Shown here piece by piece: positions 1-64,000 of a stretch of 64,000 nucleotides of DNA. A program made the translations under genes and the position numbers. Under the pieces are notes generated by a model. The model saw only the letters and a list, made by a program, of their open reading frames with translations, ran no database searches and had not been told where the DNA came from. Location of the stretch: contig JACPNL010000019.1 of assembly GCA_016185505.1 (NCBI GenBank), positions 2,885 to 66,884 on the forward strand, read 5' to 3'. This DNA is from Candidatus Yanofskybacteria bacterium (GTDB lineage Bacteria > Patescibacteriota > Minisyncoccia > 2-02-FULL-40-12 > GWA2-44-9). How positions within the stretch are numbered: the first letter of the stretch is position 1; each line of letters begins with the position of its first letter.

Positions 1-84
1 TTTGTTGAGATTATTAAACCATATATATTGCCATCAATGAGATACAAGTTGGGAATATTAGGAACACAATTGCCTAAAAAGTAA
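1..84 (+). CDS. 3' end of an intron-encoded LAGLIDADG homing endonuclease (partial; starts upstream of the window)
   Basis: Frame-1 translation FVEIIKPYILPSMRYKLGILGTQLPKK* matches the C-terminal ...IGPYIIPSMIYKL... of the two LAGLIDADG ORFs at 518 and 1422, implying a further upstream intron in the 23S gene. Confidence 0.45.
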   Translation, partial: FVEIIKPYILPSMRYKLGILGTQLPKK

Positions 85-414
85 TGGAGGCGTTCATCAA
101 GGTCGGCTAGCTTCGGATGGACATCGAAGCGATAGCGTAAAGGCAAAAGCCGGCTTAACTGCAAGGCGGATGTGCCGCGCTTCGAAGGGCAACCTTCGAA
201 GATGTGTGGAGAGGGCCTTCTTATGCTGGATTATGAGGTGCTTGCACTTCGTAGCTTTAGCGAAGAAGTGAGATGCGAAAGCAGGACTTAGTGAACCGAC
301 TCTAGCTCGTAGGAGCGGAGAAGATCATCAGATAAAAGCTACCCCGGGGATAACAGGCTGGTACCACCCGAGCGTTCCTAGCGACGGTGGTGTTCGGCAC
401 CTCGATGTCGGCTC

Positions 415-1296
415 AAATTGGGCCGTACTCGAAGTAATTCGAGTTGGTAAGTTGGATTCCAATTTGCAACTTCAGCTAAAAACGGTGAAGTCATAATAAA
501 GTCAACCCAGATGTGTTATGATAATACCGTGGGAAGTAAGAGAAACTTTATACAGTATGCTATTATCACAAAGACAAACAGATATACTCATTGGTACAAT
601 TTTAGGCGACGGCCATTTGGAGAAAAATGGCCACGGTGTTCGCTTAAAAGTGGGTCATGGTAAAAAACAAACAGAATATACTTATTGGAAATATTTTGAA
701 ATGAAAAACTTAACTCCAAGTCCGCCACGATCAGTTAAAGAGTTTCATAAAAGCAGAAAAATGTTTGATGAAAGTGTGCATTTCGCAACTTTTTCTGACC
801 TCGAGCTAGTAAAATGGCGTGATTTATTCTATGAAAGTGGCGTTAAAGCAATACCCAAAAATATAAGCGATATTCTAAGGTCGCCCTTATCGTTAGCAGT
901 TTGGTATATGGACGATGGCTATAAGAGAAATGACTGCAATGCCTTAAGAATAAGTACAGATTCTTTTTCTCTTAATGATCATCACTTATTGGTCAATTGT
1001 TTGGAAAAGAATTTTGAAATTAACGCCCAGATCCATAAAAAAGACAAGACCAATAATATTTATATACCCAATAAATTTACTAAAAAGTTTTGTGATATTG
1101 TTAGACCATATATTGTTGATAGTTTATTGTATAAAGTTTCTCTTGCCCCGTAACGACTTTGTTCTTAATGAACAGGATAATTAACGATGAAGCGAAAGTC
1201 GATGGTTAATTATAAAAGGCTGACACCCCCTAATTAAATTAAACTTAGTGGGTGAATGTATAGTCTACACTTCTAGTGATAGAAGATTATTGTGCG
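415..1296 (+). other. Group I intron 1 in 23S rRNA (after GATGTCGGCTC) carrying a LAGLIDADG ORF
   Basis: Exon sequence breaks at 414 and resumes at ~1299. Intron core motifs are shared with the other introns: AATACCGTGGGAAGT, CCCCGTAACGAC, TATAGTCTACAC...TAGTGATA. Boundaries are approximate. Confidence 0.6.
518..1153 (+). CDS. LAGLIDADG homing endonuclease (two-motif type)
   Basis: Motifs LIGTILGDGHL and AVWYMDDGYK. The ORF lies inside 23S intron 1. Confidence 0.8.
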   Translation: MIIPWEVRETLYSMLLSQRQTDILIGTILGDGHLEKNGHGVRLKVGHGKKQTEYTYWKYFEMKNLTPSPPRSVKEFHKSRKMFDESVHFATFSDLELVKWRDLFYESGVKAIPKNISDILRSPLSLAVWYMDDGYKRNDCNALRISTDSFSLNDHHLLVNCLEKNFEINAQIHKKDKTNNIYIPNKFTKKFCDIVRPYIVDSLLYKVSLAP

Positions 1297-1329
1297 GCTT
1301 ATCCTGGGGGTGAAGAAGCTCCCAAGGGT

Positions 1330-2187
1330 GAAAGAACAAACTCGCCCATCTAGAAGAGATTCTAGATAAAATAACCGACTAATAACGGTGGAGTCGTAAT
1401 TAAATTTATGTTAAAATTAATATGAATTTAAACGATAATACCGTGGGAAGTTTAAGGCAAAAAATAGATTTAAGCGATAGGGAAATGAGTGTTTTAATCG
1501 GCACCATTCTTGGCGATGCATATATTGAACAGTATCCCAAAGATGCTCGGATTAGTATTATGCATTCACTAAAACAAAAAGAATTTGTCGAATGGAAATA
1601 CAAAGAGTTGGGAAGATTCGTGAAAATGAAACCAATGCAGTCAGAATACTTTGATCCCAGATATGGTAAGAAGTATTTTTGGCGGAGGTTTCAGACTAGA
1701 AGATTTCCGGAATTTAAGGAATTGGCCGATATTTTCTACGTTGGAAAAACAAAAATTATTCCCCGTACTATCAGCCAAATATTAACACATCCATTAGCTC
1801 TCGCGGTTTGGTATATGGATGATGGCGGAAGAAGAAAGGACTGTCACGGAATGTTTTTGAACACATTAAGCTATTCAAAACAAGAACAGATAGTGCTACA
1901 AAAATGTCTCCTAAAAAACTTTGGAATTCACACAAGAATCCATTGGGTTACTGATGGATTCAGATTGTATATCCCAACGGCAGATGCTAAAAAATTCAGC
2001 ACTCTTATCGGTCCATATATTATCCCATCCATGATCTATAAATTACCTTATAACCCCGTAACGACTGAATCCGCCGGAATATGGCGGAGGAGATAGATTG
2101 AAATAATATCTATCAAACGTCGGGCCCGTCTCTCATGGAGAGCGGAGCAAGGTATAGTCTGTGCTCTTAGTAATAAGAGAAACACAC
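1330..2187 (+). other. Group I intron 2 in 23S rRNA (after CCCAAGGGT) carrying a LAGLIDADG ORF
   Basis: Exon breaks at ~1329 and resumes at ~2188 (GGCTGTTCGCC). Contains CGACTAATAACGGTGGAGTC and the TATAGTCTGTGCTCTTAGTAATAAGAG core. Confidence 0.55.
1422..2096 (+). CDS. LAGLIDADG homing endonuclease (two-motif type)
   Basis: Motifs LIGTILGDAYIE and AVWYMDDGGRR. Paralogous to the ORF at 518. Confidence 0.8.
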   Translation: MNLNDNTVGSLRQKIDLSDREMSVLIGTILGDAYIEQYPKDARISIMHSLKQKEFVEWKYKELGRFVKMKPMQSEYFDPRYGKKYFWRRFQTRRFPEFKELADIFYVGKTKIIPRTISQILTHPLALAVWYMDDGGRRKDCHGMFLNTLSYSKQEQIVLQKCLLKNFGIHTRIHWVTDGFRLYIPTADAKKFSTLIGPYIIPSMIYKLPYNPVTTESAGIWRRR

Positions 2188-2237
2188 GTTGGCTGTTCGC
2201 CAATTAAAAAGCTACGCGAGCTGGGTTCAGACCGTCC

Positions 2238-3018
2238 GATTACAAATCATCGGGGCGGCTCTGTCAAGTAATTGACAGATGTTAAATCGACTCATATCGG
2301 AGAAGTCCTATTGCTTCAAAACCAACCGAAGCAAGGGTAATTCCGAGGGAAGTCTTCCGTTCAAATTTTTGGAAAAGAAAAACCGCGATTATTTACTCGC
2401 GGGCGTGGTCGGCGATGGGCACTGTGCAATAGAAAGCATTATGCCACTCATATAAGCACCATTCCACGAAGAAGAAGGCAGTAAAGAAGAAGGCAATGAT
2501 AGATGGAAAAAATCTGCAGCATTCTCTGCGTCTTTATCAGATAAAGAAAAACTAGCCAGCTCTTTTTTGTCGATACTGATAGTAAATTTATAGTTCATCT
2601 TTCGTTGCCTATTGTAAATATTAAGAACTTGAATCAGGGTATTAAATTATTTAAATTTTGTCAATTAAAAATTGACTCCAAAAATTTGAACGGAATGACC
2701 CCGTAGAGACTTGTTGAGTTAAACTCAACGGACGAAATCTATAAATTTCGTAATATGTCGATCAACCATTGTTTTGCATTGGGAAACTCTAAATTCAAAA
2801 CCCTAAACTCTAAACAATATCAAATATCAAAATCTAAAACTCAAAACTTTTAAGATTTTAAATTTGTAATTTGTTTAGAAATTAGAAATTAGGATTTAGA
2901 AATTCCACTGCTTTGCAGTGGCTGGTGGTATAGTCCATACTCTTAGTAATAAGAGATGTTCAGAGTTCAGATTTCAGATATCGGACATCCGATATCTGAT
3001 TTCCGATGTCTGATTATG
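2238..3018 (+). other. Group I intron 3 in 23S rRNA, ORF-less and filled with low-complexity repeats
   Basis: Exon breaks after GACCGTC (2237) and resumes at CGTGAGACAG (3019). Shares the TATAGTCCATACTCTTAGTAATAAGAG core, but no LAGLIDADG ORF remains; instead it holds AT-rich tandem repeats and the palindrome CAGATATCGGACATCCGATATCTG. Confidence 0.5.
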
Positions 3019-3081
3019 CGTGAGACAGGTTGGTCCATATCTGGTGCGGGCGTTAATACTTGAGAGGAGTTGTCCCTAGTA

Positions 3082-3965
3082 AAGTATTGCTACTTCACGG
3101 AGTAATCCGTGATGACAACGCGACTAATAACGGTGGAATCTTAATATTTCTGGATCTGTTGATAGCCATAATTTCAATCGGTCCGTAAATTGTGGTACAA
3201 TTTACTTGAGGACCAGAAACTATTAAGACAATACCGTGGGAAGTCGATCTAAAATTGATCTAGCGTATATGGCCGGTTTTCTTGATGGAGACGGAAGCTT
3301 GATGTTCCAACTCAAGAAACGCAAAGACGGCAAAAAGAAATGGCGGTTTATGTGCACTGTCTGTTTTTATCAAGACAGCAGGCACGATAAGACACTTCAT
3401 TGGATAAGAAGCAAGCTAAATATTGGCTATGTGTCTAAACGCAATGATGGAATGTCAGAGTTGAGAGTAAATGGGTTTAAACAAATCCGAGATATTCTCA
3501 ATGACTTATTGCCATTTGTGAAGTTTAAAAGAGTCCAGGCAAATGCTATGCATAAAGCCACGACCCTTTTGAGCAAAAAGCATAGTGGTCAACTTAATAA
3601 AAATGAACTTATTAGATTAGTTGATTATATTCTAGAAATTCAGAAGAAGAACTATGTAACAAAACGCAAGAAAGGCAGAAAAGAGTTATTATCAATTTTG
3701 GGTTTGACCCCGTAACGACTTGTTCTCGCCAACGGCGGGACGGATAGAAGTTTTTTAGCTTCTATAATATGTCGCTGACCAATGGAGGTTGGAGATTAGA
3801 GATTGGATGTTGGATTTATTCTAACTTCTCATTTCTAACCTCTAACTTCCGTTGGTTAAAGATATAGTCTACACCCGTAGTGATACGGGATAATCAATTC
3901 GCAATTCGCGGCATTCGCATATCATTTGTAGATTTGCATTATGTTGCGAGCGGAGAGAGCATGTG
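3082..3965 (+). other. Group I intron 4 in 23S rRNA (at CCTAGTA^CGAGAGGACC) carrying a LAGLIDADG ORF
   Basis: Exon breaks at ~3081 and resumes at 3966 (ACGAGAGGACCGGG). Contains CGCGACTAATAACGGTGGAATC, CCCCGTAACGAC and a CTAACYTC repeat block at 3781-3860. Confidence 0.55.
3236..3715 (+). CDS. LAGLIDADG homing endonuclease (single-motif type)
   Basis: Motif LAYMAGFLDGDGSLMF. Starts directly after the conserved intron motif ATACCGTGGGAAGT (GTG start, or ATG at 3269). Confidence 0.7.
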   Translation: MGSRSKIDLAYMAGFLDGDGSLMFQLKKRKDGKKKWRFMCTVCFYQDSRHDKTLHWIRSKLNIGYVSKRNDGMSELRVNGFKQIRDILNDLLPFVKFKRVQANAMHKATTLLSKKHSGQLNKNELIRLVDYILEIQKKNYVTKRKKGRKELLSILGLTP

Positions 3966-4242
3966 ACGAGAGGACCGGGATGAACGAACCTCTGGTCTGC
4001 CAGCTGTTCTGCCAAGAGCAGCGCTGGGTAGCTATGTTTGGTTCTGATAAGCGCTGAAAGCATATAAGCGCGAAGCAGGCCTCAAGATTAGGTATCGGGA
4101 CGCAAGTCCCAAAATTTCCTTGTAGATGACGAGGTTGATAGGGCTTAGGTGTAAGCGCCGTGAGGCGTTGAGCCGAGAGCTACTAATAAATTTACTTTGA
4201 GTAATTTGTCGCTCCTCACTTTTGTTCGGAGCTCTTCCTACA

Positions 4243-4338
4243 AATTACGAATTTTTACAAATATACGAATGGGTTGAAAAATTTTAATTTAATCCTTCCT
4301 TCAGTATTCGTAAATTCGTACTGATTAGTAATTCGTAG
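4243..4338. repeat. TACGAAT / ATTCGTA repeat block in the 23S-5S spacer
   Basis: ATTACGAATTTTTACAAATATACGAATGGG ... TATTCGTAAATTCGTACTGATTAGTAATTCGTAG. The same motif family recurs at 23991, 28553 and 59885. Confidence 0.5.
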
Positions 4339-4460
4339 TAAAGGAGCCGCGAGCGGAAGCGAGGGGCGACGGGTGATTTCGGTATAAAATTAAGTTTTTT
4401 CCCCAAGAGTGAAACGAAGAGGGTGCGTTCCACCCCTTTCTGGAAAATAAAAATTATTGG

Positions 4461-4574
4461 CTTGGTGGCAATGCTGACGTTGTACTACCTGATCCCATTC
4501 CGAACTCAGAAGTAAAAGACGTCAAGGCCCATGATAGTCAGCATTAGCTGGCGAAAGTAGGTAGCCGCCAGACC
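4461..4574 (+). rRNA. rrf: 5S rRNA
   Basis: CTTGGTGGCAATGCTGACG...CCCATTCCGAACTCAGAAGTAAAAGACG...GGCGAAAGTAGGTAGCCGCCAGAC aligns with the bacterial 5S consensus. It is flanked by the inverted repeats CTGGAAAATAAAAATTATTGG / CCAATAATTTTTATTTTTATCCAG, which would form a processing stem. Confidence 0.8.
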
Positions 4575-4671
4575 AATAATTTTTATTTTTATCCAGAAAG
4601 CCCGTGAGTTTTTAACGGCTCCAGAGGACCTCCGCCTAAAACTCCCGCTTGAGTGAAGCAGTTCACTCGAG

Positions 4672-4806
4672 CCCCATTCCGAACCCGGAAGCGAAGTCCC
4701 GCACCAAATCCGCCCCCTTTCTGAATGGCGGTCAGCGGAAAAATTTGGTGCGGGATGAAATTCTCCAAGGCCCATGATAGTCGGCATCAGCCGGCGAAAG
4801 TAGTCC
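4672..4806 (+). other. Partial second 5S-like segment interrupted by a ~60-nt hairpin insertion
   Basis: CCCCATTCCGAACCCGGAAGCGAAGTCCCGCACC [insert with stem CCCGCACCAAAT/ATTTGGTGCGGG] AAGGCCCATGATAGTCGGCATCAGCCGGCGAAAGTAG parallels the 5S at 4461-4574 but lacks helix I. Confidence 0.4.
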
Positions 4807-4936
4807 CGATTTTCTTCCTGTCAAAGGCGGATTAGAAAATCGAGGATCCCCGATTTGTCATCTGCGCTTTGCGCAGGACAAATCGGGAGTAGCTGCCCTA
4901 TACTGACCGCGACTTTTTAGTTGTGTACATTAGTTG

Positions 4937-4966
4937 TTGACAGAAATTGAGTTGTGGATATAATTT
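4937..4966 (+). promoter_or_regulatory. Sigma70-like promoter (TTGACA-N17-ATAATT) plus an AAGGAGGA RBS at 4988
   Basis: GTTGACAGAAATTGAGTTGTGGATATAATTTG, followed by the RBS AAGGAGGA 6 nt before the ATG at 4999. Confidence 0.4.
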
Positions 4967-4998
4967 GCTAAAGATCCTTGAATTAACAAGGAGGATTC

Positions 4999-5274
4999 AT
5001 GGAAGAAAGGGCAGATCAGAGAGTTTCGGTAGAATTGCCGAAAGAGGTTGTCTTAAATTTCCGGGACCAATGTCATCGCGGCGCTCATCCCTGGAAGAAG
5101 ATTTTCGGGAGAATCCAGGGTTTCATGATGGCTGAAGTAGAAGTAGTGCGCTGGTGTCCAATTTGTGGCTCAGTTGTGATTGATCTTGAATGCGACGACA
5201 GAATCCAGCCGGGTGCTATCAGAAAGATTGAATCTTCGCAAATTTCCAGTCGAATGTCATACAAGGGCACATAG
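4999..5274 (+). CDS. Hypothetical small protein with a CxxC zinc-ribbon-like motif
   Basis: 91-aa ORF with a good RBS and the CPICGSV...C motif. No family recognised. Confidence 0.45.
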   Translation: MEERADQRVSVELPKEVVLNFRDQCHRGAHPWKKIFGRIQGFMMAEVEVVRWCPICGSVVIDLECDDRIQPGAIRKIESSQISSRMSYKGT

Positions 5275-5307
5275 CCCTTTTTTGTTTGAGTATGTTAGAA
5301 TAATGCT

Positions 5308-6114
5308 ATGGAACAACGGACTCAAAAGCAGTTAATTATCGGCCTTATTTTTGTTTTGATCATCGGCGTTATCGGCTATGGATTTGTTGACTATTTCTTT
5401 CTTACCGAGCCGACCTGTTTTGATAATGTCCAGAATGGTAAGGAAGATGGAGTTGATTGCGGCCTTTTTGCTTGCGGAGTTACCTGTGAACCAGCGATAG
5501 TACCTCTAAGCATAGTATCCCAGAAACTGATAGAAGTAAGGCCGGGGGATTACGACTTTATCGCCCAGATCCATAATCCTAACTCTTTGTTAGGCGCGTC
5601 AAGGGTCAGATATGAGCTGAATCTTGGCGCGGTTAAGACAACGGGCGCGTTTTTCATCCTTCCTGGACAAACTCGTTTTGTAATAATTCCGGGCATTCAT
5701 GCCGACGGCGGCGTATTAAGTGGTGCTTCTATTGATATCACTGAAGCGGAATGGCAGAAGGTTGAATCGTTTGAAAATATAAATTTTCCTGTCCAGAGAA
5801 AGAACTATACGGTGGTAGATAGGAACGGCGTTTTCAGCGAGCTTGAGGCGGTAATATTGAACAGTTCCGATTTTGATTTTGATAAAGTTGAAGTGGGAGT
5901 TATATTATTCTCGACTGGAGGAGAAATTGTCGCCGTCAATAGAACCGATATACGCACTTTTCTTTCCAGGACCGAAAGATCTTTCAAGGTAAGCTGGCCG
6001 GCAGAACTTCCAGAAAGTGTAAGGCAAGACATTGAGGTCTTAACTAATGTTTTCGAGAATGCTAATTTTATCCGGCGTTATGGGACACAGGAGAGGTTTC
6101 AAAAATACTACTAA
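5308..6114 (+). CDS. Hypothetical membrane-anchored protein
   Basis: 268 aa with an N-terminal TM helix LIIGLIFVLIIGVIGYGF. No recognised family. Confidence 0.5.
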   Translation: MEQRTQKQLIIGLIFVLIIGVIGYGFVDYFFLTEPTCFDNVQNGKEDGVDCGLFACGVTCEPAIVPLSIVSQKLIEVRPGDYDFIAQIHNPNSLLGASRVRYELNLGAVKTTGAFFILPGQTRFVIIPGIHADGGVLSGASIDITEAEWQKVESFENINFPVQRKNYTVVDRNGVFSELEAVILNSSDFDFDKVEVGVILFSTGGEIVAVNRTDIRTFLSRTERSFKVSWPAELPESVRQDIEVLTNVFENANFIRRYGTQERFQKYY

Positions 6115-6121
6115 TCCGTTA

Positions 6122-6268
6122 TAAATTATTCTAATTGACCTAATTATTCTAATTATTCTAAAGAAATCCCAATATCAAAATGTCCAATGTCTAAAATTAT
6201 TTAGTTATTGGGTCATTAGGATTTATTTAGGTCAATTAGGTTAATTAGTATAATTAGAATAATTTTCA
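6122..6268. repeat. Dispersed palindromic intergenic element (TAATTATTCTAATT family), copy 1
   Basis: CTAATTATTCTAATTATTCTAAAG...GTCATTAGGATTTATTTAGGTCAATTAGGTTAATTAGTATAATTAGAATAATT. Near-identical copies lie at 29817-29957 and 46100-46350. Confidence 0.6.
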
Positions 6269-6294
6269 GATGATTACATTCGACTACTGTATTT

Positions 6295-7392
6295 ATGGCA
6301 AACTTTTCAAAAAACATAAGGTCTTATTTCCGCGAAGTAGATACTCCGCTCTTTATCGCAGTGGTAGCAATTTCTTTATTGGGTGCTTTGAATTTGTGGG
6401 GTATTGCCGGCGCCGATAGTTTGCTTTTTAAAAAACAACTCGTTTTTATTGCCATCGGCTTGACTGTAATGTTGGCGCTGTCTTTCTTTAACTACAGGTA
6501 TCTTAAGAATTATTCCTTGCCGGTGCTGGGCTTTTACTTCGTTTCCGTATTCTTATTGCTTTTGACTTTTTATTCCCAGTCGGTACGGGGAGTCAACTCT
6601 TGGATAATTTTGGGCAGTTTGACGTTCGAGCCGGTGGAATTGGCCAAGTTGATGTTGATCGTGTTGATGGCCAAGTACTTTTCCCAGAGACACGTTCATA
6701 TAAATGATTTCCGCCATATAGTCGTGGCCGGAATATATTTCTCTTTGCCTTTTGCTATAATCTTTCTTCAGCCGGATCTTGGTTCTTCCATTATATTCTT
6801 GGCTATCTGGCTGGGAATGCTTATGGCTGCCGGTATAAATAAGCGCCACTTGTTTCTGCTCGTCTCCGTCGGGGTTTTGGTAGGATATACAGCATGGCTG
6901 TTTGCTCTCCAGCCGTATCAGAAGACGAGGATAACGTCATTTCTGGATCCCTATAACGATCCAAAAGGGAGCGGTTATAATATCATTCAGTCAAAAATAG
7001 CGATCGGTTCCGGATATTTTTTCGGTAACGGTTTTGGCCAAGGTTCTCAAAGTAAGCATGGTTTCTTGCCGGAGCCACACAATGATTTCGCCTTTGCCGC
7101 CTTTACGGAGCAATTCGGCCTTATGGGCATAAGCGCGGTTATGGTGATGGTTCTAATCATCATTTCCCGTATTCTTTATATCGGGTCTAGAGTCATTTCT
7201 AATTTCGGTAAGCTTTTTTCCATAGGCCTTGCCGTGTTCATTGGCTCCCACGTATTCATAAGCGCCGGGGTCAACATAGGGTTGCTTCCGGTAACAGGGC
7301 TTTCCTTTTCGTTCTTAAGTTACGGCGGTAGCCACCTTTTGTCACTTATGGTAGGACTGGGAATACTACAGAGCATCAAACGTTATGGGTAA
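6295..7392 (+). CDS. ftsW: SEDS-family peptidoglycan glycosyltransferase FtsW/RodA
   Basis: 10-TM protein with the SEDS-family motifs LQPDLGS and GYNIIQSKIAIGSGYFFGNGFGQGSQSKHGFLPEPHNDFAFAAFTEQFGLMG. Confidence 0.85.
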   Translation: MANFSKNIRSYFREVDTPLFIAVVAISLLGALNLWGIAGADSLLFKKQLVFIAIGLTVMLALSFFNYRYLKNYSLPVLGFYFVSVFLLLLTFYSQSVRGVNSWIILGSLTFEPVELAKLMLIVLMAKYFSQRHVHINDFRHIVVAGIYFSLPFAIIFLQPDLGSSIIFLAIWLGMLMAAGINKRHLFLLVSVGVLVGYTAWLFALQPYQKTRITSFLDPYNDPKGSGYNIIQSKIAIGSGYFFGNGFGQGSQSKHGFLPEPHNDFAFAAFTEQFGLMGISAVMVMVLIIISRILYIGSRVISNFGKLFSIGLAVFIGSHVFISAGVNIGLLPVTGLSFSFLSYGGSHLLSLMVGLGILQSIKRYG

Positions 7393-7859
7393 TACCGCAT
7401 TTGACAGTGGGTCAAGATTTTGATATTCTGTTGACAGCAGTACTTGACAAGTTTTTACAGAGTAATAAAATAGAAAGATTGTCTTTAAAAAGCGGCCAAG
7501 TATGCGGGGAAATGGCCTCCGGAGCCATTTTGGGCATGATATTGAAAACCATAGCCGAAGCGCTATAAAAATAAGAAATCGAGAAATGAATCGCAGAAAC
7601 ACAGAAGGAACGGAAGACGCGGAACAGGAAAGAAATTAAGATATTAAGAAATAGAGAAATTAATAAGCAAAATATCGTAAAAAGATATCTTAATTTCTAA
7701 ATTTCTTAGTTTCTAAGTTTCTGATTTTCTTGTCTCCCCATTTTAATTAAAATTTAATAAAAATATTAGTAACGCTGTAAAGTAGCGGATTTGTTTTGTT
7801 GCCACAAATTTTCACACTGACAGATACGGACAGGAAACGGACAATAACTGACAACTAAA

Positions 7860-10800
7860 ATGTCCGCAACTGTCCGCGTATTTATAATGCGGAAACTATT
7901 CTCAAAATATGGAGCTACCCATTTGGAATCAGACGCGCCTAACCTTGTTCAAGTGCAACTTGATTCTTATAATTGGTTTTTACGCCACGGGCTCAAAGAA
8001 TTGCTGAAGGAGGTTTCGCCCGTTGAGGATTGGACCGGCAAAGAACTTGAGCTTCGTTTTTTGGATTACAAGCTGGACGAACCTAAATACGACGAAAGAA
8101 CATCCATAGATAAGAACATTACCTTTGAGGCGCCACTGAAGGTAAAAGTCGGTCTCGTCAATAAAAGTACGGGCCAGGAAAGGGAGCAGGAACTTTTTAT
8201 CGCGGATTTTCCATTAATGACCCAAAGGGGGACTTTCATCATAAATGGAATTGAAAGGGTGGTTATATCCCAGCTTATCAGAAGCCCGGGGTCATTTTTT
8301 TCATTATCCAGATCCAGCCGGTATAAGAGATTTTTTGGGGCCAAGTTAATTCCGTCCAGAGGCGCCTGGCTTGAATTTGAGACGGAGTATAACGGTGTTA
8401 TCTCGGTGAGGATAGACAGAAAAAGAAAGGTGGCCGCTACCGCGCTTTTGCGCGCGTTCGGCATTAAAGATGACGAAGAAATAAAAAAACTTTTTGCCGA
8501 TGTTGACACTGATCCAAATGTAAAATATATATTGGCGACTATTCTTCAGGACCCGTCTTCTAATGAAGAGGAAGGTCTGATTGAACTTTATAAGCGTATC
8601 AGGCCTGGAGATCCAGCTACTCCTGACAACGCCAGGCAGATGATCCACAATCTTTTTTTCAACCCATCCAGGTACGATTTGTCTAAGGTCGGCCGCTTTC
8701 GACTAAATAAAAGATTCAACGAGAGCTTGGATATAGAAAAAGCCGAGAATCGGGTGTTAAGGCCCAAGGACATAGTGAATCTTCTGCGGGAGATAATTCG
8801 TTTGAACAACGATCCGTCGTCGGAACCGGATAACATAGATCATCTTGGCAACAGAAGGGTCAAAACATTGGGGGAATTACTTCAGGATCGTTTAAGGATC
8901 GCTTTTGCCAGGATGGAAAGAAATATAAAAGACAGGATGAGTACGATGGATCTGGCAATGGTTTTGCCGTCTCAACTTATAAACGCGCGACCTTTTGTCG
9001 CGGCCTTGAAAGAATTTTTTTCGTCAGGGCAACTATCTCAATTTATGGATCAAGACAATCCTCTTTCAGAGCTTGAGCACAAGAGACGTCTTTCCGCGCT
9101 GGGCCCCGGCGGTCTTACCAGAGAAAGAGCCAGTTTTGAAGTTCGCGATGTCCATCCGTCACACTATGGGAGAATTTGTCCTATAGCTACGCCCGAGGGC
9201 CCTAATATAGGTCTTGTGGGACATCTTGCTTTGCATTCAAAGATCTCTGATCTTGGTTTCATACTCACTCCGTATAGAAAGGTTGCAAAGGGCAGGGTTA
9301 CCGATGAGATACTATATATGGATGCCATAGAGGAGGAGAGGTATAACATTGCTTCAGCCGGCGCCTCGATGGATAAAGAAGGCAACCTTACCGGCGACAA
9401 GGTAACGGCCAGGATCAAAGGAGAGCCAGGCACGGCCGAACCGAAAAACATCGATTATATAGACGTTTCTCCGAAGCAGCAATTCTCGGTATCCACATCT
9501 CTCATTCCTTTTCTTGAACATGATGACGCCAACAGGGCGTTGATGGGTTCTAATATGCAGAGGCAAGCCGTCCCTTTGATAAAACCAGAATCGCCCTATG
9601 TTGGTACGGGTCTTGAATCGAAAGTTGCCGTTGACTCGGGCGTTATGGTTGTTGCACCGGATAACGGAACTGTAAAAGAAGCGGATGCTTCTCATATCGT
9701 CCTTGAATCCGATAAAAAGAAATACGAGTTCAAACTTCTTAAATTCGCCAAGTCAAATAAATTCACATCAATAAATCAGAGGCCGATTGTCTCCAGGGGC
9801 GACAAGGTCAAGAAGGGAGACGTTCTTGCCGACGGTCCGTCAACAGAGAACGGAGAATTGGCCCTTGGCGCAAATCTCGTTGTCGCGTATATGTCTTTCG
9901 AAGGAGCAAATTTTGAGGACGCCATCGTTATCTCCGAGCGTCTGATCAAAGAGGATGTATTTTCAAGCATCCATATCGAGGACTATGTGAGCGACGTGAG
10001 AGAGACTAAGCTTGGGCCCGAGTTAACCACTTATGATATTCCTAATGTCGCTATGGAGCGATTGAATGATCTGGATCCTGACGGAGTGGTGAGAATAGGC
10101 GCCGAGGTCAGATCGCAGGATATTCTGGTGGGCAAGATTTCTCCGAAAGGAGAAAGCGACCTTACGGCCGAAGAGCGATTGCTGCGAGCCATATTCGGTG
10201 AAAAATCCAGAGACGTTAAAGATACTTCGCTTCGTCTTGATTACGGAAAGCAGGGCCGGGTCGTGGGCGTGAAAACATTCTCCAGAGATGAAGGGGACAA
10301 GCTGGATGTTGGGGTTATTAAAAAGACCCAGGTTTCTGTGGCGCAGTTGAGAAAGGTTCAAATAGGAGACAAGTTGGCTGGACGTCACGGCAATAAGGGA
10401 GTCATATCGGTCATACTTCCTGAAGAAGATATGCCGTTTATGGAGGACGGCACTCCGGTTGATATCGTTTTATCGCCTCTTGGCATTATTTCACGTATGA
10501 ATATCGGCCAGGTGCTTGAGGCTCACTTGGGCATGGCGGCCAAAAAACTTGAATATAAAGCCGCGACTCCTTCTATGGCCGGTCCGAGCGAGGATATGAT
10601 AATGGAAGAGTTAAAGAAAGCCGGCTTTCCCGTTGATGGAAAGGTCCAGCTTTACGATGGAAAGACGGGACTGTCTTTCGCGCAAAGATCCACTGTGGGC
10701 ATTACCTACTTTATGAAGTTGAGCCATATGGTTGAAGACAAGCTCCACATGAGGTCTATTGGTCCATATTCTCTTATCACCCAACAGCCGCTTGGAGGCA

Positions 10801-11045
10801 AAGCTCAGTTCGGAGGGCAGAGATTCGGAGAAATGGAGGTCTGGGCACTTGAAGGTTATGGCGCCTCTCATACTTTGCAAGAGATGTTGACCATCAAATC
10901 AGACGATGTTTTAGGCCGAGCGAAGACATATGAATCAATAGTGAACGGAGAAGAAATACACGCCCCCCACTTGCCGGAGTCGTTCAAGGTTTTGCTGTCG
11001 GAGATAAAGGGGTTAGGGTTGAATGTAGAATTGATTGAAAAGTAG
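7860..11045 (+). CDS. rpoB: DNA-directed RNA polymerase subunit beta
   Basis: Full-length RpoB homology (e.g. GDKLAGRHGNKGVIS, NIGQVLE). The start may instead be the ATG at 7887. Confidence 0.95.
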   Translation: MSATVRVFIMRKLFSKYGATHLESDAPNLVQVQLDSYNWFLRHGLKELLKEVSPVEDWTGKELELRFLDYKLDEPKYDERTSIDKNITFEAPLKVKVGLVNKSTGQEREQELFIADFPLMTQRGTFIINGIERVVISQLIRSPGSFFSLSRSSRYKRFFGAKLIPSRGAWLEFETEYNGVISVRIDRKRKVAATALLRAFGIKDDEEIKKLFADVDTDPNVKYILATILQDPSSNEEEGLIELYKRIRPGDPATPDNARQMIHNLFFNPSRYDLSKVGRFRLNKRFNESLDIEKAENRVLRPKDIVNLLREIIRLNNDPSSEPDNIDHLGNRRVKTLGELLQDRLRIAFARMERNIKDRMSTMDLAMVLPSQLINARPFVAALKEFFSSGQLSQFMDQDNPLSELEHKRRLSALGPGGLTRERASFEVRDVHPSHYGRICPIATPEGPNIGLVGHLALHSKISDLGFILTPYRKVAKGRVTDEILYMDAIEEERYNIASAGASMDKEGNLTGDKVTARIKGEPGTAEPKNIDYIDVSPKQQFSVSTSLIPFLEHDDANRALMGSNMQRQAVPLIKPESPYVGTGLESKVAVDSGVMVVAPDNGTVKEADASHIVLESDKKKYEFKLLKFAKSNKFTSINQRPIVSRGDKVKKGDVLADGPSTENGELALGANLVVAYMSFEGANFEDAIVISERLIKEDVFSSIHIEDYVSDVRETKLGPELTTYDIPNVAMERLNDLDPDGVVRIGAEVRSQDILVGKISPKGESDLTAEERLLRAIFGEKSRDVKDTSLRLDYGKQGRVVGVKTFSRDEGDKLDVGVIKKTQVSVAQLRKVQIGDKLAGRHGNKGVISVILPEEDMPFMEDGTPVDIVLSPLGIISRMNIGQVLEAHLGMAAKKLEYKAATPSMAGPSEDMIMEELKKAGFPVDGKVQLYDGKTGLSFAQRSTVGITYFMKLSHMVEDKLHMRSIGPYSLITQQPLGGKAQFGGQRFGEMEVWALEGYGASHTLQEMLTIKSDDVLGRAKTYESIVNGEEIHAPHLPESFKVLLSEIKGLGLNVELIEK

Positions 11046-11190
11046 TTTCAACCAATTCAACTAAATGTAAAATGCAAATATCAAAAATCAAAATGACAAT
11101 TCAAAATGTAAAGAATAATCAGAAATCAGAAAATTTTAAATTTTATACTGTCATTTTACACTTTGATTTTTAAATTTTAAATTTCTTATC
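11046..11190. repeat. AAAATGTAAAATGACA-family AT-rich inverted repeat element in the rpoB-rpoC spacer
   Basis: AAATGTAAAATGCAAATATCAAAAATCAAAATGACAATTCAAAATGTAAAG...TATACTGTCATTTTACACTTTGATTTTTAAATT. Related copies lie at 32043-32190 and, in frame, inside uvrC at 33541-33600. Confidence 0.5.
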
Positions 11191-14100
11191 GTGGATTTAT
11201 CCAGCATAAAACTTAAAATCGCGTCTCCCGAGGATATTTTGTCTTGGTCATACGGTGAGGTCACGAAGCCCGAGACCATCAACTACCGAACCCAGAAGCC
11301 GGAAAGGGAAGGTCTTTTTTCAGAGGCCATTTTCGGGCCGGTCAAGGATTGGGAATGCTATTGCGGAAAATATAAAAGGATAAGGTACAAGGGTATCATC
11401 TGCGACAGATGCGGTGTTGAGGTTACCAGATCCATAGTCAGACGAGAAAGAATGGGTCACATTAAACTGGCCGCGCCGGTGGCTCATATTTGGTTTCTGC
11501 GGGGCGTTCCTTCCAAGATAGCCACCGTTTTAGGCGCCAGTTTACAGGAACTTGAAAAGGTCGTCTACTTCGCGAGCTATATAATAATGAAAGCGAATGA
11601 AGACCTGAAAGCGGAAGCGATGAAAAGGATTGAGAACGAGTTTAAGACAAAGATCAAGAATTCTAAAAATGAAGCCGAACAAGAGAGTCTGAAAGAACAA
11701 AAAGATAGGGAGAAGAATAATTTAAGGAATTTAAGAAAATATCAGATTGTTTCGGAGCTTGATTTCCGCGACCTGTCTCTAAAATACGGGGAGGTGTTTG
11801 AGGCGGGCATAGGCGCGGAGGCGATAAAGCGTTTGCTTGAAGAGATAAACTTCGAAGACCTTGTTGCCGAAATAGAAAGCGAAGTAAAAAGCGAATCGAA
11901 TCCATTAGAGCAAAGAAAGCTGACAAGACGCTTGAGATTCATAAAAGGAATGAAGAAAGCGGAGATAAGGCCCGAGTGGATGATTTTGAGCACATTGCCG
12001 GTCATCCCCCCCGCTTTGAGGCCGATGGTACCTCTGGACGGTGGCCGCTACGCGACGTCAGATCTTAATGACCTATACAGGAGGGTGATCAACAGAAACA
12101 ACCGCTTGAAGCATTTGCTCGAACTTAAGGCTCCGGAAGTCATTACAAAGAACGAAAAGAGAATGCTTCAGGAGTCGGTTGACGCTCTTATAGACAATGC
12201 AATGAGAAGGGGGGGAGGAGTTACTACTGCTGCTTCAACGGGGCAGAAAAGGGCGCTCCGCTCTCTTGCCGATATGTTAAAAGGCAAACAGGGAAGATTC
12301 AGGCAGAACTTGCTTGGAAAACGAGTTGATTACTCCGGTCGTTCGGTTATCGTTATTGGTCCGGAACTTGGTATTGCCGAGTGCGGTCTTCCCAAAAGAA
12401 TGGCTTTGGAACTTTTCAAGCCGTTCGTGATAGGGATTTTGATAAGAAAAGAATTGGCTCACAACATTAAATCGGCGAGCCGTCTGATAGAGCAGGAAAC
12501 ACCGGATGTCTGGACGGCATTGGAAGAAGCGATGGAAGGCAAGCTGGTATTGCTCAATCGCGCGCCGACATTGCATCGTCTGTCTGTTCAGGCATTTAAG
12601 CCGACACTAATAGAAGGTAAAGCGATCAAAATTCCCGCTATGCCCGTGCATGCTTTTAATGCTGACTTTGATGGTGACCAGATGGCGGTTCACTTGCCGC
12701 TTACGAACGAAGCTCAAAAAGAAGCCAAGGACTTGATGCTATCCAGCCACGGCATACTGAAGCCGGCCACGGGCGAACCCGTCGCTATACCGAGCCACGA
12801 TATGTCATTTGGAATTTATTTTATTACTAATATGCTTGAGAACGCCAAAGGCGAAGGCAAGATATTTTCTTCCCGGTATGAAGCGCTTCTTGCTCATGAG
12901 AACGAGTTTATTGATCTTCGGGCAAAGATAAAAATACCGAACCCCGACTATAAAGAGCCAGGCGACAGAGATTCCCGGCTCCGCACGGGAACCTTATCCG
13001 AGCAAGGTTCACGCCGAGGAACTTCGGCGGGAATCGCCTCAGGTAGCGACGCGGAGAAGATCATTGAGACAACCGTAGGCCGCGTAATATTCAACAAAAT
13101 ATTGCCTAAGGAATTTCGATATGTGAATAAAACCCTCACTAAACCCGACTTAAAAGCTATCAGCTCCGATATATGGGACGAATACGGCGAGGAAGTAATG
13201 GTGGATTTCTTAGACAAAGTTAAAAACCTTGGCTTTCACTATGCAACGGTATCCGGCGTCTCCTGGAGTATGAGTGATTTGAGAGTTCCTCAAGAAAAGC
13301 AGCAAATCATAGAAGAGGCCGACAGGGTTATAGAAGAGAACAGGCACTTGTACGAGAACGGCTTGTTGACAGACCATGAAAGAAAGTCAAAAGCGATTGA
13401 AGTATGGAACAATGCTAAAGCCAAACTTTCTGCGTTGGTAAAAAAAGAGTTGGCTATTCAGGACCCGGTTTATATGATAGTTGATTCCAGGGCCAGAGGC
13501 AGTTGGGGGCCAATCGACCAAATGATGGGCATGAGAGGTATCGTGGTTAATCCTTCAGGTGAACTCATAGAACTGCCTATCAGGAATTCTTTGAAAGAAG
13601 GGATGACATCTCTTGAGTACTTCATTTCTACTCACGGCGCCAGAAAAGGTCTAGTGGACACGGCTCTCAAAACAGCCGAGGCCGGCTACCTCACCCGTAA
13701 ATTGGTTGATGTGGCGCAAAGCGTGGTTGTGCTGGAAGATGATTGTAAAGATAAAGAAGGATATGTGGTTTACGCTGAAGACAAAAAAATAAACGGGGAA
13801 ACACTGGGCCGTCGTTTGAAAGGTCGGGTAGTGATGGAGGACTTAATAGATAAGAATGGCGAAGTTATCGTAAAAAAGGGTAAAATGGTTGACAAAGAAG
13901 CCGCGGTCAAAATAGATGAAGCCGGGATAGACCAAGCGAGGATAAGATCTCTTGTAAGATGTAAGGCGCTTAATGGTGTTTGTCGTATGTGTTATGGCCA
14001 CGATCTGTCAAAGGGCGAACTTATAAATATCGGAGAGGCCGTCGGTATTGTCACCGCGCAAGCGATCGGAGAGCCGGGGACCCAGCTTACAATGAGAACG

Positions 14101-14844
14101 TTTCACACCGGAGGTATTGCCGGCGGAGCGGACATTACTATGGGTCTTCCCAGGGTTGTGGAGATATTTGAAGCGCGGTCTCCGCAATTCAAAGCGCTGG
14201 TAGCTGATGTCGATGGTCAGGTTTTGTCGGTAGAGGATACTGGCAAACAGAAGGTTATAACCGTAGAAGTTAAGGATACCCATGATAAAAAGGAATTCGT
14301 AATTGCTCCCAATTTAGCTGTATCTGTCGCCAAAGGAGATCTCGTAGCTGTTGGCCAGCAGTTAAGTGAGGGTCATATTGATCTTAAAGAATTATTCGCG
14401 ACGACCAATGATATTGATGTTGTCGCCAGATATATAATCAGAGAAGTTCAGGCCATTTACTTCCCAACGGGCGACAGCATAAACGACAAACACGTGGAGC
14501 TGATAGTAAGACAGATGTTCTCAAGGGTTAAGGTATTGGATCCCGGCGATACCGATCTTTTGTCCGGCGACATAATTGAAAAGAGGCGTCTCTGGCAGGA
14601 GAACGAGAAAGCAAAACAGAGAAAGAAAATCGAGGCAACGGCAGAGCAGCTGCTCTTGGGTATGACCAAGGTTTCGCTGACCACGGACAGTTTCCTTTCG
14701 GCCGCGTCGTTCCAGGAGACGGCAAGGGTGCTCATAGACAGCGCTACCGTCGGCAAAGAGGACTTGCTCAAAGGCCTCAAAGAAAACGTCATCATCGGCC
14801 GTCTGATACCGGCAGGGACGGGACTGGGAGCAGAATTGGAGTAG
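11191..14844 (+). CDS. rpoC: DNA-directed RNA polymerase subunit beta prime
   Basis: NADFDGDQMAVH catalytic motif and full-length RpoC homology. GTG start. Confidence 0.95.
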   Translation: MDLSSIKLKIASPEDILSWSYGEVTKPETINYRTQKPEREGLFSEAIFGPVKDWECYCGKYKRIRYKGIICDRCGVEVTRSIVRRERMGHIKLAAPVAHIWFLRGVPSKIATVLGASLQELEKVVYFASYIIMKANEDLKAEAMKRIENEFKTKIKNSKNEAEQESLKEQKDREKNNLRNLRKYQIVSELDFRDLSLKYGEVFEAGIGAEAIKRLLEEINFEDLVAEIESEVKSESNPLEQRKLTRRLRFIKGMKKAEIRPEWMILSTLPVIPPALRPMVPLDGGRYATSDLNDLYRRVINRNNRLKHLLELKAPEVITKNEKRMLQESVDALIDNAMRRGGGVTTAASTGQKRALRSLADMLKGKQGRFRQNLLGKRVDYSGRSVIVIGPELGIAECGLPKRMALELFKPFVIGILIRKELAHNIKSASRLIEQETPDVWTALEEAMEGKLVLLNRAPTLHRLSVQAFKPTLIEGKAIKIPAMPVHAFNADFDGDQMAVHLPLTNEAQKEAKDLMLSSHGILKPATGEPVAIPSHDMSFGIYFITNMLENAKGEGKIFSSRYEALLAHENEFIDLRAKIKIPNPDYKEPGDRDSRLRTGTLSEQGSRRGTSAGIASGSDAEKIIETTVGRVIFNKILPKEFRYVNKTLTKPDLKAISSDIWDEYGEEVMVDFLDKVKNLGFHYATVSGVSWSMSDLRVPQEKQQIIEEADRVIEENRHLYENGLLTDHERKSKAIEVWNNAKAKLSALVKKELAIQDPVYMIVDSRARGSWGPIDQMMGMRGIVVNPSGELIELPIRNSLKEGMTSLEYFISTHGARKGLVDTALKTAEAGYLTRKLVDVAQSVVVLEDDCKDKEGYVVYAEDKKINGETLGRRLKGRVVMEDLIDKNGEVIVKKGKMVDKEAAVKIDEAGIDQARIRSLVRCKALNGVCRMCYGHDLSKGELINIGEAVGIVTAQAIGEPGTQLTMRTFHTGGIAGGADITMGLPRVVEIFEARSPQFKALVADVDGQVLSVEDTGKQKVITVEVKDTHDKKEFVIAPNLAVSVAKGDLVAVGQQLSEGHIDLKELFATTNDIDVVARYIIREVQAIYFPTGDSINDKHVELIVRQMFSRVKVLDPGDTDLLSGDIIEKRRLWQENEKAKQRKKIEATAEQLLLGMTKVSLTTDSFLSAASFQETARVLIDSATVGKEDLLKGLKENVIIGRLIPAGTGLGAELE

Positions 14845-15086
14845 TCGCTCAAGCCAGCTCAGGGAAGCTCAGCTTCCTCAGCTGGCTCAATCCCACCCCC
14901 ATTTGCCGGCCTATTGGTTACGTCCTTCATCCGGCGTTTTGTAACTGTTCAAGGATCAATAGCTCCACAGAGAAGCTTTCACGAGCCCCCACACTAGTGT
15001 GGGGCAAGTAATATCTGTGGAGCTTTTCTTTTCTTGATTTAAGGTTTTAATACTATATACTTAATACTATATACTTAATACCAATA

Positions 15087-17318
15087 TTGATGGCTCGGCA
15101 TAAAAAGACCGACAAAAAGATGAAAGTTAGAAAGGAAAGAACGGCATCTGCCGTATCGCGGTTTGATATATCCCAGGAAACCAAGAATAGTATTTGGGGG
15201 ATTCTGGCTTTCAGCTTGGCCGTTCTTGCTATTTTGAGTTTTACTGGCAAGGCGGGGACGGCGGGCACTCTTTTCAATATTGCCGCAAGGTCTCTATTTG
15301 GCTGGGGATTTTTTATCGTTCCGGTTGCCTTCATTGTGCTCGGGTTTGCTTTTCTAAAATCAATTTCAAGGCAGATTTACCACAGCGCTGTTTTTGGGAC
15401 GGCTTTATTTATATTTTCTTTTCTGGCCCTGTTTTACATATTCGGTGGAGGCAACTTTGACGCTCGTCTTGTCCAAGGCGGATACTTTGGTATAGTTCTG
15501 GGTTTTCCGCTGCTTTACTCGTTAGGGTTCTGGGCTTCTTTGTTAATTTTATTGGTTCTGGTTATTGTCGCTCTCCTTGTTGCTTTGAATGTCCCTCTGT
15601 ATGGTTTAATCACAAAAAGCAAAGAAGAGGAAGAGCTGGTTGATCATGTCGTAATTAAAAAGAAGGGGGAAGTTGTTGATACTCACAAGTCAGCCATTGT
15701 TTCTGCTTCTCAACGCCAAGTCAATGTTCCCGGTGGGGCGGTCAAGCCGGTAAAAGTTGAACTTACCGACAAAGAGTTCGTCATTAAAAATTTGAAAAGA
15801 GGCAAGTGGACATTGCCGCCGTTGGAATTGTTGCATCATGACCAAGACGAAGCGGTGACGGGGGATATTAATGCCAGCGCTAACATTATCAAAAGGACTT
15901 TGGCCAATTTCAGTATAGATGTAGAAATGGGCGAGGTTTCTGTCGGGCCGACGGTAACTCAATTCACGATGAGACCGGCGGTGGGAGTTAAGTTGTCCCG
16001 TATTACGACTCTTAACTCTGATCTATCGCTTGCTCTTGCCGCTCACCCCATCCGTATTGAGGCTCCTATTCCGGGCAAGTCACTGGTCGGGATAGAAGTT
16101 CCTAACAAGAAGGTCTCGACTGTTGGTTTGAGGGATATGTTTGAGAATGACGAATACAAAAAGTCGGGATTTTTCCTTCCCGTATCCATCGGTCGAGATG
16201 TTTCCGGTACTGCTGTTTTTGCTGGTCTTGAAAAAATGCCCCACATTCTCGTCGCGGGAGCGACTGGAACGGGCAAGTCGGTTTCTATCAACTCGCTTCT
16301 TCTCTCAATGCTTTATAAACATTCACCGGATATTCTTAAGATGATACTCATTGATCCCAAACGGGTGGAACTTACTTTATATAATGGTATTCCGCATTTA
16401 ATAACTCCGGTAATAACTGACAATAAAAAAGTCCTTGGCGCGTTGAAGTGGGCTGTAAGCGAAATGGACCGCCGGTATGACACGCTTTCAAAAAACGCGT
16501 CAAAGGATATATTTTCATACAACGCTAAACTTACGGAAAAACGCGGTCGAGACGGCGACGATACTCAAATCATGCCCTTTATCGTGATAGTTATTGATGA
16601 GTTAGCCGATTTGATGGCTTCTTACGGACGGGACGTTGAAGCGGCGATAGTCCGGCTTGCCCAGATGTCTCGAGCGGTGGGAATTCATTTGATACTTTCA
16701 ACCCAAAGACCTTCGGTGGAAGTTATCACGGGGCTGATAAAAGCTAACATAACCTCCCGCGTTGCTTTTCAGGTGGCAAGCCAGGTGGATTCGCGAACGA
16801 TTTTGGATATGGCCGGAGCCGAGAAGTTACTGGGGCGAGGGGATATGCTGTTTATGGCCGGAGATGTGGCAAAGCCAAGGCGTCTTCAAGGCGCGAATGT
16901 AACCGAAAAAGAAGTCAAAGATGTCGTGAAGTTTCTGAAAACCCAAGCGGAAGCACTGGAAGTCGGCGAAGGAGAAGGCGAACTTCATGTTGATTTCAAC
17001 GCCACCGGCAGTTTCGGCGAAGGAGGGGGTTTCTCCGGTTCCGATGAGGGCGACGACCCTTTATATGGTGACGCCAAAGAGGTGATATTGGCTGCCGGCA
17101 AGGCCTCGGCATCATTGTTGCAGAGGCGGCTAAAAGTCGGCTATGCCCGAGCGGCGCGTTTGCTGGATATTCTTGAAGAAAACGGCGTTATTGGTCCCGG
17201 GGAAGGGGCTAAGCCGAGAGAGGTCTACGCAACGAGATCGGCTATGCCCGCGCAAGCAGAGAGTGCGTCCGAGGCGACAGTTATTTCGGCGGATATGGCG
17301 GAAGCAGAGCTTAAGTAG
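15087..17318 (+). CDS. ftsK: DNA translocase FtsK
   Basis: N-terminal TM helices, an FtsK/SpoIIIE ATPase domain (VAGATGTGKSV Walker A) and a C-terminal gamma domain. Confidence 0.9.
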   Translation: MMARHKKTDKKMKVRKERTASAVSRFDISQETKNSIWGILAFSLAVLAILSFTGKAGTAGTLFNIAARSLFGWGFFIVPVAFIVLGFAFLKSISRQIYHSAVFGTALFIFSFLALFYIFGGGNFDARLVQGGYFGIVLGFPLLYSLGFWASLLILLVLVIVALLVALNVPLYGLITKSKEEEELVDHVVIKKKGEVVDTHKSAIVSASQRQVNVPGGAVKPVKVELTDKEFVIKNLKRGKWTLPPLELLHHDQDEAVTGDINASANIIKRTLANFSIDVEMGEVSVGPTVTQFTMRPAVGVKLSRITTLNSDLSLALAAHPIRIEAPIPGKSLVGIEVPNKKVSTVGLRDMFENDEYKKSGFFLPVSIGRDVSGTAVFAGLEKMPHILVAGATGTGKSVSINSLLLSMLYKHSPDILKMILIDPKRVELTLYNGIPHLITPVITDNKKVLGALKWAVSEMDRRYDTLSKNASKDIFSYNAKLTEKRGRDGDDTQIMPFIVIVIDELADLMASYGRDVEAAIVRLAQMSRAVGIHLILSTQRPSVEVITGLIKANITSRVAFQVASQVDSRTILDMAGAEKLLGRGDMLFMAGDVAKPRRLQGANVTEKEVKDVVKFLKTQAEALEVGEGEGELHVDFNATGSFGEGGGFSGSDEGDDPLYGDAKEVILAAGKASASLLQRRLKVGYARAARLLDILEENGVIGPGEGAKPREVYATRSAMPAQAESASEATVISADMAEAELK

Positions 17319-17562
17319 GGGGAGTGAGACCGTCAATTAATTTTTAACATTGAAATCCTTTAACAAATCCTTTGATATTTGTTCATAATGCGGATAAAAA
17401 TTCAGCAACCGTTCCTCCCTCCCCAGTTTCAGAAAACTGGGGAGGGATTTTCCGGCTAAATTTTTATTTCCGCCTGCTGGTGGACCGCATTATCTCTCAA
17501 ATATCTTAGTATTTGTGCCAAAGGATTTCAGTTGCTAAAAATTAATTGACGGTCTCACTCCC
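17318..17562. repeat. Long imperfect inverted repeat (~75-bp arms, ~80% complementary) around a central hairpin; MITE-like element or giant hairpin
   Basis: Left arm GGGGGAGTGAGACCGTCAATTAATTTTTAACATTGAAATCC...ATAATGCGG. Right arm CCGCATTATCTC...GTTGCTAAAAATTAATTGACGGTCTCACTCCC. The centre holds the stem CTCCCCAGTTTTCAGAAAACTGGGGAG. Confidence 0.5.
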
Positions 17563-17612
17563 TGGATGTTTTGTGTGGTTTTGAAAATCGACTGTTCCCT
17601 TAGTTTTACTTT

Positions 17613-18020
17613 ATGCCGGTGTGTGCTATCCTATACGGTAGCACTTTTGGTTTGAGACAAAGATCTATGAGTTTGCCCGATGATCCCACCCTTCAAGAAG
17701 TTTTGCTTTCTGAAAGTAAACAGCTTCGAGACGAAATTTCTAGTATTAAAGTTCGGCTTGGACAACTGACCGTTGATCTGATGAGAAAGTCGGCTGAAGC
17801 AAGCGAGGCGCAAGAGATATTAAAACGCTGGCGGACTGAACTGGAGATATTGGCTGACCAGCAAGGTCATAACCTGTGCTGGGCCGGAGTGCCGAGATTG
17901 CTCAAGAATACCATCGGCCATACCGGCAAATATCCCGATCTTGAGAACGTAACAAGAGGTGAATTCGAGATCGGCTGTAGAGCGTATCAGGATGATATTT
18001 TCGGACCGGTAGAGAAGTAG
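17613..18020 (+). CDS. Hypothetical protein, predicted coiled coil
   Basis: 135-aa ORF (possible start at M18 MSLPDDP), followed by the hairpin terminator AGCGACTTGCGTCGCTTTTTT at 18017-18040. Confidence 0.4.
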   Translation: MPVCAILYGSTFGLRQRSMSLPDDPTLQEVLLSESKQLRDEISSIKVRLGQLTVDLMRKSAEASEAQEILKRWRTELEILADQQGHNLCWAGVPRLLKNTIGHTGKYPDLENVTRGEFEIGCRAYQDDIFGPVEK

Positions 18021-18101
18021 CGACTTGCGTCGCTTTTTTAATTTGTTAGAATATGTAAGTTAATTAAACACCCAACGTCTGGAGGGGCGTTATAAAAATA
18101 A

Positions 18102-19004
18102 ATGGCAAAAAAACAAGACGATTCAAAATCAAAACAGGTCGATCTGACTGTTAAAGAACTTCAGGAGAAATACGGCGAGGGGTCAATAATGAAGCTTGGC
18201 GAAGCCAAGAAAGTAGATATCGACGCCATATCGACTGGCTCCATATCTTTGGATTTAGCATTGGGAGTAGGCGGCATACCCAGGGGTAGGATAATAGAAA
18301 TCTACGGGCCGGAAAGTTCCGGTAAGACAACTTTGTGTTTACACATAGTATCTGAAGCTCAAAAGCTTGGCGGTATTGCCGCTTTTGTGGACGCAGAGCA
18401 CGCGCTTGATCCGGAATATGCAAAAAAAATAGGAGTTAAAATAGACCAGCTTTTAATTTCCCAGCCTGATACGGGAGAGGGTTTGCAGGCGCGCTTGATG
18501 TCCCACGCGTTAAGGAAACTTACGGCTATTGTGGCCAAGTCCAATACCACCGTAATTTTTATAAACCAGTTAAGAATGAAGATAGGCGTTATGTTCGGTA
18601 ATCCCGAAATTACCACCGGCGGTATGGCTTTGAAATTTTATTCTTCGGTTCGTATTGAAGTCCGTCGCGCGGCTCAAATACAATCAGGAGAAAAAATAGT
18701 GGGGAATAGGGTGAAAGTAAAAGTGGTTAAAAACAAAGTCGCGCCCCCGTTCAGAACTTGCGAATTCGATATTCTCTATAATGAGGGCATCTCAAAATAT
18801 TCCGATGTTGTTAACGCCGGAGTTAAATACGGCATAGTGGCTAAAGCGGGAAGTTGGTACAACTACCTGCCTGCGCAGGCAGGTGGCGAACCAATAAGAT
18901 TGGGTCAAGGTATAGACGGCTCGAGATTGTTTCTCAAAGATAATCCCAAAGTGGAGCGGGAAATTCTAAACAAAATTAAGGAGGCCGCAACGCGCGAGGC
19001 ATAA
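18102..19004 (+). CDS. recA: Recombinase RecA
   Basis: GPESSGKTT Walker A and full-length RecA homology. Confidence 0.95.
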
Positions 19005-19046
19005 AATATCGAAATTTCGATATGTCGATATTTCGAAATATCTTTT

Positions 19047-19346
19047 GTGGCGACCATTTCTAAATTTGAGGACCTGATTTGCTGGCAAAAAGCCAGAGAG
19101 TTGGCCAATTTTATATTTGATATTACAGATAATGCTCAATTTAGGGACTTTGATCTTAAGCGCCAGATCAGACGTGCGGCAATTTCACCGATGTCTAATA
19201 TCGCGGAAGGTTTTGACAGAGGTACGAGAGGAGAGTTTGTTGATGCCTTGTTTATTGCTAAAGGAGAAGTTGGTGAAGTAAGATGCCAACTTTATATTTC
19301 AAGCGATAGGCGATATATCGAAATGTCTAAATATCGAAATTTCTGA
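19047..19346 (+). CDS. Four-helix-bundle protein of the 23S-rRNA-IVS / Avd-like family (TIGR02436-type)
   Basis: MATISKFEDLICWQKARELANFIFDIT...IRRAAISPMSNIAEGFDRGTRGEF matches the family signature (DL.vWQKA.EL; R.A.Si..NIAEG). It is flanked on both sides by ATATCGAAAT palindromic repeats (19003-19046 and 19312-19345). Confidence 0.7.
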   Translation: MATISKFEDLICWQKARELANFIFDITDNAQFRDFDLKRQIRRAAISPMSNIAEGFDRGTRGEFVDALFIAKGEVGEVRCQLYISSDRRYIEMSKYRNF

Positions 19347-19350
19347 CCTA

Positions 19351-19380
19351 TTGACAAGGTATAGGGCGGTATGCTATACT
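19351..19380 (+). promoter_or_regulatory. Strong sigma70-type promoter TTGACA-N18-TATACT driving the downstream non-coding RNA block
   Basis: TTGACAAGGTATAGGGCGGTATGCTATACT. The predicted transcription start is near 19387. Confidence 0.55.
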
Positions 19381-19386
19381 GAAAGG

Positions 19387-19530
19387 GATGCTGGAGGATG
19401 GCTAGTCACGCTTCACGGCTGGCGGCCTGCGAAAGCAAGTCCTCGCAGCAGGTGTTTGAATCGTCGGGCAGATACGGCGTTCGTCAGGGTGGGGGTTCTG
19501 GGGACTCCCGGGGCCTCCACCCGCCCTTTT
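19387..19530 (+). ncRNA. Unassigned ~140-nt structured small RNA with its own intrinsic terminator (SRP-RNA-like features are speculative)
   Basis: GC-rich against an AT-rich genome and no credible ORF. Contains the GNRA hairpin UGCGAAAGCA and ends in the terminator GGGTGGGGGTTCTGGGGACTCCCGGGGCCTCCACCCGCCCTTTTT. Confidence 0.3.
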
Positions 19531-19589
19531 TCAATCTTGGCCTCGCGAAATTGGTTCATCCTGAGCTTGTCGAAGGGTGGCTCAATTCC

Positions 19590-19950
19590 GCGAGGCCTGG
19601 AAACATTGAGAAATGGGAGATGTCTCCGGGGTAAAGGTCGAAAGACCCTCCGGAGTAGGTCTGGTTCAAGCCCAGACCCAGTGCCTCGCCGCGTTCTTTC
19701 CGGCACAAGAGGGGTGGAAGTCGGGAAGCAGTACTGTACTACTGTTGCCATCCCGTACCTAGTTGAATCAACCGGGGGAACGATGTGCAGATCGTTCCTC
19801 CTCGCTACCAGGTTTATCAAGTAGTGGTTCAAGATCAGCTTGACAAGTCTGGTAGCGAGGCCGATAAAAAGTCGCTGGATGGCGACTGGCTGGCCAGTAA
19901 CAAATCTGGTCTTCGACGTTCGGGGTTCGTGTTGGAGCCTCGGCCTCGCT
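19590..19950 (+). ncRNA. rnpB: Candidate RNase P RNA (divergent type-A-like)
   Basis: Motif matches in the collinear order of E. coli M1 RNA: GAAAGACCC (cf. GGAAAGUCCGGGC, P4 5' strand); CCAGUGC; AGAGGGGUGGAAGUCGGGAAGCAG (cf. AGGGUGAAAGGGUGCGGUAAGAGCG); GCUGGCCAGU (cf. GCUGGCCUAG); ACAAAUCUGGUCUU (cf. ACAGAACCCGGCUU, J18/2 plus P4 3' strand, complementary to AAGACC). Possible P1: CGCGAGGCC / GGCCUCGCG. Boundaries are approximate. Confidence 0.35.
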
Positions 19951-19986
19951 CGTTCTTTCAATAAAAACTTGTGTGTGGACGGCTGT

Positions 19987-20068
19987 GGACGCTTAGCTCA
20001 GCGAGAGAGCGCCGGGGAGGTCTTAGTGACCGAACTGGAGGTTGGAGGTTTGATCCCTCCAGCGTCCA
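19987..20068 (+). ncRNA. tRNA-like element (perfect 7-bp acceptor stem plus T-arm; no canonical anticodon arm)
   Basis: GGACGCT...GGAGG-TTTGATC-CCTCC-AGCGTCC-A. A D-arm is possible (GCTC/GAGC), but the ~34 nt between the D and T arms do not form an anticodon stem. Confidence 0.35.
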
Positions 20069-20135
20069 TCAACCAAACCAAGCTCCGCTTGAGCAGCACT
20101 GCTCGCGGAGCCAGATACCATTCGGTATCTGACCA

Positions 20136-20170
20136 GTCCCGCATCGCATGGTGCGGGGTTTTTGTTTTTA
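20136..20170 (+). terminator. Rho-independent terminator closing the ncRNA block
   Basis: CCCGCATCGCATGGTGCGGGG followed by TTTTTGTTTTT. Confidence 0.6.
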
Positions 20171-20474
20171 ACGAGAGGTCTGGCCGCGGGTATATGGCAT
20201 CAGCGCCATATACCTTGCGAGTTTGACGGCTTGGGCTATCATTCGCTGATGGGAACTGCAAAGTTTGTTCCTTCGGGATGCGCCGATCTTGAATTGAGAC
20301 GTGACAAATTTCCGCAAAAAGCGGGTATTTTTATAATCAACTCTATTTATGTTGTCCTGACAGAAAATACATTGCATGTTTAGAAACAAGCGACAAGAGA
20401 CAAGATACCAAGTAAGCAAGTAAGAATAATTTACGGTTTCACTACTTGGTCGCATGTCCCTTGTTTCTTGGTTG

Positions 20475-21014
20475 CTAGAACGGGAGGTCTTCTTCTTTTA
20501 TCTTAACCTCATCTTCCTCAATCCCGTACGAAACAGAGGCGCGCTGCGAGCCCTCGCGGTTTCGTTCGGAATCAACACCGCTTGATACCGGGTCGTTGGC
20601 GTCTATTATGGGGATATCGTCGTCCTTGACAGGCGTTGGGCTTACTCGATTTGGTTGAATATCTGACACCGTTGCGTTTGCGTTTCCCATTCTTGGCCCA
20701 AGTTGAAGTCCTTCAGCCACTATTTCGGTTGTGTATCTCTTAATATTATTTTGGTCGGTCCAACTTCTTGTCTGAATTCGCCCCTCTATCATTACTAGTC
20801 CGCCCTTTTTCAGGTATTGATTGACTATCTCGCCCAAGCGCCCCCAAGCAACAACTCTGTGAAATTCAGCCGCTGTTTGTTTTTCTCCATTTTTGTCTGT
20901 CCAGGCCCTATTCGTCGCCATATTCAAAGTCGTGACGGTCTGACCGGTTTGGGTTGAGCGCATTTCCGGGTCTTGGGTTAGGTTGCCTATCAAAAAGATT
21001 TTATTCAGATTCAT
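20475..21014 (-). CDS. ssb: Single-stranded DNA-binding protein
   Basis: OB-fold N-terminus (LIGNLTQDPEMRST...) and an acidic C-terminal tail ending DLPF. Confidence 0.9.
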   Translation of the reverse strand: MNLNKIFLIGNLTQDPEMRSTQTGQTVTTLNMATNRAWTDKNGEKQTAAEFHRVVAWGRLGEIVNQYLKKGGLVMIEGRIQTRSWTDQNNIKRYTTEIVAEGLQLGPRMGNANATVSDIQPNRVSPTPVKDDDIPIIDANDPVSSGVDSERNREGSQRASVSYGIEEDEVKIKEEDLPF

Positions 21015-21117
21015 ACGCTTACGCTAGTACCGCTGAGTTAACGCTGATTTTTACGCTGATTCGACGCTGACTATCAGCGACTTATCGGCGTACCTATCAG
21101 CGACCCATCAGCGGTCT
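21015..21117. promoter_or_regulatory. rpsF-ssb intergenic array of CGCTGAT / ATCAGCG repeats (candidate operator)
   Basis: On the top strand there are 4x ACGCTGA(T/C) and then 3x ATCAGCG(A/G) in inverted orientation: TACGCTGA, AACGCTGAT, TACGCTGAT, GACGCTGAC, TATCAGCGA, TATCAGCGA, CATCAGCGG. Confidence 0.4.
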
Positions 21118-21546
21118 TTATAGGTTGCCTATTATGTCTTCAAGTTCCTTATCAAGCTCCTTGCTTTGTTCAGGCGTTGGTTTTTCTGCCGGTTTCTCGG
21201 GCGCAACTCTTGGTTTTTGCGGTTTGAACCTGAATTTAACTTTGCCCGTATCGGCCGGTACTTTGACTGTTAAGTGCCGCAGAATGTCATTGTTAAGCCG
21301 CATCTGCTCGTCAATAATAGCCATTCCTTCCTTGTTGTCAAGATTGAAATGGACATATCCGAAATATGCCTGATTTTTGTGTTTGATGGGGTAGGAGAGA
21401 CGGGTTTTTTCCGGTTCCTTTTTAAATGAAACAACCCCTCCGGCAGAGGTTATGTAACTCTCTATATTTTGCGCCAACTGTCGCGTTTGCGCCTCTTCAA
21501 GATCAGGATTTACGTGGAAGGCAAGTTCGTAAATTACACTCTTCAC
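21118..21546 (-). CDS. rpsF: 30S ribosomal protein S6
   Basis: S6 homology (MKSVIYELAFHVNPDLEE...) with a charged C-terminal extension. Confidence 0.9.
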   Translation of the reverse strand: MKSVIYELAFHVNPDLEEAQTRQLAQNIESYITSAGGVVSFKKEPEKTRLSYPIKHKNQAYFGYVHFNLDNKEGMAIIDEQMRLNNDILRHLTVKVPADTGKVKFRFKPQKPRVAPEKPAEKPTPEQSKELDKELEDIIGNL

Positions 21547-21714
21547 TTATGCTTGTGGCTTTAGTCCGACAGATAGGCAATAGAAGTTGCGCTAATGGGT
21601 ATTCTGTCGAGTTCCAAAGCCATTGTTTAATGATGTCGGCATGTTATCAGTTTGGTCTCTGGTTGTCAAATTGTCATTGAGTAACCCAAGGTCACTAAAT
21701 TACGGTTTATTTTA

Positions 21715-22797
21715 TCATATCTTTATCTCAACGACATCCCCCTCTTGGATAATGTGGTCGCGACCCACTGTTTTAAGAAGTCCTTTGCTACGCGTTACGC
21801 TCCACGCGCCACTTTCCAATAAAGTTTTCCAATTTATCACTTCGGCTCTGATGAAGAGTTTTTCAAAATCGGTATGTATGGCGCGGGCGGCTTTTGGTAT
21901 CGGGTCGCCGATATGAGCGGTCCAGGCGCGGGTTTCGTCTTCGCCGGTGGTCAGAAAGGTGACCAAGCCGAGTGTCCTATAGCTTTGTTTTATTAATTTA
22001 TCCAAACCAGATTCTTTGATATTAAAAGTGGTTAGGTATTCTTTTTTCTCATCCTGTGTGGCTTCGGACAGGATTAACTCAAGCGGAGTAGATAAGACCA
22101 CATACTCTCTACCATTGATGGCCTTTAGTAAATTATCATCCGTCTGCCATCCGTCGGCAAGCTGCTTTTCTGAAACATTAAGTATGTAAATTACTTTTTT
22201 AGCGGTAAGCAAGTTTAATTCTTTGGCTAAATCAATCTCTTCTGATTTTATGATACTATGATATATCATAAAATTTGAATTGAGGGTTTCTTTAAACTTT
22301 TTAAGTATTGCCAACTCACTTAATGCCTTTTTGTTTTCTGACTTTGTCTCCTTTTCCGATTTTTCCAATCTCTTAATGACCGTTTCGAGATCAGTCAATA
22401 TTAATTCTGTGTTTATTATATCAATATCTTCAGCTGGATCGATTTTATTATGAATATGAGTGATATTCTTGTCGTCAAAAACCCTTACCACGTGAGCGAT
22501 AGCATCTACTTCCCGGATATTAGCGAGGAATTTATTACCTAAACCTTCGCCTTCCGCCGCGCCTTTCACCAGACCGGCGATGTCAACGAATTCAATGGTC
22601 GTATAAACCTTCTTTTTTGAACCGGACATCAAAGCAAGTGCGTCAACTCTTTCATCGGGTACGGCAACAACGCCGACATTCGGGTCAATGGTAGTGAACG
22701 GATAATTCTGTATATCCACTTGTTTGTTCGTCAGGGCCTTGAAAAGGGTTGATTTACCGACATTGGGAAGGCCGACAATTCCTATAGATAAAGCCAT
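21715..22797 (-). CDS. ychF: Ribosome-binding ATPase YchF
   Basis: [24 protein letters not shown]1 motif plus a TGS domain; 360 aa. Confidence 0.9.
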
Positions 22798-22829
22798 AGC
22801 AGGAGTAATTTTATGATATACTTTGAAAT

Positions 22830-24248
22830 ATGTCTAACATATTTCGAGCATACGATGTAAGGGGAGTTTATCCCGACGAACTGAATGAAGAAATTGCGGG
22901 CAAAATTGCCGCTGCTGCGGTTAAATTTTTGAATGCTAAAAAACTGGTAGTAGGGGAGGATGCCAGAATTTCTTCGCCGACGATAAGGGACAAGGTTTTA
23001 AGGGGTATTGTTGCGGCTGGCTGCGATGTTCATTATATCGGCCGATGTACAACTCCGCTTTTTTATTTTTCGGTCAATAACCTTGATGTTGATGGTGGAA
23101 TTATGATTACCGCTTCTCACAATCCACCCGAATATAACGGTCTTAAAATAGTAGGCAAAAAATCAAAGCCGATAAGCGGAGATTCAGGATTAAAAGAAAT
23201 TGAGAAACTGATAGAAATTAAGCCAATAAAGCCCCGTGGGCCACTGGCCTTTACGGGGAAATTAAGCGGACTTCGCAAGTCCATTGGACTTGCGAAGTCG
23301 TTAATCAAAGAAATATCGCTTAACAAAGAATATGTAGATTTTCTGCTCAGCGAATCAAAGGATATTCCCGATAATGGCAAAGATCTCAAAATAGTGATAG
23401 ATGCGTCCAATGGCATGACACCGCTTGTGCTGAATGAACTTTTGCCAAGAACAAAACTCAATGTTTCGCCTTTGTACTTTCAAATAGACGGTACGTTTCC
23501 CAATCATTTGTCCGATACTTCCCGTGAAGAGAACTTGAAAGACCTGAAAGACAAAGTTATTGCCGAAAAAACAGATGTCGGTATCGCCTTTGACGGAGAC
23601 GGTGACCGGATGGCTGTAGTGGATGAAAAAGGAAATATTGTAAGGGCGGATATAGTCGCCGGCCTGATATACAAACATTTTTATGACGGCGATAGGGTTG
23701 TATATGACTCTAGGTTTTCAAGAGCGGTCAGAGATATTTTTGGAGCCAGCGGTATAGCAACAAGGACTGGCCATTCTTTTGGCAAAACAGCAATGAAACA
23801 GAATGATGCCGCTTTCGGCGGAGAGCTTTCCGGCCACTTCTTTTTTAAGGAAATGCTTTACGCCGATGCGGCGATATTGGCGATGCTTCGGCTTGTGGAA
23901 ATGTTGGCAACAGAGAACAAGCCATTATCCCAACTAGTTGCTCCTCTGCTTATCTATGCCAATTCGGGGGAGATAAATATACCACTACCAATTACGAATC
24001 AGTACGAATATACAAATCTACAAATAAAAATTTTAGAAATGTTAAAAAATAAATATCGAGACGGTAAACAGAGTTTTTTGGACGGGATTACGGTAGAGTA
24101 CTGGGACCCCGACGCTCCGGTCGGGACAGGCTGGTGGTTCAATGTGAGATTCTCCAACACAGAACCGATAGTGAGAGTCGTTGTTGAAGCAGATACACAA
24201 GAATTAATGGAAGAAAAAGTTAAAGAAATAACTCAACTTTTACAGTAG
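22830..24248 (+). CDS. Phosphomannomutase / phosphoglucomutase family protein
   Basis: Active-site ITASHNPPEYNGLK and Mg-binding FDGDGDR. Carries an in-frame TACGAAT-family repeat at 23991-24025. Confidence 0.85.
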   Translation: MSNIFRAYDVRGVYPDELNEEIAGKIAAAAVKFLNAKKLVVGEDARISSPTIRDKVLRGIVAAGCDVHYIGRCTTPLFYFSVNNLDVDGGIMITASHNPPEYNGLKIVGKKSKPISGDSGLKEIEKLIEIKPIKPRGPLAFTGKLSGLRKSIGLAKSLIKEISLNKEYVDFLLSESKDIPDNGKDLKIVIDASNGMTPLVLNELLPRTKLNVSPLYFQIDGTFPNHLSDTSREENLKDLKDKVIAEKTDVGIAFDGDGDRMAVVDEKGNIVRADIVAGLIYKHFYDGDRVVYDSRFSRAVRDIFGASGIATRTGHSFGKTAMKQNDAAFGGELSGHFFFKEMLYADAAILAMLRLVEMLATENKPLSQLVAPLLIYANSGEINIPLPITNQYEYTNLQIKILEMLKNKYRDGKQSFLDGITVEYWDPDAPVGTGWWFNVRFSNTEPIVRVVVEADTQELMEEKVKEITQLLQ

Positions 24249-25298
24249 CCCCATTTTCTCTTTCACTTCAGTGAGGGTTTTGTCGGCGAGTTGTCGGGCT
24301 TTTTCTTCAGATGACTCAAGTATTTGGATAACTTTCTTTGGGTCATCTTCAAACTCCTTTCTTTTTGCCTGAAACGGTTGGAGGAAATTAACTACGACTT
24401 CGGCCAGGTCATTTTTGAAGTCAACGTAGGATTTGCTTTCGTATTGGTTTTCTATTTCCTTAATACTTAATACTTGCTTCTTAATACTATCTTGGGAAAG
24501 TAGGTGATAGATGGTGAGCAAATTTGAAATTGCCGGCTTTTCTTTCTCGTCGTATTTAACTTCTTTGTCGGAGTCGGTAACGGCTTTCTTTGTTTTTGCT
24601 CGAATAATATCCGGAGTATCAACAAGGAAAATACAACTTTCGTCTCCCGCTTGTCCTGAGCTTGCCGAAGGGGTTTTAGACATCTTCTGTGTCGGATCTT
24701 TGAGCGACATTATGCGGGCACCCTCTGCTAAATGCGGCTTTACTGGCTCAAACACCTCACCAAACATAGAATTGAATTTCTTGGCGATTTCATTGGTTAG
24801 ATCTATGTGGGGTAACTGATCTTCACCGACGGGGACGAGATTTGATTTATAAATCAAAATATCGGCCGCCATTAAAACCGGGTAATCTAACAAGCCCACA
24901 TGATTATATTTAGGCGCTTTGGCTAGCTGTTCCTTATATGTTGGCAGGCGGTCTAACCAACTGACCGGCGTAACCGTATTGAAAAGCCACGCGAGTTCCG
25001 TGTGTTGGGGGACTTTTGACTGGCGGATTAGCAATGCTTTGTCGGGGTCAATTCCCGCGGCGAGATAATCCAAAACCACATCCATTATCTGCTGTTGGTA
25101 TGTCTTGGGATCGTAAGGGGTAGTGATTGCGTGGTAGTCAGCAACCATAAAAATTACCTGTGCGGGCTTTGCTGTGCCCTCCGAAGCTTTATGCGAAGGA
25201 GGGTCCTGCAATTCCATCCAATTCTTTATCGCCCCGAGATAATTGCCAAGATGTAATTTCCCGCTCGGACGGATGCCCGAAAATACTTTTAATTTCAT
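24240..25298 (-). CDS. trpS: Tryptophan--tRNA ligase
   Basis: Class I HIGH-type motif (GKLHLGNYLG) and a KMSKT motif, with typical TrpRS N-terminus and length. Contains a small low-complexity insertion, SASSGQAGDES. Confidence 0.85.
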   Translation of the reverse strand: MKLKVFSGIRPSGKLHLGNYLGAIKNWMELQDPPSHKASEGTAKPAQVIFMVADYHAITTPYDPKTYQQQIMDVVLDYLAAGIDPDKALLIRQSKVPQHTELAWLFNTVTPVSWLDRLPTYKEQLAKAPKYNHVGLLDYPVLMAADILIYKSNLVPVGEDQLPHIDLTNEIAKKFNSMFGEVFEPVKPHLAEGARIMSLKDPTQKMSKTPSASSGQAGDESCIFLVDTPDIIRAKTKKAVTDSDKEVKYDEKEKPAISNLLTIYHLLSQDSIKKQVLSIKEIENQYESKSYVDFKNDLAEVVVNFLQPFQAKRKEFEDDPKKVIQILESSEEKARQLADKTLTEVKEKMGLL

Positions 25299-25356
25299 AA
25301 TAAGTATTATATACTAAATTTTAGTTTTTTACAGTTTAATAGCGAGGTAGGGAAAG

Positions 25357-25788
25357 GTGGTAAAAATTCCCAAGATAGTCCAGAAAGAAATCGAGCTTCT
25401 TTTAAGAGGTAAACGAAAAACCAGGAAAGAGCCGATACAAGTTAACCGCGAAGAGTTAGTGAAGAGAGCATTAAAGGTTATTGAACTTATAAATGAAATT
25501 GCTCGGATAGATCTTGTTAAAAAATACTTAGCCCTAATGGACATCAAGATTTTTGGCCATCATCCGTGGAATATTGTTATTACTGGCCTTGGAGCAATTC
25601 CTGGTTGTTATGCCAGATTTGATATAGACAGGTACATGGAACATAAGAGGGATTATGTTGAGATGAAGAATAGAGATTCTTTTCACTTTTGGAGCATAGA
25701 CGAACTCGATCGATTTTCCAGTTTAACCGAGAGACAAATATGGAAAATAATTCTTGAATGGGTTCAAGCTCATCGCGAAAGAATTTAA
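25357..25788 (+). CDS. Hypothetical protein
   Basis: 143-aa ORF in an AT-rich islet. No family recognised. Confidence 0.45.
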   Translation: MVKIPKIVQKEIELLLRGKRKTRKEPIQVNREELVKRALKVIELINEIARIDLVKKYLALMDIKIFGHHPWNIVITGLGAIPGCYARFDIDRYMEHKRDYVEMKNRDSFHFWSIDELDRFSSLTERQIWKIILEWVQAHRERI

Positions 25789-25880
25789 CTCTCTATGCAC
25801 ACAGTATACTAGCGGGCAACTAAGCTCGCTTTTGTTTTTTATTATTCGCTACTCCGCCTCACTACCTACCATATTTGCTA

Positions 25881-25914
25881 TTACACAAATTTATCATATG
25901 ATAAATTTGTGTAA
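25881..25914. repeat. 34-bp perfect palindrome TTACACAAATTTATCAT|ATGATAAATTTGTGTAA
   Basis: Exact reverse-complement symmetry. A near-identical 42-bp perfect palindrome, CTTATTACACAAACTAATCAT|ATGATTAGTTTGTGTAATAAG, lies at 26539-26580 on the other side of the ORF at 26051. Confidence 0.6.
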
Positions 25915-26050
25915 TCAAAAAAGAGATGAAAAGAAAACAAGTTTTTGCAAATAAACTTCTTAAGGTCCTTGTTGTCGGAGGAGAGTAGTTACTATCGCGG
26001 CAGTTAACCCGTTCTTCGGTCTTCTGGCTGCTAAGGTAATTGAAGAGGAG

Positions 26051-26500
26051 TTGAAAAAGAGAAAGTGGCAAAGATTTAGACGGGACTTATATTACTTAAA
26101 GCGTCGGGGCTTTATTGAAGCTAATCAAAATCTAGACGGTTCCTATTTGGTAAGGGTTACTTCTACCGGAAAGCGGCAGGCCAGGAAATACGAGTTGGAT
26201 GATATTGTCATAAAGAGTCCTAAAAGGTGGGACAAGCAATGGCGGTTAGTAATGTTTGATATTCCAGTTGTCAAACAAAAAGGAAGATTGGCTCTGTTGT
26301 CTAAATTGAAAAATCTTGGATTTATAATGCTTCAGAAAAGTATTTGGACGCATCCTTTTGAATGTCAGAACGAAGTCGCTGTTTTGGCTAGGGCTTTTGA
26401 GGTTGATAAGTACGTTCACCAACTTACTTGTGATAATATTTCAGCAAGAGAATATTTAAAGAATGAGTTTGAAAAAAGAAACAACACAAAATTGAGTTAA
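26051..26500 (+). CDS. wHTH plus Cas2/VapD-like-fold protein (PaaX-like architecture?), hypothetical
   Basis: N-terminal winged-helix-like region (LYYLKRRGFIEANQNLDGSYLVRVTSTGKRQARKY), then WRLVMFDIP...GRLALLSKLKNLGFIMLQKSIWTHPFE, which resembles the Cas2 beta1 / loop / GxxxQxSVF pattern. Confidence 0.45.
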   Translation: MKKRKWQRFRRDLYYLKRRGFIEANQNLDGSYLVRVTSTGKRQARKYELDDIVIKSPKRWDKQWRLVMFDIPVVKQKGRLALLSKLKNLGFIMLQKSIWTHPFECQNEVAVLARAFEVDKYVHQLTCDNISAREYLKNEFEKRNNTKLS

Positions 26501-26538
26501 AGATTAGCATTACCTTTTGTTAATTAAACCAGTTAAGT

Positions 26539-26580
26539 CTTATTACACAAACTAATCATATGATTAGTTTGTGTAATAAG
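26539..26580. repeat. 42-bp perfect palindrome, partner of the one at 25881
   Basis: CTTATTACACAAACTAATCATATGATTAGTTTGTGTAATAAG. Confidence 0.6.
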
Positions 26581-26621
26581 TAGTCAGGTAAAGAGGTAAG
26601 AGGCGATAAGAATATTATTGG

Positions 26622-28541
26622 TTATACCTCTATAACTACCGGTAGTACCATCGGCCTTCTTTGGGTTTTTTGGAACAGGAAGAGGCCTATCTGGTTGCGG
26701 ATCTGGTCTTTCAGATAGGCAAAATCATGCTTGTGGCCCGGCGGTTTATGGTCTTCGATGATGCGTCTTATTCTTTTCCTTATTTCCATTAGCAGTTCCC
26801 GATTCTCTTTCAGATAAATAAATCCACGCGATATGATGTCGGGGCTGGTTTTGACTTTACCCGTGCTTGAATCAATGAGTGTGACTATGGTGACAAACCC
26901 GTCCTCGGACAATATTTGCCTGTCGCGCAAGACGACATTGCCTATATCACCGACTCCGAGACCGTCAACGAACACGTAATCAAACGGTGCTCGTTCTTTG
27001 TCAAACCAGAATTTATCTTTTTCCAAATTTACTATAGTGCCGTTATCGGCGATTATCACATTTTCTTTCGGTATGCCTTCTTCGTTGCCGAGAAAACCGT
27101 GATTGACCATCATTGAGTATTGGCCGTGGATGGGCATTAAGAATTTGGGCCTTATCAATTTTAACATCGTACGCAGGTCTTCTTTGTTCCCGTGTCCGCC
27201 GGCGTGAATATCCATCATTCGGTAATTATATACTCTGACGCCGTTGCGATAGAGCTGGTCTTTAAGGAATTGGACGTTCCTCTCATTGCCCGGTATGACC
27301 GACGAGGAGAAAACGAAAGTGTCATGTTTGCGGGGAAGAATGTATCTGTGCTCGCCGTTAGCGATACGCATAAGTACGGCGTTGCCCTCGCCTTGAGCGC
27401 CGGTGCAGATGACGGTCACTTTTTCTCTCGGATAGTTATCAATCTCGTCCATGCTTATCTGGGTACCCTTTTGCATTTTGAGGTAGCCAAGTTTTTTGGT
27501 TATTTCAACGTTACTTTTCATTGAATAACCGTCGACGACGACTTTTCGGCCAAATTTTTCAGATATCGTGATTGTCTGCTGGATGCGGTTTATCAGAGAA
27601 GCAAATGTGCCGATAATGAGCATTCCGGTTGCTTCAGTGAATATTTGTTCCAGATTTTTGGTTATGTCCTGTTCGGACAAAGAATGGCCCTCATTCTCCG
27701 CGCCGGTAGAATCAGACATCATCAGAAGAACTTCTTTATTGTCGCCCATTCTTTGCATTTCTTCTATCTGGGCCGGTTTGTCATTCACGGGTGTCTCGTC
27801 AAACTTAAAGTCGGATGTGTGAACTATCTTGCCAAGAGGCGTGGTTATGACTATCTGAAGGTCATCAGGGATACTGTGGCTGACGCGCAGAACTTTGACC
27901 GAGAGCTTGTCGCTTATTTTTATCTCGTCCCCGGCTTCTATTTGGATTATGTTAACTGGTTTCCTGCCCTTGTACTCTTCAAGGCGCTTTATGATGAGGG
28001 CTCTTGTCAGGGCGGCGGCGTAGAAGTCGGGGTCGCCGATCTTGTCAAGGACGAAGGGGAGAGCGCCAGTGTGATCCATGTGGCCGTGGGTAAAGAACAT
28101 CGCTTTGATCATATGTTCTTTGCCTCGTAGATATCCGACATTTGGCAAGATAAAATCAATGCCCGGCATTTGCTCGTTTGGGAAACTTATGCCGGCATCT
28201 ATGAGAATTATCTCGTTGTCATATTGGATGGCCGACATATTCCGGCCGACTTCGCCAAGTCCGCCGAGGTGGACTATCTTAAGACCGCCGACCTTTTCTT
28301 TTTCGGCTTCTTCTCCGCCATAAGCGGACCCGCCTCCGACGGGACCTCTTCCTAAGACCTTAACTCTGCGCACAGTGGGTTTCATCCATCGGCGCTTTGC
28401 GTCTCTTTCTTGCCTGCGGGAGCCGTCTCCCGGTTTTCTATAATTTCGACCATGAGTTCCAGAAGCTGTGCCTCTGGAAGGGGTTTCTTTGGCAGAAGCA
28501 AGGATTGCTTCGCCTTGAGAAGTATTATTGTTTTGTTCCAT
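26622..28541 (-). CDS. rnj: Ribonuclease J (beta-CASP metallo-beta-lactamase) with a basic N-terminal extension
   Basis: FTHGHMDHTGALP zinc motif plus beta-CASP / RNase J C-terminal domains. The first ~90 residues are Arg/Lys/Gly-rich. Confidence 0.9.
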   Translation of the reverse strand: MEQNNNTSQGEAILASAKETPSRGTASGTHGRNYRKPGDGSRRQERDAKRRWMKPTVRRVKVLGRGPVGGGSAYGGEEAEKEKVGGLKIVHLGGLGEVGRNMSAIQYDNEIILIDAGISFPNEQMPGIDFILPNVGYLRGKEHMIKAMFFTHGHMDHTGALPFVLDKIGDPDFYAAALTRALIIKRLEEYKGRKPVNIIQIEAGDEIKISDKLSVKVLRVSHSIPDDLQIVITTPLGKIVHTSDFKFDETPVNDKPAQIEEMQRMGDNKEVLLMMSDSTGAENEGHSLSEQDITKNLEQIFTEATGMLIIGTFASLINRIQQTITISEKFGRKVVVDGYSMKSNVEITKKLGYLKMQKGTQISMDEIDNYPREKVTVICTGAQGEGNAVLMRIANGEHRYILPRKHDTFVFSSSVIPGNERNVQFLKDQLYRNGVRVYNYRMMDIHAGGHGNKEDLRTMLKLIRPKFLMPIHGQYSMMVNHGFLGNEEGIPKENVIIADNGTIVNLEKDKFWFDKERAPFDYVFVDGLGVGDIGNVVLRDRQILSEDGFVTIVTLIDSSTGKVKTSPDIISRGFIYLKENRELLMEIRKRIRRIIEDHKPPGHKHDFAYLKDQIRNQIGLFLFQKTQRRPMVLPVVIEV

Positions 28542-28552
28542 TTTCTATCTAC

Positions 28553-28605
28553 TAATTACGAATGCAAGTACGAATATACGAATTGTAAATTCGATAACTT
28601 TGTAT
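28553..28605. repeat. TACGAAT-family repeat immediately upstream of the rnj start
   Basis: ATTACGAATGCAAGTACGAATATACGAATTGTAAATTCGATAAC. Confidence 0.5.
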
Positions 28606-28623
28606 TTAGAGATTTATTTTGAC

Positions 28624-28710
28624 TGGTGCCCAGGGGGAGATTTGAACTCCCACGGGATTGCTCCCATACGGCCCTGAACCGTACATGTATACCAGTTCCA
28701 TCACCTGGGC
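28624..28710 (-). tRNA. tRNA-Leu (anticodon CAG)
   Basis: The reverse complement GCCCAGGTGATGGAACTGGTATACATGTACGGTTCAGGGCCGTATGGGAGCAATCCCGTGGGAGTTCAAATCTCCCCCTGGGCACCA folds as a type II tRNA: 7-bp acceptor, TTCAGGG anticodon loop, long variable arm, CCA encoded. Confidence 0.85.
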
Positions 28711-28833
28711 TTGATGAGTTAATGTCGTTGTGTTAAGTTGTTGCTAAATTGGAAACTTGAAATTTAGGAGGAGAAATGATCGTAATTGTTATCTGTATAC
28801 TTATTATACTTATACTTTTTAGCGAAGATACAA

Positions 28834-29814
28834 TTAACCCTTCTTAAGCTCTTTATATCTCTCAATAAGTTCAATTTTTTCGGGGTCAACCCCGATTTTT
28901 TGCGCCAGATAAAAACTCGTCCAAAGGCCTAAAATGTAGTTATTTAGGACTATTTCGAGAGGTAGAGGGTCAGGTACTTTACTTGAGAGTACCTGACCCT
29001 CTCTTAGGTTAACGATACTATAATTATACTCCTGTTTGTCTAAAATTGCAATAGCAGCATCCAGATCGCGGATATAGCGGGGCAAGTCCCTTTCGTCTTT
29101 AAAAATTATGGGATAAAACGGCAGGTCTTTACGAATATACATAGCGAGCTCATCATGGGCTAAAATAGGCAGATAGTTCCAATAAGCCGGCGTCTTGGCC
29201 GTCTCGTTAAAATTTGATTTCCATAACGCGCCCAATTTGCGCCACGAATAAGATGTATAAATCAAAGGCGTCGCGGAGCCGATCTTATCAGCTAGTTCTT
29301 TTCCTGTATTTTCATGGTGTTGGGGATCAAGGGCAATGTCTAATTCTTTTTCCAATCCAAGTACGGTGAACAGCGCGCCGACCATATATCCAACGCTCAA
29401 GCGAGGGGCTGTTGACTGGTCGGGGAGAACGACTAGTGGAGTATTATTATCTTTGGCTAATTGGCCGAGTTCTCCTCCTTTGGTTATAGCAACTGGTTTA
29501 ATACCGCGTTTCACTGCGGTTTTGAACGCGGAAATTGTTTCTTCGGTTGTTCCCGACCATGAAATGCATATGACCAAGTCATCGGCGTCAACATCCGAAG
29601 ACAGATCATAGTTGTTATTGATAATAATAGGAACACCCGGACCCTTGTTCTTGTGTTCTTTGTAGGTCAATAGCATCAGGCCTGGCATGATGGAGCCGCC
29701 CATACCGCATATGACGACTTTCTCGTAGGTTTTGTCTATCTTAATATCTCGGGCAATTTCCGCGCCCTTGGATAGTTGTGATGGGAAGGTTAGGATTTGT
29801 TCACGCATAACCAA
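28834..29814 (-). CDS. SIS-domain bifunctional phosphoglucose/phosphomannose isomerase-like protein
   Basis: SIS motif VVICGMGGSIMPG and archaeal-type PGI/PMI architecture; 326 aa. Confidence 0.7.
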   Translation of the reverse strand: MVMREQILTFPSQLSKGAEIARDIKIDKTYEKVVICGMGGSIMPGLMLLTYKEHKNKGPGVPIIINNNYDLSSDVDADDLVICISWSGTTEETISAFKTAVKRGIKPVAITKGGELGQLAKDNNTPLVVLPDQSTAPRLSVGYMVGALFTVLGLEKELDIALDPQHHENTGKELADKIGSATPLIYTSYSWRKLGALWKSNFNETAKTPAYWNYLPILAHDELAMYIRKDLPFYPIIFKDERDLPRYIRDLDAAIAILDKQEYNYSIVNLREGQVLSSKVPDPLPLEIVLNNYILGLWTSFYLAQKIGVDPEKIELIERYKELKKG

Positions 29815-29816
29815 AA

Positions 29817-29957
29817 AATTATTCTAATTATTCTAATTGCTCTAATTATTCTAAATAATACCCAATATCTAATTTCTGAATGTCTAAAAAATATTTAGTC
29901 ATTTAGTCATTAGGATTTATTTAGGTCAATTAGGTTAATTAGAATAATTAGGTTAAT
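29817..29957. repeat. Dispersed palindromic intergenic element (TAATTATTCTAATT family), copy 2
   Basis: ATTCTAATTATTCTAATTGCTCTAATTATTCTAAATAATACCCAATATCTAA...GTCATTAGGATTTATTTAGGTCAATTAGGTTAATTAGAATAATTAGG. Confidence 0.6.
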
Positions 29958-31769
29958 TTATCTCCACACTCTTTTCGTGTCTATATACCACCCCTCAATA
30001 TTTATGAATCTGTCCGAAGGCAACGATATTAATTTGCCATTTGAGCTTTTTATTTTTTTGGCTTGGCCGTGAATGTAAAGCGGATTATATAGAAATACCG
30101 CCGGAATGTCTTCTATGGCTAATTTTTGGAAGTCGTCGTATTTCTTGGCCCGCTCAAGAGGGTTAAGCGTCTGTCGAGCGTCCTCAAGGAGAGTGTCGGC
30201 GGCTTTATTATCGTAAAGGGCGAGGTTCAGGCCGGGGTCTCTTTTTTGCGAGGAATGCCACAAGCTGAAAGGGTCAGGGTCTATGTTGAGCACCGTTCCG
30301 AAAAGCAATGCTTCGTAGTTCCTGTCCTTTATCGTTTGCTGGAGTTCTGGCGTAGGCAGGACTTCAATGTCAACTTGGGCTCCGACGTCTTCCCACTGCT
30401 CTTTTATTATTTTAGCAACTTCCGTCAGTTCAGGCCAGGTTGATGTGGTGATCTTTATGCTCAACCTCTGGTCTTTCTTGGACAAAATACCGTTCTCGTT
30501 TGCTTTCCACCCCGCTGTTTCAAGTATCGTTTTTGCCAGTTCAGGGTCATGTTCATATTTTTTAACGCTATTCGGTATGTCGAGGACTCCTCCCATCATC
30601 GGAGAGTGTACGGCAACGCCCCTTGATCCCAAGACCTTTTCTATCAGGGTGTTTTTGTCGGTGGCGTGACTTAAGGCCAAGCGTACGTTCTTGTCCGATA
30701 GTATGGCGCTCTTGTTCTGATTAAAGAAAACGGCAAAGTAGCGGGGGAGTTGGAGTTCTCTTAGGTTGAGACGCTGTTTGAATTTGGTTCTCTTTAAGTT
30801 ATCTGGTGAGACAAAACTTAGTCCCTCTATCTCATTTCTGTTGTAAGCATCTATCATCTCATCTTCGGAAACATAGAATTTTATCTCTATGTCATTGATG
30901 AACGGCCTGCCCCCGTAGAAGTCCTTATTAGCCAACAGTTGATATGATCGTATCCTGCCATCCTTGTCTTTTTTTAGCCGGTCGAATTTGTAAGGGCCGG
31001 AACCGATTGGCTTTAAGTTGAATTCTGAAAGAGCAAAGTTTATTGGTTTGACATCTTGCCAAATGTGTTTAGGTAGTATCTTCACGGTCAGATTATTGAG
31101 GAACTGGGCGTACCTTGCCTGGAGTTTGAACATCACCGCAAGGTCATTGACCTTTTCGATTTGGACGCCCTGCCAGTTGATTCGCTGAGGGCTTCCGTAA
31201 TCGGAATTCTGGGCCGTCTGGATGGTAAATATTATATCGTCGGCGGTAACCCGCTTGCCGTCATGCCAGCGGGCGTCTTCTTTTAAGTAAACGGTGTAAT
31301 TCAGGCCGTCGCTTGATATCTCATATGACTGCGCCAAATCGGGCACTATCTTGCCTTCGCCATTATACTCAAGAAGTCCGGAGTAGATGAGATATACCAG
31401 GTCTCTGTCGGTGTCGTTGGCTTGGGAAAGGAGGGGATTGATGTGGCGCGGTCCGTTAACCATACCTTCGGTGAACTTGCCGCCGTAATCAGGAGCTTGG
31501 ACGGTAAAGTGGAAATATGTTGTGAAGGGTATGGCAACAATAGAACCCAGTATCACAAGAACCAAGGCCGCGACAATATATCTTTCCTTCCTGGATAGCG
31601 CTTTGGGAATAAGCCGTATTTTGAGCTTGTTCTGGACCTTTTTGGCGAGGGTTTCTCGTATGCCGTGATTTTTGTCTTCCCCGTTCTTTAGACCAAAAAA
31701 ATCATCGAGTTGGTTGTTATCGTTCACGCGAACATAATGCAAAACTACAAATCTGCGCGAATGCCGCAA
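29958..31769 (-). CDS. ABC transporter substrate-binding protein, family 5 (OppA/DppA-like)
   Basis: SBP_bac_5 homology across ~500 aa after an N-terminal TM anchor. Confidence 0.8.
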   Translation of the reverse strand: MRHSRRFVVLHYVRVNDNNQLDDFFGLKNGEDKNHGIRETLAKKVQNKLKIRLIPKALSRKERYIVAALVLVILGSIVAIPFTTYFHFTVQAPDYGGKFTEGMVNGPRHINPLLSQANDTDRDLVYLIYSGLLEYNGEGKIVPDLAQSYEISSDGLNYTVYLKEDARWHDGKRVTADDIIFTIQTAQNSDYGSPQRINWQGVQIEKVNDLAVMFKLQARYAQFLNNLTVKILPKHIWQDVKPINFALSEFNLKPIGSGPYKFDRLKKDKDGRIRSYQLLANKDFYGGRPFINDIEIKFYVSEDEMIDAYNRNEIEGLSFVSPDNLKRTKFKQRLNLRELQLPRYFAVFFNQNKSAILSDKNVRLALSHATDKNTLIEKVLGSRGVAVHSPMMGGVLDIPNSVKKYEHDPELAKTILETAGWKANENGILSKKDQRLSIKITTSTWPELTEVAKIIKEQWEDVGAQVDIEVLPTPELQQTIKDRNYEALLFGTVLNIDPDPFSLWHSSQKRDPGLNLALYDNKAADTLLEDARQTLNPLERAKKYDDFQKLAIEDIPAVFLYNPLYIHGQAKKIKSSNGKLISLPSDRFINIEGWYIDTKRVWR

Positions 31770-31816
31770 ATAAATATTCGTGGTATTCGCATGTCATTTG
31801 CGGATTTGCATTACAC

Positions 31817-32029
31817 TTAAATAATTCTAAGAACCGAAACAGTCAGAAAGAGTATGGCAAGAACTATGGTCGCGTAAAAAAAGAATTTCTCCGCGCCTCT
31901 TTTGGTGCTGTACTCTATGCCGCTTCCTCCGAAAGCAGAGGATAAGCCGCTTCCTTTTTGCTGAACCAAAACAGCCATTGTCAGTAAAACAGCTAAAATT
32001 ATCTGCGCGTATGTTAATAGTTGAGTCAT
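31817..32029 (-). CDS. secG: Preprotein translocase subunit SecG
   Basis: 70 aa, two TM segments, conserved LVQQ(K)GSGLS...FGG. Confidence 0.8.
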   Translation of the reverse strand: MTQLLTYAQIILAVLLTMAVLVQQKGSGLSSAFGGSGIEYSTKRGAEKFFFYATIVLAILFLTVSVLRII

Positions 32030-32042
32030 GGTTATTTTAGTT

Positions 32043-32190
32043 AGTCGGCTTAATTAAAAATGTAAAAATCAAAATGTAAAATGACAGTTTAAAATGTCAA
32101 AATTGTTTTTCATTCTCGGGAACATTTTTTAATTTTGCATTGTAATTTTTCATTTTGATATTTAAATTTTACATTAAAGTTCGTGAGCTA
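32043..32190. repeat. AAAATGTAAAATGACA-family AT-rich repeat element
   Basis: AAAAATGTAAAAATCAAAATGTAAAATGACAGTTTAAAATGTCAAAATTG...TTTTGCATTGTAATTTTTCATTTTGATATTTAAATTTTACATT. Confidence 0.5.
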
Positions 32191-32192
32191 AA

Positions 32193-32543
32193 TTAATCTA
32201 CTATTTTGCTGAAAACGTTTATAACTCCATTTACCACCGCAACCACGACTGTTGCCCACACTAATGCCGTTATGCTCTCTATAATTACAAAATCAAAAGT
32301 ATAGTCAACCAGCCATAGCATCAGAGCGTTTATAACTACAAGAAAAAGCCCTAAGGTCAATATTATCAAGGGCATCGTGAGGAGCTTGATGGGCGGCTTT
32401 ACTATTTTGTTTAACAAACCCAGTAAAATACCCGCCAACAGGAATTCTTTAATACTGCCATTTATAACAAATCCGGGCACAAAATAAATAGCCGCGTAAA
32501 TTGCCACAGAATTGCCTAAAATACGTACAAGAAATCCTATCAT
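32193..32543 (-). CDS. Small integral membrane protein (YvlD / Phage_holin_4_2-like)
   Basis: 116 aa with 4 predicted TM helices and a typical YvlD-like hydrophobic pattern. Confidence 0.5.
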   Translation of the reverse strand: MIGFLVRILGNSVAIYAAIYFVPGFVINGSIKEFLLAGILLGLLNKIVKPPIKLLTMPLIILTLGLFLVVINALMLWLVDYTFDFVIIESITALVWATVVVAVVNGVINVFSKIVD

Positions 32544-32553
32544 AAGCTTGCCT

Positions 32554-33981
32554 TTATGATAGCGCTTTTTGGTGACGGTGTCTATAATAAGCTATTGCGA
32601 ACCGATGAGCTTCGGCATCAATATGGAGGATTAAATTGCGGACATCGGCCGGGAGTTTTGACAAAGAGATCGAATTTTTATTGCCGGCTACATAAATTTT
32701 ACTACCTCGGTGTCTCTCGTCCTTGGTTAAGGCAATGATCCCAAGATATTGGTTAATTGTTAATTGTAAGTTGTCAATTATTGAACGCGCCGCGTTCAAC
32801 TGCGCTTTTCCGCCATCTATTAATATCAAGTCAGGCAATGGCCACTCCGGATGGCTAAATCGGCGAGAGAGTATTTCTTTAAGCATACCAGTATCTCCTC
32901 CTACTGCGCTACCCGCTACTGCGCTACTGCGCTGTTTGATTTTGAATTTCCTGTACCCGCTCTTACTTGGTTTTCTGTTTACAAATACCGCCATTGCTCC
33001 AACGGCGTATTTGCCTTGAATATTAGCCACATCATAACCCTCAATGCGGTGCGGTACGTTTGACAGCTTAAATACCCTCCTTATTTGTTTCAAAGTATCC
33101 TTGTATTGATATTTTGATATATCAATAGATTTTATAATTTGAGCATTTTCAAAGACGTGCTTTATTTTTTCTATTTTGTTGCGTAATTCGATCGCTTCTT
33201 CGAACTCTTCTTTCCGGCCTAAAGCAATCATTTCTTTTTCCAGTTTTTTAAGCAGAGATGTCTTCTTGCCATTTAGGATATCTTTTATTGCCTTTACGTT
33301 TTTCTGGTAACGATTCTTTAATTCTACGAAATTATCATATGATAATTTCGTAGAACGATTTAATATATTCGTGGTTTTCAAGCAACAAATGCCGGGGCAC
33401 TTGCCTATATGATAGTTCAAGCAGAAGTTATTGTGGGGTTTCTTGCAAGTGCAGTAGGGGAATATTCTTCGCAGGTAGAGCAGAGTCGTCTTTAGTGCTC
33501 CAATATCTGTAAATGGTCCGATAAATTCGGCTTTAAAATTTTTACATTTTGAATTGTCATTTTGCATTTTGATTTTTGCATTTTGATTTTTTGTTGGCTG
33601 ATGTGTGATAAATATTTTGGGGTATGTTTCTTTTGTAAAGCCGACAAAGCCGAACTGCTTGTCGTCGCGGAGCATTATATTGAACGCTGGCTTGTATCTT
33701 TTTATGTACTGCGATTCCAATATCAGGGCCTCAATTTCGGAGTCGGTTTCAATGGTCTTAATTCTTTTTGCCAGGGAAACCATTTTCTGGAGCCGTGTAT
33801 CCGCGGTTTTTACATATTGCTTGATTCGATTTTTCAGATTTGACGCTTTGCCGATGTACAAATTCAGACCCGAAATATTTTTGAATAAATACACGCCGGG
33901 CTTAGCGGGTATTTTCCGCATTAATTTTATAAGATGGCTGCTTGTCATGATTAGGGCAATATTATAATATGTTTTTAGCAA
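32554..33981 (-). CDS. uvrC: UvrC-like excinuclease (shortened) carrying two in-frame repeat insertions
   Basis: GIY-YIG N-terminal (PGVYLFKNISGLNLYIGKASNLKNRI), Cys-rich CTCKKPHNNFCLNYHIGKCPGIC, and endonuclease-domain LILIDGGKAQLNAA. At 475 aa it lacks the usual C-terminal HhH region. In-frame repeats lie at 33541-33600 (AAAATG family) and ~32890-32940 (GCTACTGCG tandem). Confidence 0.8.
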   Translation of the reverse strand: MLKTYYNIALIMTSSHLIKLMRKIPAKPGVYLFKNISGLNLYIGKASNLKNRIKQYVKTADTRLQKMVSLAKRIKTIETDSEIEALILESQYIKRYKPAFNIMLRDDKQFGFVGFTKETYPKIFITHQPTKNQNAKIKMQNDNSKCKNFKAEFIGPFTDIGALKTTLLYLRRIFPYCTCKKPHNNFCLNYHIGKCPGICCLKTTNILNRSTKLSYDNFVELKNRYQKNVKAIKDILNGKKTSLLKKLEKEMIALGRKEEFEEAIELRNKIEKIKHVFENAQIIKSIDISKYQYKDTLKQIRRVFKLSNVPHRIEGYDVANIQGKYAVGAMAVFVNRKPSKSGYRKFKIKQRSSAVAGSAVGGDTGMLKEILSRRFSHPEWPLPDLILIDGGKAQLNAARSIIDNLQLTINQYLGIIALTKDERHRGSKIYVAGNKNSISLSKLPADVRNLILHIDAEAHRFAIAYYRHRHQKALS

Positions 33982-33999
33982 TTTGAAAAGGTCCTATCA

Positions 34000-34959
34000 A
34001 TGAGAAGAATTTGGCTTCTTTGTCTTACGCTTAGTGTCTCGAGCTCTTTGTTTTGGGGTTGCGAACCGCCGACAGAATTAAACCGGAATATATATCGAGA
34101 CGAGAATTTTTTCCCGCTTCCGGGTGATTTAAAAAATACAAGCGCATTTCTTGTTTTGGAGTGGAATGGCAGAAAGCCGTGGATAATGGCTTCGGGCAAT
34201 TTAATTGATAAGAAAGAAGGACTCATACGCACGGCTAAGCATTTCACTGATGATTTCGGTAAACTCGGTTTGGATTATTGCAGGGTCTTTTTAATGAACG
34301 GCAAGATATATAAAGCTACCCTTACCAAAGTTACGCCCATTCGCGACGCCGCAATTATAAAATTAATTCCGCCATTCTCGCCCGATGATTTTACTGACCC
34401 CTTATTGTCTGCTTCCGAAATGCCTAAATTCGGAGACACGGTCTATGTCCAAGGACTTCATCCCCATGCTTATGATATAAGGCGGGCAAATAAAGAAGAA
34501 GGTTTTTCGGATCAAGTGGTTAATATCTTTGAGACCTATTACGGACAACTGTTTAAAGATACAAGCCAAGAGTTGCAGGTTGTGTTTGATAACCTTGAGG
34601 GCAAAAGAGTAAAACCCGATCCGGACTCAATTCGTAATAATCCTTGGCTTAGCGTCGAAGACAAAAAAGCTCTGCTGGAGTTTGAAAACGACAGATACAT
34701 CAAAGTGTTAACGGCGCGAGACCATAAGTCTCCCTTTAGCGGATTGAGCGGCGGAGTCGCGCTAAACGGGAAAGGCGAGGCCTTCGGTGTCATAACTGCT
34801 CAAAACCCGATGAGGTTTGAAATTGACGATCAGGGGTTATTTTTTATCCCCGGGATCGGCCCGGCCAAGATGGGGGAAGTCAAGAAACAGTTTTGGGATA
34901 CAATATACATTACACCGTTAGATTCAATTAAGGACTTGGATAAATATCCTCAAAATTAG
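34000..34959 (+). CDS. Secreted/lipoprotein trypsin-like (S1) serine protease
   Basis: Signal peptide with a lipobox-like LFWGC. Catalytic-triad contexts TAKHF, RDAAIIKL and GLSGGVALN (cf. TAAHC / DIALLKL / GDSGGP). Confidence 0.55.
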   Translation: MRRIWLLCLTLSVSSSLFWGCEPPTELNRNIYRDENFFPLPGDLKNTSAFLVLEWNGRKPWIMASGNLIDKKEGLIRTAKHFTDDFGKLGLDYCRVFLMNGKIYKATLTKVTPIRDAAIIKLIPPFSPDDFTDPLLSASEMPKFGDTVYVQGLHPHAYDIRRANKEEGFSDQVVNIFETYYGQLFKDTSQELQVVFDNLEGKRVKPDPDSIRNNPWLSVEDKKALLEFENDRYIKVLTARDHKSPFSGLSGGVALNGKGEAFGVITAQNPMRFEIDDQGLFFIPGIGPAKMGEVKKQFWDTIYITPLDSIKDLDKYPQN

Positions 34960-35025
34960 GGATTGACACTCAATCTCTTTTTCATTACTCTTACTCCTAA
35001 AGTTCATTGAAAATTTGAGGTAAAA

Positions 35026-36138
35026 ATGCCGCTTACAGATCCGAATGAAGGAAGAAGATTACTAAGAAAATGGGAAGAACAACCGAACAAGGTCGTATTT
35101 GGAATTCCACGCGCAATTTTTAATTGTGTGTTGGCCATGATTACGCCAGTTGCCCGTGACGGCGATTTTGGCAAGGAGTATGCTCAAGCCCACGTGTATT
35201 TGCTTGATCTGATGGGCCGGGGGAAAACGGCTGTTCTCAAATATCTCTCCGTTGGAGTAAAAGCAAAACTTGGACGAGTTGACGGCCGGCCGGACATGAT
35301 GCCGTCGGACTTAACAGGATATGAATATGTTGACAGATTCACCGGCGCCAGGACCTTGTTAAAGGGACCCCTTCATAGCAACATTCTTTTCTGTGACGAG
35401 TTGAACAGAACCCCTCCAAAGGGTCAAGCAGTTATGTTGGGCTCTATGGAAGGCAGTTATGTGATTATGTATATAATCGATCCCAAAACAGGCAGGTTAG
35501 AAGCCAAATCGTTTCCTCTTTATCCCATATCGGATGATCCCAACGAAACAAGAACGTATTTTATAACCCTTGCTACGGGTAATCCGATTGAATTTGAGGG
35601 TACCTATCCGCTCTCGGAAGCGCAAAAGGAAAGATTTACTTATTCTTTCAGAATGGGGCTTCCTGATCCGGAAAGTGAGATGAAGATACGTCCCTGGAAC
35701 GTCATGAATGAAAAAATCGAAACAGTTATGGACTTGGCCACCCTTTTGGATATTCAGGGGATGGTTAAACAAATTCGGTTCGCTAGAGAAACCGATGAGT
35801 CCGTGAAGCGTCTCATATTGAATTCTAGGCCCCAGTCTCAGGACATGAAAGAATGGGGCGAAATAATACCTCGCCACGCAACACCCGATCTGGTGAAGTG
35901 TGTTAACAGGTATGTTGCTTCCGGCTGCTCTCCTAGGAGAAATTATCACATGGTTGGGGCGACGCAGGCGTGGGCTTTTATACGAGGCGAAGACAAAATA
36001 GCGACAGTTGATGACGTTAAAGCAATTGCGCCCATAACAATGGAGCATGTTATTTTGCTTCAGCCGTGGGCTGAAGGAGATGGCGTTTCGGCGCAAGCGA
36101 TTGTTCAAAAAATAATCGATGAAACGGAAATGCCATGA
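35026..36138 (+). CDS. MoxR-family AAA+ ATPase
   Basis: LLDLMGRGKTAVLKYLS...GRVDGRPDMMPSDLTGYEY...ILFCDELNRTPPKGQAVMLGSMEG matches MoxR Walker A and B and sensor spacing. The Walker A reads GRGKT rather than GVGKT. Confidence 0.75.
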   Translation: MPLTDPNEGRRLLRKWEEQPNKVVFGIPRAIFNCVLAMITPVARDGDFGKEYAQAHVYLLDLMGRGKTAVLKYLSVGVKAKLGRVDGRPDMMPSDLTGYEYVDRFTGARTLLKGPLHSNILFCDELNRTPPKGQAVMLGSMEGSYVIMYIIDPKTGRLEAKSFPLYPISDDPNETRTYFITLATGNPIEFEGTYPLSEAQKERFTYSFRMGLPDPESEMKIRPWNVMNEKIETVMDLATLLDIQGMVKQIRFARETDESVKRLILNSRPQSQDMKEWGEIIPRHATPDLVKCVNRYVASGCSPRRNYHMVGATQAWAFIRGEDKIATVDDVKAIAPITMEHVILLQPWAEGDGVSAQAIVQKIIDETEMP

Positions 36139-37073
36139 AACAATTTGAGTTCAATGAGGTCGTATCGGCGCTTACCCATATTCGAGGCGGTATTCCAGCG
36201 GTCAGATTATCAACGAGGATTCGTTTGGGCCAGCATAGAAGTATTTTCTTCGGTCCCAGTTATGATTTTTACGATATTCAGGAATATGACCCGGAGCGTG
36301 ATCCGCCGAATCAAATAATCCACTCTTCTGTCGGTTCAGACGAGGATATGATCTATGCTCGTAAATGTATCGAACAGCACGAAGTCAAGGTGATTGTTCT
36401 GTCTGACTTGAGTTCGTCTATCGATGCGGGTACGGACTTTGCTAGAAGGCGCTTACTTCTCGAATCGATCGGCTATATAGGGCTTACCGCGGCTCGCTAT
36501 CAAAATCCACTGGGTCTAGTTGGTTTTGCGGATAAGGTTATTTTAAAGTTGCCGGCCAGATGCGGCCAGAATAATTTTTATCATTTGCTTAGATTAACAT
36601 ATGATTTTTTGGCAGAACGCGATCCTGATCAAGCAAAGACCCTTGCTAGAAAAACAGATTTTTTCGTCGCCCTTGACTTCGTCAGAAGGTCTTTCGGCCA
36701 GCGATGTTTTATACCGATGGTCTCCGATTTTATTGGATTTGAGAATGTCGTTAATTCGTCTCTCTTGAGAACCGTTGCCGCAAAGCACGAACTGATATTC
36801 ATTTTTTTAGACGACCCCATGGAACTTATTGCCGCACAAGGTATAGGATATTTGCGGATGGAAAATATTGAGGACGAGGACGGCAAACAAGCCATTGTTT
36901 CTAGACGGAAACTGCCGAAACTTGAAAAGGACTTGCGTCAAAAAAGAAAAGAGTTGAGACGGGAGTTGGCAAGATTAAGTATCGGCTCCACTGTTCTAGA
37001 ATATGGCAAACACTTTAATCGCCTCCATAGATTTTTTACGAAAAGACACAAACTTTTAAATGTCAGACACTGA
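36135..37073 (+). CDS. DUF58-family protein (MoxR partner; vWA-like fold)
   Basis: Overlaps the moxR stop by 4 nt. Size and position are typical of DUF58 in Bat-type operons. Confidence 0.6.
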   Translation: MKQFEFNEVVSALTHIRGGIPAVRLSTRIRLGQHRSIFFGPSYDFYDIQEYDPERDPPNQIIHSSVGSDEDMIYARKCIEQHEVKVIVLSDLSSSIDAGTDFARRRLLLESIGYIGLTAARYQNPLGLVGFADKVILKLPARCGQNNFYHLLRLTYDFLAERDPDQAKTLARKTDFFVALDFVRRSFGQRCFIPMVSDFIGFENVVNSSLLRTVAAKHELIFIFLDDPMELIAAQGIGYLRMENIEDEDGKQAIVSRRKLPKLEKDLRQKRKELRRELARLSIGSTVLEYGKHFNRLHRFFTKRHKLLNVRH

Positions 37074-37134
37074 CATGCGCATCCTTGACGGTTGCGCTTT
37101 TTTTATTTATCTTTTTTCAAAAGCACATTAATAA

Positions 37135-38238
37135 TTGGGGAAAGCGATGCTGTATAAAGTGCTGTTTTGCGTCGCCGTGTTGCTTATCGGAACTCCTCCA
37201 GAAATTCAAGCCCAAGAAGTTGTTCCAACTGTCGTTGAAATGCAGAGGGATTCTACCAAACCGACTACCGTAAGAACAGGAGAGCCGTTTACCCAGGTTT
37301 ACAAAATAAGCTATATCCGCTCAAAAAACCCGAAAAGGTGGGGGAAAGAAGTTCTTATTCTTGAAGACCAGATGAGACCCCTCGTCTTTCCGGCGCCTCT
37401 CGGCGATTTTGAAATAATCGGCTGGGTTCTGGATGAACCGGTGGCTACTGAAGGCGAAGAGACAGACGAGCTTACGCGGTATCTGCGACTCACCTTAAGG
37501 ATTATCAAACCTAAAAAAGATGCTTATGAAGTGCCCAAATTCAATGTCTATTGGGCATTGAAGAATGGCGATAAAATCGAAAACCAAGATCCGATAGAGA
37601 CGGAACCAGTTCACGTCAATTACGTGACTACGGCAACAAAAGACCCATATCTTGATATTCGCGACAATATCGAATCTGGCGGCTATTTTCGAGAAGCAAA
37701 TATGTTCTGGTGGATATCTCGGCTAGGTTTCTTGGGCATATTTATCTCCTTATTTTTGCTGGTAGCGTCGCTGCGTCTGGTAAAACATCGCAAGATGGAA
37801 AGATCCAAAGAAAAACCGACTGAAGAAGAGGGTCAGGAGTGCGTGGTTGTATCCAAGCCGCTTTCTTTTAACCAAGCGTATAGAAACTTTTTTAAAGAAG
37901 CCGGTAGATTATCCAAAGAACGCGGATTATCAGATCTGACCATGGAAAGGAGTTTATACACGGCTGTTCGTAATGTTTTAGCAACTAGATTGGGAAAGAT
38001 TAAGCCAGGGGATACTGCCGCTGATATTGGACTCTATATTGAGAAAAATGTAAAAGCGGGGGTTTACAAAAACACCTTGTTTGAATTACAGAAAGCTCTT
38101 GTTTTTCATCGAAAAAATATTGAATCCGGTGTGGCATCTATGCTGACTGACTCCTATTTATACAAACTCAAGGGTTTGGTTCGTTTGCTTAAGCGTCGTT
38201 GGCGAATTATGGCATTTCTAAGGAAGAGAAAAGTATGA
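37135..38238 (+). CDS. BatD-like membrane protein (exported N-domain, single TM, cytoplasmic C-domain)
   Basis: Signal peptide, ~190-aa extracytoplasmic domain, TM helix ISRLGFLGIFISLFLLVASL, then a basic cytoplasmic domain. Confidence 0.45.
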   Translation: MGKAMLYKVLFCVAVLLIGTPPEIQAQEVVPTVVEMQRDSTKPTTVRTGEPFTQVYKISYIRSKNPKRWGKEVLILEDQMRPLVFPAPLGDFEIIGWVLDEPVATEGEETDELTRYLRLTLRIIKPKKDAYEVPKFNVYWALKNGDKIENQDPIETEPVHVNYVTTATKDPYLDIRDNIESGGYFREANMFWWISRLGFLGIFISLFLLVASLRLVKHRKMERSKEKPTEEEGQECVVVSKPLSFNQAYRNFFKEAGRLSKERGLSDLTMERSLYTAVRNVLATRLGKIKPGDTAADIGLYIEKNVKAGVYKNTLFELQKALVFHRKNIESGVASMLTDSYLYKLKGLVRLLKRRWRIMAFLRKRKV

Positions 38239-39374
38239 ATTTTTACGAAATTCTGGCTACCGGCTTAGATTCGTTGTCTGGTATTAGCCCTTCCGAAATC
38301 AAATATTCCCAGTGGCATATATCTGTCTGGCTGGCAGCTATACTGGCTATGCTAGTTATGCTGAAGTCATTGTTTAGCCGGAACAGCGATTCGCAAAAAT
38401 GTTCCGGCTATTTAATTCCCGCTTATTATCATCGGGGTTTCTCCCGTCAATTAGTTGATCTATTATTCAAGACAACTCTTGCGCTTGGCGTGGGTATGCT
38501 TCTCGTCGCGCTGGCTGATCCGTTTGTGCCGACAATTAAGACGGAGTCTGTTTTGAAAGAATCTAAGGAAAGGATAGATCTGATCGACGTTTCTACGTCC
38601 AAGGGCTGGTTATTTGAAAATATCGGCAAATCAGCCGGACGACTGGGGAGAGAAGCGCATCTTAAATTTCTAAAGATGCGCCAAGGCAAAAACGACAGAG
38701 TGTCTTTGTGGCTCTTTTCAACGAAAGCCACTAAGGTAGAAAGCTTTATCGCTGATGACGAACTTTATTATCAGCAGGTTGAAGATGCTCCGTATGTGAT
38801 CACCAGTCCGGGAAATCCTTGGCTGCCTCAGTTTAATTACCCTGCATCTTGCCACGTAAATATTCCCGAAAGCCGTTTGGAGTTAGTGTTCGCGGAAGGC
38901 GGGACTTTCTTAGATACCGGTCTTAGGTCGGTAATTAGACACTTTGACGAGGAAGGCGATAAAAGAATAAAAAGAAAAGCCGTTATCATAGAAACAGACG
39001 CCGCTGTAGACGTTTTTCCTAAAACAGAATTACAGGAATTACGCAAAAAAAATATTCATCCCTATTTTCTGTACATAAAACCAAACGAAGAATGCGAAAC
39101 ACTGGCTGGCAATATGTATAAAGGGCTTGTAAACGCGCAGAGATTGAAATTGGAAATTGAAAAATACGGGGGCAAATTTTATGATATTCAAAACGCAGAC
39201 AGTCTGAACAGGGCTTATCAGGATATTGACCGGCTTGAAGCGGTTGAACTCAAAGAAACCCATGTCGTTGACAAGCTGTACTTGTTTCAGGCGTTTATTC
39301 TGCTGGGTATCTTAATTGCGGTTATAGCAATTACCGGCATTTTAGTGGCTGAAATTTTTGGGATTTATCCGTAA
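38235..39374 (+). CDS. vWA-domain membrane protein (BatA-like), paralog 1
   Basis: N-terminal TM helices, MIDAS motif DVSTS and a C-terminal TM helix. A paralog of the ORF at 39481 (HLKFLKMRQGKNDRVSLWLF vs HLEFLKMREGKNDRVSFWIF). Confidence 0.6.
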   Translation: MNFYEILATGLDSLSGISPSEIKYSQWHISVWLAAILAMLVMLKSLFSRNSDSQKCSGYLIPAYYHRGFSRQLVDLLFKTTLALGVGMLLVALADPFVPTIKTESVLKESKERIDLIDVSTSKGWLFENIGKSAGRLGREAHLKFLKMRQGKNDRVSLWLFSTKATKVESFIADDELYYQQVEDAPYVITSPGNPWLPQFNYPASCHVNIPESRLELVFAEGGTFLDTGLRSVIRHFDEEGDKRIKRKAVIIETDAAVDVFPKTELQELRKKNIHPYFLYIKPNEECETLAGNMYKGLVNAQRLKLEIEKYGGKFYDIQNADSLNRAYQDIDRLEAVELKETHVVDKLYLFQAFILLGILIAVIAITGILVAEIFGIYP

Positions 39375-39480
39375 TCCCGTCTTCTCTTGTTTGAAGGCGG
39401 GTTTTTGTTTAGTATTGCGGCAAGTACGTTAAAAATTTAAGGGGCAGATTAAATGAAGCATTATTGTAGAGACAGAACTT

Positions 39481-40617
39481 ATGCTTAAGCGTATTTGGGA
39501 CACGGTTCTTATGATTTGGGAAGAAATTTATGATTTTTTGGGCATAAATTTTATGGAGATACATTATCCCGATATCAATTTTTCCATAGTCGCTGGTCTG
39601 ACTCTCTTATCACTGTTTTTGGTTAAAATTTTATGGCGGCGTCTTAAGCGGGACAAAAACGCGCAGAAACATTCCGGCCACGAAATAAGCAGATATTATT
39701 TGCGGGGGTTGATCGCCATGTTTTTAAGCGCTATTTCCAAAGGCGTGTTCGCGCTGGCGGTTGCCGGCGTTCTCTTGGCTCTAGCCGAACCGTTCTTAGA
39801 TCAGATAAGGGAAGACCAAAAGGTCATAGAATCAAGAGTCAGAGTTGACGTAAGGGACGTTTCGAGTTCGATGAAATTATTTTTCCCGAATGTTTCCAAG
39901 TCAAAAGCTCAAGTTGCCGCTGAAGCTCATTTAGAATTTTTAAAAATGAGAGAGGGTAAAAATGACAGAGTTTCTTTTTGGATTTTTGCTTCGTATCCGC
40001 ATCTGATTGAAGACTTTATCTCCGATGACGCCCTTTACTATCAGCAAGTTGAAGATGCTCCATGGTTAGCGCAGAGTATGAATATGGAATCTTCGTTCGG
40101 ATCGCAGGTGGTACCCGCAGAGAGATACGGCGCAATCTCCGGAGAAGGCGGAGGAACAGACATAGTTCTTATCCTTCAAGCGGTAATAAAACAGTTTGAC
40201 GAGGACGAAAAAAAGTTAGCAAAAGCGGGCATTAACATTAGAAGAATAAAAAGATCGGTGCTGGTGCTTACTGATGCCGAAGTATATGCGATACCTGATA
40301 ATGAATTAAACGGACTGCAACAAAGAAATATCAAGCCCTATGTTATCTGGATTAAAAGTTCGTTAGTGATTTCTACCCCTGATTTTATCAGCCGGGTACG
40401 CGCTTACGGCGGAGAGTATTTTGATGTTACCGACGAAAACAGTTTGGCAAGGGCCTACGAGTCAATCGACAAATTAGAAACCGCAAAGGTGGTGATTACT
40501 AGAAAATCATTTCAACTGCCTCTTTTTCAGAATTTTATTTTCATGGCTATCGTGATAATGTTTGTTGCCGTCTTTGTGGCTTTGTTGATTGAACCATTCG
40601 GTGTTTATCCAGAATGA
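39481..40617 (+). CDS. vWA-domain membrane protein (BatA-like), paralog 2
   Basis: MIDAS DVSSSM; same architecture as the ORF at 38235. Followed by the terminator AAACCTCCGTTATTGCGGAGGTTTTTT at 40628-40655. Confidence 0.6.
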   Translation: MLKRIWDTVLMIWEEIYDFLGINFMEIHYPDINFSIVAGLTLLSLFLVKILWRRLKRDKNAQKHSGHEISRYYLRGLIAMFLSAISKGVFALAVAGVLLALAEPFLDQIREDQKVIESRVRVDVRDVSSSMKLFFPNVSKSKAQVAAEAHLEFLKMREGKNDRVSFWIFASYPHLIEDFISDDALYYQQVEDAPWLAQSMNMESSFGSQVVPAERYGAISGEGGGTDIVLILQAVIKQFDEDEKKLAKAGINIRRIKRSVLVLTDAEVYAIPDNELNGLQQRNIKPYVIWIKSSLVISTPDFISRVRAYGGEYFDVTDENSLARAYESIDKLETAKVVITRKSFQLPLFQNFIFMAIVIMFVAVFVALLIEPFGVYPE

Positions 40618-40701
40618 TCAAGCGTCAAACCTCCGTTATTGCGGAGGTTTTTTAATTATTGTATAGTATCGCAAAGTTCATTTACATTGAGAAAAGCAAC
40701 T

Positions 40702-41442
40702 GTGGCAGAGAAAAGCGTGGCCAGGCGAGTTATCGGTTCAATTTTGGTTTTGATCACTGCTGTCGCTATGGGTTTTGTCGGCGACTGCCTGTATCAACTT
40801 AACGACCGCCGCAATCGGCTTCACTTGAATATCGCCAGTGGCGACCGCGAGCCATCTCGCGCCGAGCTGAATAATGTAAAATATTTTGACGGATTAGCGC
40901 GGCAATGGAAAATGCATTGGTTTGTCGCAGGCCGCTATCTGCTTAACAGCGATGATGCCATGCTTTACGAAGTGATTGTCGATGATTATTTGGTTGGTGA
41001 CTACAAGAAAGTGGCAGAATCAGAGCAGTTAAGGTCAAGCGACGACTATCGCGCCGCCCATCTTGTGGGAGTTGCCAAGGTTAGGCTTTTGCAGGCCGAA
41101 TACCGAGAAGAGAAAAAACCGGCGGCCCAAAAAAAGCTCATGGAGAAACTGGTCCAGCGCATGATTGATGACGTCAGTCCTTATTTTAAAAAAGCGGTTG
41201 AGAATAGCCCTGATTTCGAATTTCCCGATCCTAACTTTGGTGACCGCTTTAACTACGACTTAACAAGCGATAGGGATGCCGCCAAAAGACTGATTGAAAA
41301 CAAAAAGCCGGCCCGGAAATTTATTTTGGGAATTCCTCAATTGCCCGGAGATGAGTTTGGCGACAAGAAAGCGCCTGGGGAAAAGGGTCTTAACGAAGAA
41401 ACTCAACCGGGTGCCGGCGGTAATTCCAAGAAGAAGAGCTAG
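40702..41442 (+). CDS. Hypothetical membrane-anchored protein (possibly BatC-like)
   Basis: TM anchor VIGSILVLITAVAMGFVG followed by a charged helical domain. Start uncertain (GTG at 40702 or 40717; the ORF tracks from 40639 inside the terminator). Confidence 0.4.
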   Translation: MAEKSVARRVIGSILVLITAVAMGFVGDCLYQLNDRRNRLHLNIASGDREPSRAELNNVKYFDGLARQWKMHWFVAGRYLLNSDDAMLYEVIVDDYLVGDYKKVAESEQLRSSDDYRAAHLVGVAKVRLLQAEYREEKKPAAQKKLMEKLVQRMIDDVSPYFKKAVENSPDFEFPDPNFGDRFNYDLTSDRDAAKRLIENKKPARKFILGIPQLPGDEFGDKKAPGEKGLNEETQPGAGGNSKKKS

Positions 41443-41444
41443 CC

Positions 41445-42614
41445 ATGATAGCAAAACTGGCCGAATTCAGAAACCTTCAGTTTATTAGCCCGGAATATTT
41501 CAGTTTGTTTAACTTTCTTTATATTCTGCTTGTCGTCTGGCTTGTTGTTTTCGCTGTCCGATATAAAGAACGCGTGAACCGAACAGTCGGTTCGCGCCGT
41601 GTTCTGATTGGCAGAATGTTAAAATTTAACCTTGTTGTTATTGCCGTCGTTCTTCCTTTATCAATTCTGGCTTTATCCAGGCCATATCTTTCCGAGGGCG
41701 CTCTACAGTTTAAAAAAGGCGCTGTTGAGGTTATTTTTATTGTGGATGATTCGGTTTCAATGTGGGCGAAGGATATTGTGCCATCTCGGTTGGGAGTATC
41801 GGCTCGGGAAATTGCCCGGGTCTATGCGGACCAGATATTGAAAGAAGGAGATAAAGCGTCTCTGGTTATTTTCGGCAAGACGTCTTTGAAAAAATTGCGT
41901 CTTTCCACAGATTTTGAACGTTTTTATAGCGAGATTTTGAAAATAGGCCCGCCTGAAAGTCTGACCGGTGACGATCATCCGTGGGATTCCGATATCGCTT
42001 TGGCTCTGACGGATACTTACAACTTTCTTGATATGCAGGACAAGCGGTTAGCATATCGGACACGGTTTGGAAAAAATCCGCCCTTGGATTTTGATTGGGA
42101 AACATTTAGTTGGCAACCGGATAAAAAATCTAGCAGGATTGTCATATTTTTTGGTGATGGCGATTATCGTTTTGATGAATATACTGAAGAAAAAACAAAA
42201 CAACTCCAAGCATCTTTAGCGGAATTTCGTCGGCGAGGTCTTAAAATTTATTCGGTAGGCGTAGGCACTAAACAGGGTTACCCTGTGTACAGAGTCCTTG
42301 ATGATTATAAAAGAGGCGTTGATTATTTTGAGCAAACTGAAATTGAGTTGAAAGAGGAAGGAATGACCCGGCTTAATAGAATTACTCTGAATTTTCTAAG
42401 TAGCCAGACCGGCGGCAGTATGGCTACGATTGAAAATAGTACGGGAAGCGCGGCAAATTTTCTGCGCGTTGCTATTGACGGCCACAGGGAGTTAACTGTC
42501 ACTGTCGCCAGTGAACAACAAAAACAAGAATTTTGGAGAGAATTTTTGTACGCGGCATTACTGATTTTTGGGTTAGCTTTTCTCATTATTTTTGTATTGT
42601 CCCCCTATCTGTAG
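41445..42614 (+). CDS. vWA-domain membrane protein (BatA/BatB-like), paralog 3
   Basis: Two N-terminal TM helices, MIDAS IFIVDDSVSM, and a C-terminal TM helix. Confidence 0.65.
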   Translation: MIAKLAEFRNLQFISPEYFSLFNFLYILLVVWLVVFAVRYKERVNRTVGSRRVLIGRMLKFNLVVIAVVLPLSILALSRPYLSEGALQFKKGAVEVIFIVDDSVSMWAKDIVPSRLGVSAREIARVYADQILKEGDKASLVIFGKTSLKKLRLSTDFERFYSEILKIGPPESLTGDDHPWDSDIALALTDTYNFLDMQDKRLAYRTRFGKNPPLDFDWETFSWQPDKKSSRIVIFFGDGDYRFDEYTEEKTKQLQASLAEFRRRGLKIYSVGVGTKQGYPVYRVLDDYKRGVDYFEQTEIELKEEGMTRLNRITLNFLSSQTGGSMATIENSTGSAANFLRVAIDGHRELTVTVASEQQKQEFWREFLYAALLIFGLAFLIIFVLSPYL

Positions 42615-43685
42615 ATGGGGGCTTTTTATTACCGCTTCCATGCTGTACTCTATAGTTTGAGCATGTATTTGCGCGACTCTATTTTAGCGACCATTCTTTA
42701 TTATAATTCTTTTAATTTTCCGCTTACTTTTGCGGAGGTTTTTAAGTATCTTATAAATCCGCAAAGATTGAGGTTAAACCTCAATCAAGGGAGGATATTA
42801 AGGTCAGACTTCAATGAAAGGAGGTCTGACCTTGAATTTGGAGCGGCGGAGATTGCCGTCGAGTTGGAAAATATGGCCAGGGTAGATCTTATAGGTCATA
42901 AGAATGGGTTTTATTTTTTACCCGGGCGGGAAGATCTTTACGAAAAAAGAATAGAGAAAGACAAGTTGGCAAACAGAAAATGGAAAAAATTTCTCTCTAT
43001 AGCCAAATATCTTCAATTCGCGCCTTATTTGGGAGCTGTTTTTGCAAGCGGTTCTTTGGCGGCCAATAATCCCGAACCGAAAAGCGATTTTGATGTTTTC
43101 GTAATTGTTAGATCTGGTCGGCTTTATACCGGACGATTTTTCTTATGGCTGATCTCGTCGGTCCTTGGAGCCAGGCGTGGCCGGTTTGATGTCGTTGCTC
43201 CCGACAAGCTTTGCTTCAATCACTACTTAACCGACGATAATCTCGAATTGTCTCATCGCGGTCTCTATATCGCGCAGTCGCTTGCGAACATGAGGCCGGT
43301 CATTATGTCCGACGGGGTCTTGGAAAAATTCATAATATCAAATAAATGGGCCAGTTCTTATTGTTATAATTTAAGGCAGACAAGTTCCTACAGGAATGTA
43401 AAACCAAATAAAATTATGATTTCGACGGCTAGAATTTTTGAGTTGTTCCTAGATAATTTTGTCGGCGATTTATTGGAAAAAATCTTAAAAATTATCCAGC
43501 AAAAAAGAATAAAGAAAAACCCCGCTACTTACGAATCCGGCGGGCGGATTATTTTTAATGACAAGGAGCTTGAGTTTCACCCTCGTTCTTTCGAAAAAGT
43601 GGTTATTGATAATTATAACAGCGGACTCAAAAAGTTCGGCATATTGGGAGTCGAAGAAAAGGATTCGGGTTTGACCTGTGGATAA
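42615..43685 (+). CDS. Hypothetical protein with a minimal nucleotidyltransferase (Pol-beta-like) motif
   Basis: GSLAANNPEPKSDFDVFVIV fits the GS-x(9-13)-DhD NTase signature. Confidence 0.4.
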   Translation: MGAFYYRFHAVLYSLSMYLRDSILATILYYNSFNFPLTFAEVFKYLINPQRLRLNLNQGRILRSDFNERRSDLEFGAAEIAVELENMARVDLIGHKNGFYFLPGREDLYEKRIEKDKLANRKWKKFLSIAKYLQFAPYLGAVFASGSLAANNPEPKSDFDVFVIVRSGRLYTGRFFLWLISSVLGARRGRFDVVAPDKLCFNHYLTDDNLELSHRGLYIAQSLANMRPVIMSDGVLEKFIISNKWASSYCYNLRQTSSYRNVKPNKIMISTARIFELFLDNFVGDLLEKILKIIQQKRIKKNPATYESGGRIIFNDKELEFHPRSFEKVVIDNYNSGLKKFGILGVEEKDSGLTCG

Positions 43686-43801
43686 ACGACTTGCGAAGTC
43701 GTTTATCCACAGGTTGCTTTGTAATGTCGTTACGCTGTGTTGATTTCTCTTTGGATTGTGGTAGCGTTGGATAAAGTTCATTAACTACAAGAGGCAAAAT
43801 A

Positions 43802-45649
43802 ATGACGAGGATGCTTCGTCCGATTTTGCTGGCGATGTTATTCATATTTATGATCGGGCCTTCCGTTTTCGCGCAGACGCCGAAACCGAAGATATTGAAA
43901 ATGTCTGAAATTCAGTTTAACACCCCAGCAGTCGGATTCTCTGTTTTCAGAGGAGTTGAGCCGGAGAGATTCGAAGTCAAAATCAAGCACGTAACCGATA
44001 TCGAGGGATTTCCGATAATACTTGCCCGTATCTCGGGTGGTCCTATGGAGACGCCGTTGGAAAAAATCGGCGCTGTTGAGGCAATGAGCGGCAGTCCGAT
44101 ATTTGTCGGTTGCGTTGAACTTGAAGAATGTGTCAGAAAAGTGGTTCTTCCCGATAACGACGTGTTTCTTGTCGGGGCTTTGAGTTATGCCCTCGGTTAT
44201 TTTATAGAAGATGGTCCAAATGTCGGACTGACAACGGCAGAATATATGCTGGGAGCGCGGCTAGGCGGTTATGCGGCTACGAGGCAGTTCTCAATTCGCC
44301 CGCCGAATAAAATAATTGTTGACGGTCGGGAATTCAAAAATCTCATGCTTTTTTCGGGAATTGACGGTTTGCAGACGCGGGGGGCGCTGCCCGACGGCAG
44401 TTGCGGCGAATCAGTCCAAAGCGATATCGGGCCGGGTTCAATGGTAACGGTTTTTCTCGCGAGAGGTTCGCGCAATATCGGTGGTTCAGGCACGGTAACC
44501 TGGAGAGACGGCAATACCATCTATATTTTTGGCCACCCGTTTTTTGGCACCGGCGCGGTAAGCTACCCGTTTGCGCAAGTGTCTGTAGCGGATACGCTTC
44601 AGACACCGTTTCAGGCTCACAAAATTATCGGTTGCCGTCTTAAAACGGAAGGCGAGATGCAGATGGATGGAATGTTTGAGATGGCTGGCGTTATCGGCCG
44701 GTCCGCCCGGCTATTGCCGTTTCAAGTTGAGATAGGCGATGATCTGGCTGTTTTTTCTGAAGAGATTGCGGAAAGTCCTCTCGCTTCTCTAATTATCAGT
44801 CAGCTTCCGGTTGTATGGGCGCAGAGCTTCCTTGGCGACCTAAGCCAAGTATCCGCGATTTATCAGACGCGTATAGCGGTAACGGATCATCCCGAAATAT
44901 TTTTGAGCGGGCTGTCGCCCGCGCAAGTGGTTAAAAATCCTTTTGCCGGGATCTTTTCCGAAATTAACCCTGTGCTGGGAAAATTAAGAGACAGTGGCTT
45001 TAGGTATAATTTAGAAGGCATCAAGACACATATTGATCTGGCCAGAGGCGCGAGCGTGTGGACAGAAAAGCGATCATTTCTATCGCAAAATACGGCGAAG
45101 CCGGGAGAGACGGTTTATGTGAACATTGTGCTTGAAGAGCGGTCAAGAGGGTTGAGAAGGCAGGTTAGTATTCCAGTCAAAGTGCCCGACGACTTTAATG
45201 ACAGATTAACTTCCGGGATTCCTCCTCAATTTTCAGTGATCGTGCAAAGCGCCGATAAATTTGTTGATAAAAACGCTTCCAAAGAATTTGCGTCTTTGCG
45301 CGATGTAATCGAGGCGATCAACGAATCAGCCGCGCGGTGGCAGAACGTTTTGTATGTTCAGCAAATTATGCCGTTGACGAAAGCGAAACACGAAGCCGTG
45401 GAGGAGGCCGCCAAGTTATCGGTTCAGCCGGATTGGAGCTGGGTTGAGCTGGATCAGGGAGCCATGTCCAGATTGCCTAAAACGGAAGAGACAGAGATCA
45501 TATTGACAAGCACGCCGGGGTTGGCCCATTTCATTAGCTTCGACGCGACTTTTAAGATCTTAGTCAAATCTTCGGATACAGCATCAGGCGGATCTGTAAA
45601 GAAAAATAAAAGATGGTTTGATTATCTCAAAGTATGGAGAATATTTTAA
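43802..45649 (+). CDS. Secreted protein with a GxSGSP serine-peptidase-like motif (S55/SpoIVB-like?)
   Basis: Signal peptide MLRPILLAMLFIFMIGPSVFA and the motif AMSGSPIFVG. 615 aa, otherwise unassigned. Confidence 0.35.
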   Translation: MTRMLRPILLAMLFIFMIGPSVFAQTPKPKILKMSEIQFNTPAVGFSVFRGVEPERFEVKIKHVTDIEGFPIILARISGGPMETPLEKIGAVEAMSGSPIFVGCVELEECVRKVVLPDNDVFLVGALSYALGYFIEDGPNVGLTTAEYMLGARLGGYAATRQFSIRPPNKIIVDGREFKNLMLFSGIDGLQTRGALPDGSCGESVQSDIGPGSMVTVFLARGSRNIGGSGTVTWRDGNTIYIFGHPFFGTGAVSYPFAQVSVADTLQTPFQAHKIIGCRLKTEGEMQMDGMFEMAGVIGRSARLLPFQVEIGDDLAVFSEEIAESPLASLIISQLPVVWAQSFLGDLSQVSAIYQTRIAVTDHPEIFLSGLSPAQVVKNPFAGIFSEINPVLGKLRDSGFRYNLEGIKTHIDLARGASVWTEKRSFLSQNTAKPGETVYVNIVLEERSRGLRRQVSIPVKVPDDFNDRLTSGIPPQFSVIVQSADKFVDKNASKEFASLRDVIEAINESAARWQNVLYVQQIMPLTKAKHEAVEEAAKLSVQPDWSWVELDQGAMSRLPKTEETEIILTSTPGLAHFISFDATFKILVKSSDTASGGSVKKNKRWFDYLKVWRIF

Positions 45650-45803
45650 CCAAGAGCGGTTCTTGACACCGCTCTTTTATTTGCTAAAATGTTAACCGTT
45701 AGCGCTTAGACGGTCGGACTGCTAAATAGAGCGTAGAACGTGGAGGGTGGAACGTGGTTTTACTAACAACTTTCTACTATCTACATTCTACATTCAAGGT
45801 CGT

Positions 45804-46099
45804 ATGAAAATACAGCCATTAAGCGATCACATCTTGGTCGAACCCATTAAGGAGGAAAAGAAAAAGGGCGGCATAATCCTCCCTGACACTGTTGAAAAAG
45901 AACGGTCTGAAAAAGGCAAAGTTGTTGCTGTCGGTCCGGGCAAACGGGCAAGTTCATCAGCCGGCGAAGGAAAACGTGTGCCCCTAGATGTCAAAAAGGG
46001 CGACGTGGTGCTTTTCACCAAATACAGCCCCAATGAAGTTAAAGTTGACGGGAAAGAATATCTGGTCATTAAAGAAGATGATATATTAGCAATTATAAA

Positions 46100-46103
<4 letters not shown>
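45804..46103 (+). CDS. groES: Co-chaperonin GroES
   Basis: [14 protein letters not shown]...GGIILPDT...GKVVAVGPG. The tracked ORF begins at 45747, but the conserved start is M at 45804. Confidence 0.9.
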
Positions 46104-47994
<1,891 letters not shown>

Positions 47995-48037
47995 AAACTA
48001 AAAAATAAAGTAATTTAGAAATTGAGAAATAAAGACT

Positions 48038-48080
48038 CAAAACACGGCCACCAAGCCGTGTTTTGAGTTTAAATTTTTTT
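48038..48080 (+). terminator. Rho-independent terminator after groEL
   Basis: CAAAACACGGCCACCAAGCCGTGTTTTGAGTTTAAATTTTTTT. Confidence 0.6.
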
Positions 48081-48176
48081 GTTGCAATATTTACACGATC
48101 GTTGAATTATTGCAACTTACATCATTCTCATATTCTTGAGAATATGAGAATGATGTAAGGAGGGTCAAGGGTGTTC

Positions 48177-48204
48177 TTGACACATTTATTTGGTCCTGTA
48201 TAGT
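48177..48204 (+). promoter_or_regulatory. Putative promoter TTGACA-N16-TATAGT for the lipoprotein gene
   Basis: TTGACACATTTATTTGGTCCTGTATAGT. Confidence 0.4.
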
Positions 48205-48242
48205 TAAACTACTTCCTTGAAAACGTACAAAAAGGGCTAAAA

Positions 48243-48614
48243 ATGACCAGAACAAAAGCGCTTCTGTCTCTTGTTGTTATTTTGCTTGCAAGTTCGTTGA
48301 TTGTAACGGGATGCTCTACTAAACCAGTAGATGCCAGCACTGTTCTCACGCCACATCGTACAAGCGTTTATTTTGTTGTTGATAGGCCAAATGGCTTCGT
48401 GGCCTATGCGCCAGAGGGTTCTGTCTTTGTCAACATAAAAATTCAGCCAGATATTACTGAACCATACGTTGAAGTTCCAAGGACGCGGATTAATACTGAT
48501 TATTCCTCGAAGTTGTTGGATGGTACATATGTGGCTTGGATTTACGGTGGCACATTGTACGTGAAAGATTTAGAGCAGTTTAAGGGTCTTCTTTTGAAAG
48601 CCGAGCGTGAGTAA
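48243..48614 (+). CDS. Small lipoprotein, hypothetical
   Basis: Signal peptide plus the lipobox LIVTGCS. Flanked by the 43-bp direct repeat GTTTAAATTTTTTTGTTGCAATATTTACACGATCGTTGAATTA (48066-48108 and 48630-48672). Confidence 0.5.
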   Translation: MTRTKALLSLVVILLASSLIVTGCSTKPVDASTVLTPHRTSVYFVVDRPNGFVAYAPEGSVFVNIKIQPDITEPYVEVPRTRINTDYSSKLLDGTYVAWIYGGTLYVKDLEQFKGLLLKAERE

Positions 48615-48881
48615 CTCGCGCTTTTTTGTTTAAATTTTTTTGTTGCAATATTTACACGATCGTTGAATTAGTATCAACAGCCCACTTCCTGGCCGGGTTG
48701 TTGAAGGGACGTTGACATAAAGTTGTCCATAGATTATAATCCATACATAATATGGCTGACATATTTAAAAACGCCATAAACAGCGCTAAAACGCGTTTTA
48801 AAACCCACAAAATAGCCAACAATCTATAATCTAAAGAGCGGCGTTATCGCCGCTCTTTAGATTTGTGTTATTGTAATAATA

Positions 48882-50570
48882 ATGGAAACAAAATTTATCT
48901 TTGTGGCAGGCGGAGTGATGTCCGGAGTTGGGAAAGGCGTAGCCGTTGCTTCAATTGCTAAGATTTTACAAGCCAGAGGGCTGGAGACGACTGCGGTTAA
49001 AATAGATCCCTATGTCAATGTGGATGCCGGCACCATGAATCCTACCGAACACGGCGAGGTTTTTGTTTTAGACGACGGAATGGAGTGTGATCAGGATATG
49101 GGCAACTATGAGCGGTTCTTGGGGCGGAACTTGTCGAGCAAAAACTATATGACCACCGGCAGTATTTATCTTGATGTCATTAATCGTGAACGAAATCTAG
49201 ATTATGGCGGCAAATGTGTTGAGGTGGTTCCCCAGATCCCGCTGTTTATTATAGAAAAAATAAAAAGGGCGGCAAAAACAAATCGTGCAAAAGTCGTTAT
49301 TGTGGAGATAGGCGGGACCGTCGGAGAATATCAGAACATTTTGTTTTTGGAGGCTGTCCGTATGTTGAAAATAAAACAGCCGGATGATGTGGCGCTGGTA
49401 TTAGTCAGTATGCTTCCGGTTCTTGAAGCCGGCGGCACGGAGTTGAAAACAAAACCTACTCAATATGCCGTCAGAACCTTAAACGCCGCTGGTTTGCAGC
49501 CGGATATTATCTTAGCTCGGGGCAGTGTTCCGGTTGACGACAGCAGAAAAGAAAAACTGGCGTTAAATTGCAATCTTCGGAGGGAAGATATTATCTCTGC
49601 CCCGAATGTTAAAAATATTTATGAAATTCCGCTGAACTTTGAAAAAGACCGGCTTAGTGATTTATTGCTTAAAAAATTAAAACTAAAAGCAAAGAAAAAA
49701 GATTTTAGGAAATGGAAAAAGTTTATTCATAAATCAAACAACCCAACAAAAAAAGTCAGAATAGGCATTGTGGGGAAATATTTTAATTCTGGGGACTTTG
49801 TACTGACGGATTCTTATCTCTCTGTTTTGGAAGCGGTGAAGCATGCCGCATGGTCCTTAAGGGCAGATCCGGAGATAACATGGCTTAATGCCGAGAGTTA
49901 TGAAAATAATCCGACATCTTTGGAAGAACTGAAAAATTTCGACGGGATCATCGTGCCAGGGGGATTCGGTAAAAGGGGAGTTGAAGGCAAGATCGCCGCT
50001 ATCAAGTATGTCCGGGAAAATAACATTCCTTTTCTCGGGTTATGCTATGGACTGCAGTTGGCAGTCGTGGAATTTGCCCGCGATATCTGTGGATTAAAGG
50101 AGGCGCATACCACCGAAATTGACCCCGAAACGCCAAAGCCGGTAATCTGTACGATGCCGGATCAGCTGGTGAATATTAAAAAAAAGCAAATGGGCGGCTC
50201 AATGCGCCTCGGTGCATACAAGTGTAAATTGCACCCAAAATCTATAAGCTATAAACTTTATACTACAAGCCATCCCTCGACTTTGCTTGGGACAGGCAAG
50301 CTAACTCCTAATCTCCTAACTCCTAACTTCCTAATTAGCGAACGCCATCGTCATCGCTACGAAGTGAACAACCATTACCGCTTGAAGTTGGAAAAAGGAG
50401 GGATGCTTATCGCCGGTCTTAACCCCCAAAGAGAACTGATTGAAATTATAGAAATTCCGGAGCATAAATTCTTTGTTGCCACTCAATTTCATCCGGAGTT
50501 CAAGTCCCGGCCGTTATCGCCACACCCGTTGTTTGTGGGTCTTATCAAAGCGGCATCGGAAATTAAATAA
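48882..50570 (+). CDS. pyrG: CTP synthase
   Basis: N-terminal synthetase domain (FVAGGVMSGVGKGV) plus a GATase domain (GLCYGLQ, HPEF). An in-frame CTCCTAA-type repeat insertion lies at 50301-50336 (LTPNLLTPNFL). Confidence 0.9.
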   Translation: METKFIFVAGGVMSGVGKGVAVASIAKILQARGLETTAVKIDPYVNVDAGTMNPTEHGEVFVLDDGMECDQDMGNYERFLGRNLSSKNYMTTGSIYLDVINRERNLDYGGKCVEVVPQIPLFIIEKIKRAAKTNRAKVVIVEIGGTVGEYQNILFLEAVRMLKIKQPDDVALVLVSMLPVLEAGGTELKTKPTQYAVRTLNAAGLQPDIILARGSVPVDDSRKEKLALNCNLRREDIISAPNVKNIYEIPLNFEKDRLSDLLLKKLKLKAKKKDFRKWKKFIHKSNNPTKKVRIGIVGKYFNSGDFVLTDSYLSVLEAVKHAAWSLRADPEITWLNAESYENNPTSLEELKNFDGIIVPGGFGKRGVEGKIAAIKYVRENNIPFLGLCYGLQLAVVEFARDICGLKEAHTTEIDPETPKPVICTMPDQLVNIKKKQMGGSMRLGAYKCKLHPKSISYKLYTTSHPSTLLGTGKLTPNLLTPNFLISERHRHRYEVNNHYRLKLEKGGMLIAGLNPQRELIEIIEIPEHKFFVATQFHPEFKSRPLSPHPLFVGLIKAASEIK

Positions 50571-50671
50571 CTTGCTCAACTTTTAGCGTACGCTAAAAGT
50601 TGAGCAAGGGGCCGATACTTGATAAATTGTTCAATTTGGGATATTGCTGATGTATTATTCCGGGGAGGTCT

Positions 50672-51787
50672 TTGACATTGAAAAACCCAGTTTACGACAT
50701 CGTCATTATTGGCGCGGGAGTAGTTGGTTGCGCTATCGCAAGAGAAATATCTATCAGATATCCAAATCGCAAAATTGTTGTTCTTGAAAGATTGGGGAAT
50801 GTTGGGCTTGAAACAAGCCGTTTTAACAGCGGGGTTCTTCATTCCGGTTTTCACCAGAACCCTAAATTTTTAAAGTCGCGGCTTGCCAGAGAGGGCAGCC
50901 GTATCGCGGTTGATTATATGGCAGACAAGGGGTTGCCTATTTTGAGGCGCGGAATGCTGATAGCATTGTCGGGTCACAGTATCGCCGGCGCGTTAGCAGA
51001 AATTCCTTCGTTGGCGAATATGGCGAAAAGAGGATTTAATAAGGACTTAAAAGTTAGGTTTTTAACTTCATTCGGTGTTAGAAAATTAGAGCCAAACTTA
51101 AAATCATGGGGCGGAATTTTTATACCGGAAGTTGCTGTTATTGATCCTGCCCATTTGGTTAGAGCGTTGTTTGATGACGCTTTGGAGAATGGCGTTAGTT
51201 TCAGATTTAATTCTGGCGTTACTGGGATAGAGGTTTTGGACGACACGTATTTAGTTCGTACCGGAGCAGGTTACGTTCCCTGTAAAGTTATTATTAATGC
51301 CGCCGGACTTTATGCCGATGAAATTTCAGAAATGGCCGGTGTTAGCGGTTATACGTTATATCCTTGGCGAGGAGAATACTATGAGATTATTGGTGCCAAA
51401 AGAGAGCTTATAAAGCGGCTGGTTTATCCGGTAAATCCTTCTCACTATCCCGGCAAGGGTATTCATTTTAGCCCAAGAGTGGATGGCAGGTTATTTGTAG
51501 GTCCGAATGCTCGTCTTGTTCCGTCAAAAAATTATTATACGGAAGATAAGACAGACGTAAGTGTTTTTGTTGAACAGATCAAACGCTTTTGTCCTAATAT
51601 AAGAAGTTGCGATTTAAAGTGGGCTTATTCCGGAATAAGGCCGACGCTTTCAAGCGCTCCGGGAGAACTGGATTTTATAATAAAAGTCGACAGATTAAGT
51701 CCGAAACTAATCAACCTGATAGGAATTGATTCGCCGGGCTTGTCGGCAAGCATGGCCATTGCTAAATATGTTTGTGGTCTATTATAA
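50672..51787 (+). CDS. FAD-dependent oxidoreductase (DAO family; L-2-hydroxyglutarate oxidase / glycerol-3-phosphate dehydrogenase-like)
   Basis: Rossmann motif DIVIIGAGVVGCAIAREIS; 371 aa. Confidence 0.7.
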   Translation: MTLKNPVYDIVIIGAGVVGCAIAREISIRYPNRKIVVLERLGNVGLETSRFNSGVLHSGFHQNPKFLKSRLAREGSRIAVDYMADKGLPILRRGMLIALSGHSIAGALAEIPSLANMAKRGFNKDLKVRFLTSFGVRKLEPNLKSWGGIFIPEVAVIDPAHLVRALFDDALENGVSFRFNSGVTGIEVLDDTYLVRTGAGYVPCKVIINAAGLYADEISEMAGVSGYTLYPWRGEYYEIIGAKRELIKRLVYPVNPSHYPGKGIHFSPRVDGRLFVGPNARLVPSKNYYTEDKTDVSVFVEQIKRFCPNIRSCDLKWAYSGIRPTLSSAPGELDFIIKVDRLSPKLINLIGIDSPGLSASMAIAKYVCGLL

Positions 51788-51830
51788 CAGAGGCATTGCG
51801 CCCTCTTTTTTATTCTGTTAATATTTAAAC

Positions 51831-52394
51831 ATGAATACTACACTTATTTTACTCATAATCTTGGTCGTTGTCGGTCTTTGGTTGGCGGGCGCTTTCAATA
51901 TGCTTGTTCGTACGAGGAACAGGACGAAGGAAGCATGGGCGGATATTGACGTGCAGTTAAAGAGGCGATACGACTTAATTCCCAATCTGGTTGAGTCGGT
52001 CAAGGGCTATGCTTCACACGAGAGAGAGGTCCTTGAGAATGTTACCAAAGCCCGTTCGGCGGCAATGAACGCAGAGCAGGGCGGAGATGTGAAAGCGGTG
52101 GCGCAGGCGGAGAATATGCTTTCCGGAACGCTGAAAAGTTTATTCGCTTTGTCGGAGAATTATCCTCAATTAAGAGCGGTTGAGAGTTTTACAAAATTAC
52201 AGGACGAGCTTTCCGATACCGAGAACAAGATACAAGCCGCCCGCAGATTTTACAATACAAATGTAATGACCCTCAACACCCAGATAGAGCAGTTCCCGAC
52301 AAATATTGTTGCCAATATGTTCGGATTCAAAAAATCCGACTTCTTCGAACTCAACGAAGAAGCCGCTCGGGAACCAGTCAAGGTTAGTTTTTAA
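51831..52394 (+). CDS. lemA: LemA family protein
   Basis: N-terminal TM helix plus the LemA signature (LVRTRNRTKEAWADIDVQLKRRYDLIPNLVE). Confidence 0.8.
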   Translation: MNTTLILLIILVVVGLWLAGAFNMLVRTRNRTKEAWADIDVQLKRRYDLIPNLVESVKGYASHEREVLENVTKARSAAMNAEQGGDVKAVAQAENMLSGTLKSLFALSENYPQLRAVESFTKLQDELSDTENKIQAARRFYNTNVMTLNTQIEQFPTNIVANMFGFKKSDFFELNEEAAREPVKVSF

Positions 52395-52396
52395 AA

Positions 52397-52720
52397 ATGG
52401 CGGGAGAATATCTATTAATTCTTTTGTTTCTTTTTGCCAGCGCTTTTTATGTGGAGTGGAAATATAAGATTCACTTATATCATTCGTTCAAAGAAAGGTT
52501 GGTTATAACTTTACATTTCTTTGTTTTAGGAACAGCTTGGGATACTTTCGCGGTTTGGCGAAGCCACTGGTCTTTTCCCGGGGAAGGTCTTATTGGTGTC
52601 AAAATTTGGCTTTTACCGCTTGAAGAATACTTATTCTTTTTAATTATGCCGTTTTTTATACTTACGGTTTATAAGGCATACGAACATATTTTTCACCGTG
52701 GCAAACCTTTATCAACATAA
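52397..52720 (+). CDS. Lycopene-cyclase-domain small membrane protein
   Basis: ~100 aa with 3 TM helices and the W..W...G...PLEEYLFF pattern. Confidence 0.5.
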   Translation: MAGEYLLILLFLFASAFYVEWKYKIHLYHSFKERLVITLHFFVLGTAWDTFAVWRSHWSFPGEGLIGVKIWLLPLEEYLFFLIMPFFILTVYKAYEHIFHRGKPLST

Positions 52721-53570
52721 GGACTCAAATATCCGCAAGACATGGTTATTGATGACCGTGTTTTTGGTTTTGATAATTTTTATCGGATGGATTTTCGGCT
52801 ACGTGTATAATTCGCCCGGAATATTGTATTTTGCCGTATTTTTGGCGGTGTTTATGAATTTTTTCGCTTATTGGTATTCCGACAAGGTCGCTTTAGCTAT
52901 GTCGGGCGCGAAGCCGGCATCTCGCGAGACGCATCTGGAACTTTTCCGCGTTGTTGAGAATTTGTCAATTACTGCCGGATTGCCGATGCCGAGGGTGTAT
53001 ATAATGCATAGCCCGCAGATAAACGCTTTTGCTACCGGCAGAAATCCTGAACACGCCGCGGTTGCCGTGACAGAGGGAGCGCTAATGAAATTAAATAAAA
53101 ATGAATTAGAGGGGGTAATGGCCCACGAACTCTCGCATATCGGCAACAGAGATATTCTTATTTCAACCGTTGTTGTTGTTCTGGCTGGACTTATAGCTAT
53201 TCTGGCTGACTGGTTTTTGCGGATGAGTATTTTTGGAAATTTCAGCAGGGGAAACGATAACAGACAAGGAGGAGCGATAATTTTATTGCTTGGCATTGCC
53301 GTGGCCATAGTTATGCCGCTGATCGCGACAATAATTCGTTTGGCGGTTTCACGAAAAAGAGAATTTCTTGCCGACGCATCGGGCGCTTTGCTAACGCGTT
53401 ATCCCGAAGGCCTTGCCGGCGCGCTTGAAAAAATCGCTCACGACGAAACACCTATGCGCCATGCTCACAGCGGAACGGCGCACCTTTTTATCTCTAACCC
53501 ATTTAAGGGTAAGCAAAAAACCAGCTGGTTCGCCCGACTATTTCTCACGCATCCCCCTTGTGGTGTATGA
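52698..53570 (+). CDS. htpX: Zinc metalloprotease HtpX (M48)
   Basis: HELSHIGNRD (HExxH) and 4 TM helices. Confidence 0.85.
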   Translation: MANLYQHKDSNIRKTWLLMTVFLVLIIFIGWIFGYVYNSPGILYFAVFLAVFMNFFAYWYSDKVALAMSGAKPASRETHLELFRVVENLSITAGLPMPRVYIMHSPQINAFATGRNPEHAAVAVTEGALMKLNKNELEGVMAHELSHIGNRDILISTVVVVLAGLIAILADWFLRMSIFGNFSRGNDNRQGGAIILLLGIAVAIVMPLIATIIRLAVSRKREFLADASGALLTRYPEGLAGALEKIAHDETPMRHAHSGTAHLFISNPFKGKQKTSWFARLFLTHPPCGV

Positions 53571-53770
53571 ATACTAATATTGTGGGACAATATCAAAATC
53601 TGGTCAAAGAGCAAGAAAAGTTAAGAAAAACGCTTAAAGACAACGAGCGTAAGCTTTTGTTTCTTAAACAATATCTGAAACATGTTGAGGATATAAAAAT
53701 TAGTCGAAACCAAATTAAGAATAAAAAACTAATTTCACAGGAGGAACTGTTTAATGAACTTGGAATCTAA
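53558..53770 (+). CDS. Putative antitoxin (partner of RelE/ParE)
   Basis: Small ORF overlapping the start of the toxin gene by 17 nt; helical and charged. The start may be M at 53567. Confidence 0.35.
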   Translation: MWCMNTNIVGQYQNLVKEQEKLRKTLKDNERKLLFLKQYLKHVEDIKISRNQIKNKKLISQEELFNELGI

Positions 53771-54029
53771 GTGGAAGATAAAGTATACCGATAATGCCGC
53801 GGATGATTTAAGAAAACTGCCCGAAAAATTACAGAGGCGCATCGCCGAGAAGATGCGTTTCTTTGTTTTATCAAGCGCCATGATTGTGCATGCCAAAAAA
53901 TTGAAAGATAATAAATATGGCACTTATCGTCTTCGTGTGGGTGACTATCGTGTTATTTTTGATAAAAATGATAAAACAAAAGAGTTATATGTTCTTAAAA
54001 TAGGCAAAAGAGACGAAGTGTATAAATAA
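53754..54029 (+). CDS. RelE/ParE-family type II toxin
   Basis: 91 aa with a RelE/ParE-like pattern (...YRLRVGDYRVIFDKNDKTKELYVLKIGKRDEVYK). Confidence 0.65.
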   Translation: MNLESKWKIKYTDNAADDLRKLPEKLQRRIAEKMRFFVLSSAMIVHAKKLKDNKYGTYRLRVGDYRVIFDKNDKTKELYVLKIGKRDEVYK

Positions 54030-54030
54030 T

Positions 54031-54116
54031 GGAGGGGTGTACCGAATGGTAAGGTACCCGCTTGGAAAGCGGGCGCCCGCAAGGGCTTGCAGGTTCGACT
54101 CCTGTCCCCTCCGCCA
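54031..54116 (+). tRNA. tRNA-Ser (anticodon GGA)
   Basis: GGAGGGG acceptor, TTGGAAA anticodon loop, long variable arm, GGTTCGACTCC T-arm, CCA encoded. Confidence 0.85.
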
Positions 54117-54348
54117 GTTAGGATTTCGCAAGCCAGAGGAAGCCCCGCCTCGCTTCGCTCGGCGGCTAATTTGTATTGTTTTTTGGGCGAAAAGGAAAAG
54201 GATTTATTAATGAAGGGCAAAAGAACTTTTTTCATCAATTTTTTATAAGACTTAGTAAATAGCCTAAATAATGTCTAACGAGGTTGACGGACACAAGGAA
54301 TAGTCGTACTTTAAGCGTAATTTAGCTCATTGATAATGAGGGAAAGCC

Positions 54349-57300
54349 GTGCGAATCAAAAGCGTTTTTTTGATCCCGTTGGTTGTTGGTCGCGTAAAGC
54401 AACGTGGTCGCCACGCGACTTTACGTTGTTGGTTGCCGTGCCCTGTACTGTGCTTTGCTCTGGTACTGGGGTTGGCCATTAACTCTGCTTATGCTCAACT
54501 CGGGCAGTTCGGCAAGAACAATGTTCGTTATAACCAGCTGGACAAATTCTATAAATCATATCGATTTGATGTTCGGCACAACCTTGATACTAACGATCCG
54601 GTCCAGAAAGAATATCTGGAAATGGTCGTTGCTAATCTGGAGAACGCCCGTGATCGGATGAGCGGCCAGCAGTTTTATAACCATACGATAAAAAAAAGAA
54701 TTCCTATTTTTCTGTACAAGACCCATGCCGATATGGAGTCAAGTAATCTTGTCGGCGGGTTTTTGCCCGAAGGAGTCGGCGCGTTTGTGGAATGCGGAAG
54801 AAGGCGGGAAGTGCTTAAGGCCGATTTTTCAAAACCGTTGAGCCGAGCTATTGGTGTTCACGAGTTGGCGCATGAATTTCAGTGTGACATTTTGGATCCC
54901 GGTTTTGTTGATAAGGTAATGAATAACCGGCGCCCTCTTTGGTTTCATGAAGGCGGAGCTGAATTTATCGCCGGCCTGTACGAGCCGCATACGCGGGATG
55001 ACATTAGAAGGGATGGCCAGCGTATTGCTTCTTCTGACAGGCACTTTATTCCTACATGGGAAGCATGCAATCAAGGACGAGCAAATCCATATTCAGAGTG
55101 CGAAATGATTTTCGAATTGCTTGAGGAAAAATTTAGCGCGGGAGTGGCGTTTCAGGTTCAGGGATTCAAGCAGATCAAAGTCGGACTTGGCGAATTGCTT
55201 TATGACCTTACCAAAGGCGAACTTGGCAATCCGGATGTTGATTCCGAAAAGTTCAATCAAGGGATAACTCGTTTCTGGATGGACAAGTATGAGGACGAGT
55301 TTAATGCTCGGCCAAAGCCCGATGAAAAGAACGACAACTTTGAGGGACGTCTCGTTATGCCATGGGGTCATTCTGCTCCGATGAGCTCGCCACGCGTTTC
55401 ACTGGACGGTAAGCAACTCGCGGTGTTTACTGTTTTTAAGTATGGTGTGGGGTTAGGGAAGTACGAAATACCCAAAGATAAGATTTATGTTTCTAAAGAA
55501 GAAAGAGAAAAGTTAGCAGACGCAAACCAGGCCTTTGGTCCGAACGGCCATGAGCTGGTAAATCTTACGCCACAGCTTCCTCCTATTCCGTGGGAAGGAG
55601 TTATTAGTCAACTTGAGACATGGTCTTTTAACGGTTTTGACGAGAGCTGGTCTCCCGATGGAAGTAAGATGGCGTTTTTTGCCAAAACCAAAGATCACGC
55701 GCTGATGCTTATTGACGCCGAGACGGGTGATGTATTGAGAAAAATTGAATTGCCGCTTGATCAGGCATTCTCACCGTCATTTGCGTCGAATGGAGAGTCG
55801 CTGGTTTTCTCGGCGGCAAAGGATACCACGAGAGACATTTATATGATTAAACTTGAGAGCGGAGAATTTGAAAATCTAACTAAAGATGCCCGATATGACA
55901 CCGCGCCGCAGTTCAGTTCGGTGGAAGGAAAAGTTGTATATGTCGGTTCCGATGGCGATTTCCAGCACCTCTTTCTGATGGATTTGAGCAACGGCAATGA
56001 TCGTATTACGATCGAGCAGCTTACATTCGGCGATTTCAACGATAGCTGGCCGAGCTGGTCGGATGACGGCTCAACGATCGTTTACGCTTCGGACGAAGCT
56101 GACGGGATTTGGAATCTGTACACTCTTGAACTGTCTACACGAACAGTCAGGCAATGGACCGAATTTCTTTTGGGGTCAAAGACGCCCGTCTTTGCCAAAG
56201 GGACGACGGATACCGTTTACCACGTATCAGCCGCGGAAGATACTCAAAGCGGCGGTGTGTTTGACAAGGTTTTTGAGGCGAAGTTAAAAAAGCCGATCCG
56301 GGAATACACGGTTCGGGACACGGGATCGGCTGGAACGTATGTTTTCAATCCTTCGCGTGATTTGATCAAGTTTGAGCTTGATGAAAATCAACTTCTCAAC
56401 CCGACGCCGGCGCCGGAACAATGGGAATGCGGAGGCGGCGAAGTCGCTTTTGGCGCCAGTACTTATTGGGGAATAGTTAGTCAGGGTTTTGTCAGGTGTT
56501 CCAACATCCTTGAGACCAAACATCATCTTGGTCGATATGTTTCATACTACGGTATTAATATTTTTGACTATTCAAACATAAACCAAGAGAAACGTACGAC
56601 TTGGCTTTGGGGCATCAGCCACAATCAAATGCCTCTCTCTTATCGGCACTACGATATAGCGAAAAGATTTCCCAAACAGCCCATTCTTAACCGGACGTGG
56701 GTCAAAGAGTCGTCGCTTAATCTTTCTGCCGCGTATCCATTCAGCAAGTTCAAACGTTTGGAGCTTTACTCGAAACTCCGTCATCGCTCGTTCGCCAACG
56801 TTCTTAATCCCGACGAGCTTTCTGTTGATGACTTGCAAGTAAAAAGATTCCTTGACAACTCAACCGGTTCTAATTTTGTTTTTGGCACGGCTTATGTTCG
56901 AGATACGGTTCTGTCCTCCGGCAACACCTGGGGGCCATTCCATGGTAACGCGCTTCGGGCGCAGATTGAATTCGCGCCGCCATTGGGCGAGGAATTTCAG
57001 GGTTACACGTCCGTGAACATTTCGGGTAGAACTTATCGGCATCTTGGATCAAATTCGTTGTTTGCTGGCCGAGTCGATTTGATGGCTAACACGAGAGCCA
57101 ATGGCGATTATATACTGTTTGGCGGACCGGAATTCGGGCGTGGCGCCGAATACGGTGGTATTATCTGTAACCAATGCGCCTACGCCAGCATGGAATTGAG
57201 ATTCCCGATCCCGGGGACATATCTTCTGGGTGCACCAGTAAGAGCATTTCTATATGACGATATGGCTGTGGCCAGATTTAGTGACGAAAGATTTCCTGTC

Positions 57301-57429
57301 CAAAAATTCAATATACCCGGGATGGGTGTTCAGTTCTTTATTCCGTTCGTGGGTTTGCCCGCCCAGATGACGTGGCGGCTGGAAGATAAGAGGTTGATAC
57401 CGACTTTCTATGTTGCTATGCCCTGGTAG
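54349..57429 (+). CDS. Large exported multidomain protein: HExxH zincin-like N-domain, TolB-like beta-propeller, C-terminal Omp85/BamA-like motif
   Basis: Signal peptide ...LGLAINSAYAQ; HELAHEF plus FHEGGAEF. Repeated TolB-type blades (SWSPDGSKMAFF, SPSFASNGESLVFSA, SWPSWSDDGSTIVYASDE). The C-terminus FGGPEFGRGAEYGG...MELRFPIP...VRAFLYDDMAVA...GMGVQFFIPFVGLP...YVAMPW resembles the Omp85 barrel signature and ends in an aromatic residue. The start codon is uncertain. Confidence 0.7.
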   Translation: MRIKSVFLIPLVVGRVKQRGRHATLRCWLPCPVLCFALVLGLAINSAYAQLGQFGKNNVRYNQLDKFYKSYRFDVRHNLDTNDPVQKEYLEMVVANLENARDRMSGQQFYNHTIKKRIPIFLYKTHADMESSNLVGGFLPEGVGAFVECGRRREVLKADFSKPLSRAIGVHELAHEFQCDILDPGFVDKVMNNRRPLWFHEGGAEFIAGLYEPHTRDDIRRDGQRIASSDRHFIPTWEACNQGRANPYSECEMIFELLEEKFSAGVAFQVQGFKQIKVGLGELLYDLTKGELGNPDVDSEKFNQGITRFWMDKYEDEFNARPKPDEKNDNFEGRLVMPWGHSAPMSSPRVSLDGKQLAVFTVFKYGVGLGKYEIPKDKIYVSKEEREKLADANQAFGPNGHELVNLTPQLPPIPWEGVISQLETWSFNGFDESWSPDGSKMAFFAKTKDHALMLIDAETGDVLRKIELPLDQAFSPSFASNGESLVFSAAKDTTRDIYMIKLESGEFENLTKDARYDTAPQFSSVEGKVVYVGSDGDFQHLFLMDLSNGNDRITIEQLTFGDFNDSWPSWSDDGSTIVYASDEADGIWNLYTLELSTRTVRQWTEFLLGSKTPVFAKGTTDTVYHVSAAEDTQSGGVFDKVFEAKLKKPIREYTVRDTGSAGTYVFNPSRDLIKFELDENQLLNPTPAPEQWECGGGEVAFGASTYWGIVSQGFVRCSNILETKHHLGRYVSYYGINIFDYSNINQEKRTTWLWGISHNQMPLSYRHYDIAKRFPKQPILNRTWVKESSLNLSAAYPFSKFKRLELYSKLRHRSFANVLNPDELSVDDLQVKRFLDNSTGSNFVFGTAYVRDTVLSSGNTWGPFHGNALRAQIEFAPPLGEEFQGYTSVNISGRTYRHLGSNSLFAGRVDLMANTRANGDYILFGGPEFGRGAEYGGIICNQCAYASMELRFPIPGTYLLGAPVRAFLYDDMAVARFSDERFPVQKFNIPGMGVQFFIPFVGLPAQMTWRLEDKRLIPTFYVAMPW

Positions 57430-57469
57430 AAATTAAGAAATTCAGAAATAAAGACATTAAGTAATTAGT

Positions 57470-57535
57470 GAGGTCGAACCTCCCTCGGGAGGTTCGACCC
57501 CTAACCCTCGCTCTTGCGGGGGTTTTTAATTAATG
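57470..57535 (+). terminator. Tandem hairpin terminator
   Basis: GAGGTCGAACCTCCCTCGGGAGGTTCGACCCC followed by CCCTCGCTCTTGCGGGGGTTTTT. Confidence 0.5.
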
Positions 57536-57676
57536 AATTTTCCTATCATTATGATACGATGGTGTATCATAGTAAATGGGCAAGGCGACTTGCCCATTTA
57601 CTTTTAGCGAGATGTGGCGCGGGGTTGCTACCCATAAATTATTGGTATAGAGTTATGAAAAGTTCATTTACAAGGA

Positions 57677-58351
57677 TTGATAATGAGAAAAGGCCTTGTT
57701 TTAGCGCTGATTGTTTTCTTTTTCTGTACCAACTTTGCCAGAGCCGATACGCCGCCCGCGGTGAGCTTGTCGAAGCCGTTTCCGGCGAATTGTTCCGTGC
57801 CGATTCCCGATATGAGCAACTGGCCAATTATTCGAAAAACGCGCGTCGAATTTCGTATTTCCGACGAGACGCCGGCTTATCTCGGCGCGGCTATTGAATA
57901 TAAGAATTATCGCGGCTCTGCTGATTTCGGAGAATTTATACAGATGTTCGGTCGCCATACTCCTTTTATACCTCAAAGGCAAAAACCGGACGAGCAATCA
58001 TTTTTTCAGACCGCGGCTTTTCTTTATGCTCAACAGGAAGAAGAGACAACCCTCCGGCAGCTTGACAAACAAATTGACCCGATTCTTTATATAAGATGGC
58101 GGGTCAAAACAGATCAGCGCGTCAACGGAGACAAATTGGACGCGGATGTTGACGTATGGTTTTTACAGTCAAACGGACGATGTTTATTTGCTCAAAATGA
58201 AAAAATATCCATTCAGTTGCTGACAGAAAGTATGGGAGACGGCGAATCGCGTAATGTTTTTGCCGGAGTCAGATACAAAATAGACGATCTCTCTCATATT
58301 CTAAAAGCTGATCGCCGTGATATTGCTAACTTGATGAACGGAGGCCGCTAA
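57677..58351 (+). CDS. Hypothetical secreted protein
   Basis: Signal peptide MIMRKGLVLALIVFFFCTNFARA; 224 aa. Palindromic operator-like sites lie upstream (TATGATACGATGGTGTATCATA; AAATGGGCAAGGCGACTTGCCCATTT). Confidence 0.45.
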   Translation: MIMRKGLVLALIVFFFCTNFARADTPPAVSLSKPFPANCSVPIPDMSNWPIIRKTRVEFRISDETPAYLGAAIEYKNYRGSADFGEFIQMFGRHTPFIPQRQKPDEQSFFQTAAFLYAQQEEETTLRQLDKQIDPILYIRWRVKTDQRVNGDKLDADVDVWFLQSNGRCLFAQNEKISIQLLTESMGDGESRNVFAGVRYKIDDLSHILKADRRDIANLMNGGR

Positions 58352-59730
58352 TGACTAAAACATTGCGTCTTTCATTTGTTTCCTATCTCCTAATTCCTAT
58401 CTCCTGTTTCCTGCTTTTGTCCGGTTGCGCCGGCAAAAAGATCAAAATAGACCCGAGTAACCCCGTTTATGGGCCAAAGAACGATTTTGAACGAGATTAC
58501 GGTTTCTTTATTACTCCGGATGAGAAGAAAAACGGTTATGCCGCGGGGTTTTGCCTCGGGTTGGCGAGACCGGAAACGATTCAACCGTTTAATGAAATTG
58601 ACACACTGGCAGAGTTTCGCAAGTTTGAAAAATGCTTCTGGGATATACGGGATACTAATACGCAAACTTCGCAGAATGAATTTAAGGTGTTGATCGACGG
58701 CCGACTCAAAGATATCGAAAACGAGATCTTTGCTTCTGATATTGATATTCCGGGTACGCGTTTTCAGGGTCCCAGCGGCGGCCTGAAGGGGGACTTGGCC
58801 CATGTTTATCTGCTCTGGGGCGCGCCTGCGCCGGGCAATAAAGCAAAATTGAATAAGGGCAGTTATCATACCGAATTGACGGTTTGGTATTATTTTTTCA
58901 ACAACAGGGTTTTATTCAGTTTTCTCTTCTATAATGATCATGGCCGAGTCCGGTTGTTTAAGGAATATGGGGCCTTGTTTGGGCTGGATCTTTTTGATCC
59001 GCTGGCTTCTCCTTTGCGATTGATCGGCAATCGGCCGGCTAATACACGGGAAGAGATGATGGAGATTTGGAATGAACTTGAATATAATGATCCGGAAGAA
59101 ATATTTAGAAACGCTTTGTTTAGATTCTCGTCCTACAAGGACTGGGTGGTTGAGAACGGAAACGGCAAAGACAAATTTGGGGCTATTGATCCTCCCATAC
59201 CGATAATGCTGGCCGCGAAACGGTTTAGGCCAACAATTTTAGGTCAGCCGAATATCCCCGAAGGAACGGAGTTGTTCGAAAACGGGTATCACTCGTTTAT
59301 TCCGGTAGATCTCCAGATCGCCGCCGATCCGATCGGGGGCAGACCTTCTTTCTCGTTTACGGTGGCTTATGCCGACCTGGACTGGGAGGTTAAAGATAAA
59401 ACAGCCGAAGCGGTTCTGAATGTCAGGATCAGTTTTCAAAATAAGAAAACCCGAGCTCTGGATGAATTTGAAACCAGGGTAGTATTTAAGGGGCCGCGGC
59501 AAGCCGTTGAGTCCTTGATTCGCGGAAAGAATCCCAAAACAGGCGAACCAAATTCCAGAACAGTTGATCTGAATGGGATGATGAATTTTGCGGCCGGTAA
59601 GGATCAAGCCACTCTGCGCCAGTTGATCGATGGATTTGAACAGAGCGAGTATGTGGTCAATATCTACTTCCAGCACACTCTCACTAAGAAATACAATACT
59701 TGGCGAGAAGAGATAGAAATTAAGAAATAG
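58351..59730 (+). CDS. Hypothetical lipoprotein
   Basis: Signal peptide plus lipobox LLSGCAG; 459 aa. Start overlaps the previous stop (ATGA). Followed by the terminator GAAATTCCCTGCGGGGAATTTTTT at 59756-59782. Confidence 0.5.
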   Translation: MTKTLRLSFVSYLLIPISCFLLLSGCAGKKIKIDPSNPVYGPKNDFERDYGFFITPDEKKNGYAAGFCLGLARPETIQPFNEIDTLAEFRKFEKCFWDIRDTNTQTSQNEFKVLIDGRLKDIENEIFASDIDIPGTRFQGPSGGLKGDLAHVYLLWGAPAPGNKAKLNKGSYHTELTVWYYFFNNRVLFSFLFYNDHGRVRLFKEYGALFGLDLFDPLASPLRLIGNRPANTREEMMEIWNELEYNDPEEIFRNALFRFSSYKDWVVENGNGKDKFGAIDPPIPIMLAAKRFRPTILGQPNIPEGTELFENGYHSFIPVDLQIAADPIGGRPSFSFTVAYADLDWEVKDKTAEAVLNVRISFQNKKTRALDEFETRVVFKGPRQAVESLIRGKNPKTGEPNSRTVDLNGMMNFAAGKDQATLRQLIDGFEQSEYVVNIYFQHTLTKKYNTWREEIEIKK

Positions 59731-59884
59731 AGAAATTTAGATATTAAGATATTAAGAAATTCCCTGCGGGGAATTTTTTCTGGACATTTTTTATGCATTG
59801 GTATATAATTGAATAACATTTAAATATTCAGGCATCTCAAAGGGACCAAAAGTCCTTTATAATAAATACTTTCTTAAGTATTAG

Positions 59885-59913
59885 TATATTCGCACAAATT
59901 CGTAATTCGTAGA
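59885..59913. repeat. TACGAAT-family repeat immediately upstream of dnaG
   Basis: GTATATTCGCACAAATTCGTAATTCGTAG. Confidence 0.45.
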
Positions 59914-59914
59914 T

Positions 59915-61968
59915 ATGGATAATGTTTCTAAAATTAAGGATCGCTTAAGCGTGGTTGATGTCATTTCCGGGTACCTGAAACTCCAAAAAGCCGGAGCGAA
60001 TTTCAAGGCCTCTTGTCCTTTTCACAACGAAAAAACGCCATCGTTTTTCATATCTCCCGAACGCCAGACGTGGAAGTGTTTTGGTTGTTCCAAGGGTGGT
60101 TCGATCTTCGATTTTGTAATGGAGATGGAGGGGGTTGAGTTTCCCGAGGCATTGAGAATACTTGCCGCAAAGGCAGGCATAGAACTGGAAAAGTTTGACT
60201 CTACCATCAAGGACTCAAAAGATCGCCTCTATCAAATATGCGAGTCATCAGCCCGGTTTTTCGAAAAGCAATTAAGCTATTCCGGCGCGGGCCGACGAGC
60301 TATTGAATATTTGAAAAGCAGAGGGCTCCAGGAGACAACGATGGCAAAATTCCGTCTTGGGTTCGCGCCCGATACATGGGATGCATTGAGCGGATATTTA
60401 CGCAATTCTGGTTTTACTGAAAAAGAGATAGTGGATGCGGGAGTAGTGGTCAAAAGACAACCAACAACCAACAACCAACAACAGGGATCTACGACAGGTT
60501 TCGTTCGCGCATAATGTTTCCTGTTTCGGATGCTAACGGCAGGGTTGTGGGGTTCACTGGCCGCATCTTTGAAGACAAGGTCCCGACGCGCGAAGTGGTC
60601 GGGACCCCGACTTCTGATTTTGATCAAGCCACAAAGGGGCTCGACAACAGTCAGAGCGTCGTGGCCAAATATATCAATACCCCGCAGACGCTTATCTATG
60701 ACAAAAGCAGGATACTTTACGGCCTTGACCATTCCCGAACCGACATCAGAAAAAAGGATAAATGTCTTCTTGTAGAAGGCAATATGGACGCCATCATGTC
60801 TTATCAGGCTGGTGTGACGCACGTGGTTGCTTCATCGGGAACCGCTCTTACGCCGATGCATCTTGCCATCCTGAAAAGATTTACTAACAATCTGGACTTC
60901 TGCTTTGATACGGATTCTGCCGGAGTGATGGCGACCAAAAGGGGTATAGCAATAGCGCTCGGACAGGATTTTAACGTCAAGGCGGTCTCACTTGACGACC
61001 CCGTAAAATCGTCTAAAGACGATCACGGGGCAAGATGCAAGGACCCCGCTGATTATATTCAGAGGTACGGAAGCAACCTCGCCGCTTCGGGTCCCGGAGT
61101 GGGATCCCAAGCACTCCTTGGGAACTCTGTCGGGGCAAGCTGGATAGAAGTGGTTGAAAAAGCGAAGCCGGTCGTGGAATTCTACTTTGATAAAGCCAAA
61201 GAAAGTTATAATCCCGAATCGGCGGAAAGTAAAAAGAATGTCATCTTGACCGTTGCTCCTTTCGTCAAGCGGCTTGTCAGCAACGTGGAGAGAACTCACT
61301 GGGTGAACCAGTTGGCGTATCTGCTTCGTGTGAAAGAAGAGGCCGTTGAGGCAGATATAAGGGATGCTCCTGATATTGATGTTGGCTATGTTGGAAGTGT
61401 TCGAAACGTTGGAAATGACAACTCGAACAACTCGAACAAGCCAGCAGGCGATCAAACAAGCGAAGCAGGGTACAGTCCTGTACCCCGCGAAGCGGTCGAA
61501 CAAGTGTTGAACGAGGCTCTATTATCCCTTGTTGTTAAAAAACCGGTATTATTCAAACAAGAAATCATGACGCTTGATAAAAGTTTTTTAAACCCGTTGG
61601 CATCACAAGTTCTTGATGAGTTGGCGAAGGAAGACCTGGAGCAATTCAATTTCAGCAATTTCATAAAAAAATTCGATTCGGATCCCGAACAACAGCAAGT
61701 TGTATACGGGGCAGGTAAAACACTTGATGTAGAATTTGTTTATCTAAGATCGCAAGCATTGTGGGACGATTTCAAAGATGACGAACTTAAAATGGAATTT
61801 AAAAATATATTCAATAAATTAAAACAAAAAACGATCCATTTGCGTCTTGCCGATCTCGGGTACGAAATGAGAGCGGCAGAAGCGGTTGGAGATAGAGCAA
61901 AGATAGGCGAACTCGCGTCGGTGTTTAATAAGTTGGCGGGGGAGTTGGCGGAGATACACAAAATTTAA
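59915..61968 (+). CDS. dnaG: DNA primase DnaG, split into two ORFs by an apparent frameshift inside a CAACCAA repeat
   Basis: ORF 59915-60514 gives the CHC2 zinc finger (CPFHNEKTPSF...WKCFGC). ORF 60514-61968 gives TOPRIM (LLVEGNMDAIMSYQAG) and the C-domain. The conserved IYDRFRSRIMFPVSD motif reads through from frame 1 at 60487, so the shift lies within CAACCAACAACCAACAACCAACAACAG (60457-60486). Confidence 0.7.
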
Positions 61969-62075
61969 ATCAAATATCAAATATCAAAAATCAAAACGAC
62001 AAATCAAAATTCAAAATTTCTAATCTTTCATATGTATTTCTAATCTTTGATATTTAATTTTTAATTTATATAATC

Positions 62076-63332
62076 ATGTCTAAATCAAAAAAACATCATA
62101 AAAAAAGGAGTGTCAAAAAGTTGATAAAGAGGAGAACGTCCCGGCCGAAAAAAATTACCAAGAAAGTCAAAAAGGCTAAAGCCAAAGGAACCCATCCTTC
62201 GCTAAAGCTACGGAGGGCAAAGAAAAAGTCGGGAGCAAAAAAAGCAGGCGCAAAACTCGGCGAGAGCGCCATTTTGGCTTTGATAGAGAAGGGGAAACAT
62301 CGGGGCTTCGTTACACAGTCCGAGGTTTTGAATTCTTTTCCCGAGGTTGAGAGAGATATCAAGGGCCTTGAGATGTTGTACGAACGGCTTGAGTCGTCGA
62401 ATATCAATATCATAGAATCAGGCAAGGTTTTTGAAGAAGAAAAGACCAAAGAATATGAGGAAAAGAAAAAGATACAAGAAGAGTTCGGCGAATCAGCGGT
62501 ATCTGATTCGGTCCAGATGTATCTTAAAGAAATAGGCCAGTATCCTTTGCTGACCGGAGACGAAGAAGTGGAATTAGCCAAAAGAATAGCGAAGGACGAT
62601 GAGGCGGCCAGGCAGCGTTTGGCGGTATCCAATTTGCGCCTCGTCGTATCAATAGCGAAAAAATACGTCGGCCGCTCGGCAAATCTGACCTTGCTGGATT
62701 TGATACAAGAAGGGAACATAGGCCTGTTCAAAGCGGTTGAAAAATTTGATTACAAAAAGGGCTTCAAATTCTCGACTTACGCGACCTGGTGGATACGCCA
62801 AGCCATAACCCGCGCTCTTGCCGATCAGGGCAGGACCATCCGCATTCCTGTGCATATGGTGGAGACGATAAACAAATACCAGCAGGTGGTGCGTCGGCTT
62901 GTGCAGGATTTAGGCCGAGACCCGCTTCCGGAGGAAGTAGCTTCGGAAATGGGCGTTGAAGTGGAGAAGATCAGGCATATTCAGAAGATATCGCAAGAAA
63001 CGGTCTCGCTTGAAGCGCCGGTAGGGGAGGACGATGACAGCGATAGCGCGCTGGAAAGTTTTATCCCCGATGAGGATACCATTTCTCCTTCAACTTCAGC
63101 CGCGAGGAAAATCCTCAAAACATATTTGAATGAAATAATCAGTGATCTGACTCCGAGGGAGCAGAAGATACTTGATATGCGATTTGGCCTCGGCGATGGC
63201 GTGACCCACACCCTTGAAGAAGTGGGCAAGGTTTTTGTTGTCACCCGCGAGCGTATCAGGCAGATAGAAGCCAAGGCGCTTGAGAAGATTCGCCAGCATA
63301 CCAAACTCGGAAAACTCAAGGGATACGAATAA
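62076..63332 (+). CDS. rpoD: RNA polymerase sigma factor RpoD (sigma-70) with a Lys-rich N-terminal extension
   Basis: Regions 1.2-4 conserved ([40 protein letters not shown]; C-terminal HTH). The first ~60 aa are KKxK-rich and histone-H1-like. Confidence 0.9.
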
Positions 63333-63367
63333 AAATCAGCCCCGATTGGGGCTGATTTTATTTTTGG
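63333..63367. terminator. Bidirectional hairpin terminator between convergent rpoD and mscS
   Basis: AAAATCAGCCCCGATTGGGGCTGATTTTATTTTT. Confidence 0.5.
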
Positions 63368-64000
63368 TGTATTACTCTCTGTGGAAACGGTATCTCTATG
63401 CCGTTTTTGTCGAAGGCGATTTTGAGGCGCTTTCGCAGTTCGCCGGTGACGTCCCACTGTTTGATGGGTTTGGTCTCGCCGAGTATCTTAATGATTATCG
63501 CCGAGTCGGCGAAGTCGTCTACGCGCAGGAATTGCGGGGGTTTGGTTATCATATCGCGCCATTCCGGGTCTTGAGCCAGTTCGTTGCCGACCTCGTTCAC
63601 GACTCTGATAACTTTTTCCAGATCGGAATCGTAGGCGACGCCGACGTTCAGATTCACTCTAGCTATATATTTGGACAGGTTGGAAACGCGGGTAATGGAG
63701 CCGTGGGGGACATGGTGAACCGTGCCGTCCAGGTCTCGCAAGGTGGTCATTCGAAGAGAGATATCTTCCACCAATCCGCAAGTGCCGTCAAAGCATGCCA
63801 CATCATTAACACGGTACTGATTCTCCATTATTATAAACAGTCCGGATATCAAGTCCTTTATCAAATACTGTCCGCCGAACCCGAAAGCTAGGCCGGCGAT
63901 GGCGGCGGCGGCGACCAGCGGGCCGGTGTCTATGCCTAGTTCGGATAGAACCATCATCAGGGTTACTATAATTATGACAACATGAATAAGCCGCCGGATG
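63358..64000 (-). CDS. mscS: Small-conductance mechanosensitive channel (MscS family), C-terminal part; gene continues past the window edge
   Basis: MscS beta-domain homology (...GTVHHVPHGSITRVSNLSKYIARVNLNVGVAYDSDLEKV...) with TM3 at the window edge. Confidence 0.75.
   Translation of the reverse strand, partial: IRRLIHVVIIIVTLMMVLSELGIDTGPLVAAAAIAGLAFGFGGQYLIKDLISGLFIIMENQYRVNDVACFDGTCGLVEDISLRMTTLRDLDGTVHHVPHGSITRVSNLSKYIARVNLNVGVAYDSDLEKVIRVVNEVGNELAQDPEWRDMITKPPQFLRVDDFADSAIIIKILGETKPIKQWDVTGELRKRLKIAFDKNGIEIPFPQRVIHQK

What the first reader, a model, noticed from the sequence alone, without database searches (positions are those of the whole stretch)
34000..45649. Bat-like MoxR / DUF58 / vWA membrane-protein cluster expanded with three vWA paralogs, a nucleotidyltransferase-motif protein and two secreted serine-protease-like proteins
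The collinear plus-strand genes are: secreted S1-like protease, MoxR AAA+ ATPase (Walker A variant GRGKT), DUF58, BatD-like bitopic protein, vWA (MIDAS DVSTS), vWA (DVSSSM), a membrane-anchored helical protein, vWA (DDSVSM), a minimal NTase-motif protein, and a GxSGSP-motif secreted protein. The MoxR-DUF58-vWA-BatD core is the aerotolerance (Bat) operon architecture of Bacteroides, Leptospira and others, whose mechanism is still unknown. Here it is embedded between two exported protease-like proteins and an NTase. In a reduced genome this is a large investment, about 11.6 kb.
Basis: partly seen in the sequence, partly recalled or inferred. Interest (0 to 1): 0.5.

Follow-up and report, generated by a model that had tools for sequence, protein, structure and literature searches.

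The report
Divergent Bat-like MoxR/vWA membrane module
An ultra-small groundwater bacterium (Candidatus Yanofskybacteria) carries a very divergent version of the widespread but still unexplained MoxR-ATPase / DUF58 / von Willebrand-A membrane gene cluster; the nucleotidyltransferase-like and second protease-like genes next to it are only neighbours, and the cluster is an optional, reshuffled module in related genomes.

Summary

Genes g2-g8 form a true Bat-type module:
- g2 is a MoxR AAA+ ATPase and g3 is DUF58.
- g4 is a bitopic protein with a weakly BatD-like ectodomain.
- g5, g6 and g8 are three 3-TM vWA paralogs with invariant MIDAS residues. Their vWA domains are predicted to face outward.
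- g7 is a type-II anchored helical protein.

The NTase-like g9 and the SpoIVB/S55-like g10 are not part of it. In 29 of 52 related species-level genomes, uvrC sits next to g9(-g10)-groESL with no MoxR, DUF58 or vWA gene between them. Module and g10 each occur without the other.

The trypsin-like lipoprotein g1 has an intact His-Asp-Ser triad. Its tree matches that of the membrane genes, so it is probably an accessory.

Module trees conflict with backbone trees, and partly with each other, at 100% bootstrap support. The closest relative by GroEL lacks the module. It is therefore a dispensable, mosaic, fast-evolving envelope module.

The mechanism is inferred: a cytoplasmic MoxR-DUF58 motor remodelling an outward-facing MIDAS complex. 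I rate it a new variant of a known kind, of moderate interest.

The parts
34000..34959 (+). g1: trypsin-like (S1/Trypsin_2-like) serine protease, predicted lipoprotein. Probable accessory of the module.
   Evidence: Trypsin_2 at 1.8e-5, below Pfam's cut-off. Cys21 (lipobox), H81, D116 and S250 (GLSGG) are invariant. Its NJ tree is congruent with the membrane-gene tree and incongruent with the backbone. It occurs alone next to g9 in L018 and L053.
34958..34978 (+). Terminator-like hairpin plus U-tract after g1.
   Evidence: dG -9 kcal/mol, z -4.4.
35026..36138 (+). g2: MoxR-family AAA+ ATPase from a lineage-specific clade with three insertions. NCBI MBI2674527.1.
   Evidence: AAA_3 at 2.9e-28 and AAA_lid_2 at 5e-9. 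Walker A G64/K67/T68, Walker B D124/E125, N186, R203 and R304 are invariant. The clade spans about 78 clusters at 46-99% identity, then drops to about 30% for ordinary MoxR.
36135..37073 (+). g3: DUF58 protein, a cytoplasmic vWA-like adaptor with no TM segment. Its start overlaps the g2 stop.
   Evidence: DUF58 at 7.8e-17. DLSSS (D91...S95) and S197-D198-F199 are conserved. No TM segment is predicted.
37147..38238 (+). g4: bitopic membrane protein. It has a signal peptide, a beta-rich ectodomain of about 170 aa (weakly BatD-like), a TM segment at 194-212 and a cytoplasmic helical bundle of about 150 aa.
38235..39374 (+). g5: 3-TM vWA protein (BatA-like) with MIDAS DVSTS. Its start overlaps the g4 stop (ATGA).
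   Evidence: NCBI names it 'VWA domain-containing protein', MBI2674530.1.
39376..39401 (+). Terminator-like hairpin plus UUUUUGUUU after g5.
   Evidence: dG -15.7 kcal/mol, z -4.8.
39481..40617 (+). g6: tandem paralog of g5 (37% identity), a 3-TM vWA protein with MIDAS DVSSS. The duplication is shared with L001 and L022 only.
40627..40650 (+). Terminator-like hairpin plus U-tract after g6. It overlaps the upstream-most candidate start (TTG, 40639) of the g7 ORF.
   Evidence: dG -15.4 kcal/mol, z -4.0.
40702..41442 (+). g7: type-II anchored (N-in) extracytoplasmic helical protein with a Gly/Lys/Pro-rich tail. It occupies the position of BatC, but a TPR fold is not demonstrated.
   Evidence: No recurrent Pfam hit. 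The PDB profile search gave nothing significant.
41445..42614 (+). g8: 3-TM vWA protein (BatB-like) with MIDAS DDSVS.
   Evidence: VWA_2 at 1.8e-5, just below Pfam's cut-off, and NCBIfam VWA_BatB_Lepto at 5.9e-8, far below its cut-off. D101, S103, S105 and D238 are invariant. Topology.
42663..43685 (+). g9: Pol-beta-type nucleotidyltransferase-like cytoplasmic protein. An adjacent backbone gene, NOT part of the module.
   Evidence: NTP_transf_2 in 5 of 5 orthologues. The family has 4607 representative clusters. It lies directly next to uvrC in 29 genomes without the module.
43811..45649 (+). g10: secreted SpoIVB/S55-like protein. An adjacent backbone gene, NOT part of the module.

Best explanation
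Genes g2-g8 (35026-42614), probably with g1 as an accessory, form a lineage-specific and highly divergent member of the MoxR-DUF58-vWA ('Bat-type') envelope modules. The host is a Candidatus Yanofskybacteria (CPR/Patescibacteria) genome.

Shown here:
- g2 has every conserved residue expected of an active MoxR ATPase.
- g3 is a soluble DUF58 (vWA-like) protein.
- g5, g6 and g8 are three homologous vWA proteins with three TM segments each and invariant MIDAS residues.
- The gene order is conserved across many genomes.
- g9 and g10 are independent of the module.

Inferred from the positive-inside rule and the experimentally determined topology of Borrelia BB0173:
- The vWA/MIDAS domains, the g4 beta-domain, g7 and the g1 protease are extracytoplasmic.
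- Only MoxR, DUF58, the conserved basic TM1-TM2 loops of the vWA proteins and the C-terminal helical bundle of g4 are cytoplasmic.

Proposed mechanism (inference):
- A MoxR hexamer, coupled through DUF58, uses ATP to act on those cytoplasmic loops and on the g4 tail.
- This assembles or remodels a membrane complex whose outward-facing, metal-dependent MIDAS sites bind envelope or external ligands.
- g1 may process the ectodomains.

The module is optional and evolves as a mosaic. The physiological output is not known; envelope maintenance or stress tolerance is the guess, by analogy with other Bat-type loci.
For: Family assignments.

Synteny: the order g1-g2-g3-g4-vWA(-vWA)-g7-vWA recurs on contigs with MoxR at 25-88% identity.

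Coupling: 4-nt start/stop overlaps at g2/g3 and g4/g5.

Topology:
- All 14 vWA orthologues have three TM segments and a basic TM1-TM2 loop with 4-9 K/R.
- g7 has a basic N-terminus followed by a TM segment.
- g4 has a signal peptide, an ectodomain, a TM segment, and a juxtamembrane region that is basic in the window protein and in most orthologues.
- This matches the experimental topology of BB0173 (PMC5700661).

Conserved cytoplasmic-loop residues: K56/S69/G70 in the g5/g6 family and R43/T47/S50/G56 in the g8 family.

Independence of g9 and g10. groES has its own promoter and a CIRCE-like operator.

g1 linkage and mosaicism, from NJ trees with bootstrap:
- The g1 tree and the membrane-gene tree share the groups {W,L001}, {L005,L012,L014,L016,L062} and {L007,L011,L020,L021,L023}.
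- These conflict with the backbone group {W,L011}, which has 100% support.
- They also conflict with the g2+g3 group {W,L001,L012,L014}, which has 100% support.
Against: - The vWA and trypsin hits for the window proteins are below Pfam's gathering scores.
- BatD similarity is weak, and g7 has no family assignment.
- No canonical BatE was found among the ten ORFs (no SH3 hit), and a TPR BatC could not be shown.
- Stable terminator-like hairpins follow g1, g5 and g6, so this may not be a single operon.
- g1 occurs without g2-g8 in two genomes.
- The module is absent from the closest relative by GroEL (L029), so it is not essential.
- There are no expression, interaction or phenotype data.
- Even for canonical Bat operons the function is unresolved. 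Leptospira bat deletions showed no oxidative-stress, growth-rate or morphology phenotype (PMC3557215).
- The trees are NJ on very divergent proteins from MAG contigs.
Confidence: 0.68

Rival explanations
1. One reading: all ten genes (34000-45649) form one expanded Bat system, in which the NTase-like protein and both protease-like proteins are functional components.
For: The genes are co-directional and closely spaced. The g8-g9 gap is 0-48 nt, with only a weak hairpin. The full ten-gene order recurs in several genomes, for example L011, L012, L021 and L005.
Against: 29 of 52 related genomes have uvrC next to g9(-g10)-groESL with no module. g10 occurs without the module in 8 loci, and the module without g10 in 4. 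The g9 family has 4607 representative clusters against about 78 for the MoxR clade. Distant g10 homologues sit next to trp and ECF-sigma genes. A strong hairpin follows g9.
Confidence: 0.06
2. The module is a surface adhesion or host-interaction device of an episymbiotic CPR cell. Outward-facing MIDAS vWA domains bind a partner-cell ligand, and the cytoplasmic MoxR/DUF58 motor switches them on, as in integrin inside-out activation. Diversifying selection and exchange of 'types' would explain the variability.
For: - The vWA/MIDAS domains are predicted to be extracytoplasmic, and this organism is a monoderm-type CPR bacterium (my own knowledge).
- Extracytoplasmic components differ far more between genomes (25-40% identity) than MoxR/DUF58 (50-75%) or GroEL.
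- There are discrete module types with trees discordant to the backbone, plus presence/absence polymorphism.
- Borrelia BB0172, a vWA protein from a Bat-like locus, binds integrin (PMC5700661).
Against: - Each vWA domain is tethered by TM helices on both sides. It stays at the membrane surface, probably beneath the wall or S-layer.
- MIDAS and core residues are invariant, which suggests a common ligand.
- Fast evolution of exported proteins is generic.
- Nothing is known about a host for this lineage.
Confidence: 0.15
3. The module is a MoxR-vWA threat-sensing or conflict system of the kind described by Kaur, Burroughs, Iyer and Aravind (eLife 2020, PMC7159879). It would sense invaders at the surface and signal inward.
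For: - The MoxR + vWA pairing, variability and patchy distribution fit.
- beta-propeller (PQQ) genes are inserted in or next to the cluster in L003 and L007.
- A MoxR-vWA sensing pathway has been reported in hosts of epibionts (PMC13622651).
Against: - No effector, kinase, FHA or toxin domain is present.
- DUF58 and 3-TM BatA/B-type vWA proteins are hallmarks of the Bat-type class, not of the ternary systems.
- There are no PADLOC hits.
- The PQQ genes lie on the opposite strand and are absent here.
Confidence: 0.05
4. The cluster is a decaying relic with no current function in this genome.
For: It is lost in many relatives. g2 and g3 are split or truncated in L013. Only a g1 remnant remains in L018 and L053.
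Against: All eight window ORFs are intact. The catalytic and MIDAS residues are conserved. The overlapping start/stop pairs at g2/g3 and g4/g5 are retained.
Confidence: 0.04

Closest known systems
Bat (Bacteroides aerotolerance) operon and its spirochaete/Rhizobium/Francisella counterparts: MoxR - DUF58 - (small TM protein) - BatA - BatB - BatC(TPR) - BatD - BatE
   Same: MoxR (AAA_3) is immediately followed by DUF58, and then by multi-pass vWA/MIDAS membrane proteins, a membrane-anchored helical protein and a signal-peptide-bearing beta-rich protein. All are co-directional. The 3-TM vWA topology matches that of BB0173. The function is equally unknown.
   Different: - The sequences are so divergent that the Pfam BatA, BatD, VWA and TPR models miss them or score below threshold.
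- The BatD-like protein sits third, not after the vWA genes. It also carries a cytoplasmic helical bundle of about 150 aa.
- No BatE/SH3 is detectable, and TPR is unproven.
- MoxR has three clade-specific insertions.
- There are three vWA paralogs instead of two, but only in the window, L001 and L022.
- A co-inherited trypsin-like lipoprotein is present.
- The host is a CPR bacterium, which lacks an outer membrane (my own knowledge), so 'periplasmic' domains would be surface-exposed.
Actinobacterial MoxR1-DUF58-vWA/transglutaminase clusters (e.g. M. tuberculosis Rv1479-Rv1481; Bifidobacterium PFNA cluster)
   Same: A MoxR-DUF58 pair is followed by membrane proteins in monoderm or diderm-mycolate bacteria (PMC8430577 and PMC12067865 were listed; the details are from my own knowledge).
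   Different: No transglutaminase-like or FN3 protein is present here. This cluster has several BatA/B-type vWA paralogs instead.
MoxR-vWA pairs with known clients (RavA-ViaA, NorQ-NorD, CbbQ-CbbO)
   Same: An AAA+ MoxR ATPase works with a cytoplasmic vWA/MIDAS adaptor. Here DUF58 would play that role (PMC9976466 was listed; the principle is from my own knowledge).
   Different: Those systems remodel a defined soluble or membrane enzyme. No client enzyme gene is present here, and additional outward-facing vWA proteins are.
SpoIVB (peptidase S55), for g10 only
   Different: Only the Ser-bearing C-terminal barrel is matched, and it lies at the N-terminus of a protein of about 610 aa. There is no PDZ domain. 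The invariant residues run Ser96...His245...Asp289. It is not linked to the module.

Membership tests
MoxR AAA+ ATPase (Pfam AAA_3 / MRP-type) | AAA_3 domain scoring above the gathering score, plus an AAA lid. | tested here: met
   AAA_3 scores 98.8 bits against a cut-off of 27. AAA_lid_2 scores 36.2 bits against 22.7.
MoxR AAA+ ATPase (Pfam AAA_3 / MRP-type) | Intact Walker A, Walker B, sensor 1, Arg finger and sensor 2. | tested here: met
   G64/K67/T68, D124/E125, N186, R203 and R304 are invariant in alignments that include ordinary MoxRs. The first P-loop Gly is replaced by Asp across the clade.
DUF58 (PF01882) | A Pfam DUF58 match above the cut-off, in a soluble protein encoded immediately after MoxR. 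| tested here: met
   61.6 bits against a cut-off of 23.4. The start overlaps the g2 stop by 4 nt. No TM segment is predicted.
BatA/BatB-type vWA membrane proteins | A vWA fold with MIDAS residues (DxSxS...T...D). | tested here: met
   DxSxS is invariant in both families, with a later Thr and Asp invariant in the g5/g6 family and an Asp in the g8 family. g8 hits VWA_2 at 1.8e-5 and BatB_Lepto at 5.9e-8. The g5/g6 family against the g8 family gives hhalign 97.4%. The g5/g6 profile hits the PDB vWA entry 4rck at 1e-3. Scores for the single window proteins are below the curated cut-offs.
BatA/BatB-type vWA membrane proteins | Two N-terminal TM helices plus one C-terminal TM helix, with the vWA domain extracytoplasmic. 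| tested here: met
   All 14 orthologues have three TM segments and a basic TM1-TM2 loop. This is a prediction only, but it is consistent with the experimental topology of BB0173.
BatA/BatB-type vWA membrane proteins | A Pfam BatA_N (PF07584) match. | tested here: not met
   No PF07584 hit was found for g5, g6 or g8 at E <= 0.1. There are only weak NCBIfam BatA_Lepto matches to the C-terminus.
BatD (PF13584) | A signal peptide, a BatD beta-domain and a C-terminal TM segment. | tested here: inconclusive
BatC (TPR protein) | A membrane-anchored protein with TPR repeats. | tested here: inconclusive
   g7 is N-terminally anchored and helical. There is no TPR Pfam hit in 17 orthologues and no significant PDB hit.
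BatE (SH3/TPR) | An SH3-containing protein at the end of the operon. | tested here: not met
   No SH3 hit was found in any of the ten ORFs. The next genes are g9 (NTase-like) and g10.
MoxR-vWA-VMAP ternary conflict systems (Kaur et al. 2020) | MoxR, a soluble vWA protein and a VMAP protein, with effector or signalling domains. | tested here: not met
   No effector, kinase or FHA domains were found. There are no PADLOC hits. DUF58 and 3-TM vWA proteins are present instead.
Chymotrypsin-fold serine protease (g1) | A His-Asp-Ser triad in H...D...GxSGG order. | tested here: met
   H81, D116 and S250 are invariant. Trypsin_2 scores 26 bits against a cut-off of 27.6, so it is just below.
Peptidase S55 / SpoIVB (g10) | A full S55 protease domain with catalytic His and Ser. 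| tested here: inconclusive
Pol-beta-type nucleotidyltransferase (g9) | hG[GS]...[DE]x[DE] motif with an NTP_transf_2 match. | tested here: met
   SGS...SDFD is invariant. NTP_transf_2 matches in 5 of 5 orthologues, best E 3.7e-4, and scores above the cut-off in distant family members. The substrate is unknown.

The most novel reading that the evidence does not exclude
The Yanofskybacteria module could be an exchangeable, 'serotype-like' cell-surface apparatus. In this reading a cytoplasmic MoxR-DUF58 motor controls outward-facing MIDAS vWA domains by inside-out activation, as integrins are controlled, for attachment to or sensing of a partner cell. The discrete module types, the intra-module recombination and the repeated loss would then reflect diversifying selection at the symbiont-host or symbiont-phage interface. 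If so, it would give the long-unexplained Bat-type systems a testable function.
Probability: 0.13. Interest if true: 0.7.

Novelty: new variant of a known kind. Interest (0 to 1): 0.38.

Why it matters
MoxR-DUF58-vWA ('Bat') clusters are among the most widespread bacterial gene neighbourhoods without a known mechanism.

This lineage offers a stripped-down natural version in a cell that lacks an outer membrane. The division of labour is clear. Two components are cytoplasmic and conserved, and five or six are extracytoplasmic and fast-evolving.

The lineage also provides natural knock-outs, because related genomes have an empty site. It provides natural domain swaps too, because the module types are mosaic.

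Together these make specific hypotheses testable:
- Which cytoplasmic loops dock the motor.
- Whether the ectodomains bind envelope or external ligands.

The analysis also corrects the gene content of the system. The NTase-like and S55-like genes should not be carried forward as Bat components.

Tried and rejected
- The exact-sequence contig look-up of the MoxR found nothing.
- The single-protein scan of GTDB genomes found no relatives.
- The AFDB50 fold library was unavailable.
- PDB sequence-profile searches for g4, g7 and g9 were non-significant.
- The Pfam scan of 17 g7 orthologues gave no recurrent family.
- PADLOC gave no hits, so I rejected a defence-system reading.
- I considered that the 30%-identity MoxRs in L011, L024 and L027 were unrelated replacements. 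I rejected this because they share the three clade-specific insertions.
- I considered that g1 is merely a backbone neighbour like g9. I rejected this as the primary reading because its tree follows the membrane genes and not the backbone.

Full report
**Source and setting**

The window comes from a metagenome-assembled Candidatus Yanofskybacteria (CPR/Patescibacteria) genome. Exact or near-exact matches carry NCBI locus tags HYX22_02210 to HYX22_02255 on a 68.7-kb contig. In the public record only g2 ('MoxR family ATPase') and g5 ('VWA domain-containing protein') are named. The other seven products looked up (g1, g3, g4, g6, g7, g8, g10) are 'hypothetical protein'; g9 could not be looked up.

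The flanks are:
- uvrC, a holin-like gene and an SBP_bac_5 gene on the minus strand upstream.
- groES, groEL and CTP synthase downstream.

**Observation**

Ten plus-strand ORFs fill 34000-45649. I call them g1 to g10.

Orthologue alignments and the public annotation move some starts: g4 to 37147, g5 to 38235, g7 to about 40702 (GTG), g9 to about 42663, and g10 to 43811.

The g2/g3 and g4/g5 pairs each overlap by 4 nt, and g7/g8 are 2 nt apart.

**What each gene is**

*g2 (MoxR).* It matches AAA_3 at 2.9e-28 and AAA_lid_2. Walker A, Walker B, sensor 1, the Arg finger and sensor 2 are invariant in alignments with ordinary MoxRs.

It belongs to a distinct clade of about 78 clusters at 46-99% identity. 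Similarity then drops abruptly to about 30% for ordinary MoxRs.

The clade has three insertions:
- one before Walker A;
- a central insertion of about 20 aa with a PLxPISxD motif;
- one in the lid.

*g3 (DUF58).* It matches DUF58 at 7.8e-17. It has no TM segment. A MIDAS-like D-x-S-x-S and an SDF motif are conserved.

*g5, g6 and g8 (vWA paralogs).*
- Only g8 touches a Pfam vWA model: VWA_2 at 1.8e-5, below the cut-off. It also hits NCBIfam BatB_Lepto at 5.9e-8.
- The g5/g6 family aligns to the g8 family from first TM to last TM, with hhalign probability 97.4% and E 1e-11.
- The g5/g6 profile hits the PDB vWA entry 4rck.
- DxSxS is invariant in both families. A later Thr and Asp are invariant in the g5/g6 family, and an Asp in the g8 family.
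- All 14 orthologues examined have two N-terminal TM helices and one C-terminal TM helix.
- The TM1-TM2 loop is strongly basic (4-9 K/R) and carries invariant residues.

By the positive-inside rule the loop is cytoplasmic and the vWA domain is outside. This is the topology shown experimentally for the Bat-locus protein BB0173 of Borrelia (PMC5700661).

*g4.* It has a signal peptide, a beta-rich ectodomain of about 170 aa, one TM segment and a cytoplasmic helical bundle of about 150 aa.
- BatD is the only Pfam family hit by more than one of 17 orthologues: 4 of 17, best E 0.018.

*g7.* It is an N-in, single-pass, mostly helical extracytoplasmic protein with a Gly/Lys/Pro-rich tail. No family could be assigned.

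*g1.* It has an invariant lipobox Cys and an invariant H81/D116/S250 (GLSGG) triad. Trypsin_2 scores just under the cut-off.

*g9.* It has the Pol-beta NTase motif.

**Which genes belong together**

Contigs found through the MoxR clade all show the order (uvrC-) g1 g2 g3 g4 vWA(x1-2) g7 vWA. Where the contig extends far enough, g9, usually g10, then groES and groEL follow. Because the flanks are conserved too, that synteny alone cannot define the system.

I therefore anchored a scan of 185,579 species-representative genomes on g9. It returned 52 loci from Yanofskybacteria, Paceibacterota and related bins. I mapped all families with tblastn and HMMs.

| State at the site | Loci |
|---|---|
| Module present between uvrC and g9 | 15 |
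| uvrC followed by g9 with no MoxR, DUF58 or vWA gene between | 29 |
| g1 only | 2 (L018, L053) |
| Cut by a contig end, or no uvrC detected | 6 |

Further points:
- g10 is present without the module in 8 loci and absent from 4 module-bearing loci.
- The closest relative by GroEL (L029: 90% identity, g9 70%) has neither the module nor g10.
- The g9 family has 4607 representative clusters at E <= 1e-3, so it is far larger than the MoxR clade. One member is fused to a GT2 glycosyltransferase.
- Distant g10 homologues of about 600 aa with a Peptidase_S55 match sit next to trp and ECF-sigma genes.
- groES has its own strong promoter-like site and a CIRCE-like operator.

So g9 and g10 are backbone neighbours. 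The module is g2-g8, occupying a variable slot.

**Status of g1, and mosaic evolution**

Pairwise identities show that the cytoplasmic pair g2/g3 is well conserved among 'type A' loci (50-88%). In contrast, g1, g4, g5/6, g7 and g8 fall into discrete groups. Identity is about 34-72% within a group and about 20-36% between groups.

I ran NJ bootstrap analysis (200 replicates, 15 taxa). W denotes the window.

| Gene set | Groups and bootstrap support |
|---|---|
| Backbone (uvrC+g9+groEL) | {W,L011} 100%; {L001,L016,L022,L023} 91% |
| Membrane set (g4-g8) | {W,L001} 100%; {L005,L012,L014,L016,L062} 100%; {L007,L011,L020,L021,L023} 100% |
| g1 | the same three groups, at 87%, 93% and 92% |
| g2+g3 | {W,L001,L012,L014} 100% |

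The g2+g3 group is incompatible with the membrane-set bipartition.

Three conclusions follow:
- g1 shares the history of the membrane genes, which supports it as an accessory of the module.
- The module's history differs from that of its chromosomal backbone.
- g2-g3 and the membrane genes have partly separate histories.

The 30%-identity MoxRs of L011, L024 and L027 keep the three clade-specific insertions. They are therefore divergent members of the same clade and not unrelated replacements. Split and truncated g2/g3 ORFs in L013, and the g1-only loci, look like stages of loss.

Caveats: these are NJ trees on saturated proteins, and the contigs come from MAGs.

**Transcription signals**

Stable hairpins with U-tracts follow several genes:

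| After gene | dG (kcal/mol) | Note |
|---|---|---|
| g1 | -9 | |
| g5 | -15.7 | |
| g6 | -15.4 | |
| g9 | -32.9 | 20-bp perfect stem |
| g10 | -13 | |

The hairpin at g8/g9 is not significant. The module may therefore be expressed as several units, or with attenuation. Independent promoters have also been proposed for the Leptospira bat genes (PMC3557215).

**Mechanism (inference)**

The parts divide cleanly between two compartments.
- Cytoplasmic: MoxR, DUF58, the conserved basic loops of the three vWA proteins, and the g4 helical bundle.
- Extracytoplasmic: three MIDAS vWA domains, the g4 beta-domain, g7, and the g1 protease.

The best-supported model runs as follows:
- A MoxR hexamer uses DUF58 as its vWA-type adaptor. 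This is the general MoxR-vWA principle seen in RavA-ViaA and NorQ-NorD (my own knowledge; PMC9976466 was listed).
- It acts on the cytoplasmic loops and the g4 tail.
- This drives assembly or a conformational change of an outward-facing, metal-dependent binding complex.

The physiological output is unknown, as it is for all Bat-type loci. Leptospira bat deletions showed no oxidative-stress, growth-rate or morphology phenotype. The variability and exchange of the exported parts leave room for a surface-interaction role, which is the second rival. A defence or conflict role is unlikely, because there are no effectors and no PADLOC hits.

**Comparison and novelty**

The module meets the defining features of a Bat-type MoxR-DUF58-vWA cluster for MoxR, DUF58 and the 3-TM MIDAS vWA proteins. 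The tests are inconclusive for BatC (TPR) and BatD. BatE is absent.

It differs from the canonical operon in these ways:
- The sequences are extremely divergent.
- The BatD-like protein sits third in the order and has a cytoplasmic bundle.
- The MoxR has clade-specific insertions.
- There is a lineage-restricted third vWA paralog, found only in the window, L001 and L022.
- There is a co-inherited trypsin-like lipoprotein.
- The host is a CPR cell, which lacks an outer membrane (my own knowledge).

Literature searches found no description of such a module in CPR bacteria.

I rate it a new variant of a known kind, with moderate interest (0.38).

Noticed in passing
window 1-4573: The 3' part of the 23S rRNA gene is split. 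Rfam model positions 2101-2636 map to 1-448, and positions 2652-2912 map to 3947-4193. About 3.5 kb of inserted sequence lies between them and carries three LAGLIDADG homing-endonuclease ORFs (518-1153, 1422-2096, 3236-3715). 5S rRNA follows at 4461-4573. This is the rRNA-intron pattern typical of CPR bacteria.
   Followed up: partly
window 45663-45725: The best sigma-70-like promoter match in the region is TTGACA/TAAAAT (11 of 12, with TG) at 45663-45690. It is directly followed by a CIRCE-like inverted repeat at 45699-45725 (3 mismatches; 0.03 expected by chance), upstream of groES. groESL is therefore its own heat-shock-type unit.
   Followed up: partly
window 43811-45649 (g10) and homologues P0122-P0206: This is a family of secreted proteins of about 610 aa. 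Only the Ser-bearing C-terminal barrel of SpoIVB/S55 is recognisable, and it lies at the N-terminus (S55 model positions of about 117-194 at residues of about 30-116). S96, H245 and D289 are invariant, in Ser-His-Asp order. The AF2 model is confident (pLDDT 86.7) but has no global PDB match by Foldseek. It may be a permuted or re-assembled chymotrypsin-fold protease.
   Followed up: partly
window 42663-43685 (g9); loci L011-L062: This is a very large family of NTase-like proteins of about 330 aa with unknown substrate (4607 representative clusters). In Yanofskybacteria and Paceibacterota it is fixed between uvrC and groES. One member (P0300) is fused to a GT2 glycosyltransferase, which hints at an envelope-glycan role.
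   Followed up: partly
window 43672-43716: A perfect 20-bp stem hairpin (dG -32.9 kcal/mol, z -6.8) overlaps the g9 stop codon and has only a weak U-tract. It is unusually long for a terminator. I did not check whether it is conserved.
   Followed up: no
L007 3161-4530; L003 16892-18385; L007 8362-9870: In related loci, a reverse transcriptase plus a bAvd-like gene (a diversity-generating-retroelement signature) lies next to uvrC in L007. Opposite-strand PQQ beta-propeller genes are inserted beside or inside the cluster region in L003 and L007. This is further sign that the slot is a hotspot for insertions.
   Followed up: no
L001 18911-20806; L022: The g10 copies of L001 and L022 are 69% identical to each other but only about 20-26% identical to all other g10 orthologues. 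A second, very divergent g10 type therefore occupies the same position.
   Followed up: no
L013 1128-2505 and 3863-5354: uvrC and MoxR are each split into two ORFs and DUF58 is truncated in this MAG contig. This is either gene decay of the module or assembly and frameshift errors.
   Followed up: no
loci L013-L059 (record titles): Many GTDB records titled 'uncultured Candidatus Saccharibacteria bacterium' share the Yanofskybacteria/Paceibacterota uvrC-g9-groESL synteny. Their GroEL is 72-83% identical to the window. The titles look like generic or incorrect taxonomic labels.
   Followed up: no

What the first reader, a model, noticed from the sequence alone, without database searches (positions are those of the whole stretch)
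54349..57429. 1026-aa exported fusion protein: HExxH zincin-like segment, TolB-like beta-propeller and a C-terminal Omp85/BamA-like barrel motif ending in Trp
After a signal peptide, the protein carries HELAHEF...FHEGGAEF (zincin-like), then at least five TolB/tricorn-type propeller blades (SWSPDGSKMAFF, SPSFASNGESLVFSA, APQFSSVEGKVVYVGSDGDF, SWPSWSDDGSTIVYASDE). The last ~150 aa (FGGPEFGRGAEYGG...MELRFPIPG...VRAFLYDDMAVARF...GMGVQFFIPFVGLP...TFYVAMPW) reproduce the spacing of the Omp85-family C-terminal barrel signature, including a terminal aromatic. An Omp85-type barrel in a putatively monoderm CPR-like organism would be unexpected. If this is not Omp85 it is still an unusual surface protease/propeller fusion. 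It heads a run of three exported proteins (57677-58351, 58351-59730) placed right after a tRNA-Ser and a RelE/ParE module, a context typical of acquired DNA.
Basis: inference. Interest (0 to 1): 0.6.

Follow-up and report, generated by a model that had tools for sequence, protein, structure and literature searches.

The report
Omp85 barrel protease in CPR bacterium
A bacterium from a group thought to have only one membrane (Candidatus Yanofskybacteria, CPR) carries a conserved gene whose product joins a zinc protease and a TolB-like propeller to an Omp85 barrel, which is the hallmark protein fold of bacterial outer membranes.

Summary
ORF 54349-57429 (+) encodes a 1026-aa exported protein with three domains:
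- an M1-like gluzincin domain (H171-E172-x-x-H175 plus E201, invariant in 46 homologs);

NCBI names the identical protein from a Candidatus Yanofskybacteria MAG. It belongs to the 'WD40-Omp85' subfamily described for diderms. Its nearest non-CPR relatives are in Acidobacteriota.

The 'acquired island' reading is not supported. In all 19 related CPR loci the gene is followed by the same two genes (a small secreted protein and a GWxTD lipoprotein), usually then dnaG-rpoD. The tRNA-Ser upstream is conserved too. The barrel is as conserved as the protease, so it is not a relic.

Most likely it is a barrel-anchored envelope protease complex, gained once by ancient transfer. Which membrane holds the barrel in a supposedly monoderm cell is unresolved, and that is the interesting part. 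I found no paper reporting an Omp85 in CPR.

The parts
54349..57429 (+). Gene for the 1026-aa gluzincin / PD40-propeller / Omp85-barrel protein. NCBI calls the identical product 'PD40 domain-containing protein' from Ca. Yanofskybacteria; by the tags on the next two genes it should be HYX22_02315.
   Evidence: ORF. 100% identical P0001 and about 90 full-length homologs. AF2 pLDDT 86.1, pTM 0.84.
54349..54495 (+). Signal peptide, res 1-49, with an SPase I site AYA|Q
   Evidence: Sequence. A49 nearly invariant. Low pLDDT for res 1-54.
54511..55323 (+). Gluzincin (Peptidase_MA_2 / M1-like) protease domain, res ~55-325. HExxH lies at 54859-54873 and the third ligand E201 at 54949-54951.
   Evidence: H171, E172, H175 and E201 invariant in 46 sequences. 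Homologs match Pfam Peptidase_MA_2: P0103 54.7 bits, L031 33.1 bits, cutoff 32.4. The model shows a beta-sheet plus the active-site helices 162-182 and 197-211.
55336..56313 (+). Six-bladed TolB-type PD40 beta-propeller, res ~330-655
56314..56424 (+). Short linker, res 656-692, with two short helices and no POTRA domain
   Evidence: DSSP of the model. No POTRA hit in Pfam.
56425..57426 (+). 16-stranded Omp85-type beta-barrel, res 693-1026. L6 motif Arg931 at 57139-57141, beta13 Asp971 at 57259-57261, C-terminal Trp1026.
57503..57524 (+). Terminator-like GC-rich hairpin followed by a T-run, after the big gene
   Evidence: Consensus scan only. Weak evidence.
57677..58351 (+). Partner 1: a 224-aa secreted protein of an orphan family found only in this CPR lineage (HYX22_02320)
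   Evidence: Signal peptide. Orthologs sit next to the big gene in all CPR loci. Only 7 database homologs, all CPR. No Pfam or PDB match.
58351..59730 (+). Partner 2: a 459-aa GWxTD-domain lipoprotein (lipobox LLSGC; HYX22_02325). Its start overlaps the stop of partner 1.
   Evidence: TIGR04514 matches 15 of 16 orthologs, best 1.5e-13; the window copy scores 23.2 bits, below the cutoff of 28. NCBI names homologs 'GWxTD domain-containing protein'. AF2 pLDDT 83.8.
54031..54116 (+). tRNA-Ser(GGA), a conserved upstream synteny landmark and not an island boundary
   Evidence: ARAGORN. Same tRNA upstream in 7 of 10 related loci.
59915..63332 (+). dnaG (split into two ORFs here) and rpoD, the conserved downstream synteny anchors of the three-gene module

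Best explanation
What it is. The gene encodes a Sec-exported envelope protein of the PD40('WD40')-Omp85 subfamily. It has an M1-like zinc protease (HExxH plus Glu), a six-bladed TolB-type propeller, and a POTRA-less 16-stranded Omp85 barrel with an intact L6 Arg / beta13 Asp lid-lock and a C-terminal aromatic residue. It is the first gene of a three-gene module that also holds a small secreted protein and a GWxTD lipoprotein. That module is fixed in the Yanofskybacteria lineage of CPR, usually next to dnaG-rpoD.

Origin (inferred). The whole gene was probably acquired once from an Acidobacteriota-like diderm and has been inherited vertically since.

Proposed mechanism (inferred). After export the barrel folds into a lipid bilayer at the cell surface. 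Omp85 barrels can self-insert without a pre-existing BAM complex. The barrel then anchors the protease and propeller in the wall or 'periplasm-like' space. There the propeller gates peptide or protein substrates to the zinc site, as in other propeller-gated peptidases. The lipoprotein and the small protein would be accessory subunits, comparable to the lipoprotein partners of BamA or SonA.

Status of each step. Shown: domain identities, conservation, synteny and phylogenetic position. Inferred: catalysis, complex formation, self-insertion, and the membrane that hosts the barrel.

For: Barrel under selection. R931 is at least 90% conserved, D971 is invariant, and the terminal residue is aromatic in 46 of 46 sequences. 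Barrel strands alternate hydrophobic and polar faces. Mean pairwise identity is 0.43 for the barrel against 0.45 for the protease and 0.50 for the propeller.

Module. Both partners are present in all 19 distinct CPR loci and in none of the non-CPR loci. Most orthologs of the 459-aa partner carry a lipobox. The small-protein and lipoprotein genes overlap.

Origin. CPR sequences are monophyletic in 100 of 100 bootstraps for the full length, the N-terminal part and the barrel. They group with an Acidobacteriota clade in 100, 100 and 84 of 100.

Precedents. BamA and SonA fold spontaneously into liposomes, and SonA sits in an operon with a lipoprotein (PMC13018214).
Against: Patescibacteria are described as monoderm (PMC11665869), and CPR are described as having lost their outer membrane (PMC10160955). 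So there is no known membrane for an Omp85 barrel.

No other outer-membrane gene is seen in the 64-kb window or in the flanks of related loci.

The window protein alone does not reach any Omp85 or Peptidase_MA_2 profile at E<=1. Those assignments rest on orthologs, profiles and a predicted structure.

No member of this subfamily has been characterised experimentally, in diderms or elsewhere. The partner proteins gave no informative fold or family match beyond GWxTD.
Confidence: 0.6

Rival explanations
1. The Yanofskybacteria lineage is not strictly monoderm. It has an outer lipid layer or patches, and this POTRA-less Omp85 sits there, possibly as its own insertase. The lipoprotein and the small protein would form a minimal BAM-like complex. 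This refines the best explanation by naming the membrane.
For: All membrane-related Omp85 features are retained under selection: the 16 strands, the lid-lock, the C-terminal aromatic signal in 46 of 46 sequences, and amphipathic strands. A lipoprotein partner is co-conserved. Omp85 is used as a signature of an outer membrane (PMC10160955).
Against: The literature consensus is that CPR are monoderm. No other outer-membrane biogenesis gene is seen in the roughly 64 kb of window plus flanks of 19 loci. Whole genomes could not be searched here.
Confidence: 0.2
2. The barrel is a host-directed device. The epibiotic CPR cell plants the Omp85 barrel into the outer membrane of a diderm host. This would serve as an anchor or conduit, with the protease and propeller working at the interface.
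For: CPR are obligate epibionts with many surface and host-attacking proteins (PMC11665869). Omp85 barrels can insert spontaneously into bilayers (PMC13018214). The gene is lineage-specific and of diderm origin.
Against: The reported hosts of Ca. Yanofskybacteria in bioreactors are Methanothrix archaea, which have no outer membrane (PMC9600506 and PMC10936435). Insertion from outside would invert the normal topology. No secretion or delivery system is encoded next to the gene.
Confidence: 0.1
3. The contig, or the gene, is diderm DNA (for example Acidobacteriota) that was mis-binned or chimerically assembled into a CPR MAG. In that case nothing is unexpected.
For: The nearest non-CPR relatives are Acidobacteriota. 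MAGs can contain contamination.
Against: The gene lies between pyrG, htpX and tRNA-Ser on one side and dnaG-rpoD on the other, on a contig that also carries rpoB, rpoC, ftsK and groEL. The same arrangement recurs on at least 19 independent CPR contigs of up to 265 kb, with rpoD 82-94% identical to the window copy. CPR sequences form their own clade in 100 of 100 bootstraps. GC content is unremarkable.
Confidence: 0.02
4. The barrel is a decaying relic, or has been turned into a soluble beta-domain, after transfer into a monoderm. Only the protease and propeller would still function.
For: In the window copy some Omp85 motifs are degenerate: GRG instead of LRG, and LYDDMA instead of LFxDxG/A. 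No Pfam Omp85 hit is found for this copy alone.
Against: The barrel is as conserved as the other domains (0.43 against 0.45 and 0.50), and its strands as much as its loops. R931 and D971 and the terminal aromatic are kept across orthologs that have diverged to 30% identity. No truncated full-context CPR copies were seen; short hits come from short contigs. AF2 confidence is about 90 across the barrel.
Confidence: 0.08

Closest known systems
WD40-Omp85 subfamily of the Omp85/TpsB superfamily (Heinz & Lithgow 2014, PMC4104836)
   Same: An N-terminal TolB-like beta-propeller is fused to a C-terminal Omp85 barrel with no POTRA domain. Diderm homologs of the same length and domain order were found in Acidobacteriota, candidate division B38, Elusimicrobiota and a marine contig that also encodes BamA and two OmpH proteins.
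   Different: The subfamily was described from diderm bacteria. Here it is fixed in a CPR lineage regarded as monoderm. It has two CPR-specific partner genes that are absent next to the diderm orthologs. The extra N-terminal gluzincin domain is not mentioned in the passages on this subfamily that I read. No member has been characterised.
BamA / TamA / Sam50 (POTRA-bearing Omp85 insertases)
   Different: There are no POTRA domains; a protease and propeller take their place. Sequence similarity is only detectable at profile level. An insertase function is not implied.
TolB (Tol-Pal system)
   Different: It scores 83 bits against a 343-bit equivalog cutoff. It lacks the TolB N-terminal domain and any Tol-Pal gene context. 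Only the fold is shared.
Peptidase_MA_2 / M1-type gluzincins, and BepA as a functional analogue
   Same: HExxH plus a downstream Glu in a W-x-x-E-G-x-A context resembles M1 aminopeptidases (my own knowledge of the M1 motif). Homologs match PF13485. BepA is a zinc metalloprotease reported to act at the BAM complex (abstract of PMC13655028, listed).
   Different: The spacing between HExxH and Glu is 25 residues, against 18 in M1. BepA is an M48 protease with TPR repeats and is a separate polypeptide, not fused to the barrel.
SonA-SonB of diderm Firmicutes (PMC13018214)
   Same: An Omp85-family barrel is encoded in a conserved operon with a lipoprotein, and the barrel self-inserts into liposomes.
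   Different: SonA has three POTRA domains and no protease or propeller. There is no sequence relationship to the GWxTD lipoprotein.

Membership tests
Omp85 superfamily (PF01103) | C-terminal 16-stranded beta-barrel of the BamA/TamA/Sam50 fold | tested here: met
Omp85 superfamily (PF01103) | Significant match to the Omp85 sequence profile | tested here: met
   The window copy alone has no hit at E<=1. CPR orthologs P0044 (41.8 bits) and P0069 (39.4 bits) exceed the cutoff of 24. A CPR-only profile hits F. nucleatum BamA at 8e-4 and the family profile at 3.8e-13. The criterion is met at family level, not by this sequence alone.
Omp85 superfamily (PF01103) | L6 (V/L/M)RG(F/Y/W) Arg and beta13 FxDxG Asp (the lid-lock), plus a C-terminal aromatic residue | tested here: met
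   R931 is at least 90% conserved and D971 is invariant. The window copy reads GRG and LYDDMA. The terminal residue is W, F or Y in 46 of 46 sequences.
Omp85 superfamily (PF01103) | Residence in an outer membrane | not testable with these tools
   Needs fractionation or cryo-ET. The literature calls CPR monoderm.
BamA / TamA / TpsB | One or more POTRA domains N-terminal to the barrel | tested here: not met
   No POTRA Pfam hit in the window protein or its orthologs. The linker 656-692 has only two short helices.
WD40/PD40-Omp85 subfamily (Heinz & Lithgow) | TolB-like propeller directly N-terminal to an Omp85 barrel | tested here: met
   Subfamily description in PMC4104836.
WD40/PD40-Omp85 subfamily (Heinz & Lithgow) | Host is a diderm that also encodes BamA | not testable with these tools
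   The host is a Ca. Yanofskybacteria MAG. Only 64 kb of it is available, and no BamA lies in it. The diderm homolog P0106 does have BamA and OmpH nearby.
Gluzincins, Peptidase_MA_2 (PF13485) | HExxH zinc site plus a downstream Glu ligand | tested here: met
   H171, E172, H175 and E201 are invariant in 46 sequences.
Gluzincins, Peptidase_MA_2 (PF13485) | Profile match above the curated threshold | tested here: inconclusive
   The window copy and the other CPR members scanned show no PF13485 hit. Aligned diderm homologs pass: P0103 at 54.7 bits and L031 at 33.1 bits, cutoff 32.4. There is only a weak flagellinolysin HExxH hit at 1e-4.
Gluzincins, Peptidase_MA_2 (PF13485) | Zinc-dependent proteolytic activity | not testable with these tools
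   Requires an enzyme assay.
TolB (TIGR02800 equivalog) | Full-length TolB, with the N-terminal TolA-binding domain and the propeller, scoring above the equivalog cutoff | tested here: not met
   83 bits against a cutoff of 343, and only profile positions 197-366 of 418 are matched.
Type Vd (PlpD-like) autotransporters | N-terminal passenger, then POTRA, then a 16-strand barrel | tested here: not met
   No POTRA domain. Whether the passenger is exported was not testable.
GWxTD domain proteins (TIGR04514), for the 459-aa partner | Match to the GWxTD domain model | tested here: met
   15 of 16 orthologs match, best 1.5e-13. The window copy scores 23.2 bits, just under the cutoff of 28. NCBI names the homologs accordingly.

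The most novel reading that the evidence does not exclude
A whole order-level lineage of CPR (Yanofskybacteria and relatives) keeps a functional, membrane-embedded Omp85 barrel. Two readings follow. Either these 'monoderm' ultrasmall bacteria have an outer lipid bilayer, with this POTRA-less, self-inserting Omp85 and its lipoprotein as a minimal assembly or anchor machine. Or an Omp85 barrel works in a setting never described before: the cytoplasmic membrane of a monoderm, or the membrane of a host cell.
Probability: 0.3. Interest if true: 0.9.

Novelty: new variant of a known kind. Interest (0 to 1): 0.7.

Why it matters
Omp85/BamA is used as a genomic marker for the presence of an outer membrane. 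Current scenarios of envelope evolution treat CPR/Patescibacteria as a lineage that lost it (PMC10160955). This gene is a conserved, vertically inherited and apparently functional Omp85 barrel in a CPR clade. It cannot be dismissed as contamination, because it is syntenic with dnaG-rpoD on many independent contigs.

That gives a concrete handle on three questions:
- Are all CPR really monoderm?
- Can an Omp85 barrel function without BAM and without a classical outer membrane?
- What does the uncharacterised protease-propeller-Omp85 subfamily do?

It also ties the unstudied GWxTD domain, and an orphan secreted protein, to an Omp85 partner. Candidatus Yanofskybacteria enrichment cultures have been described (PMC9600506), so localisation by cryo-ET or immuno-EM may be feasible.

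Tried and rejected
Single-sequence searches.
- Pfam and NCBIfam on the window protein found only PD40/TolB and a weak HExxH hit, with no Omp85.
- phmmer against PDB found only TolB.
- The Omp85 assignment therefore needed profiles, orthologs and a predicted structure.

Recent island hypothesis: rejected.
- Synteny is conserved.
- The tRNA-Ser is conserved upstream.
- GC content is normal.

Other readings rejected.
- Contamination, for the same synteny reasons.
- A decaying relic.
- BamA, TamA, TpsB or type Vd membership, because there is no POTRA domain.
- TolB orthology, because the score is far below the cutoff.

Searches for partner genes near diderm orthologs.
- tblastn and profile HMMs found none within +/-10 kb.
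- The L030 neighbours are a TPR protein, GlmU, GlmS and a ClC channel. The L026 neighbours are a phosphatase and a GntR regulator.

Partner proteins.
- Profiles of both partners against PDB gave nothing significant.
- Pfam on the small protein gave nothing.
- Foldseek of the GWxTD lipoprotein model gave only weak Ig-like sandwich matches with TM<=0.2.

Other checks.
- An exhaustive search with the barrel alone found only the same architecture or fragments. No second kind of Omp85 in CPR came up.

Literature.
- No paper was found on Omp85 in CPR.
- None was found on GWxTD.
- None of the Yanofskybacteria-Methanothrix papers I checked mentions this protein.

- A genome-wide search of the MAG for other outer-membrane genes.
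- Inspection of model coordinates for the hydrophobic belt, lateral gate and domain packing.
Full report
**The observation.**
ORF 54349-57429 (+) exists as described: 1026 aa, a GTG start, and a GAGGGA Shine-Dalgarno 8 nt upstream. The N-terminus is a long signal peptide ending in AYA(49)|Q. The residues after the cut (F54, G55, N57) are conserved in homologs. tRNA-Ser(GGA) lies at 54031-54116 and a ParE toxin gene at 53754-54029. The two downstream ORFs are exported. 57677-58351 has a signal peptide. 58351-59730 has a lipobox (LLSGC), and its start overlaps the previous stop.

**Organism and family.**
A search of 5.8 billion proteins returns an identical protein that NCBI names 'PD40 domain-containing protein [Candidatus Yanofskybacteria bacterium]', on a 68.7-kb contig. 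About 90 full-length homologs at 30-70% identity follow. Those that carry a source name are labelled Yanofskybacteria, Taylorbacteria, Paceibacterota or simply 'bacterium'. The window is core chromosome, with rpoB, rpoC, ftsK, RNase J, groEL, pyrG, dnaG and rpoD.

**Domain 1, protease.**
H171-E172-x-x-H175 and E201 (in WFHEGGAEF) are invariant in 46 aligned homologs, including distant diderm ones. The window copy does not reach Pfam Peptidase_MA_2. Aligned homologs do: P0103 at 54.7 bits and an Acidobacteriota ortholog at 33.1 bits, against a cutoff of 32.4. The model has a beta-sheet followed by the HExxH helix (162-182) and a second helix carrying E201 (197-211), which is the gluzincin layout. 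The HELAH...W-x-x-E-G-x-A signature resembles M1 aminopeptidases; that comparison rests on my own knowledge.

**Domain 2, propeller.**
- Pfam PD40 scores 1e-14 and the NCBIfam TolB propeller model 2e-23, but at only 83 bits against a 343-bit cutoff.
- PDB TolB scores 1e-15.
- DSSP shows 24 strands, i.e. six blades.

This is the TolB fold, not a TolB ortholog.

**Domain 3, barrel.**
The AlphaFold2 model (46-sequence alignment, pLDDT 86.1, pTM 0.84) has 16 long strands between residues 693 and 1022.
- Foldseek matches the E. coli BamA barrel (TMt 0.65), the TamA barrel (TMt 0.70) and Sam50.

Sequence evidence, independent of the model, agrees.
- A profile built only from CPR sequences hits F. 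nucleatum BamA at E 8e-4 over its last ~170 residues.
- The wider family profile reaches 3.8e-13 there, and 9.6e-8 for D. radiodurans BamA.
- Individual CPR orthologs P0044 and P0069 pass Pfam's Omp85 gathering threshold, at 41.8 and 39.4 bits against 24.

Functional motifs are kept.
- The L6-loop Arg (R931, in l-R-G) is at least 90% conserved.
- The beta13 Asp (D971, in l-F-x-D-x-a) is invariant.
- All 46 sequences end in W, F or Y.
- Strands alternate hydrophobic and polar faces.

No POTRA domain is present. The window copy on its own gives no Omp85 hit, and its motifs are slightly degenerate (GRG, LYDDMA).

**Not a relic.**
Among 36 CPR orthologs, mean pairwise identity is 0.45 for the protease, 0.50 for the propeller and 0.43 for the barrel. 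Barrel strands score 0.44 and loops 0.43.

**Context.**
Contigs from related genomes say otherwise.
- In L001 (173-kb contig), L003 (120 kb) and L005 (75 kb) the big gene is followed by a ~205-220-aa and a ~415-440-aa gene, then (purF-like) dnaG and rpoD.
- Across GTDB species representatives, tblastn and profile HMMs find both partners beside the big gene in all 19 distinct CPR loci.
- They find them in none of the non-CPR loci.
- tRNA-Ser(GGA) lies upstream on the same strand in 7 of 10 loci checked.
- GC content of the gene (0.46-0.47) is within the window's range.

The module is ancestral to this lineage. Only the DNA between the tRNA and the gene varies between genomes.

**Partners.**
- The 459-aa protein is a GWxTD-domain lipoprotein. 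15 of 16 orthologs match TIGR04514, best 1.5e-13. The window copy scores 23.2 bits, below the cutoff of 28.
- Its homologs are named 'GWxTD domain-containing protein' by NCBI and are essentially CPR-only.
- Its AF2 model (pLDDT 83.8) has a helical/alpha-beta N-domain and a C-terminal beta-sandwich. There is no informative PDB neighbour.
- The 224-aa protein is an orphan, with 7 homologs, all from this lineage, and no Pfam or PDB match.
- I found no literature on GWxTD.

**Origin.**
- The next-nearest full-length relatives, at 25-30% identity over residues ~40-1009, are in Acidobacteriota (including Thermoanaerobaculia) and candidate division B38.
- More distant ones include an Elusimicrobiota protein, and a marine contig that also carries BamA and two OmpH genes.
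- In bootstrapped NJ trees the CPR sequences are monophyletic in 100 of 100 replicates for the full length, for the N-terminal two domains and for the barrel.
- They group with the Acidobacteriota clade in 100, 100 and 84 of 100.

The three-domain gene therefore has one history. A single ancient transfer from an Acidobacteriota-like diderm is the simplest reading. The trees are distance-based and unrooted, so the direction of transfer is inferred rather than shown.

An exhaustive phmmer search with the barrel alone, against 1.84 billion representatives, finds only 75 relatives. All have this architecture or are fragments from short contigs.

**Comparison with what is known.**
- Heinz & Lithgow (PMC4104836) defined ten Omp85/TpsB subfamilies, one of which is 'WD40-Omp85', with a TolB-like propeller. 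This protein belongs there.
- Their 'Metallo' subfamily uses PF00149 and is unrelated.
- Omp85/BamA is listed among outer-membrane signature features, and CPR are described as having lost the outer membrane (PMC10160955).
- A recent review calls Patescibacteria monoderm (PMC11665869).
- My searches found no report of an Omp85 in CPR.
- BamA and SonA of a diderm Firmicute fold spontaneously into liposomes, and SonA is encoded with a lipoprotein (PMC13018214). That makes BAM-independent insertion, and a barrel-lipoprotein pairing, plausible.

**Mechanism.**
My committed reading is a barrel-anchored envelope zinc protease complex. The barrel inserts into a surface bilayer. The protease and propeller stay on the side of the barrel's termini, in the wall space. 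The propeller gates substrates. The lipoprotein and the small protein are accessory subunits. All of these steps are inferred.

The identity of the host membrane is open. The candidates are:
- an unrecognised outer lipid layer in this lineage;
- a host membrane;
- the cell's own membrane.

The reported Methanothrix hosts of Ca. Yanofskybacteria lack an outer membrane, which weakens the host-insertion idea.

**Limits.**
- Only 64 kb of the genome and +/-10 kb around orthologs could be read, so absence of other outer-membrane genes is not established.
- No experimental data exist for any member of the subfamily.

**Verdict.**
The 'acquired island' context is not. I rate this a new variant of a known kind, with interest 0.7.

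Noticed in passing
window 59915-61968: dnaG is split into two ORFs, 59915-60514 and 60514-61968. An ortholog's DnaG aligns residues 1-192 in one frame and 177-628 in another. The frameshift falls in an ACAACCAACAACA (TTNNQQ) low-complexity stretch near 60470-60500. It could be an assembly indel or a real frameshift.
   Followed up: partly
window 35026-43685: A same-strand run of genes resembles a Bat-type aerotolerance cluster. It holds a MoxR-type AAA_3 ATPase, a DUF58 protein, four ORFs with no family and a VWA_2 protein. A 615-aa unknown follows at 43802-45649.
   Followed up: no
window 53558-54029: A ParE-family toxin gene (53754-54029) is preceded by an overlapping 70-aa ORF (53558-53770) with no family match, presumably the antitoxin. 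The pair sits directly 5' of tRNA-Ser, and related loci do not show it at this position.
   Followed up: partly
L001 2516-5193; L005, L008, L009, L012, L017, L022, L024 upstream regions: The distance between the conserved tRNA-Ser(GGA) and the Omp85 gene varies from 0.2 kb in the window to about 5 kb, so cargo there differs between genomes. L001, where no tRNA was detected, carries an AccI-type restriction enzyme and an Eco57I-like methylase upstream of the gene. The stretch downstream of the tRNA may be an insertion hotspot, while the Omp85 module itself is fixed.
   Followed up: partly
L014 13017-14800: In one Paceibacterota genome the two partner genes lie downstream on the opposite strand. 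This local inversion still keeps them adjacent to the Omp85 gene.
   Followed up: no
L082 6886-9188: In a non-CPR contig the family gene is split into a 384-aa N-terminal ORF and a 395-aa barrel ORF that overlap. It is either a frameshifted copy or a genuine two-piece version.
   Followed up: no
L018, L020, L022, L024 (record titles): These MAGs are labelled 'uncultured Candidatus Saccharibacteria'. Yet they share the Yanofskybacteria-type synteny and have rpoD 82-87% identical to the window copy. The taxonomic labels look unreliable.
   Followed up: no

What the first reader, a model, noticed from the sequence alone, without database searches (positions are those of the whole stretch)
60457..60515. 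dnaG is split by a frameshift located exactly in a CAACCAA microsatellite
The primase zinc-finger ORF ends at 60514. The TOPRIM and C-domain ORF is called from 60514, but the universally conserved IYDRFRSRIMFPVSD motif is readable from 60487 in the second frame. The frame change must therefore occur inside CAACCAACAACCAACAACCAACAACAG. All other repeat inserts in this window preserve the frame; this is the only essential gene with a break. It is either an assembly or homopolymer-type error at a repeat, a slippage-prone tract causing phase variation of primase, or a site needing translational frameshifting.
Basis: seen in the sequence. Interest (0 to 1): 0.55.

Follow-up and report, generated by a model that had tools for sequence, protein, structure and literature searches.

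The report
Primase gene broken by seven-base repeat
The DNA primase gene of this uncultured Yanofskybacteria genome is out of frame because a seven-base repeat has four units where nine relatives have five. This is most likely a copying slip, in the cells or in the assembly, and not a designed switch.

Summary
dnaG is split into ORF1 (59915-60514) and ORF2 (60514-61968). The only place where the frames can be joined is a perfect CAACCAA x3 (+CAACAGG) array at 60458-60485.

Nine relatives carry a five-unit CAAnnnn heptamer array (36 nt) at this same beta-hairpin loop, just before the invariant YDRFRSR motif. The window has four units, exactly 7 nt short. Adding one unit gives RQPTTNNQQPTTGIYDRF, which matches relatives such as RQPTTDNRQPTTGIYDRF in length and nearly in sequence.

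Units are homogenised within each lineage and differ between lineages, so the array turns over by slippage. Two more out-of-frame alleles turned up in unrelated public assemblies, L166 and L167. With them, the spacer lengths form a 7-nt ladder: 18 and 39 nt in frame, 25 and 32 nt out of frame.

I found no canonical slippery heptamer, no stimulatory downstream structure and no second dnaG in the window.

Best reading: unprogrammed loss of one unit from a hypermutable heptanucleotide microsatellite in an essential gene. Without reads I cannot say whether the loss happened in cells or in the assembler. For k<=27 the observed allele is a valid path through the k-mers of the intact allele.

The result is ordinary as a frameshift. 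It is moderately interesting as a conserved non-triplet microsatellite inside primase across Parcubacteria.

The parts
59915..60514 (+). dnaG ORF1 (199 aa): CHC2 zinc ribbon plus the first half of the DNAG_N domain, ending in a 10-residue out-of-frame tail (GSTTGFVRA*). NCBI calls it 'hypothetical protein HYX22_02330'.
60451..60457 (+). CAAAAGA, a proto-unit that overlaps the conserved K-R codons and forms the 5' edge of the array. In L087/L002 this position has been converted to the array unit.
   Evidence: read directly from the sequence
60458..60478 (+). Three perfect CAACCAA units of the heptanucleotide microsatellite. Relatives have four units here.
60479..60485 (+). Terminal degenerate unit CAACAGG, identical to the terminal unit of the closest relative L161.
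60484..60487 (+). G GGA. This is the only place in the productive window (60421-60489) where a P-site tRNA could re-pair after a -1 slip, which would give ...NNQQQGIYDRF. It is a candidate site only, with no stimulators.
   Evidence: read from the sequence; for the absence of structure
60487..60513 (+). IYDRFRSRI. The invariant primase motif (Y D R F R S R invariant in 32/32 sequences) is readable only in frame 2 and is encoded by neither called ORF.
60512..60516 (+). TAATG, where the stop of ORF1 overlaps the start of ORF2 by one base. The overlap comes from the R-I-M codons of the conserved motif.
60514..61968 (+). dnaG ORF2 (484 aa): second half of DNAG_N, Toprim and the DnaB-binding domain, intact. 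NCBI MBI2674550.1 'toprim domain-containing protein'.
60580..60663 (+). Second variable insert of DnaG (VPTREVVGTPTSDFDQATKGLDNSQSVV). It is predicted disordered and contains a 9-bp inverted repeat, GGTCCCGAC (60579-60587) / GTCGGGACC (60598-60606).
61379..61439 (+). Two 9-nt tandem arrays in the C-terminal linker of DnaG. Their unit is a multiple of three, so they are frame-neutral.
62076..63332 (+). rpoD (sigma-70) immediately downstream, in the classical dnaG-rpoD arrangement. The same arrangement is seen in L166.

Best explanation
The break is an unprogrammed loss of one 7-nt unit from a heptanucleotide microsatellite that is a long-standing feature of this loop of DnaG in Parcubacteria.

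Shown:
- The array encodes the loop of a beta-hairpin just before the invariant YDRFRSR strand.
- Relatives carry five CAAnnnn units there (39 nt between the K/R-R codons and the Y codon). The window carries four (32 nt).
- Adding one unit restores a full-length primase whose loop matches relatives in length and almost in sequence.
- The units are homogenised within lineages and differ between them.

Inferred:
- The array turns over by slipped-strand mispairing. Because 7 is not a multiple of 3, each single-unit step destroys the frame.
- This contig captured such a step. It is either an allele present in the sampled population or the path the assembler chose among co-existing alleles.
- Working primase in this organism comes from the five-unit (or two-unit) allele.
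- The rest of the gene is intact and keeps every invariant residue, so the change is recent.
For: - Junction mapped into the array.
- Copy-number arithmetic.
- Nine long-loop relatives all have 5 units / 36 nt at the same site. The window's +1-unit reconstruction RQPTTNNQQPTTGIYDRF aligns without gaps to RQPTTDNRQPTTG, RQPTTDNLQPTTG and RQSAINNQQLTTG.
- Mean unit identity is 0.77 within arrays and 0.48 between arrays at the same unit position.
- Perfect arrays of different units occur in other lineages (CAACCGA x4, CAACATC x5, CAGGAGA x4).
- Spacer lengths form a 7-nt ladder. 18 and 39 nt are in frame. 25 nt (L166, L167) and 32 nt (window) are out of frame.
- The loop tolerates change. Its length ranges from 4 to 14 aa among relatives. 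Alignments to solved E. coli DnaG structures have a gap there. The AF2 model has strand 178-180, loop 181-193 at pLDDT ~55, and strand 194-196.
- It is the only perfect non-triplet array with >=3 copies in 64 kb.
- There is no recoding signal.
Against: - dnaG is essential, so a lethal allele should not dominate a population consensus.
- No reads or sibling genomes were available to show the intact allele. The best relative is 73% identical at the protein level.
- Tracts of only 4-5 units are expected to slip rarely.
- A 1-nt insertion next to the array (CAG GGG ATC) would also restore the frame, giving a 10-aa loop like that of P0038. The missing-unit reading is the most parsimonious one but is not proven.
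Confidence: 0.6

Rival explanations
1. Purely in-silico or library artefact. Cells carry only the five-unit allele, and one unit was lost by de Bruijn graph collapse at low k or by PCR slippage during library preparation.
For: For k<=27, every k-mer of the observed allele also occurs in the +1-unit allele. The observed 26-nt run is therefore the shortest valid path through the graph of the intact allele. The run contains a 19-nt exact internal repeat. The gene is essential and otherwise intact. Fragments of related dnaG genes in public assemblies also show frameshift-like tails at other positions (P0125, P0137, P0219), so broken genes are a background feature of metagenome assemblies.
Against: From k=29 upward the observed allele needs its own read support, and common assemblers finish at much larger k. 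Longer perfect arrays in L082 (27-nt repeat), L090 (28 nt) and L087 (23 nt) were assembled in frame. The two other out-of-frame alleles, L166 and L167, have no exact repeat longer than 7 nt nearby and cannot be k-mer collapses. Illumina chemistry does not drop 7-nt units (my own knowledge).
Confidence: 0.25
2. The four-unit allele is real and viable. Low-level frameshift suppression supplies enough primase, which is needed in few copies. A candidate mechanism is a -1 slip of tRNA-Gly on G GGA at 60484-60487, giving ...NNQQQGIYDRF. Polyploid complementation is an alternative. Out-of-frame array states would then be tolerated evolutionary intermediates.
For: G GGA sits at the 3' edge of the array, and a slip there restores the invariant motif. 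Lineage-specific homogenised five-unit arrays are hard to build by single-unit slippage without passing through out-of-frame states. L087/L002 looks like a compensated state, one unit plus 2 nt shorter. Three independent out-of-frame alleles have otherwise intact downstream ORFs. Out-of-frame states of a Mycoplasma bovis SSR-containing gene fragment, tested in E. coli, are reported to retain low expression through frameshift suppression (bioRxiv 10.64898/2026.04.01.715767).
Against: There is no X XXY YYZ heptamer. Reading the sequence shows no upstream SD-like element. The downstream 93 nt fold no better than shuffles (z=+0.91). The window needs -1 while L166 and L167 need +1, so no common mechanism applies. 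Single-tRNA slip sites like this one occur by chance. There are no expression data.
Confidence: 0.1
3. Adaptive phase variation. The array is a contingency locus that reversibly switches primase, and so replication, on and off.
For: A non-triplet repeat lies inside an ORF, and in-frame and out-of-frame states are both seen across lineages. This is the classical architecture of SSR phase variation (reviewed in PMC11868660 and PMC3315296).
Against: The target is an essential, single-copy replication gene, so OFF cells cannot propagate the allele. The tract is short (3.7 copies). Most relatives have degenerate arrays that would switch rarely. The array lies mid-protein in a loop, where SSRs are generally suppressed rather than selected (PMC3315296 abstract). 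No within-population variation could be observed.
Confidence: 0.04
4. dnaG is a genuine pseudogene, or works as two separate polypeptides, because another primase or a split arrangement takes over.
For: The TAATG stop/start overlap could couple translation of ORF2 to that of ORF1. L166 is annotated as the same two-gene arrangement.
Against: The break lies inside DNAG_N at profile position ~65-68 of 128, not at a domain boundary. Neither ORF encodes the Y-D-R-F-R-S-R residues that are invariant in 32/32 sequences. There is no second dnaG in the window. ORF2 shows no decay, and the window's sequence keeps every invariant column.
Confidence: 0.03

Closest known systems
SSR (simple sequence repeat) contingency loci of Neisseria, Haemophilus, Campylobacter and Mycoplasma
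   Same: A tandem repeat whose unit is not a multiple of three lies inside an ORF. Gain or loss of a unit by slipped-strand mispairing shifts the frame. In-frame and out-of-frame alleles are both found.
   Different: The target is an essential replication gene, not a surface, LPS or restriction-modification gene. The tract is short (4-5 units). It sits mid-protein in a structural loop. It is conserved as an orthologous array across Yanofskybacteria and Sungbacteria relatives. Switching within a population has not been shown.
Reversible frameshifts in homopolymer tracts, e.g. M. tuberculosis glpK (PMC8639346, PMC10334774; listed)
   Same: An indel-prone repeat inside a housekeeping-type gene creates frameshifted subpopulations that can revert.
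   Different: The unit is 7 nt, not a homopolymer. glpK is conditionally dispensable, whereas dnaG is not.
Programmed -1 ribosomal frameshifting of E. coli dnaX (reviewed in PMC5009743, listed)
   Same: A replication gene whose full decoding would need a -1 shift.
   Different: There is no A AAA AAG-type slippery heptamer, no upstream SD-like sequence and no downstream hairpin. The frameshift is not conserved in orthologues. Other broken alleles need +1.
Endosymbiont genes with frameshifts in poly(A) tracts that are rescued by transcriptional slippage (Tamas et al. 2008, cited from my own knowledge)
   Same: Reduced-genome bacteria tolerate out-of-frame alleles of important genes at repeat tracts.
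   Different: That rescue depends on long A/T homopolymers. Here the repeat is a heteropolymeric heptamer, for which no polymerase realignment mechanism is known.
Pairs of compensatory frameshifting mutations (PMC8935012)
   Same: L087/L002 is one unit plus 2 nt shorter than the five-unit state. It looks like a frameshift followed by a nearby compensating indel.
   Different: This is inferred from a single comparison, and a single-step 9-nt deletion is not excluded.

Membership tests
Bacterial DnaG primase | CHC2 zinc ribbon, DNAG_N catalytic core, Toprim and DnaB-binding domains | tested here: met
   Pfam hits PF01807, PF08275, PF13155/PF13662/PF01751 and PF10410. Solved structures 2au3 (E=4e-54), 1dd9 and 1eqn match.
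Bacterial DnaG primase | One continuous ORF that includes the YDRFRxR motif | tested here: not met
   The domain is split at profile position ~65-68 of 128, and the motif is readable only in frame 2 upstream of the ORF2 start. 120 full-length relatives are single ORFs.
SSR-mediated phase-variable (contingency) locus | Tandem repeat with a non-triplet unit inside the coding sequence | tested here: met
   CAACCAA x3.7, 100% matches. It is the only such array in the window.
SSR-mediated phase-variable (contingency) locus | Unit-number polymorphism within one species or population | not testable with these tools
   No reads are available. No relative above 73% aa identity was found in genome or metagenome collections. 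Exact-protein look-ups found no other contig.
SSR-mediated phase-variable (contingency) locus | ON and OFF alleles that differ by whole units among related sequences | tested here: inconclusive
   A 7-nt ladder of 18/25/32/39 nt exists, but across lineages that are 50-73% identical, not across strains.
SSR-mediated phase-variable (contingency) locus | The target gene is dispensable, so OFF cells survive | tested here: not met
   The gene is dnaG, with no second copy in the window. Its essentiality is established knowledge, not tested here.
Programmed -1 ribosomal frameshift site | Slippery heptamer X XXY YYZ in the zero frame | tested here: not met
   None between 60421 and 60489. Only a single-tRNA site, G GGA, is present (sequence).
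Programmed -1 ribosomal frameshift site | Stimulatory downstream structure | tested here: not met
   60488-60580 folds to -20.8 kcal/mol against a shuffle mean of -23.7, z=+0.91.
Programmed -1 ribosomal frameshift site | Frameshift conserved in orthologues | tested here: not met
   Nine long-loop relatives and all short-loop relatives are in frame. L166 and L167 need +1.
Transcriptional slippage site | Long A or T homopolymer (about 9 or more) | tested here: not met
   The longest run near the site is AAAA at 60452-60455.
Naturally split two-subunit enzyme | Break at a domain boundary, with all conserved motifs retained in one of the pieces | tested here: not met
   The break is inside DNAG_N, and seven invariant residues are lost from both ORFs.

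The most novel reading that the evidence does not exclude
In Parcubacteria, the heptanucleotide array in the DnaG hairpin loop evolves through viable out-of-frame intermediates. Cells carrying 3- or 4-unit alleles would survive because low-level frameshift suppression (for example G GGA in the window, CCC A in L166, AAA A in L167) or genome polyploidy still supplies the few primase molecules needed. The array would then act as a heritable throttle on replication in these slow-growing episymbionts.
Probability: 0.12. Interest if true: 0.8.

Novelty: new variant of a known kind. Interest (0 to 1): 0.42.

Why it matters
As a single broken gene in a MAG, this is minor. It should be annotated as one frameshifted dnaG, not as a 'hypothetical protein' plus a 'toprim domain-containing protein'.

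The wider pattern is less ordinary:
- A microsatellite whose unit cannot preserve the reading frame has persisted at one loop of an essential replication enzyme across Yanofskybacteria and Sungbacteria relatives.
- Its units are re-homogenised in each lineage.
- Three independent assemblies caught it in out-of-frame states.

If those states exist in living cells, they bear on how CPR bacteria tolerate mutational hazards in essential genes, and on whether replication capacity can vary heritably within a population. The locus is also a concrete marker for read-level studies of slippage rates in uncultured bacteria.

Tried and rejected
1. Sibling genomes. Exact-protein look-ups for both ORFs found no contig in the encoding-contig index. 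The cluster look-up found each ORF only once, on the source MAG's own 68,702-bp contig. Scans of genome contigs and metagenome contigs gave no relative above ~73% aa identity.
2. Downstream stimulatory structure: none.
3. Second primase gene in the window: none.
4. One-copy ancestral state. I first favoured RQPTTGIYDRF, the two-unit in-frame state counting the terminal unit. The nine five-unit relatives, and the identical terminal unit in the closest relative L161, make loss of one unit from five more parsimonious.
5. Mobile insert. I tested whether the second insert (60580-60663) is a multi-copy in-frame element of the Rickettsia-palindromic-element type. blastn and tblastn found it only at the orthologous dnaG position in L001, L083, L084, L095 and L161, so this is not supported with the data held.
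6. Literature. I found no paper on heptanucleotide arrays or SSR frameshifts in CPR/Patescibacteria.
7. Origin of the MAG. I suspect the Northern California groundwater study (PMC7906910: 150-bp Illumina reads, MEGAHIT with default parameters), based on locus-tag style and on L008 coming from that project. I could not verify this.

Full report
**What is in the sequence**

The window comes from a Candidatus Yanofskybacteria MAG (Parcubacteria/CPR). NCBI holds both halves as separate proteins on a 68,702-bp contig: MBI2674549.1 'hypothetical protein HYX22_02330' and MBI2674550.1 'toprim domain-containing protein'.

ORF1 (59915-60514, 199 aa) carries the CHC2 zinc ribbon and positions 1-68 of the 128-position DNAG_N profile. 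The other frame is open from 60421. It carries DNAG_N positions 65-127, Toprim and the DnaB-binding domain, and its first start codon is the ATG at 60514. The motif IYDRFRSRI (60487-60513) is readable only in that second frame, upstream of the ATG. Neither called ORF therefore encodes Y-D-R-F-R-S-R, which is invariant in all 32 aligned primases.

The two Pfam half-matches meet between nt ~60463 and ~60469. That lies inside a perfect heptanucleotide array, CAACCAA x3 followed by CAACAGG (60458-60485; TRF period 7, 3.7 copies, 100% matches). This is the only perfect tandem repeat with a non-triplet unit and at least three copies in the 64 kb.

**Arithmetic**

The shift needed is -1. Since 7 = 2x3+1, adding one unit or removing two restores the frame. 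Modelled alleles with 1, 4 or 7 perfect units give a single 679/686-aa primase, and 0, 2, 3, 5 or 6 do not.

**Comparative evidence**

No sibling genome exists in the collections. The closest relatives are 66-73% identical in protein, and all 120 best hits are single full-length ORFs.

Their DNA at this exact site is still informative. Between the conserved K/R-R codons and the I/V-Y-D codons, nine relatives carry five heptamer units (36 nt):

| Locus | Array |
|---|---|
| L082 | CAACCGA x4 + CAACTGG |
| L090 | CAACATC x5 |
| L081 | CAAGAGA CAATAGA CAATAGA CAAGAGG CAAGAGG |
| L095 | CAACCCA CAACTGA CAACCTA CAACCAA CAACGGG |
| L083/L001 | GAAGTTA CAAATTC CAAATTC CAAGCCC CAAATTC |
| L161 (closest relative) | CAATCAG CAATTAA CAATCAG CAATTAA CAACAGG |

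L162, L163 and L164 carry more degenerate versions.

The window has four units. Its terminal unit, CAACAGG, is identical to that of L161. Adding one unit gives RQPTTNNQQPTTGIYDRF, which aligns without gaps to RQPTTDNRQPTTG (P0016/L082), RQPTTDNLQPTTG (P0033/L095) and RQSAINNQQLTTG (P0003/L161). What these arrays share is the DNA periodicity, with CAA at each unit start, and not a peptide. Mean unit identity is 0.77 within arrays and 0.48 between arrays at the same unit position. The array is therefore an old feature that keeps being re-homogenised, which is the signature of slippage. Other relatives have a short loop such as RESEGIY or RQEATGF, which corresponds to the two-unit, in-frame state.

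**Structure**

In an AlphaFold2 model of the five-unit reconstruction (mean pLDDT 78), the array encodes the loop (181-193, pLDDT ~55) of a beta-hairpin between strands 178-180 and 194-196. Alignments to solved E. coli DnaG structures (1dd9, 1eqn) place a gap there, opposite TNDQGR-S. Loop length among relatives ranges from 4 to 14 residues. The site tolerates insertions, which explains how an array can persist there.

**More out-of-frame alleles**

A search with ORF1 returned many N-terminal fragments, mostly truncated by contig ends. Two of them are broken at this same loop.

- L166 (ENA ERZ4903072, Sungbacteria-like) has ORF1 ending in ...AIMRQPTTYNRLL*, then a 427-aa ORF2 that again starts at the M of R-I-M-F-P, then rpoD. 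This is the same architecture as the window.
- L167 (ENA ERZ27254846) reads ...RKEAKSYQLDLRSFPLAHHVPHH*, which is YDRFRSRITFPI read in the wrong frame.

Their spacers are CAACCCA CAACCTA CAACCGG T TAT and GAAGCTA AAAGCTA TCAGCTC GACT, both 25 nt.

Spacer lengths therefore fall on a 7-nt ladder:

| Spacer (nt) | State | Where seen |
|---|---|---|
| 18 | in frame | two-unit relatives |
| 25 | out of frame | L166, L167 |
| 32 | out of frame | window |
| 39 | in frame | nine relatives |

L166 and L167 need +1 while the window needs -1. That fits unit-number variation and not a shared recoding device.

Sungbacteria relatives also have heptamer-coded loops here. From their peptides I infer the units: P0242 EQDSRFKMQDASR (likely CAAGATT-type) and P0245 EQDTRYKIQDTSG (likely CAAGATA-type). 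The QPTTNN-type peptide recurs at other variable sites: the second insert of P0244 and the C-terminal linker of P0033.

L087/L002 (CAGGAGA x4 + CAAGGAG + TT) is one unit plus 2 nt shorter than the five-unit state. It looks like a compensated frameshift.

**Recoding**

Between 60421 and 60489 there is no X XXY YYZ heptamer, no long homopolymer, and no SD-like sequence that I could see in the sequence. The 93 nt downstream fold no better than shuffles (z=+0.91). The only site where a tRNA could re-pair after a -1 slip is G GGA (60484-60487). A slip there would yield ...NNQQQGIYDRF. This is a possibility, not evidence. The TAATG stop/start overlap (60512-60516) follows from the conserved R-I-M codons. 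Even if it couples translation, both polypeptides would lack the invariant motif.

**Artefact or real allele**

For k<=27, every k-mer of the observed allele is also present in the +1-unit allele. A low-k de Bruijn path through the intact allele would therefore give exactly the observed 26-nt run. From k=29 upward the observed allele needs its own reads.

Longer perfect arrays in L082, L090 and L087 were assembled in frame. L166 and L167 contain no exact repeat longer than 7 nt, so they cannot be collapses. However, other frameshift-like tails occur elsewhere in related fragments (P0125, P0137, P0219), which shows a background of broken genes in such assemblies. Without reads, the origin of the missing unit cannot be settled.

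The gene is otherwise undecayed. ORF2 is intact and the window keeps every invariant column. The change is therefore recent, artefactual or tolerated.

**Verdict**

With about 0.9 confidence, the contig is one heptamer unit short of the in-frame state of a conserved, slippage-driven microsatellite.

The best mechanistic reading (0.6) is an unprogrammed slipped-strand contraction captured by the assembly, with functional primase made from in-frame alleles. The rivals are a pure assembly or library artefact (0.25), a viable leaky allele (0.1), adaptive phase variation (0.04), and a pseudogene or split enzyme (0.03).

It works like an SSR contingency locus, but it fails the membership tests that matter: a dispensable target and demonstrated within-population switching. 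It is not a dnaX-type frameshift site.

Noticed in passing
window 1-4193 (insertion 449-3946): The 23S rRNA gene is interrupted. Rfam matches model positions 2101-2636 at 1-448 and positions 2652-2912 at 3947-4193. The ~3.5-kb insertion carries three LAGLIDADG homing-endonuclease ORFs (518-1153, 1422-2096, 3236-3715) and several period-7 arrays (2784-3015, 3819-3909). 5S rRNA is at 4461-4573. Insertions in rRNA genes are known for CPR bacteria (my own knowledge).
   Followed up: partly
window 6122-6270, 29815-29960, 46105-46350: Three intergenic copies of a ~150-nt palindromic element built from 9-nt arrays (AATTATTCT x4 ... TTAGGTCAA / AATTAGAAT x3). The third copy has an extra ~110-nt GC-rich segment in its centre. 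No Rfam family matched at gathering threshold.
   Followed up: partly
window, most intergenic regions (e.g. 7630-7764, 11069-11184, 19004-19039, 57428-57467, 59715-59761, 61967-62067): Almost every intergenic spacer carries A/T-rich imperfect tandem arrays of period 7 or 8 (AGAAATTA, AAATCAA, TTAGAAA, AAATTTCG). About two thirds of the non-triplet TRF arrays lie in or at the edge of intergenic DNA. Their function is unknown.
   Followed up: no
window 60579-60663: The second DnaG insert (VPTREVVGTPTSDFDQATKGLDNSQSVV) is predicted disordered (pLDDT<50). It is shared by relatives that are only ~50% identical overall (P0045, and P0245 in Sungbacteria). It is unusually conserved at the DNA level: 96% over 50 nt with L161 and 90% with L001. 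It contains a 9-bp inverted repeat, GGTCCCGAC/GTCGGGACC. This could be a conserved nucleic-acid hairpin inside the coding sequence.
   Followed up: partly
window 33540-33591 (uvrC, minus strand, 32554-33981): uvrC contains a perfect 14-nt repeat x2.3 (TTTTGCATTTTGAT) within a looser period-7 array. It also has period-7 and period-8 arrays at 32752-32779 and 32901-32933. All are currently in frame, but the 14-nt repeat is another frame-breaking slippage hazard.
   Followed up: no
L167 1690-1722; P0033, P0244, P0054 (proteins): The same heptamer unit can occur at two different variable sites of one dnaG. L167 has AAGCTA-type units both in the hairpin loop and in the second insert (CAAGCTA TAAGCTA TAAGCTA CAAGCTG). 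QQPTTNNQQPTT-type peptides occur in the C-terminal linker of P0033 and in the second insert of P0244. This suggests lineage-specific 'favourite' heptamers that seed arrays at several loops.
   Followed up: partly
window 57514-57897 and 57677-58351: Two overlapping same-strand ORFs in different frames, neither with a Pfam match. This could be another frameshifted gene or a spurious ORF, and it is unresolved.
   Followed up: partly
P0125 (protein only; no DNA held): A relative's dnaG fragment is in frame at the hairpin loop (KKDATSYKLQATSSIYDRF, which is consistent with CAAGCTA-type units). It goes out of frame inside the second insert...FPAPGGAAPPRGGG...QSISIRHRR is AKYINTPQT read in the wrong frame. 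The second variable site may therefore also be indel-prone.
   Followed up: no
window 53754-54116: A ParE-family toxin ORF (53754-54029) lies directly upstream of tRNA-Ser(GGA) at 54031-54116.
   Followed up: no
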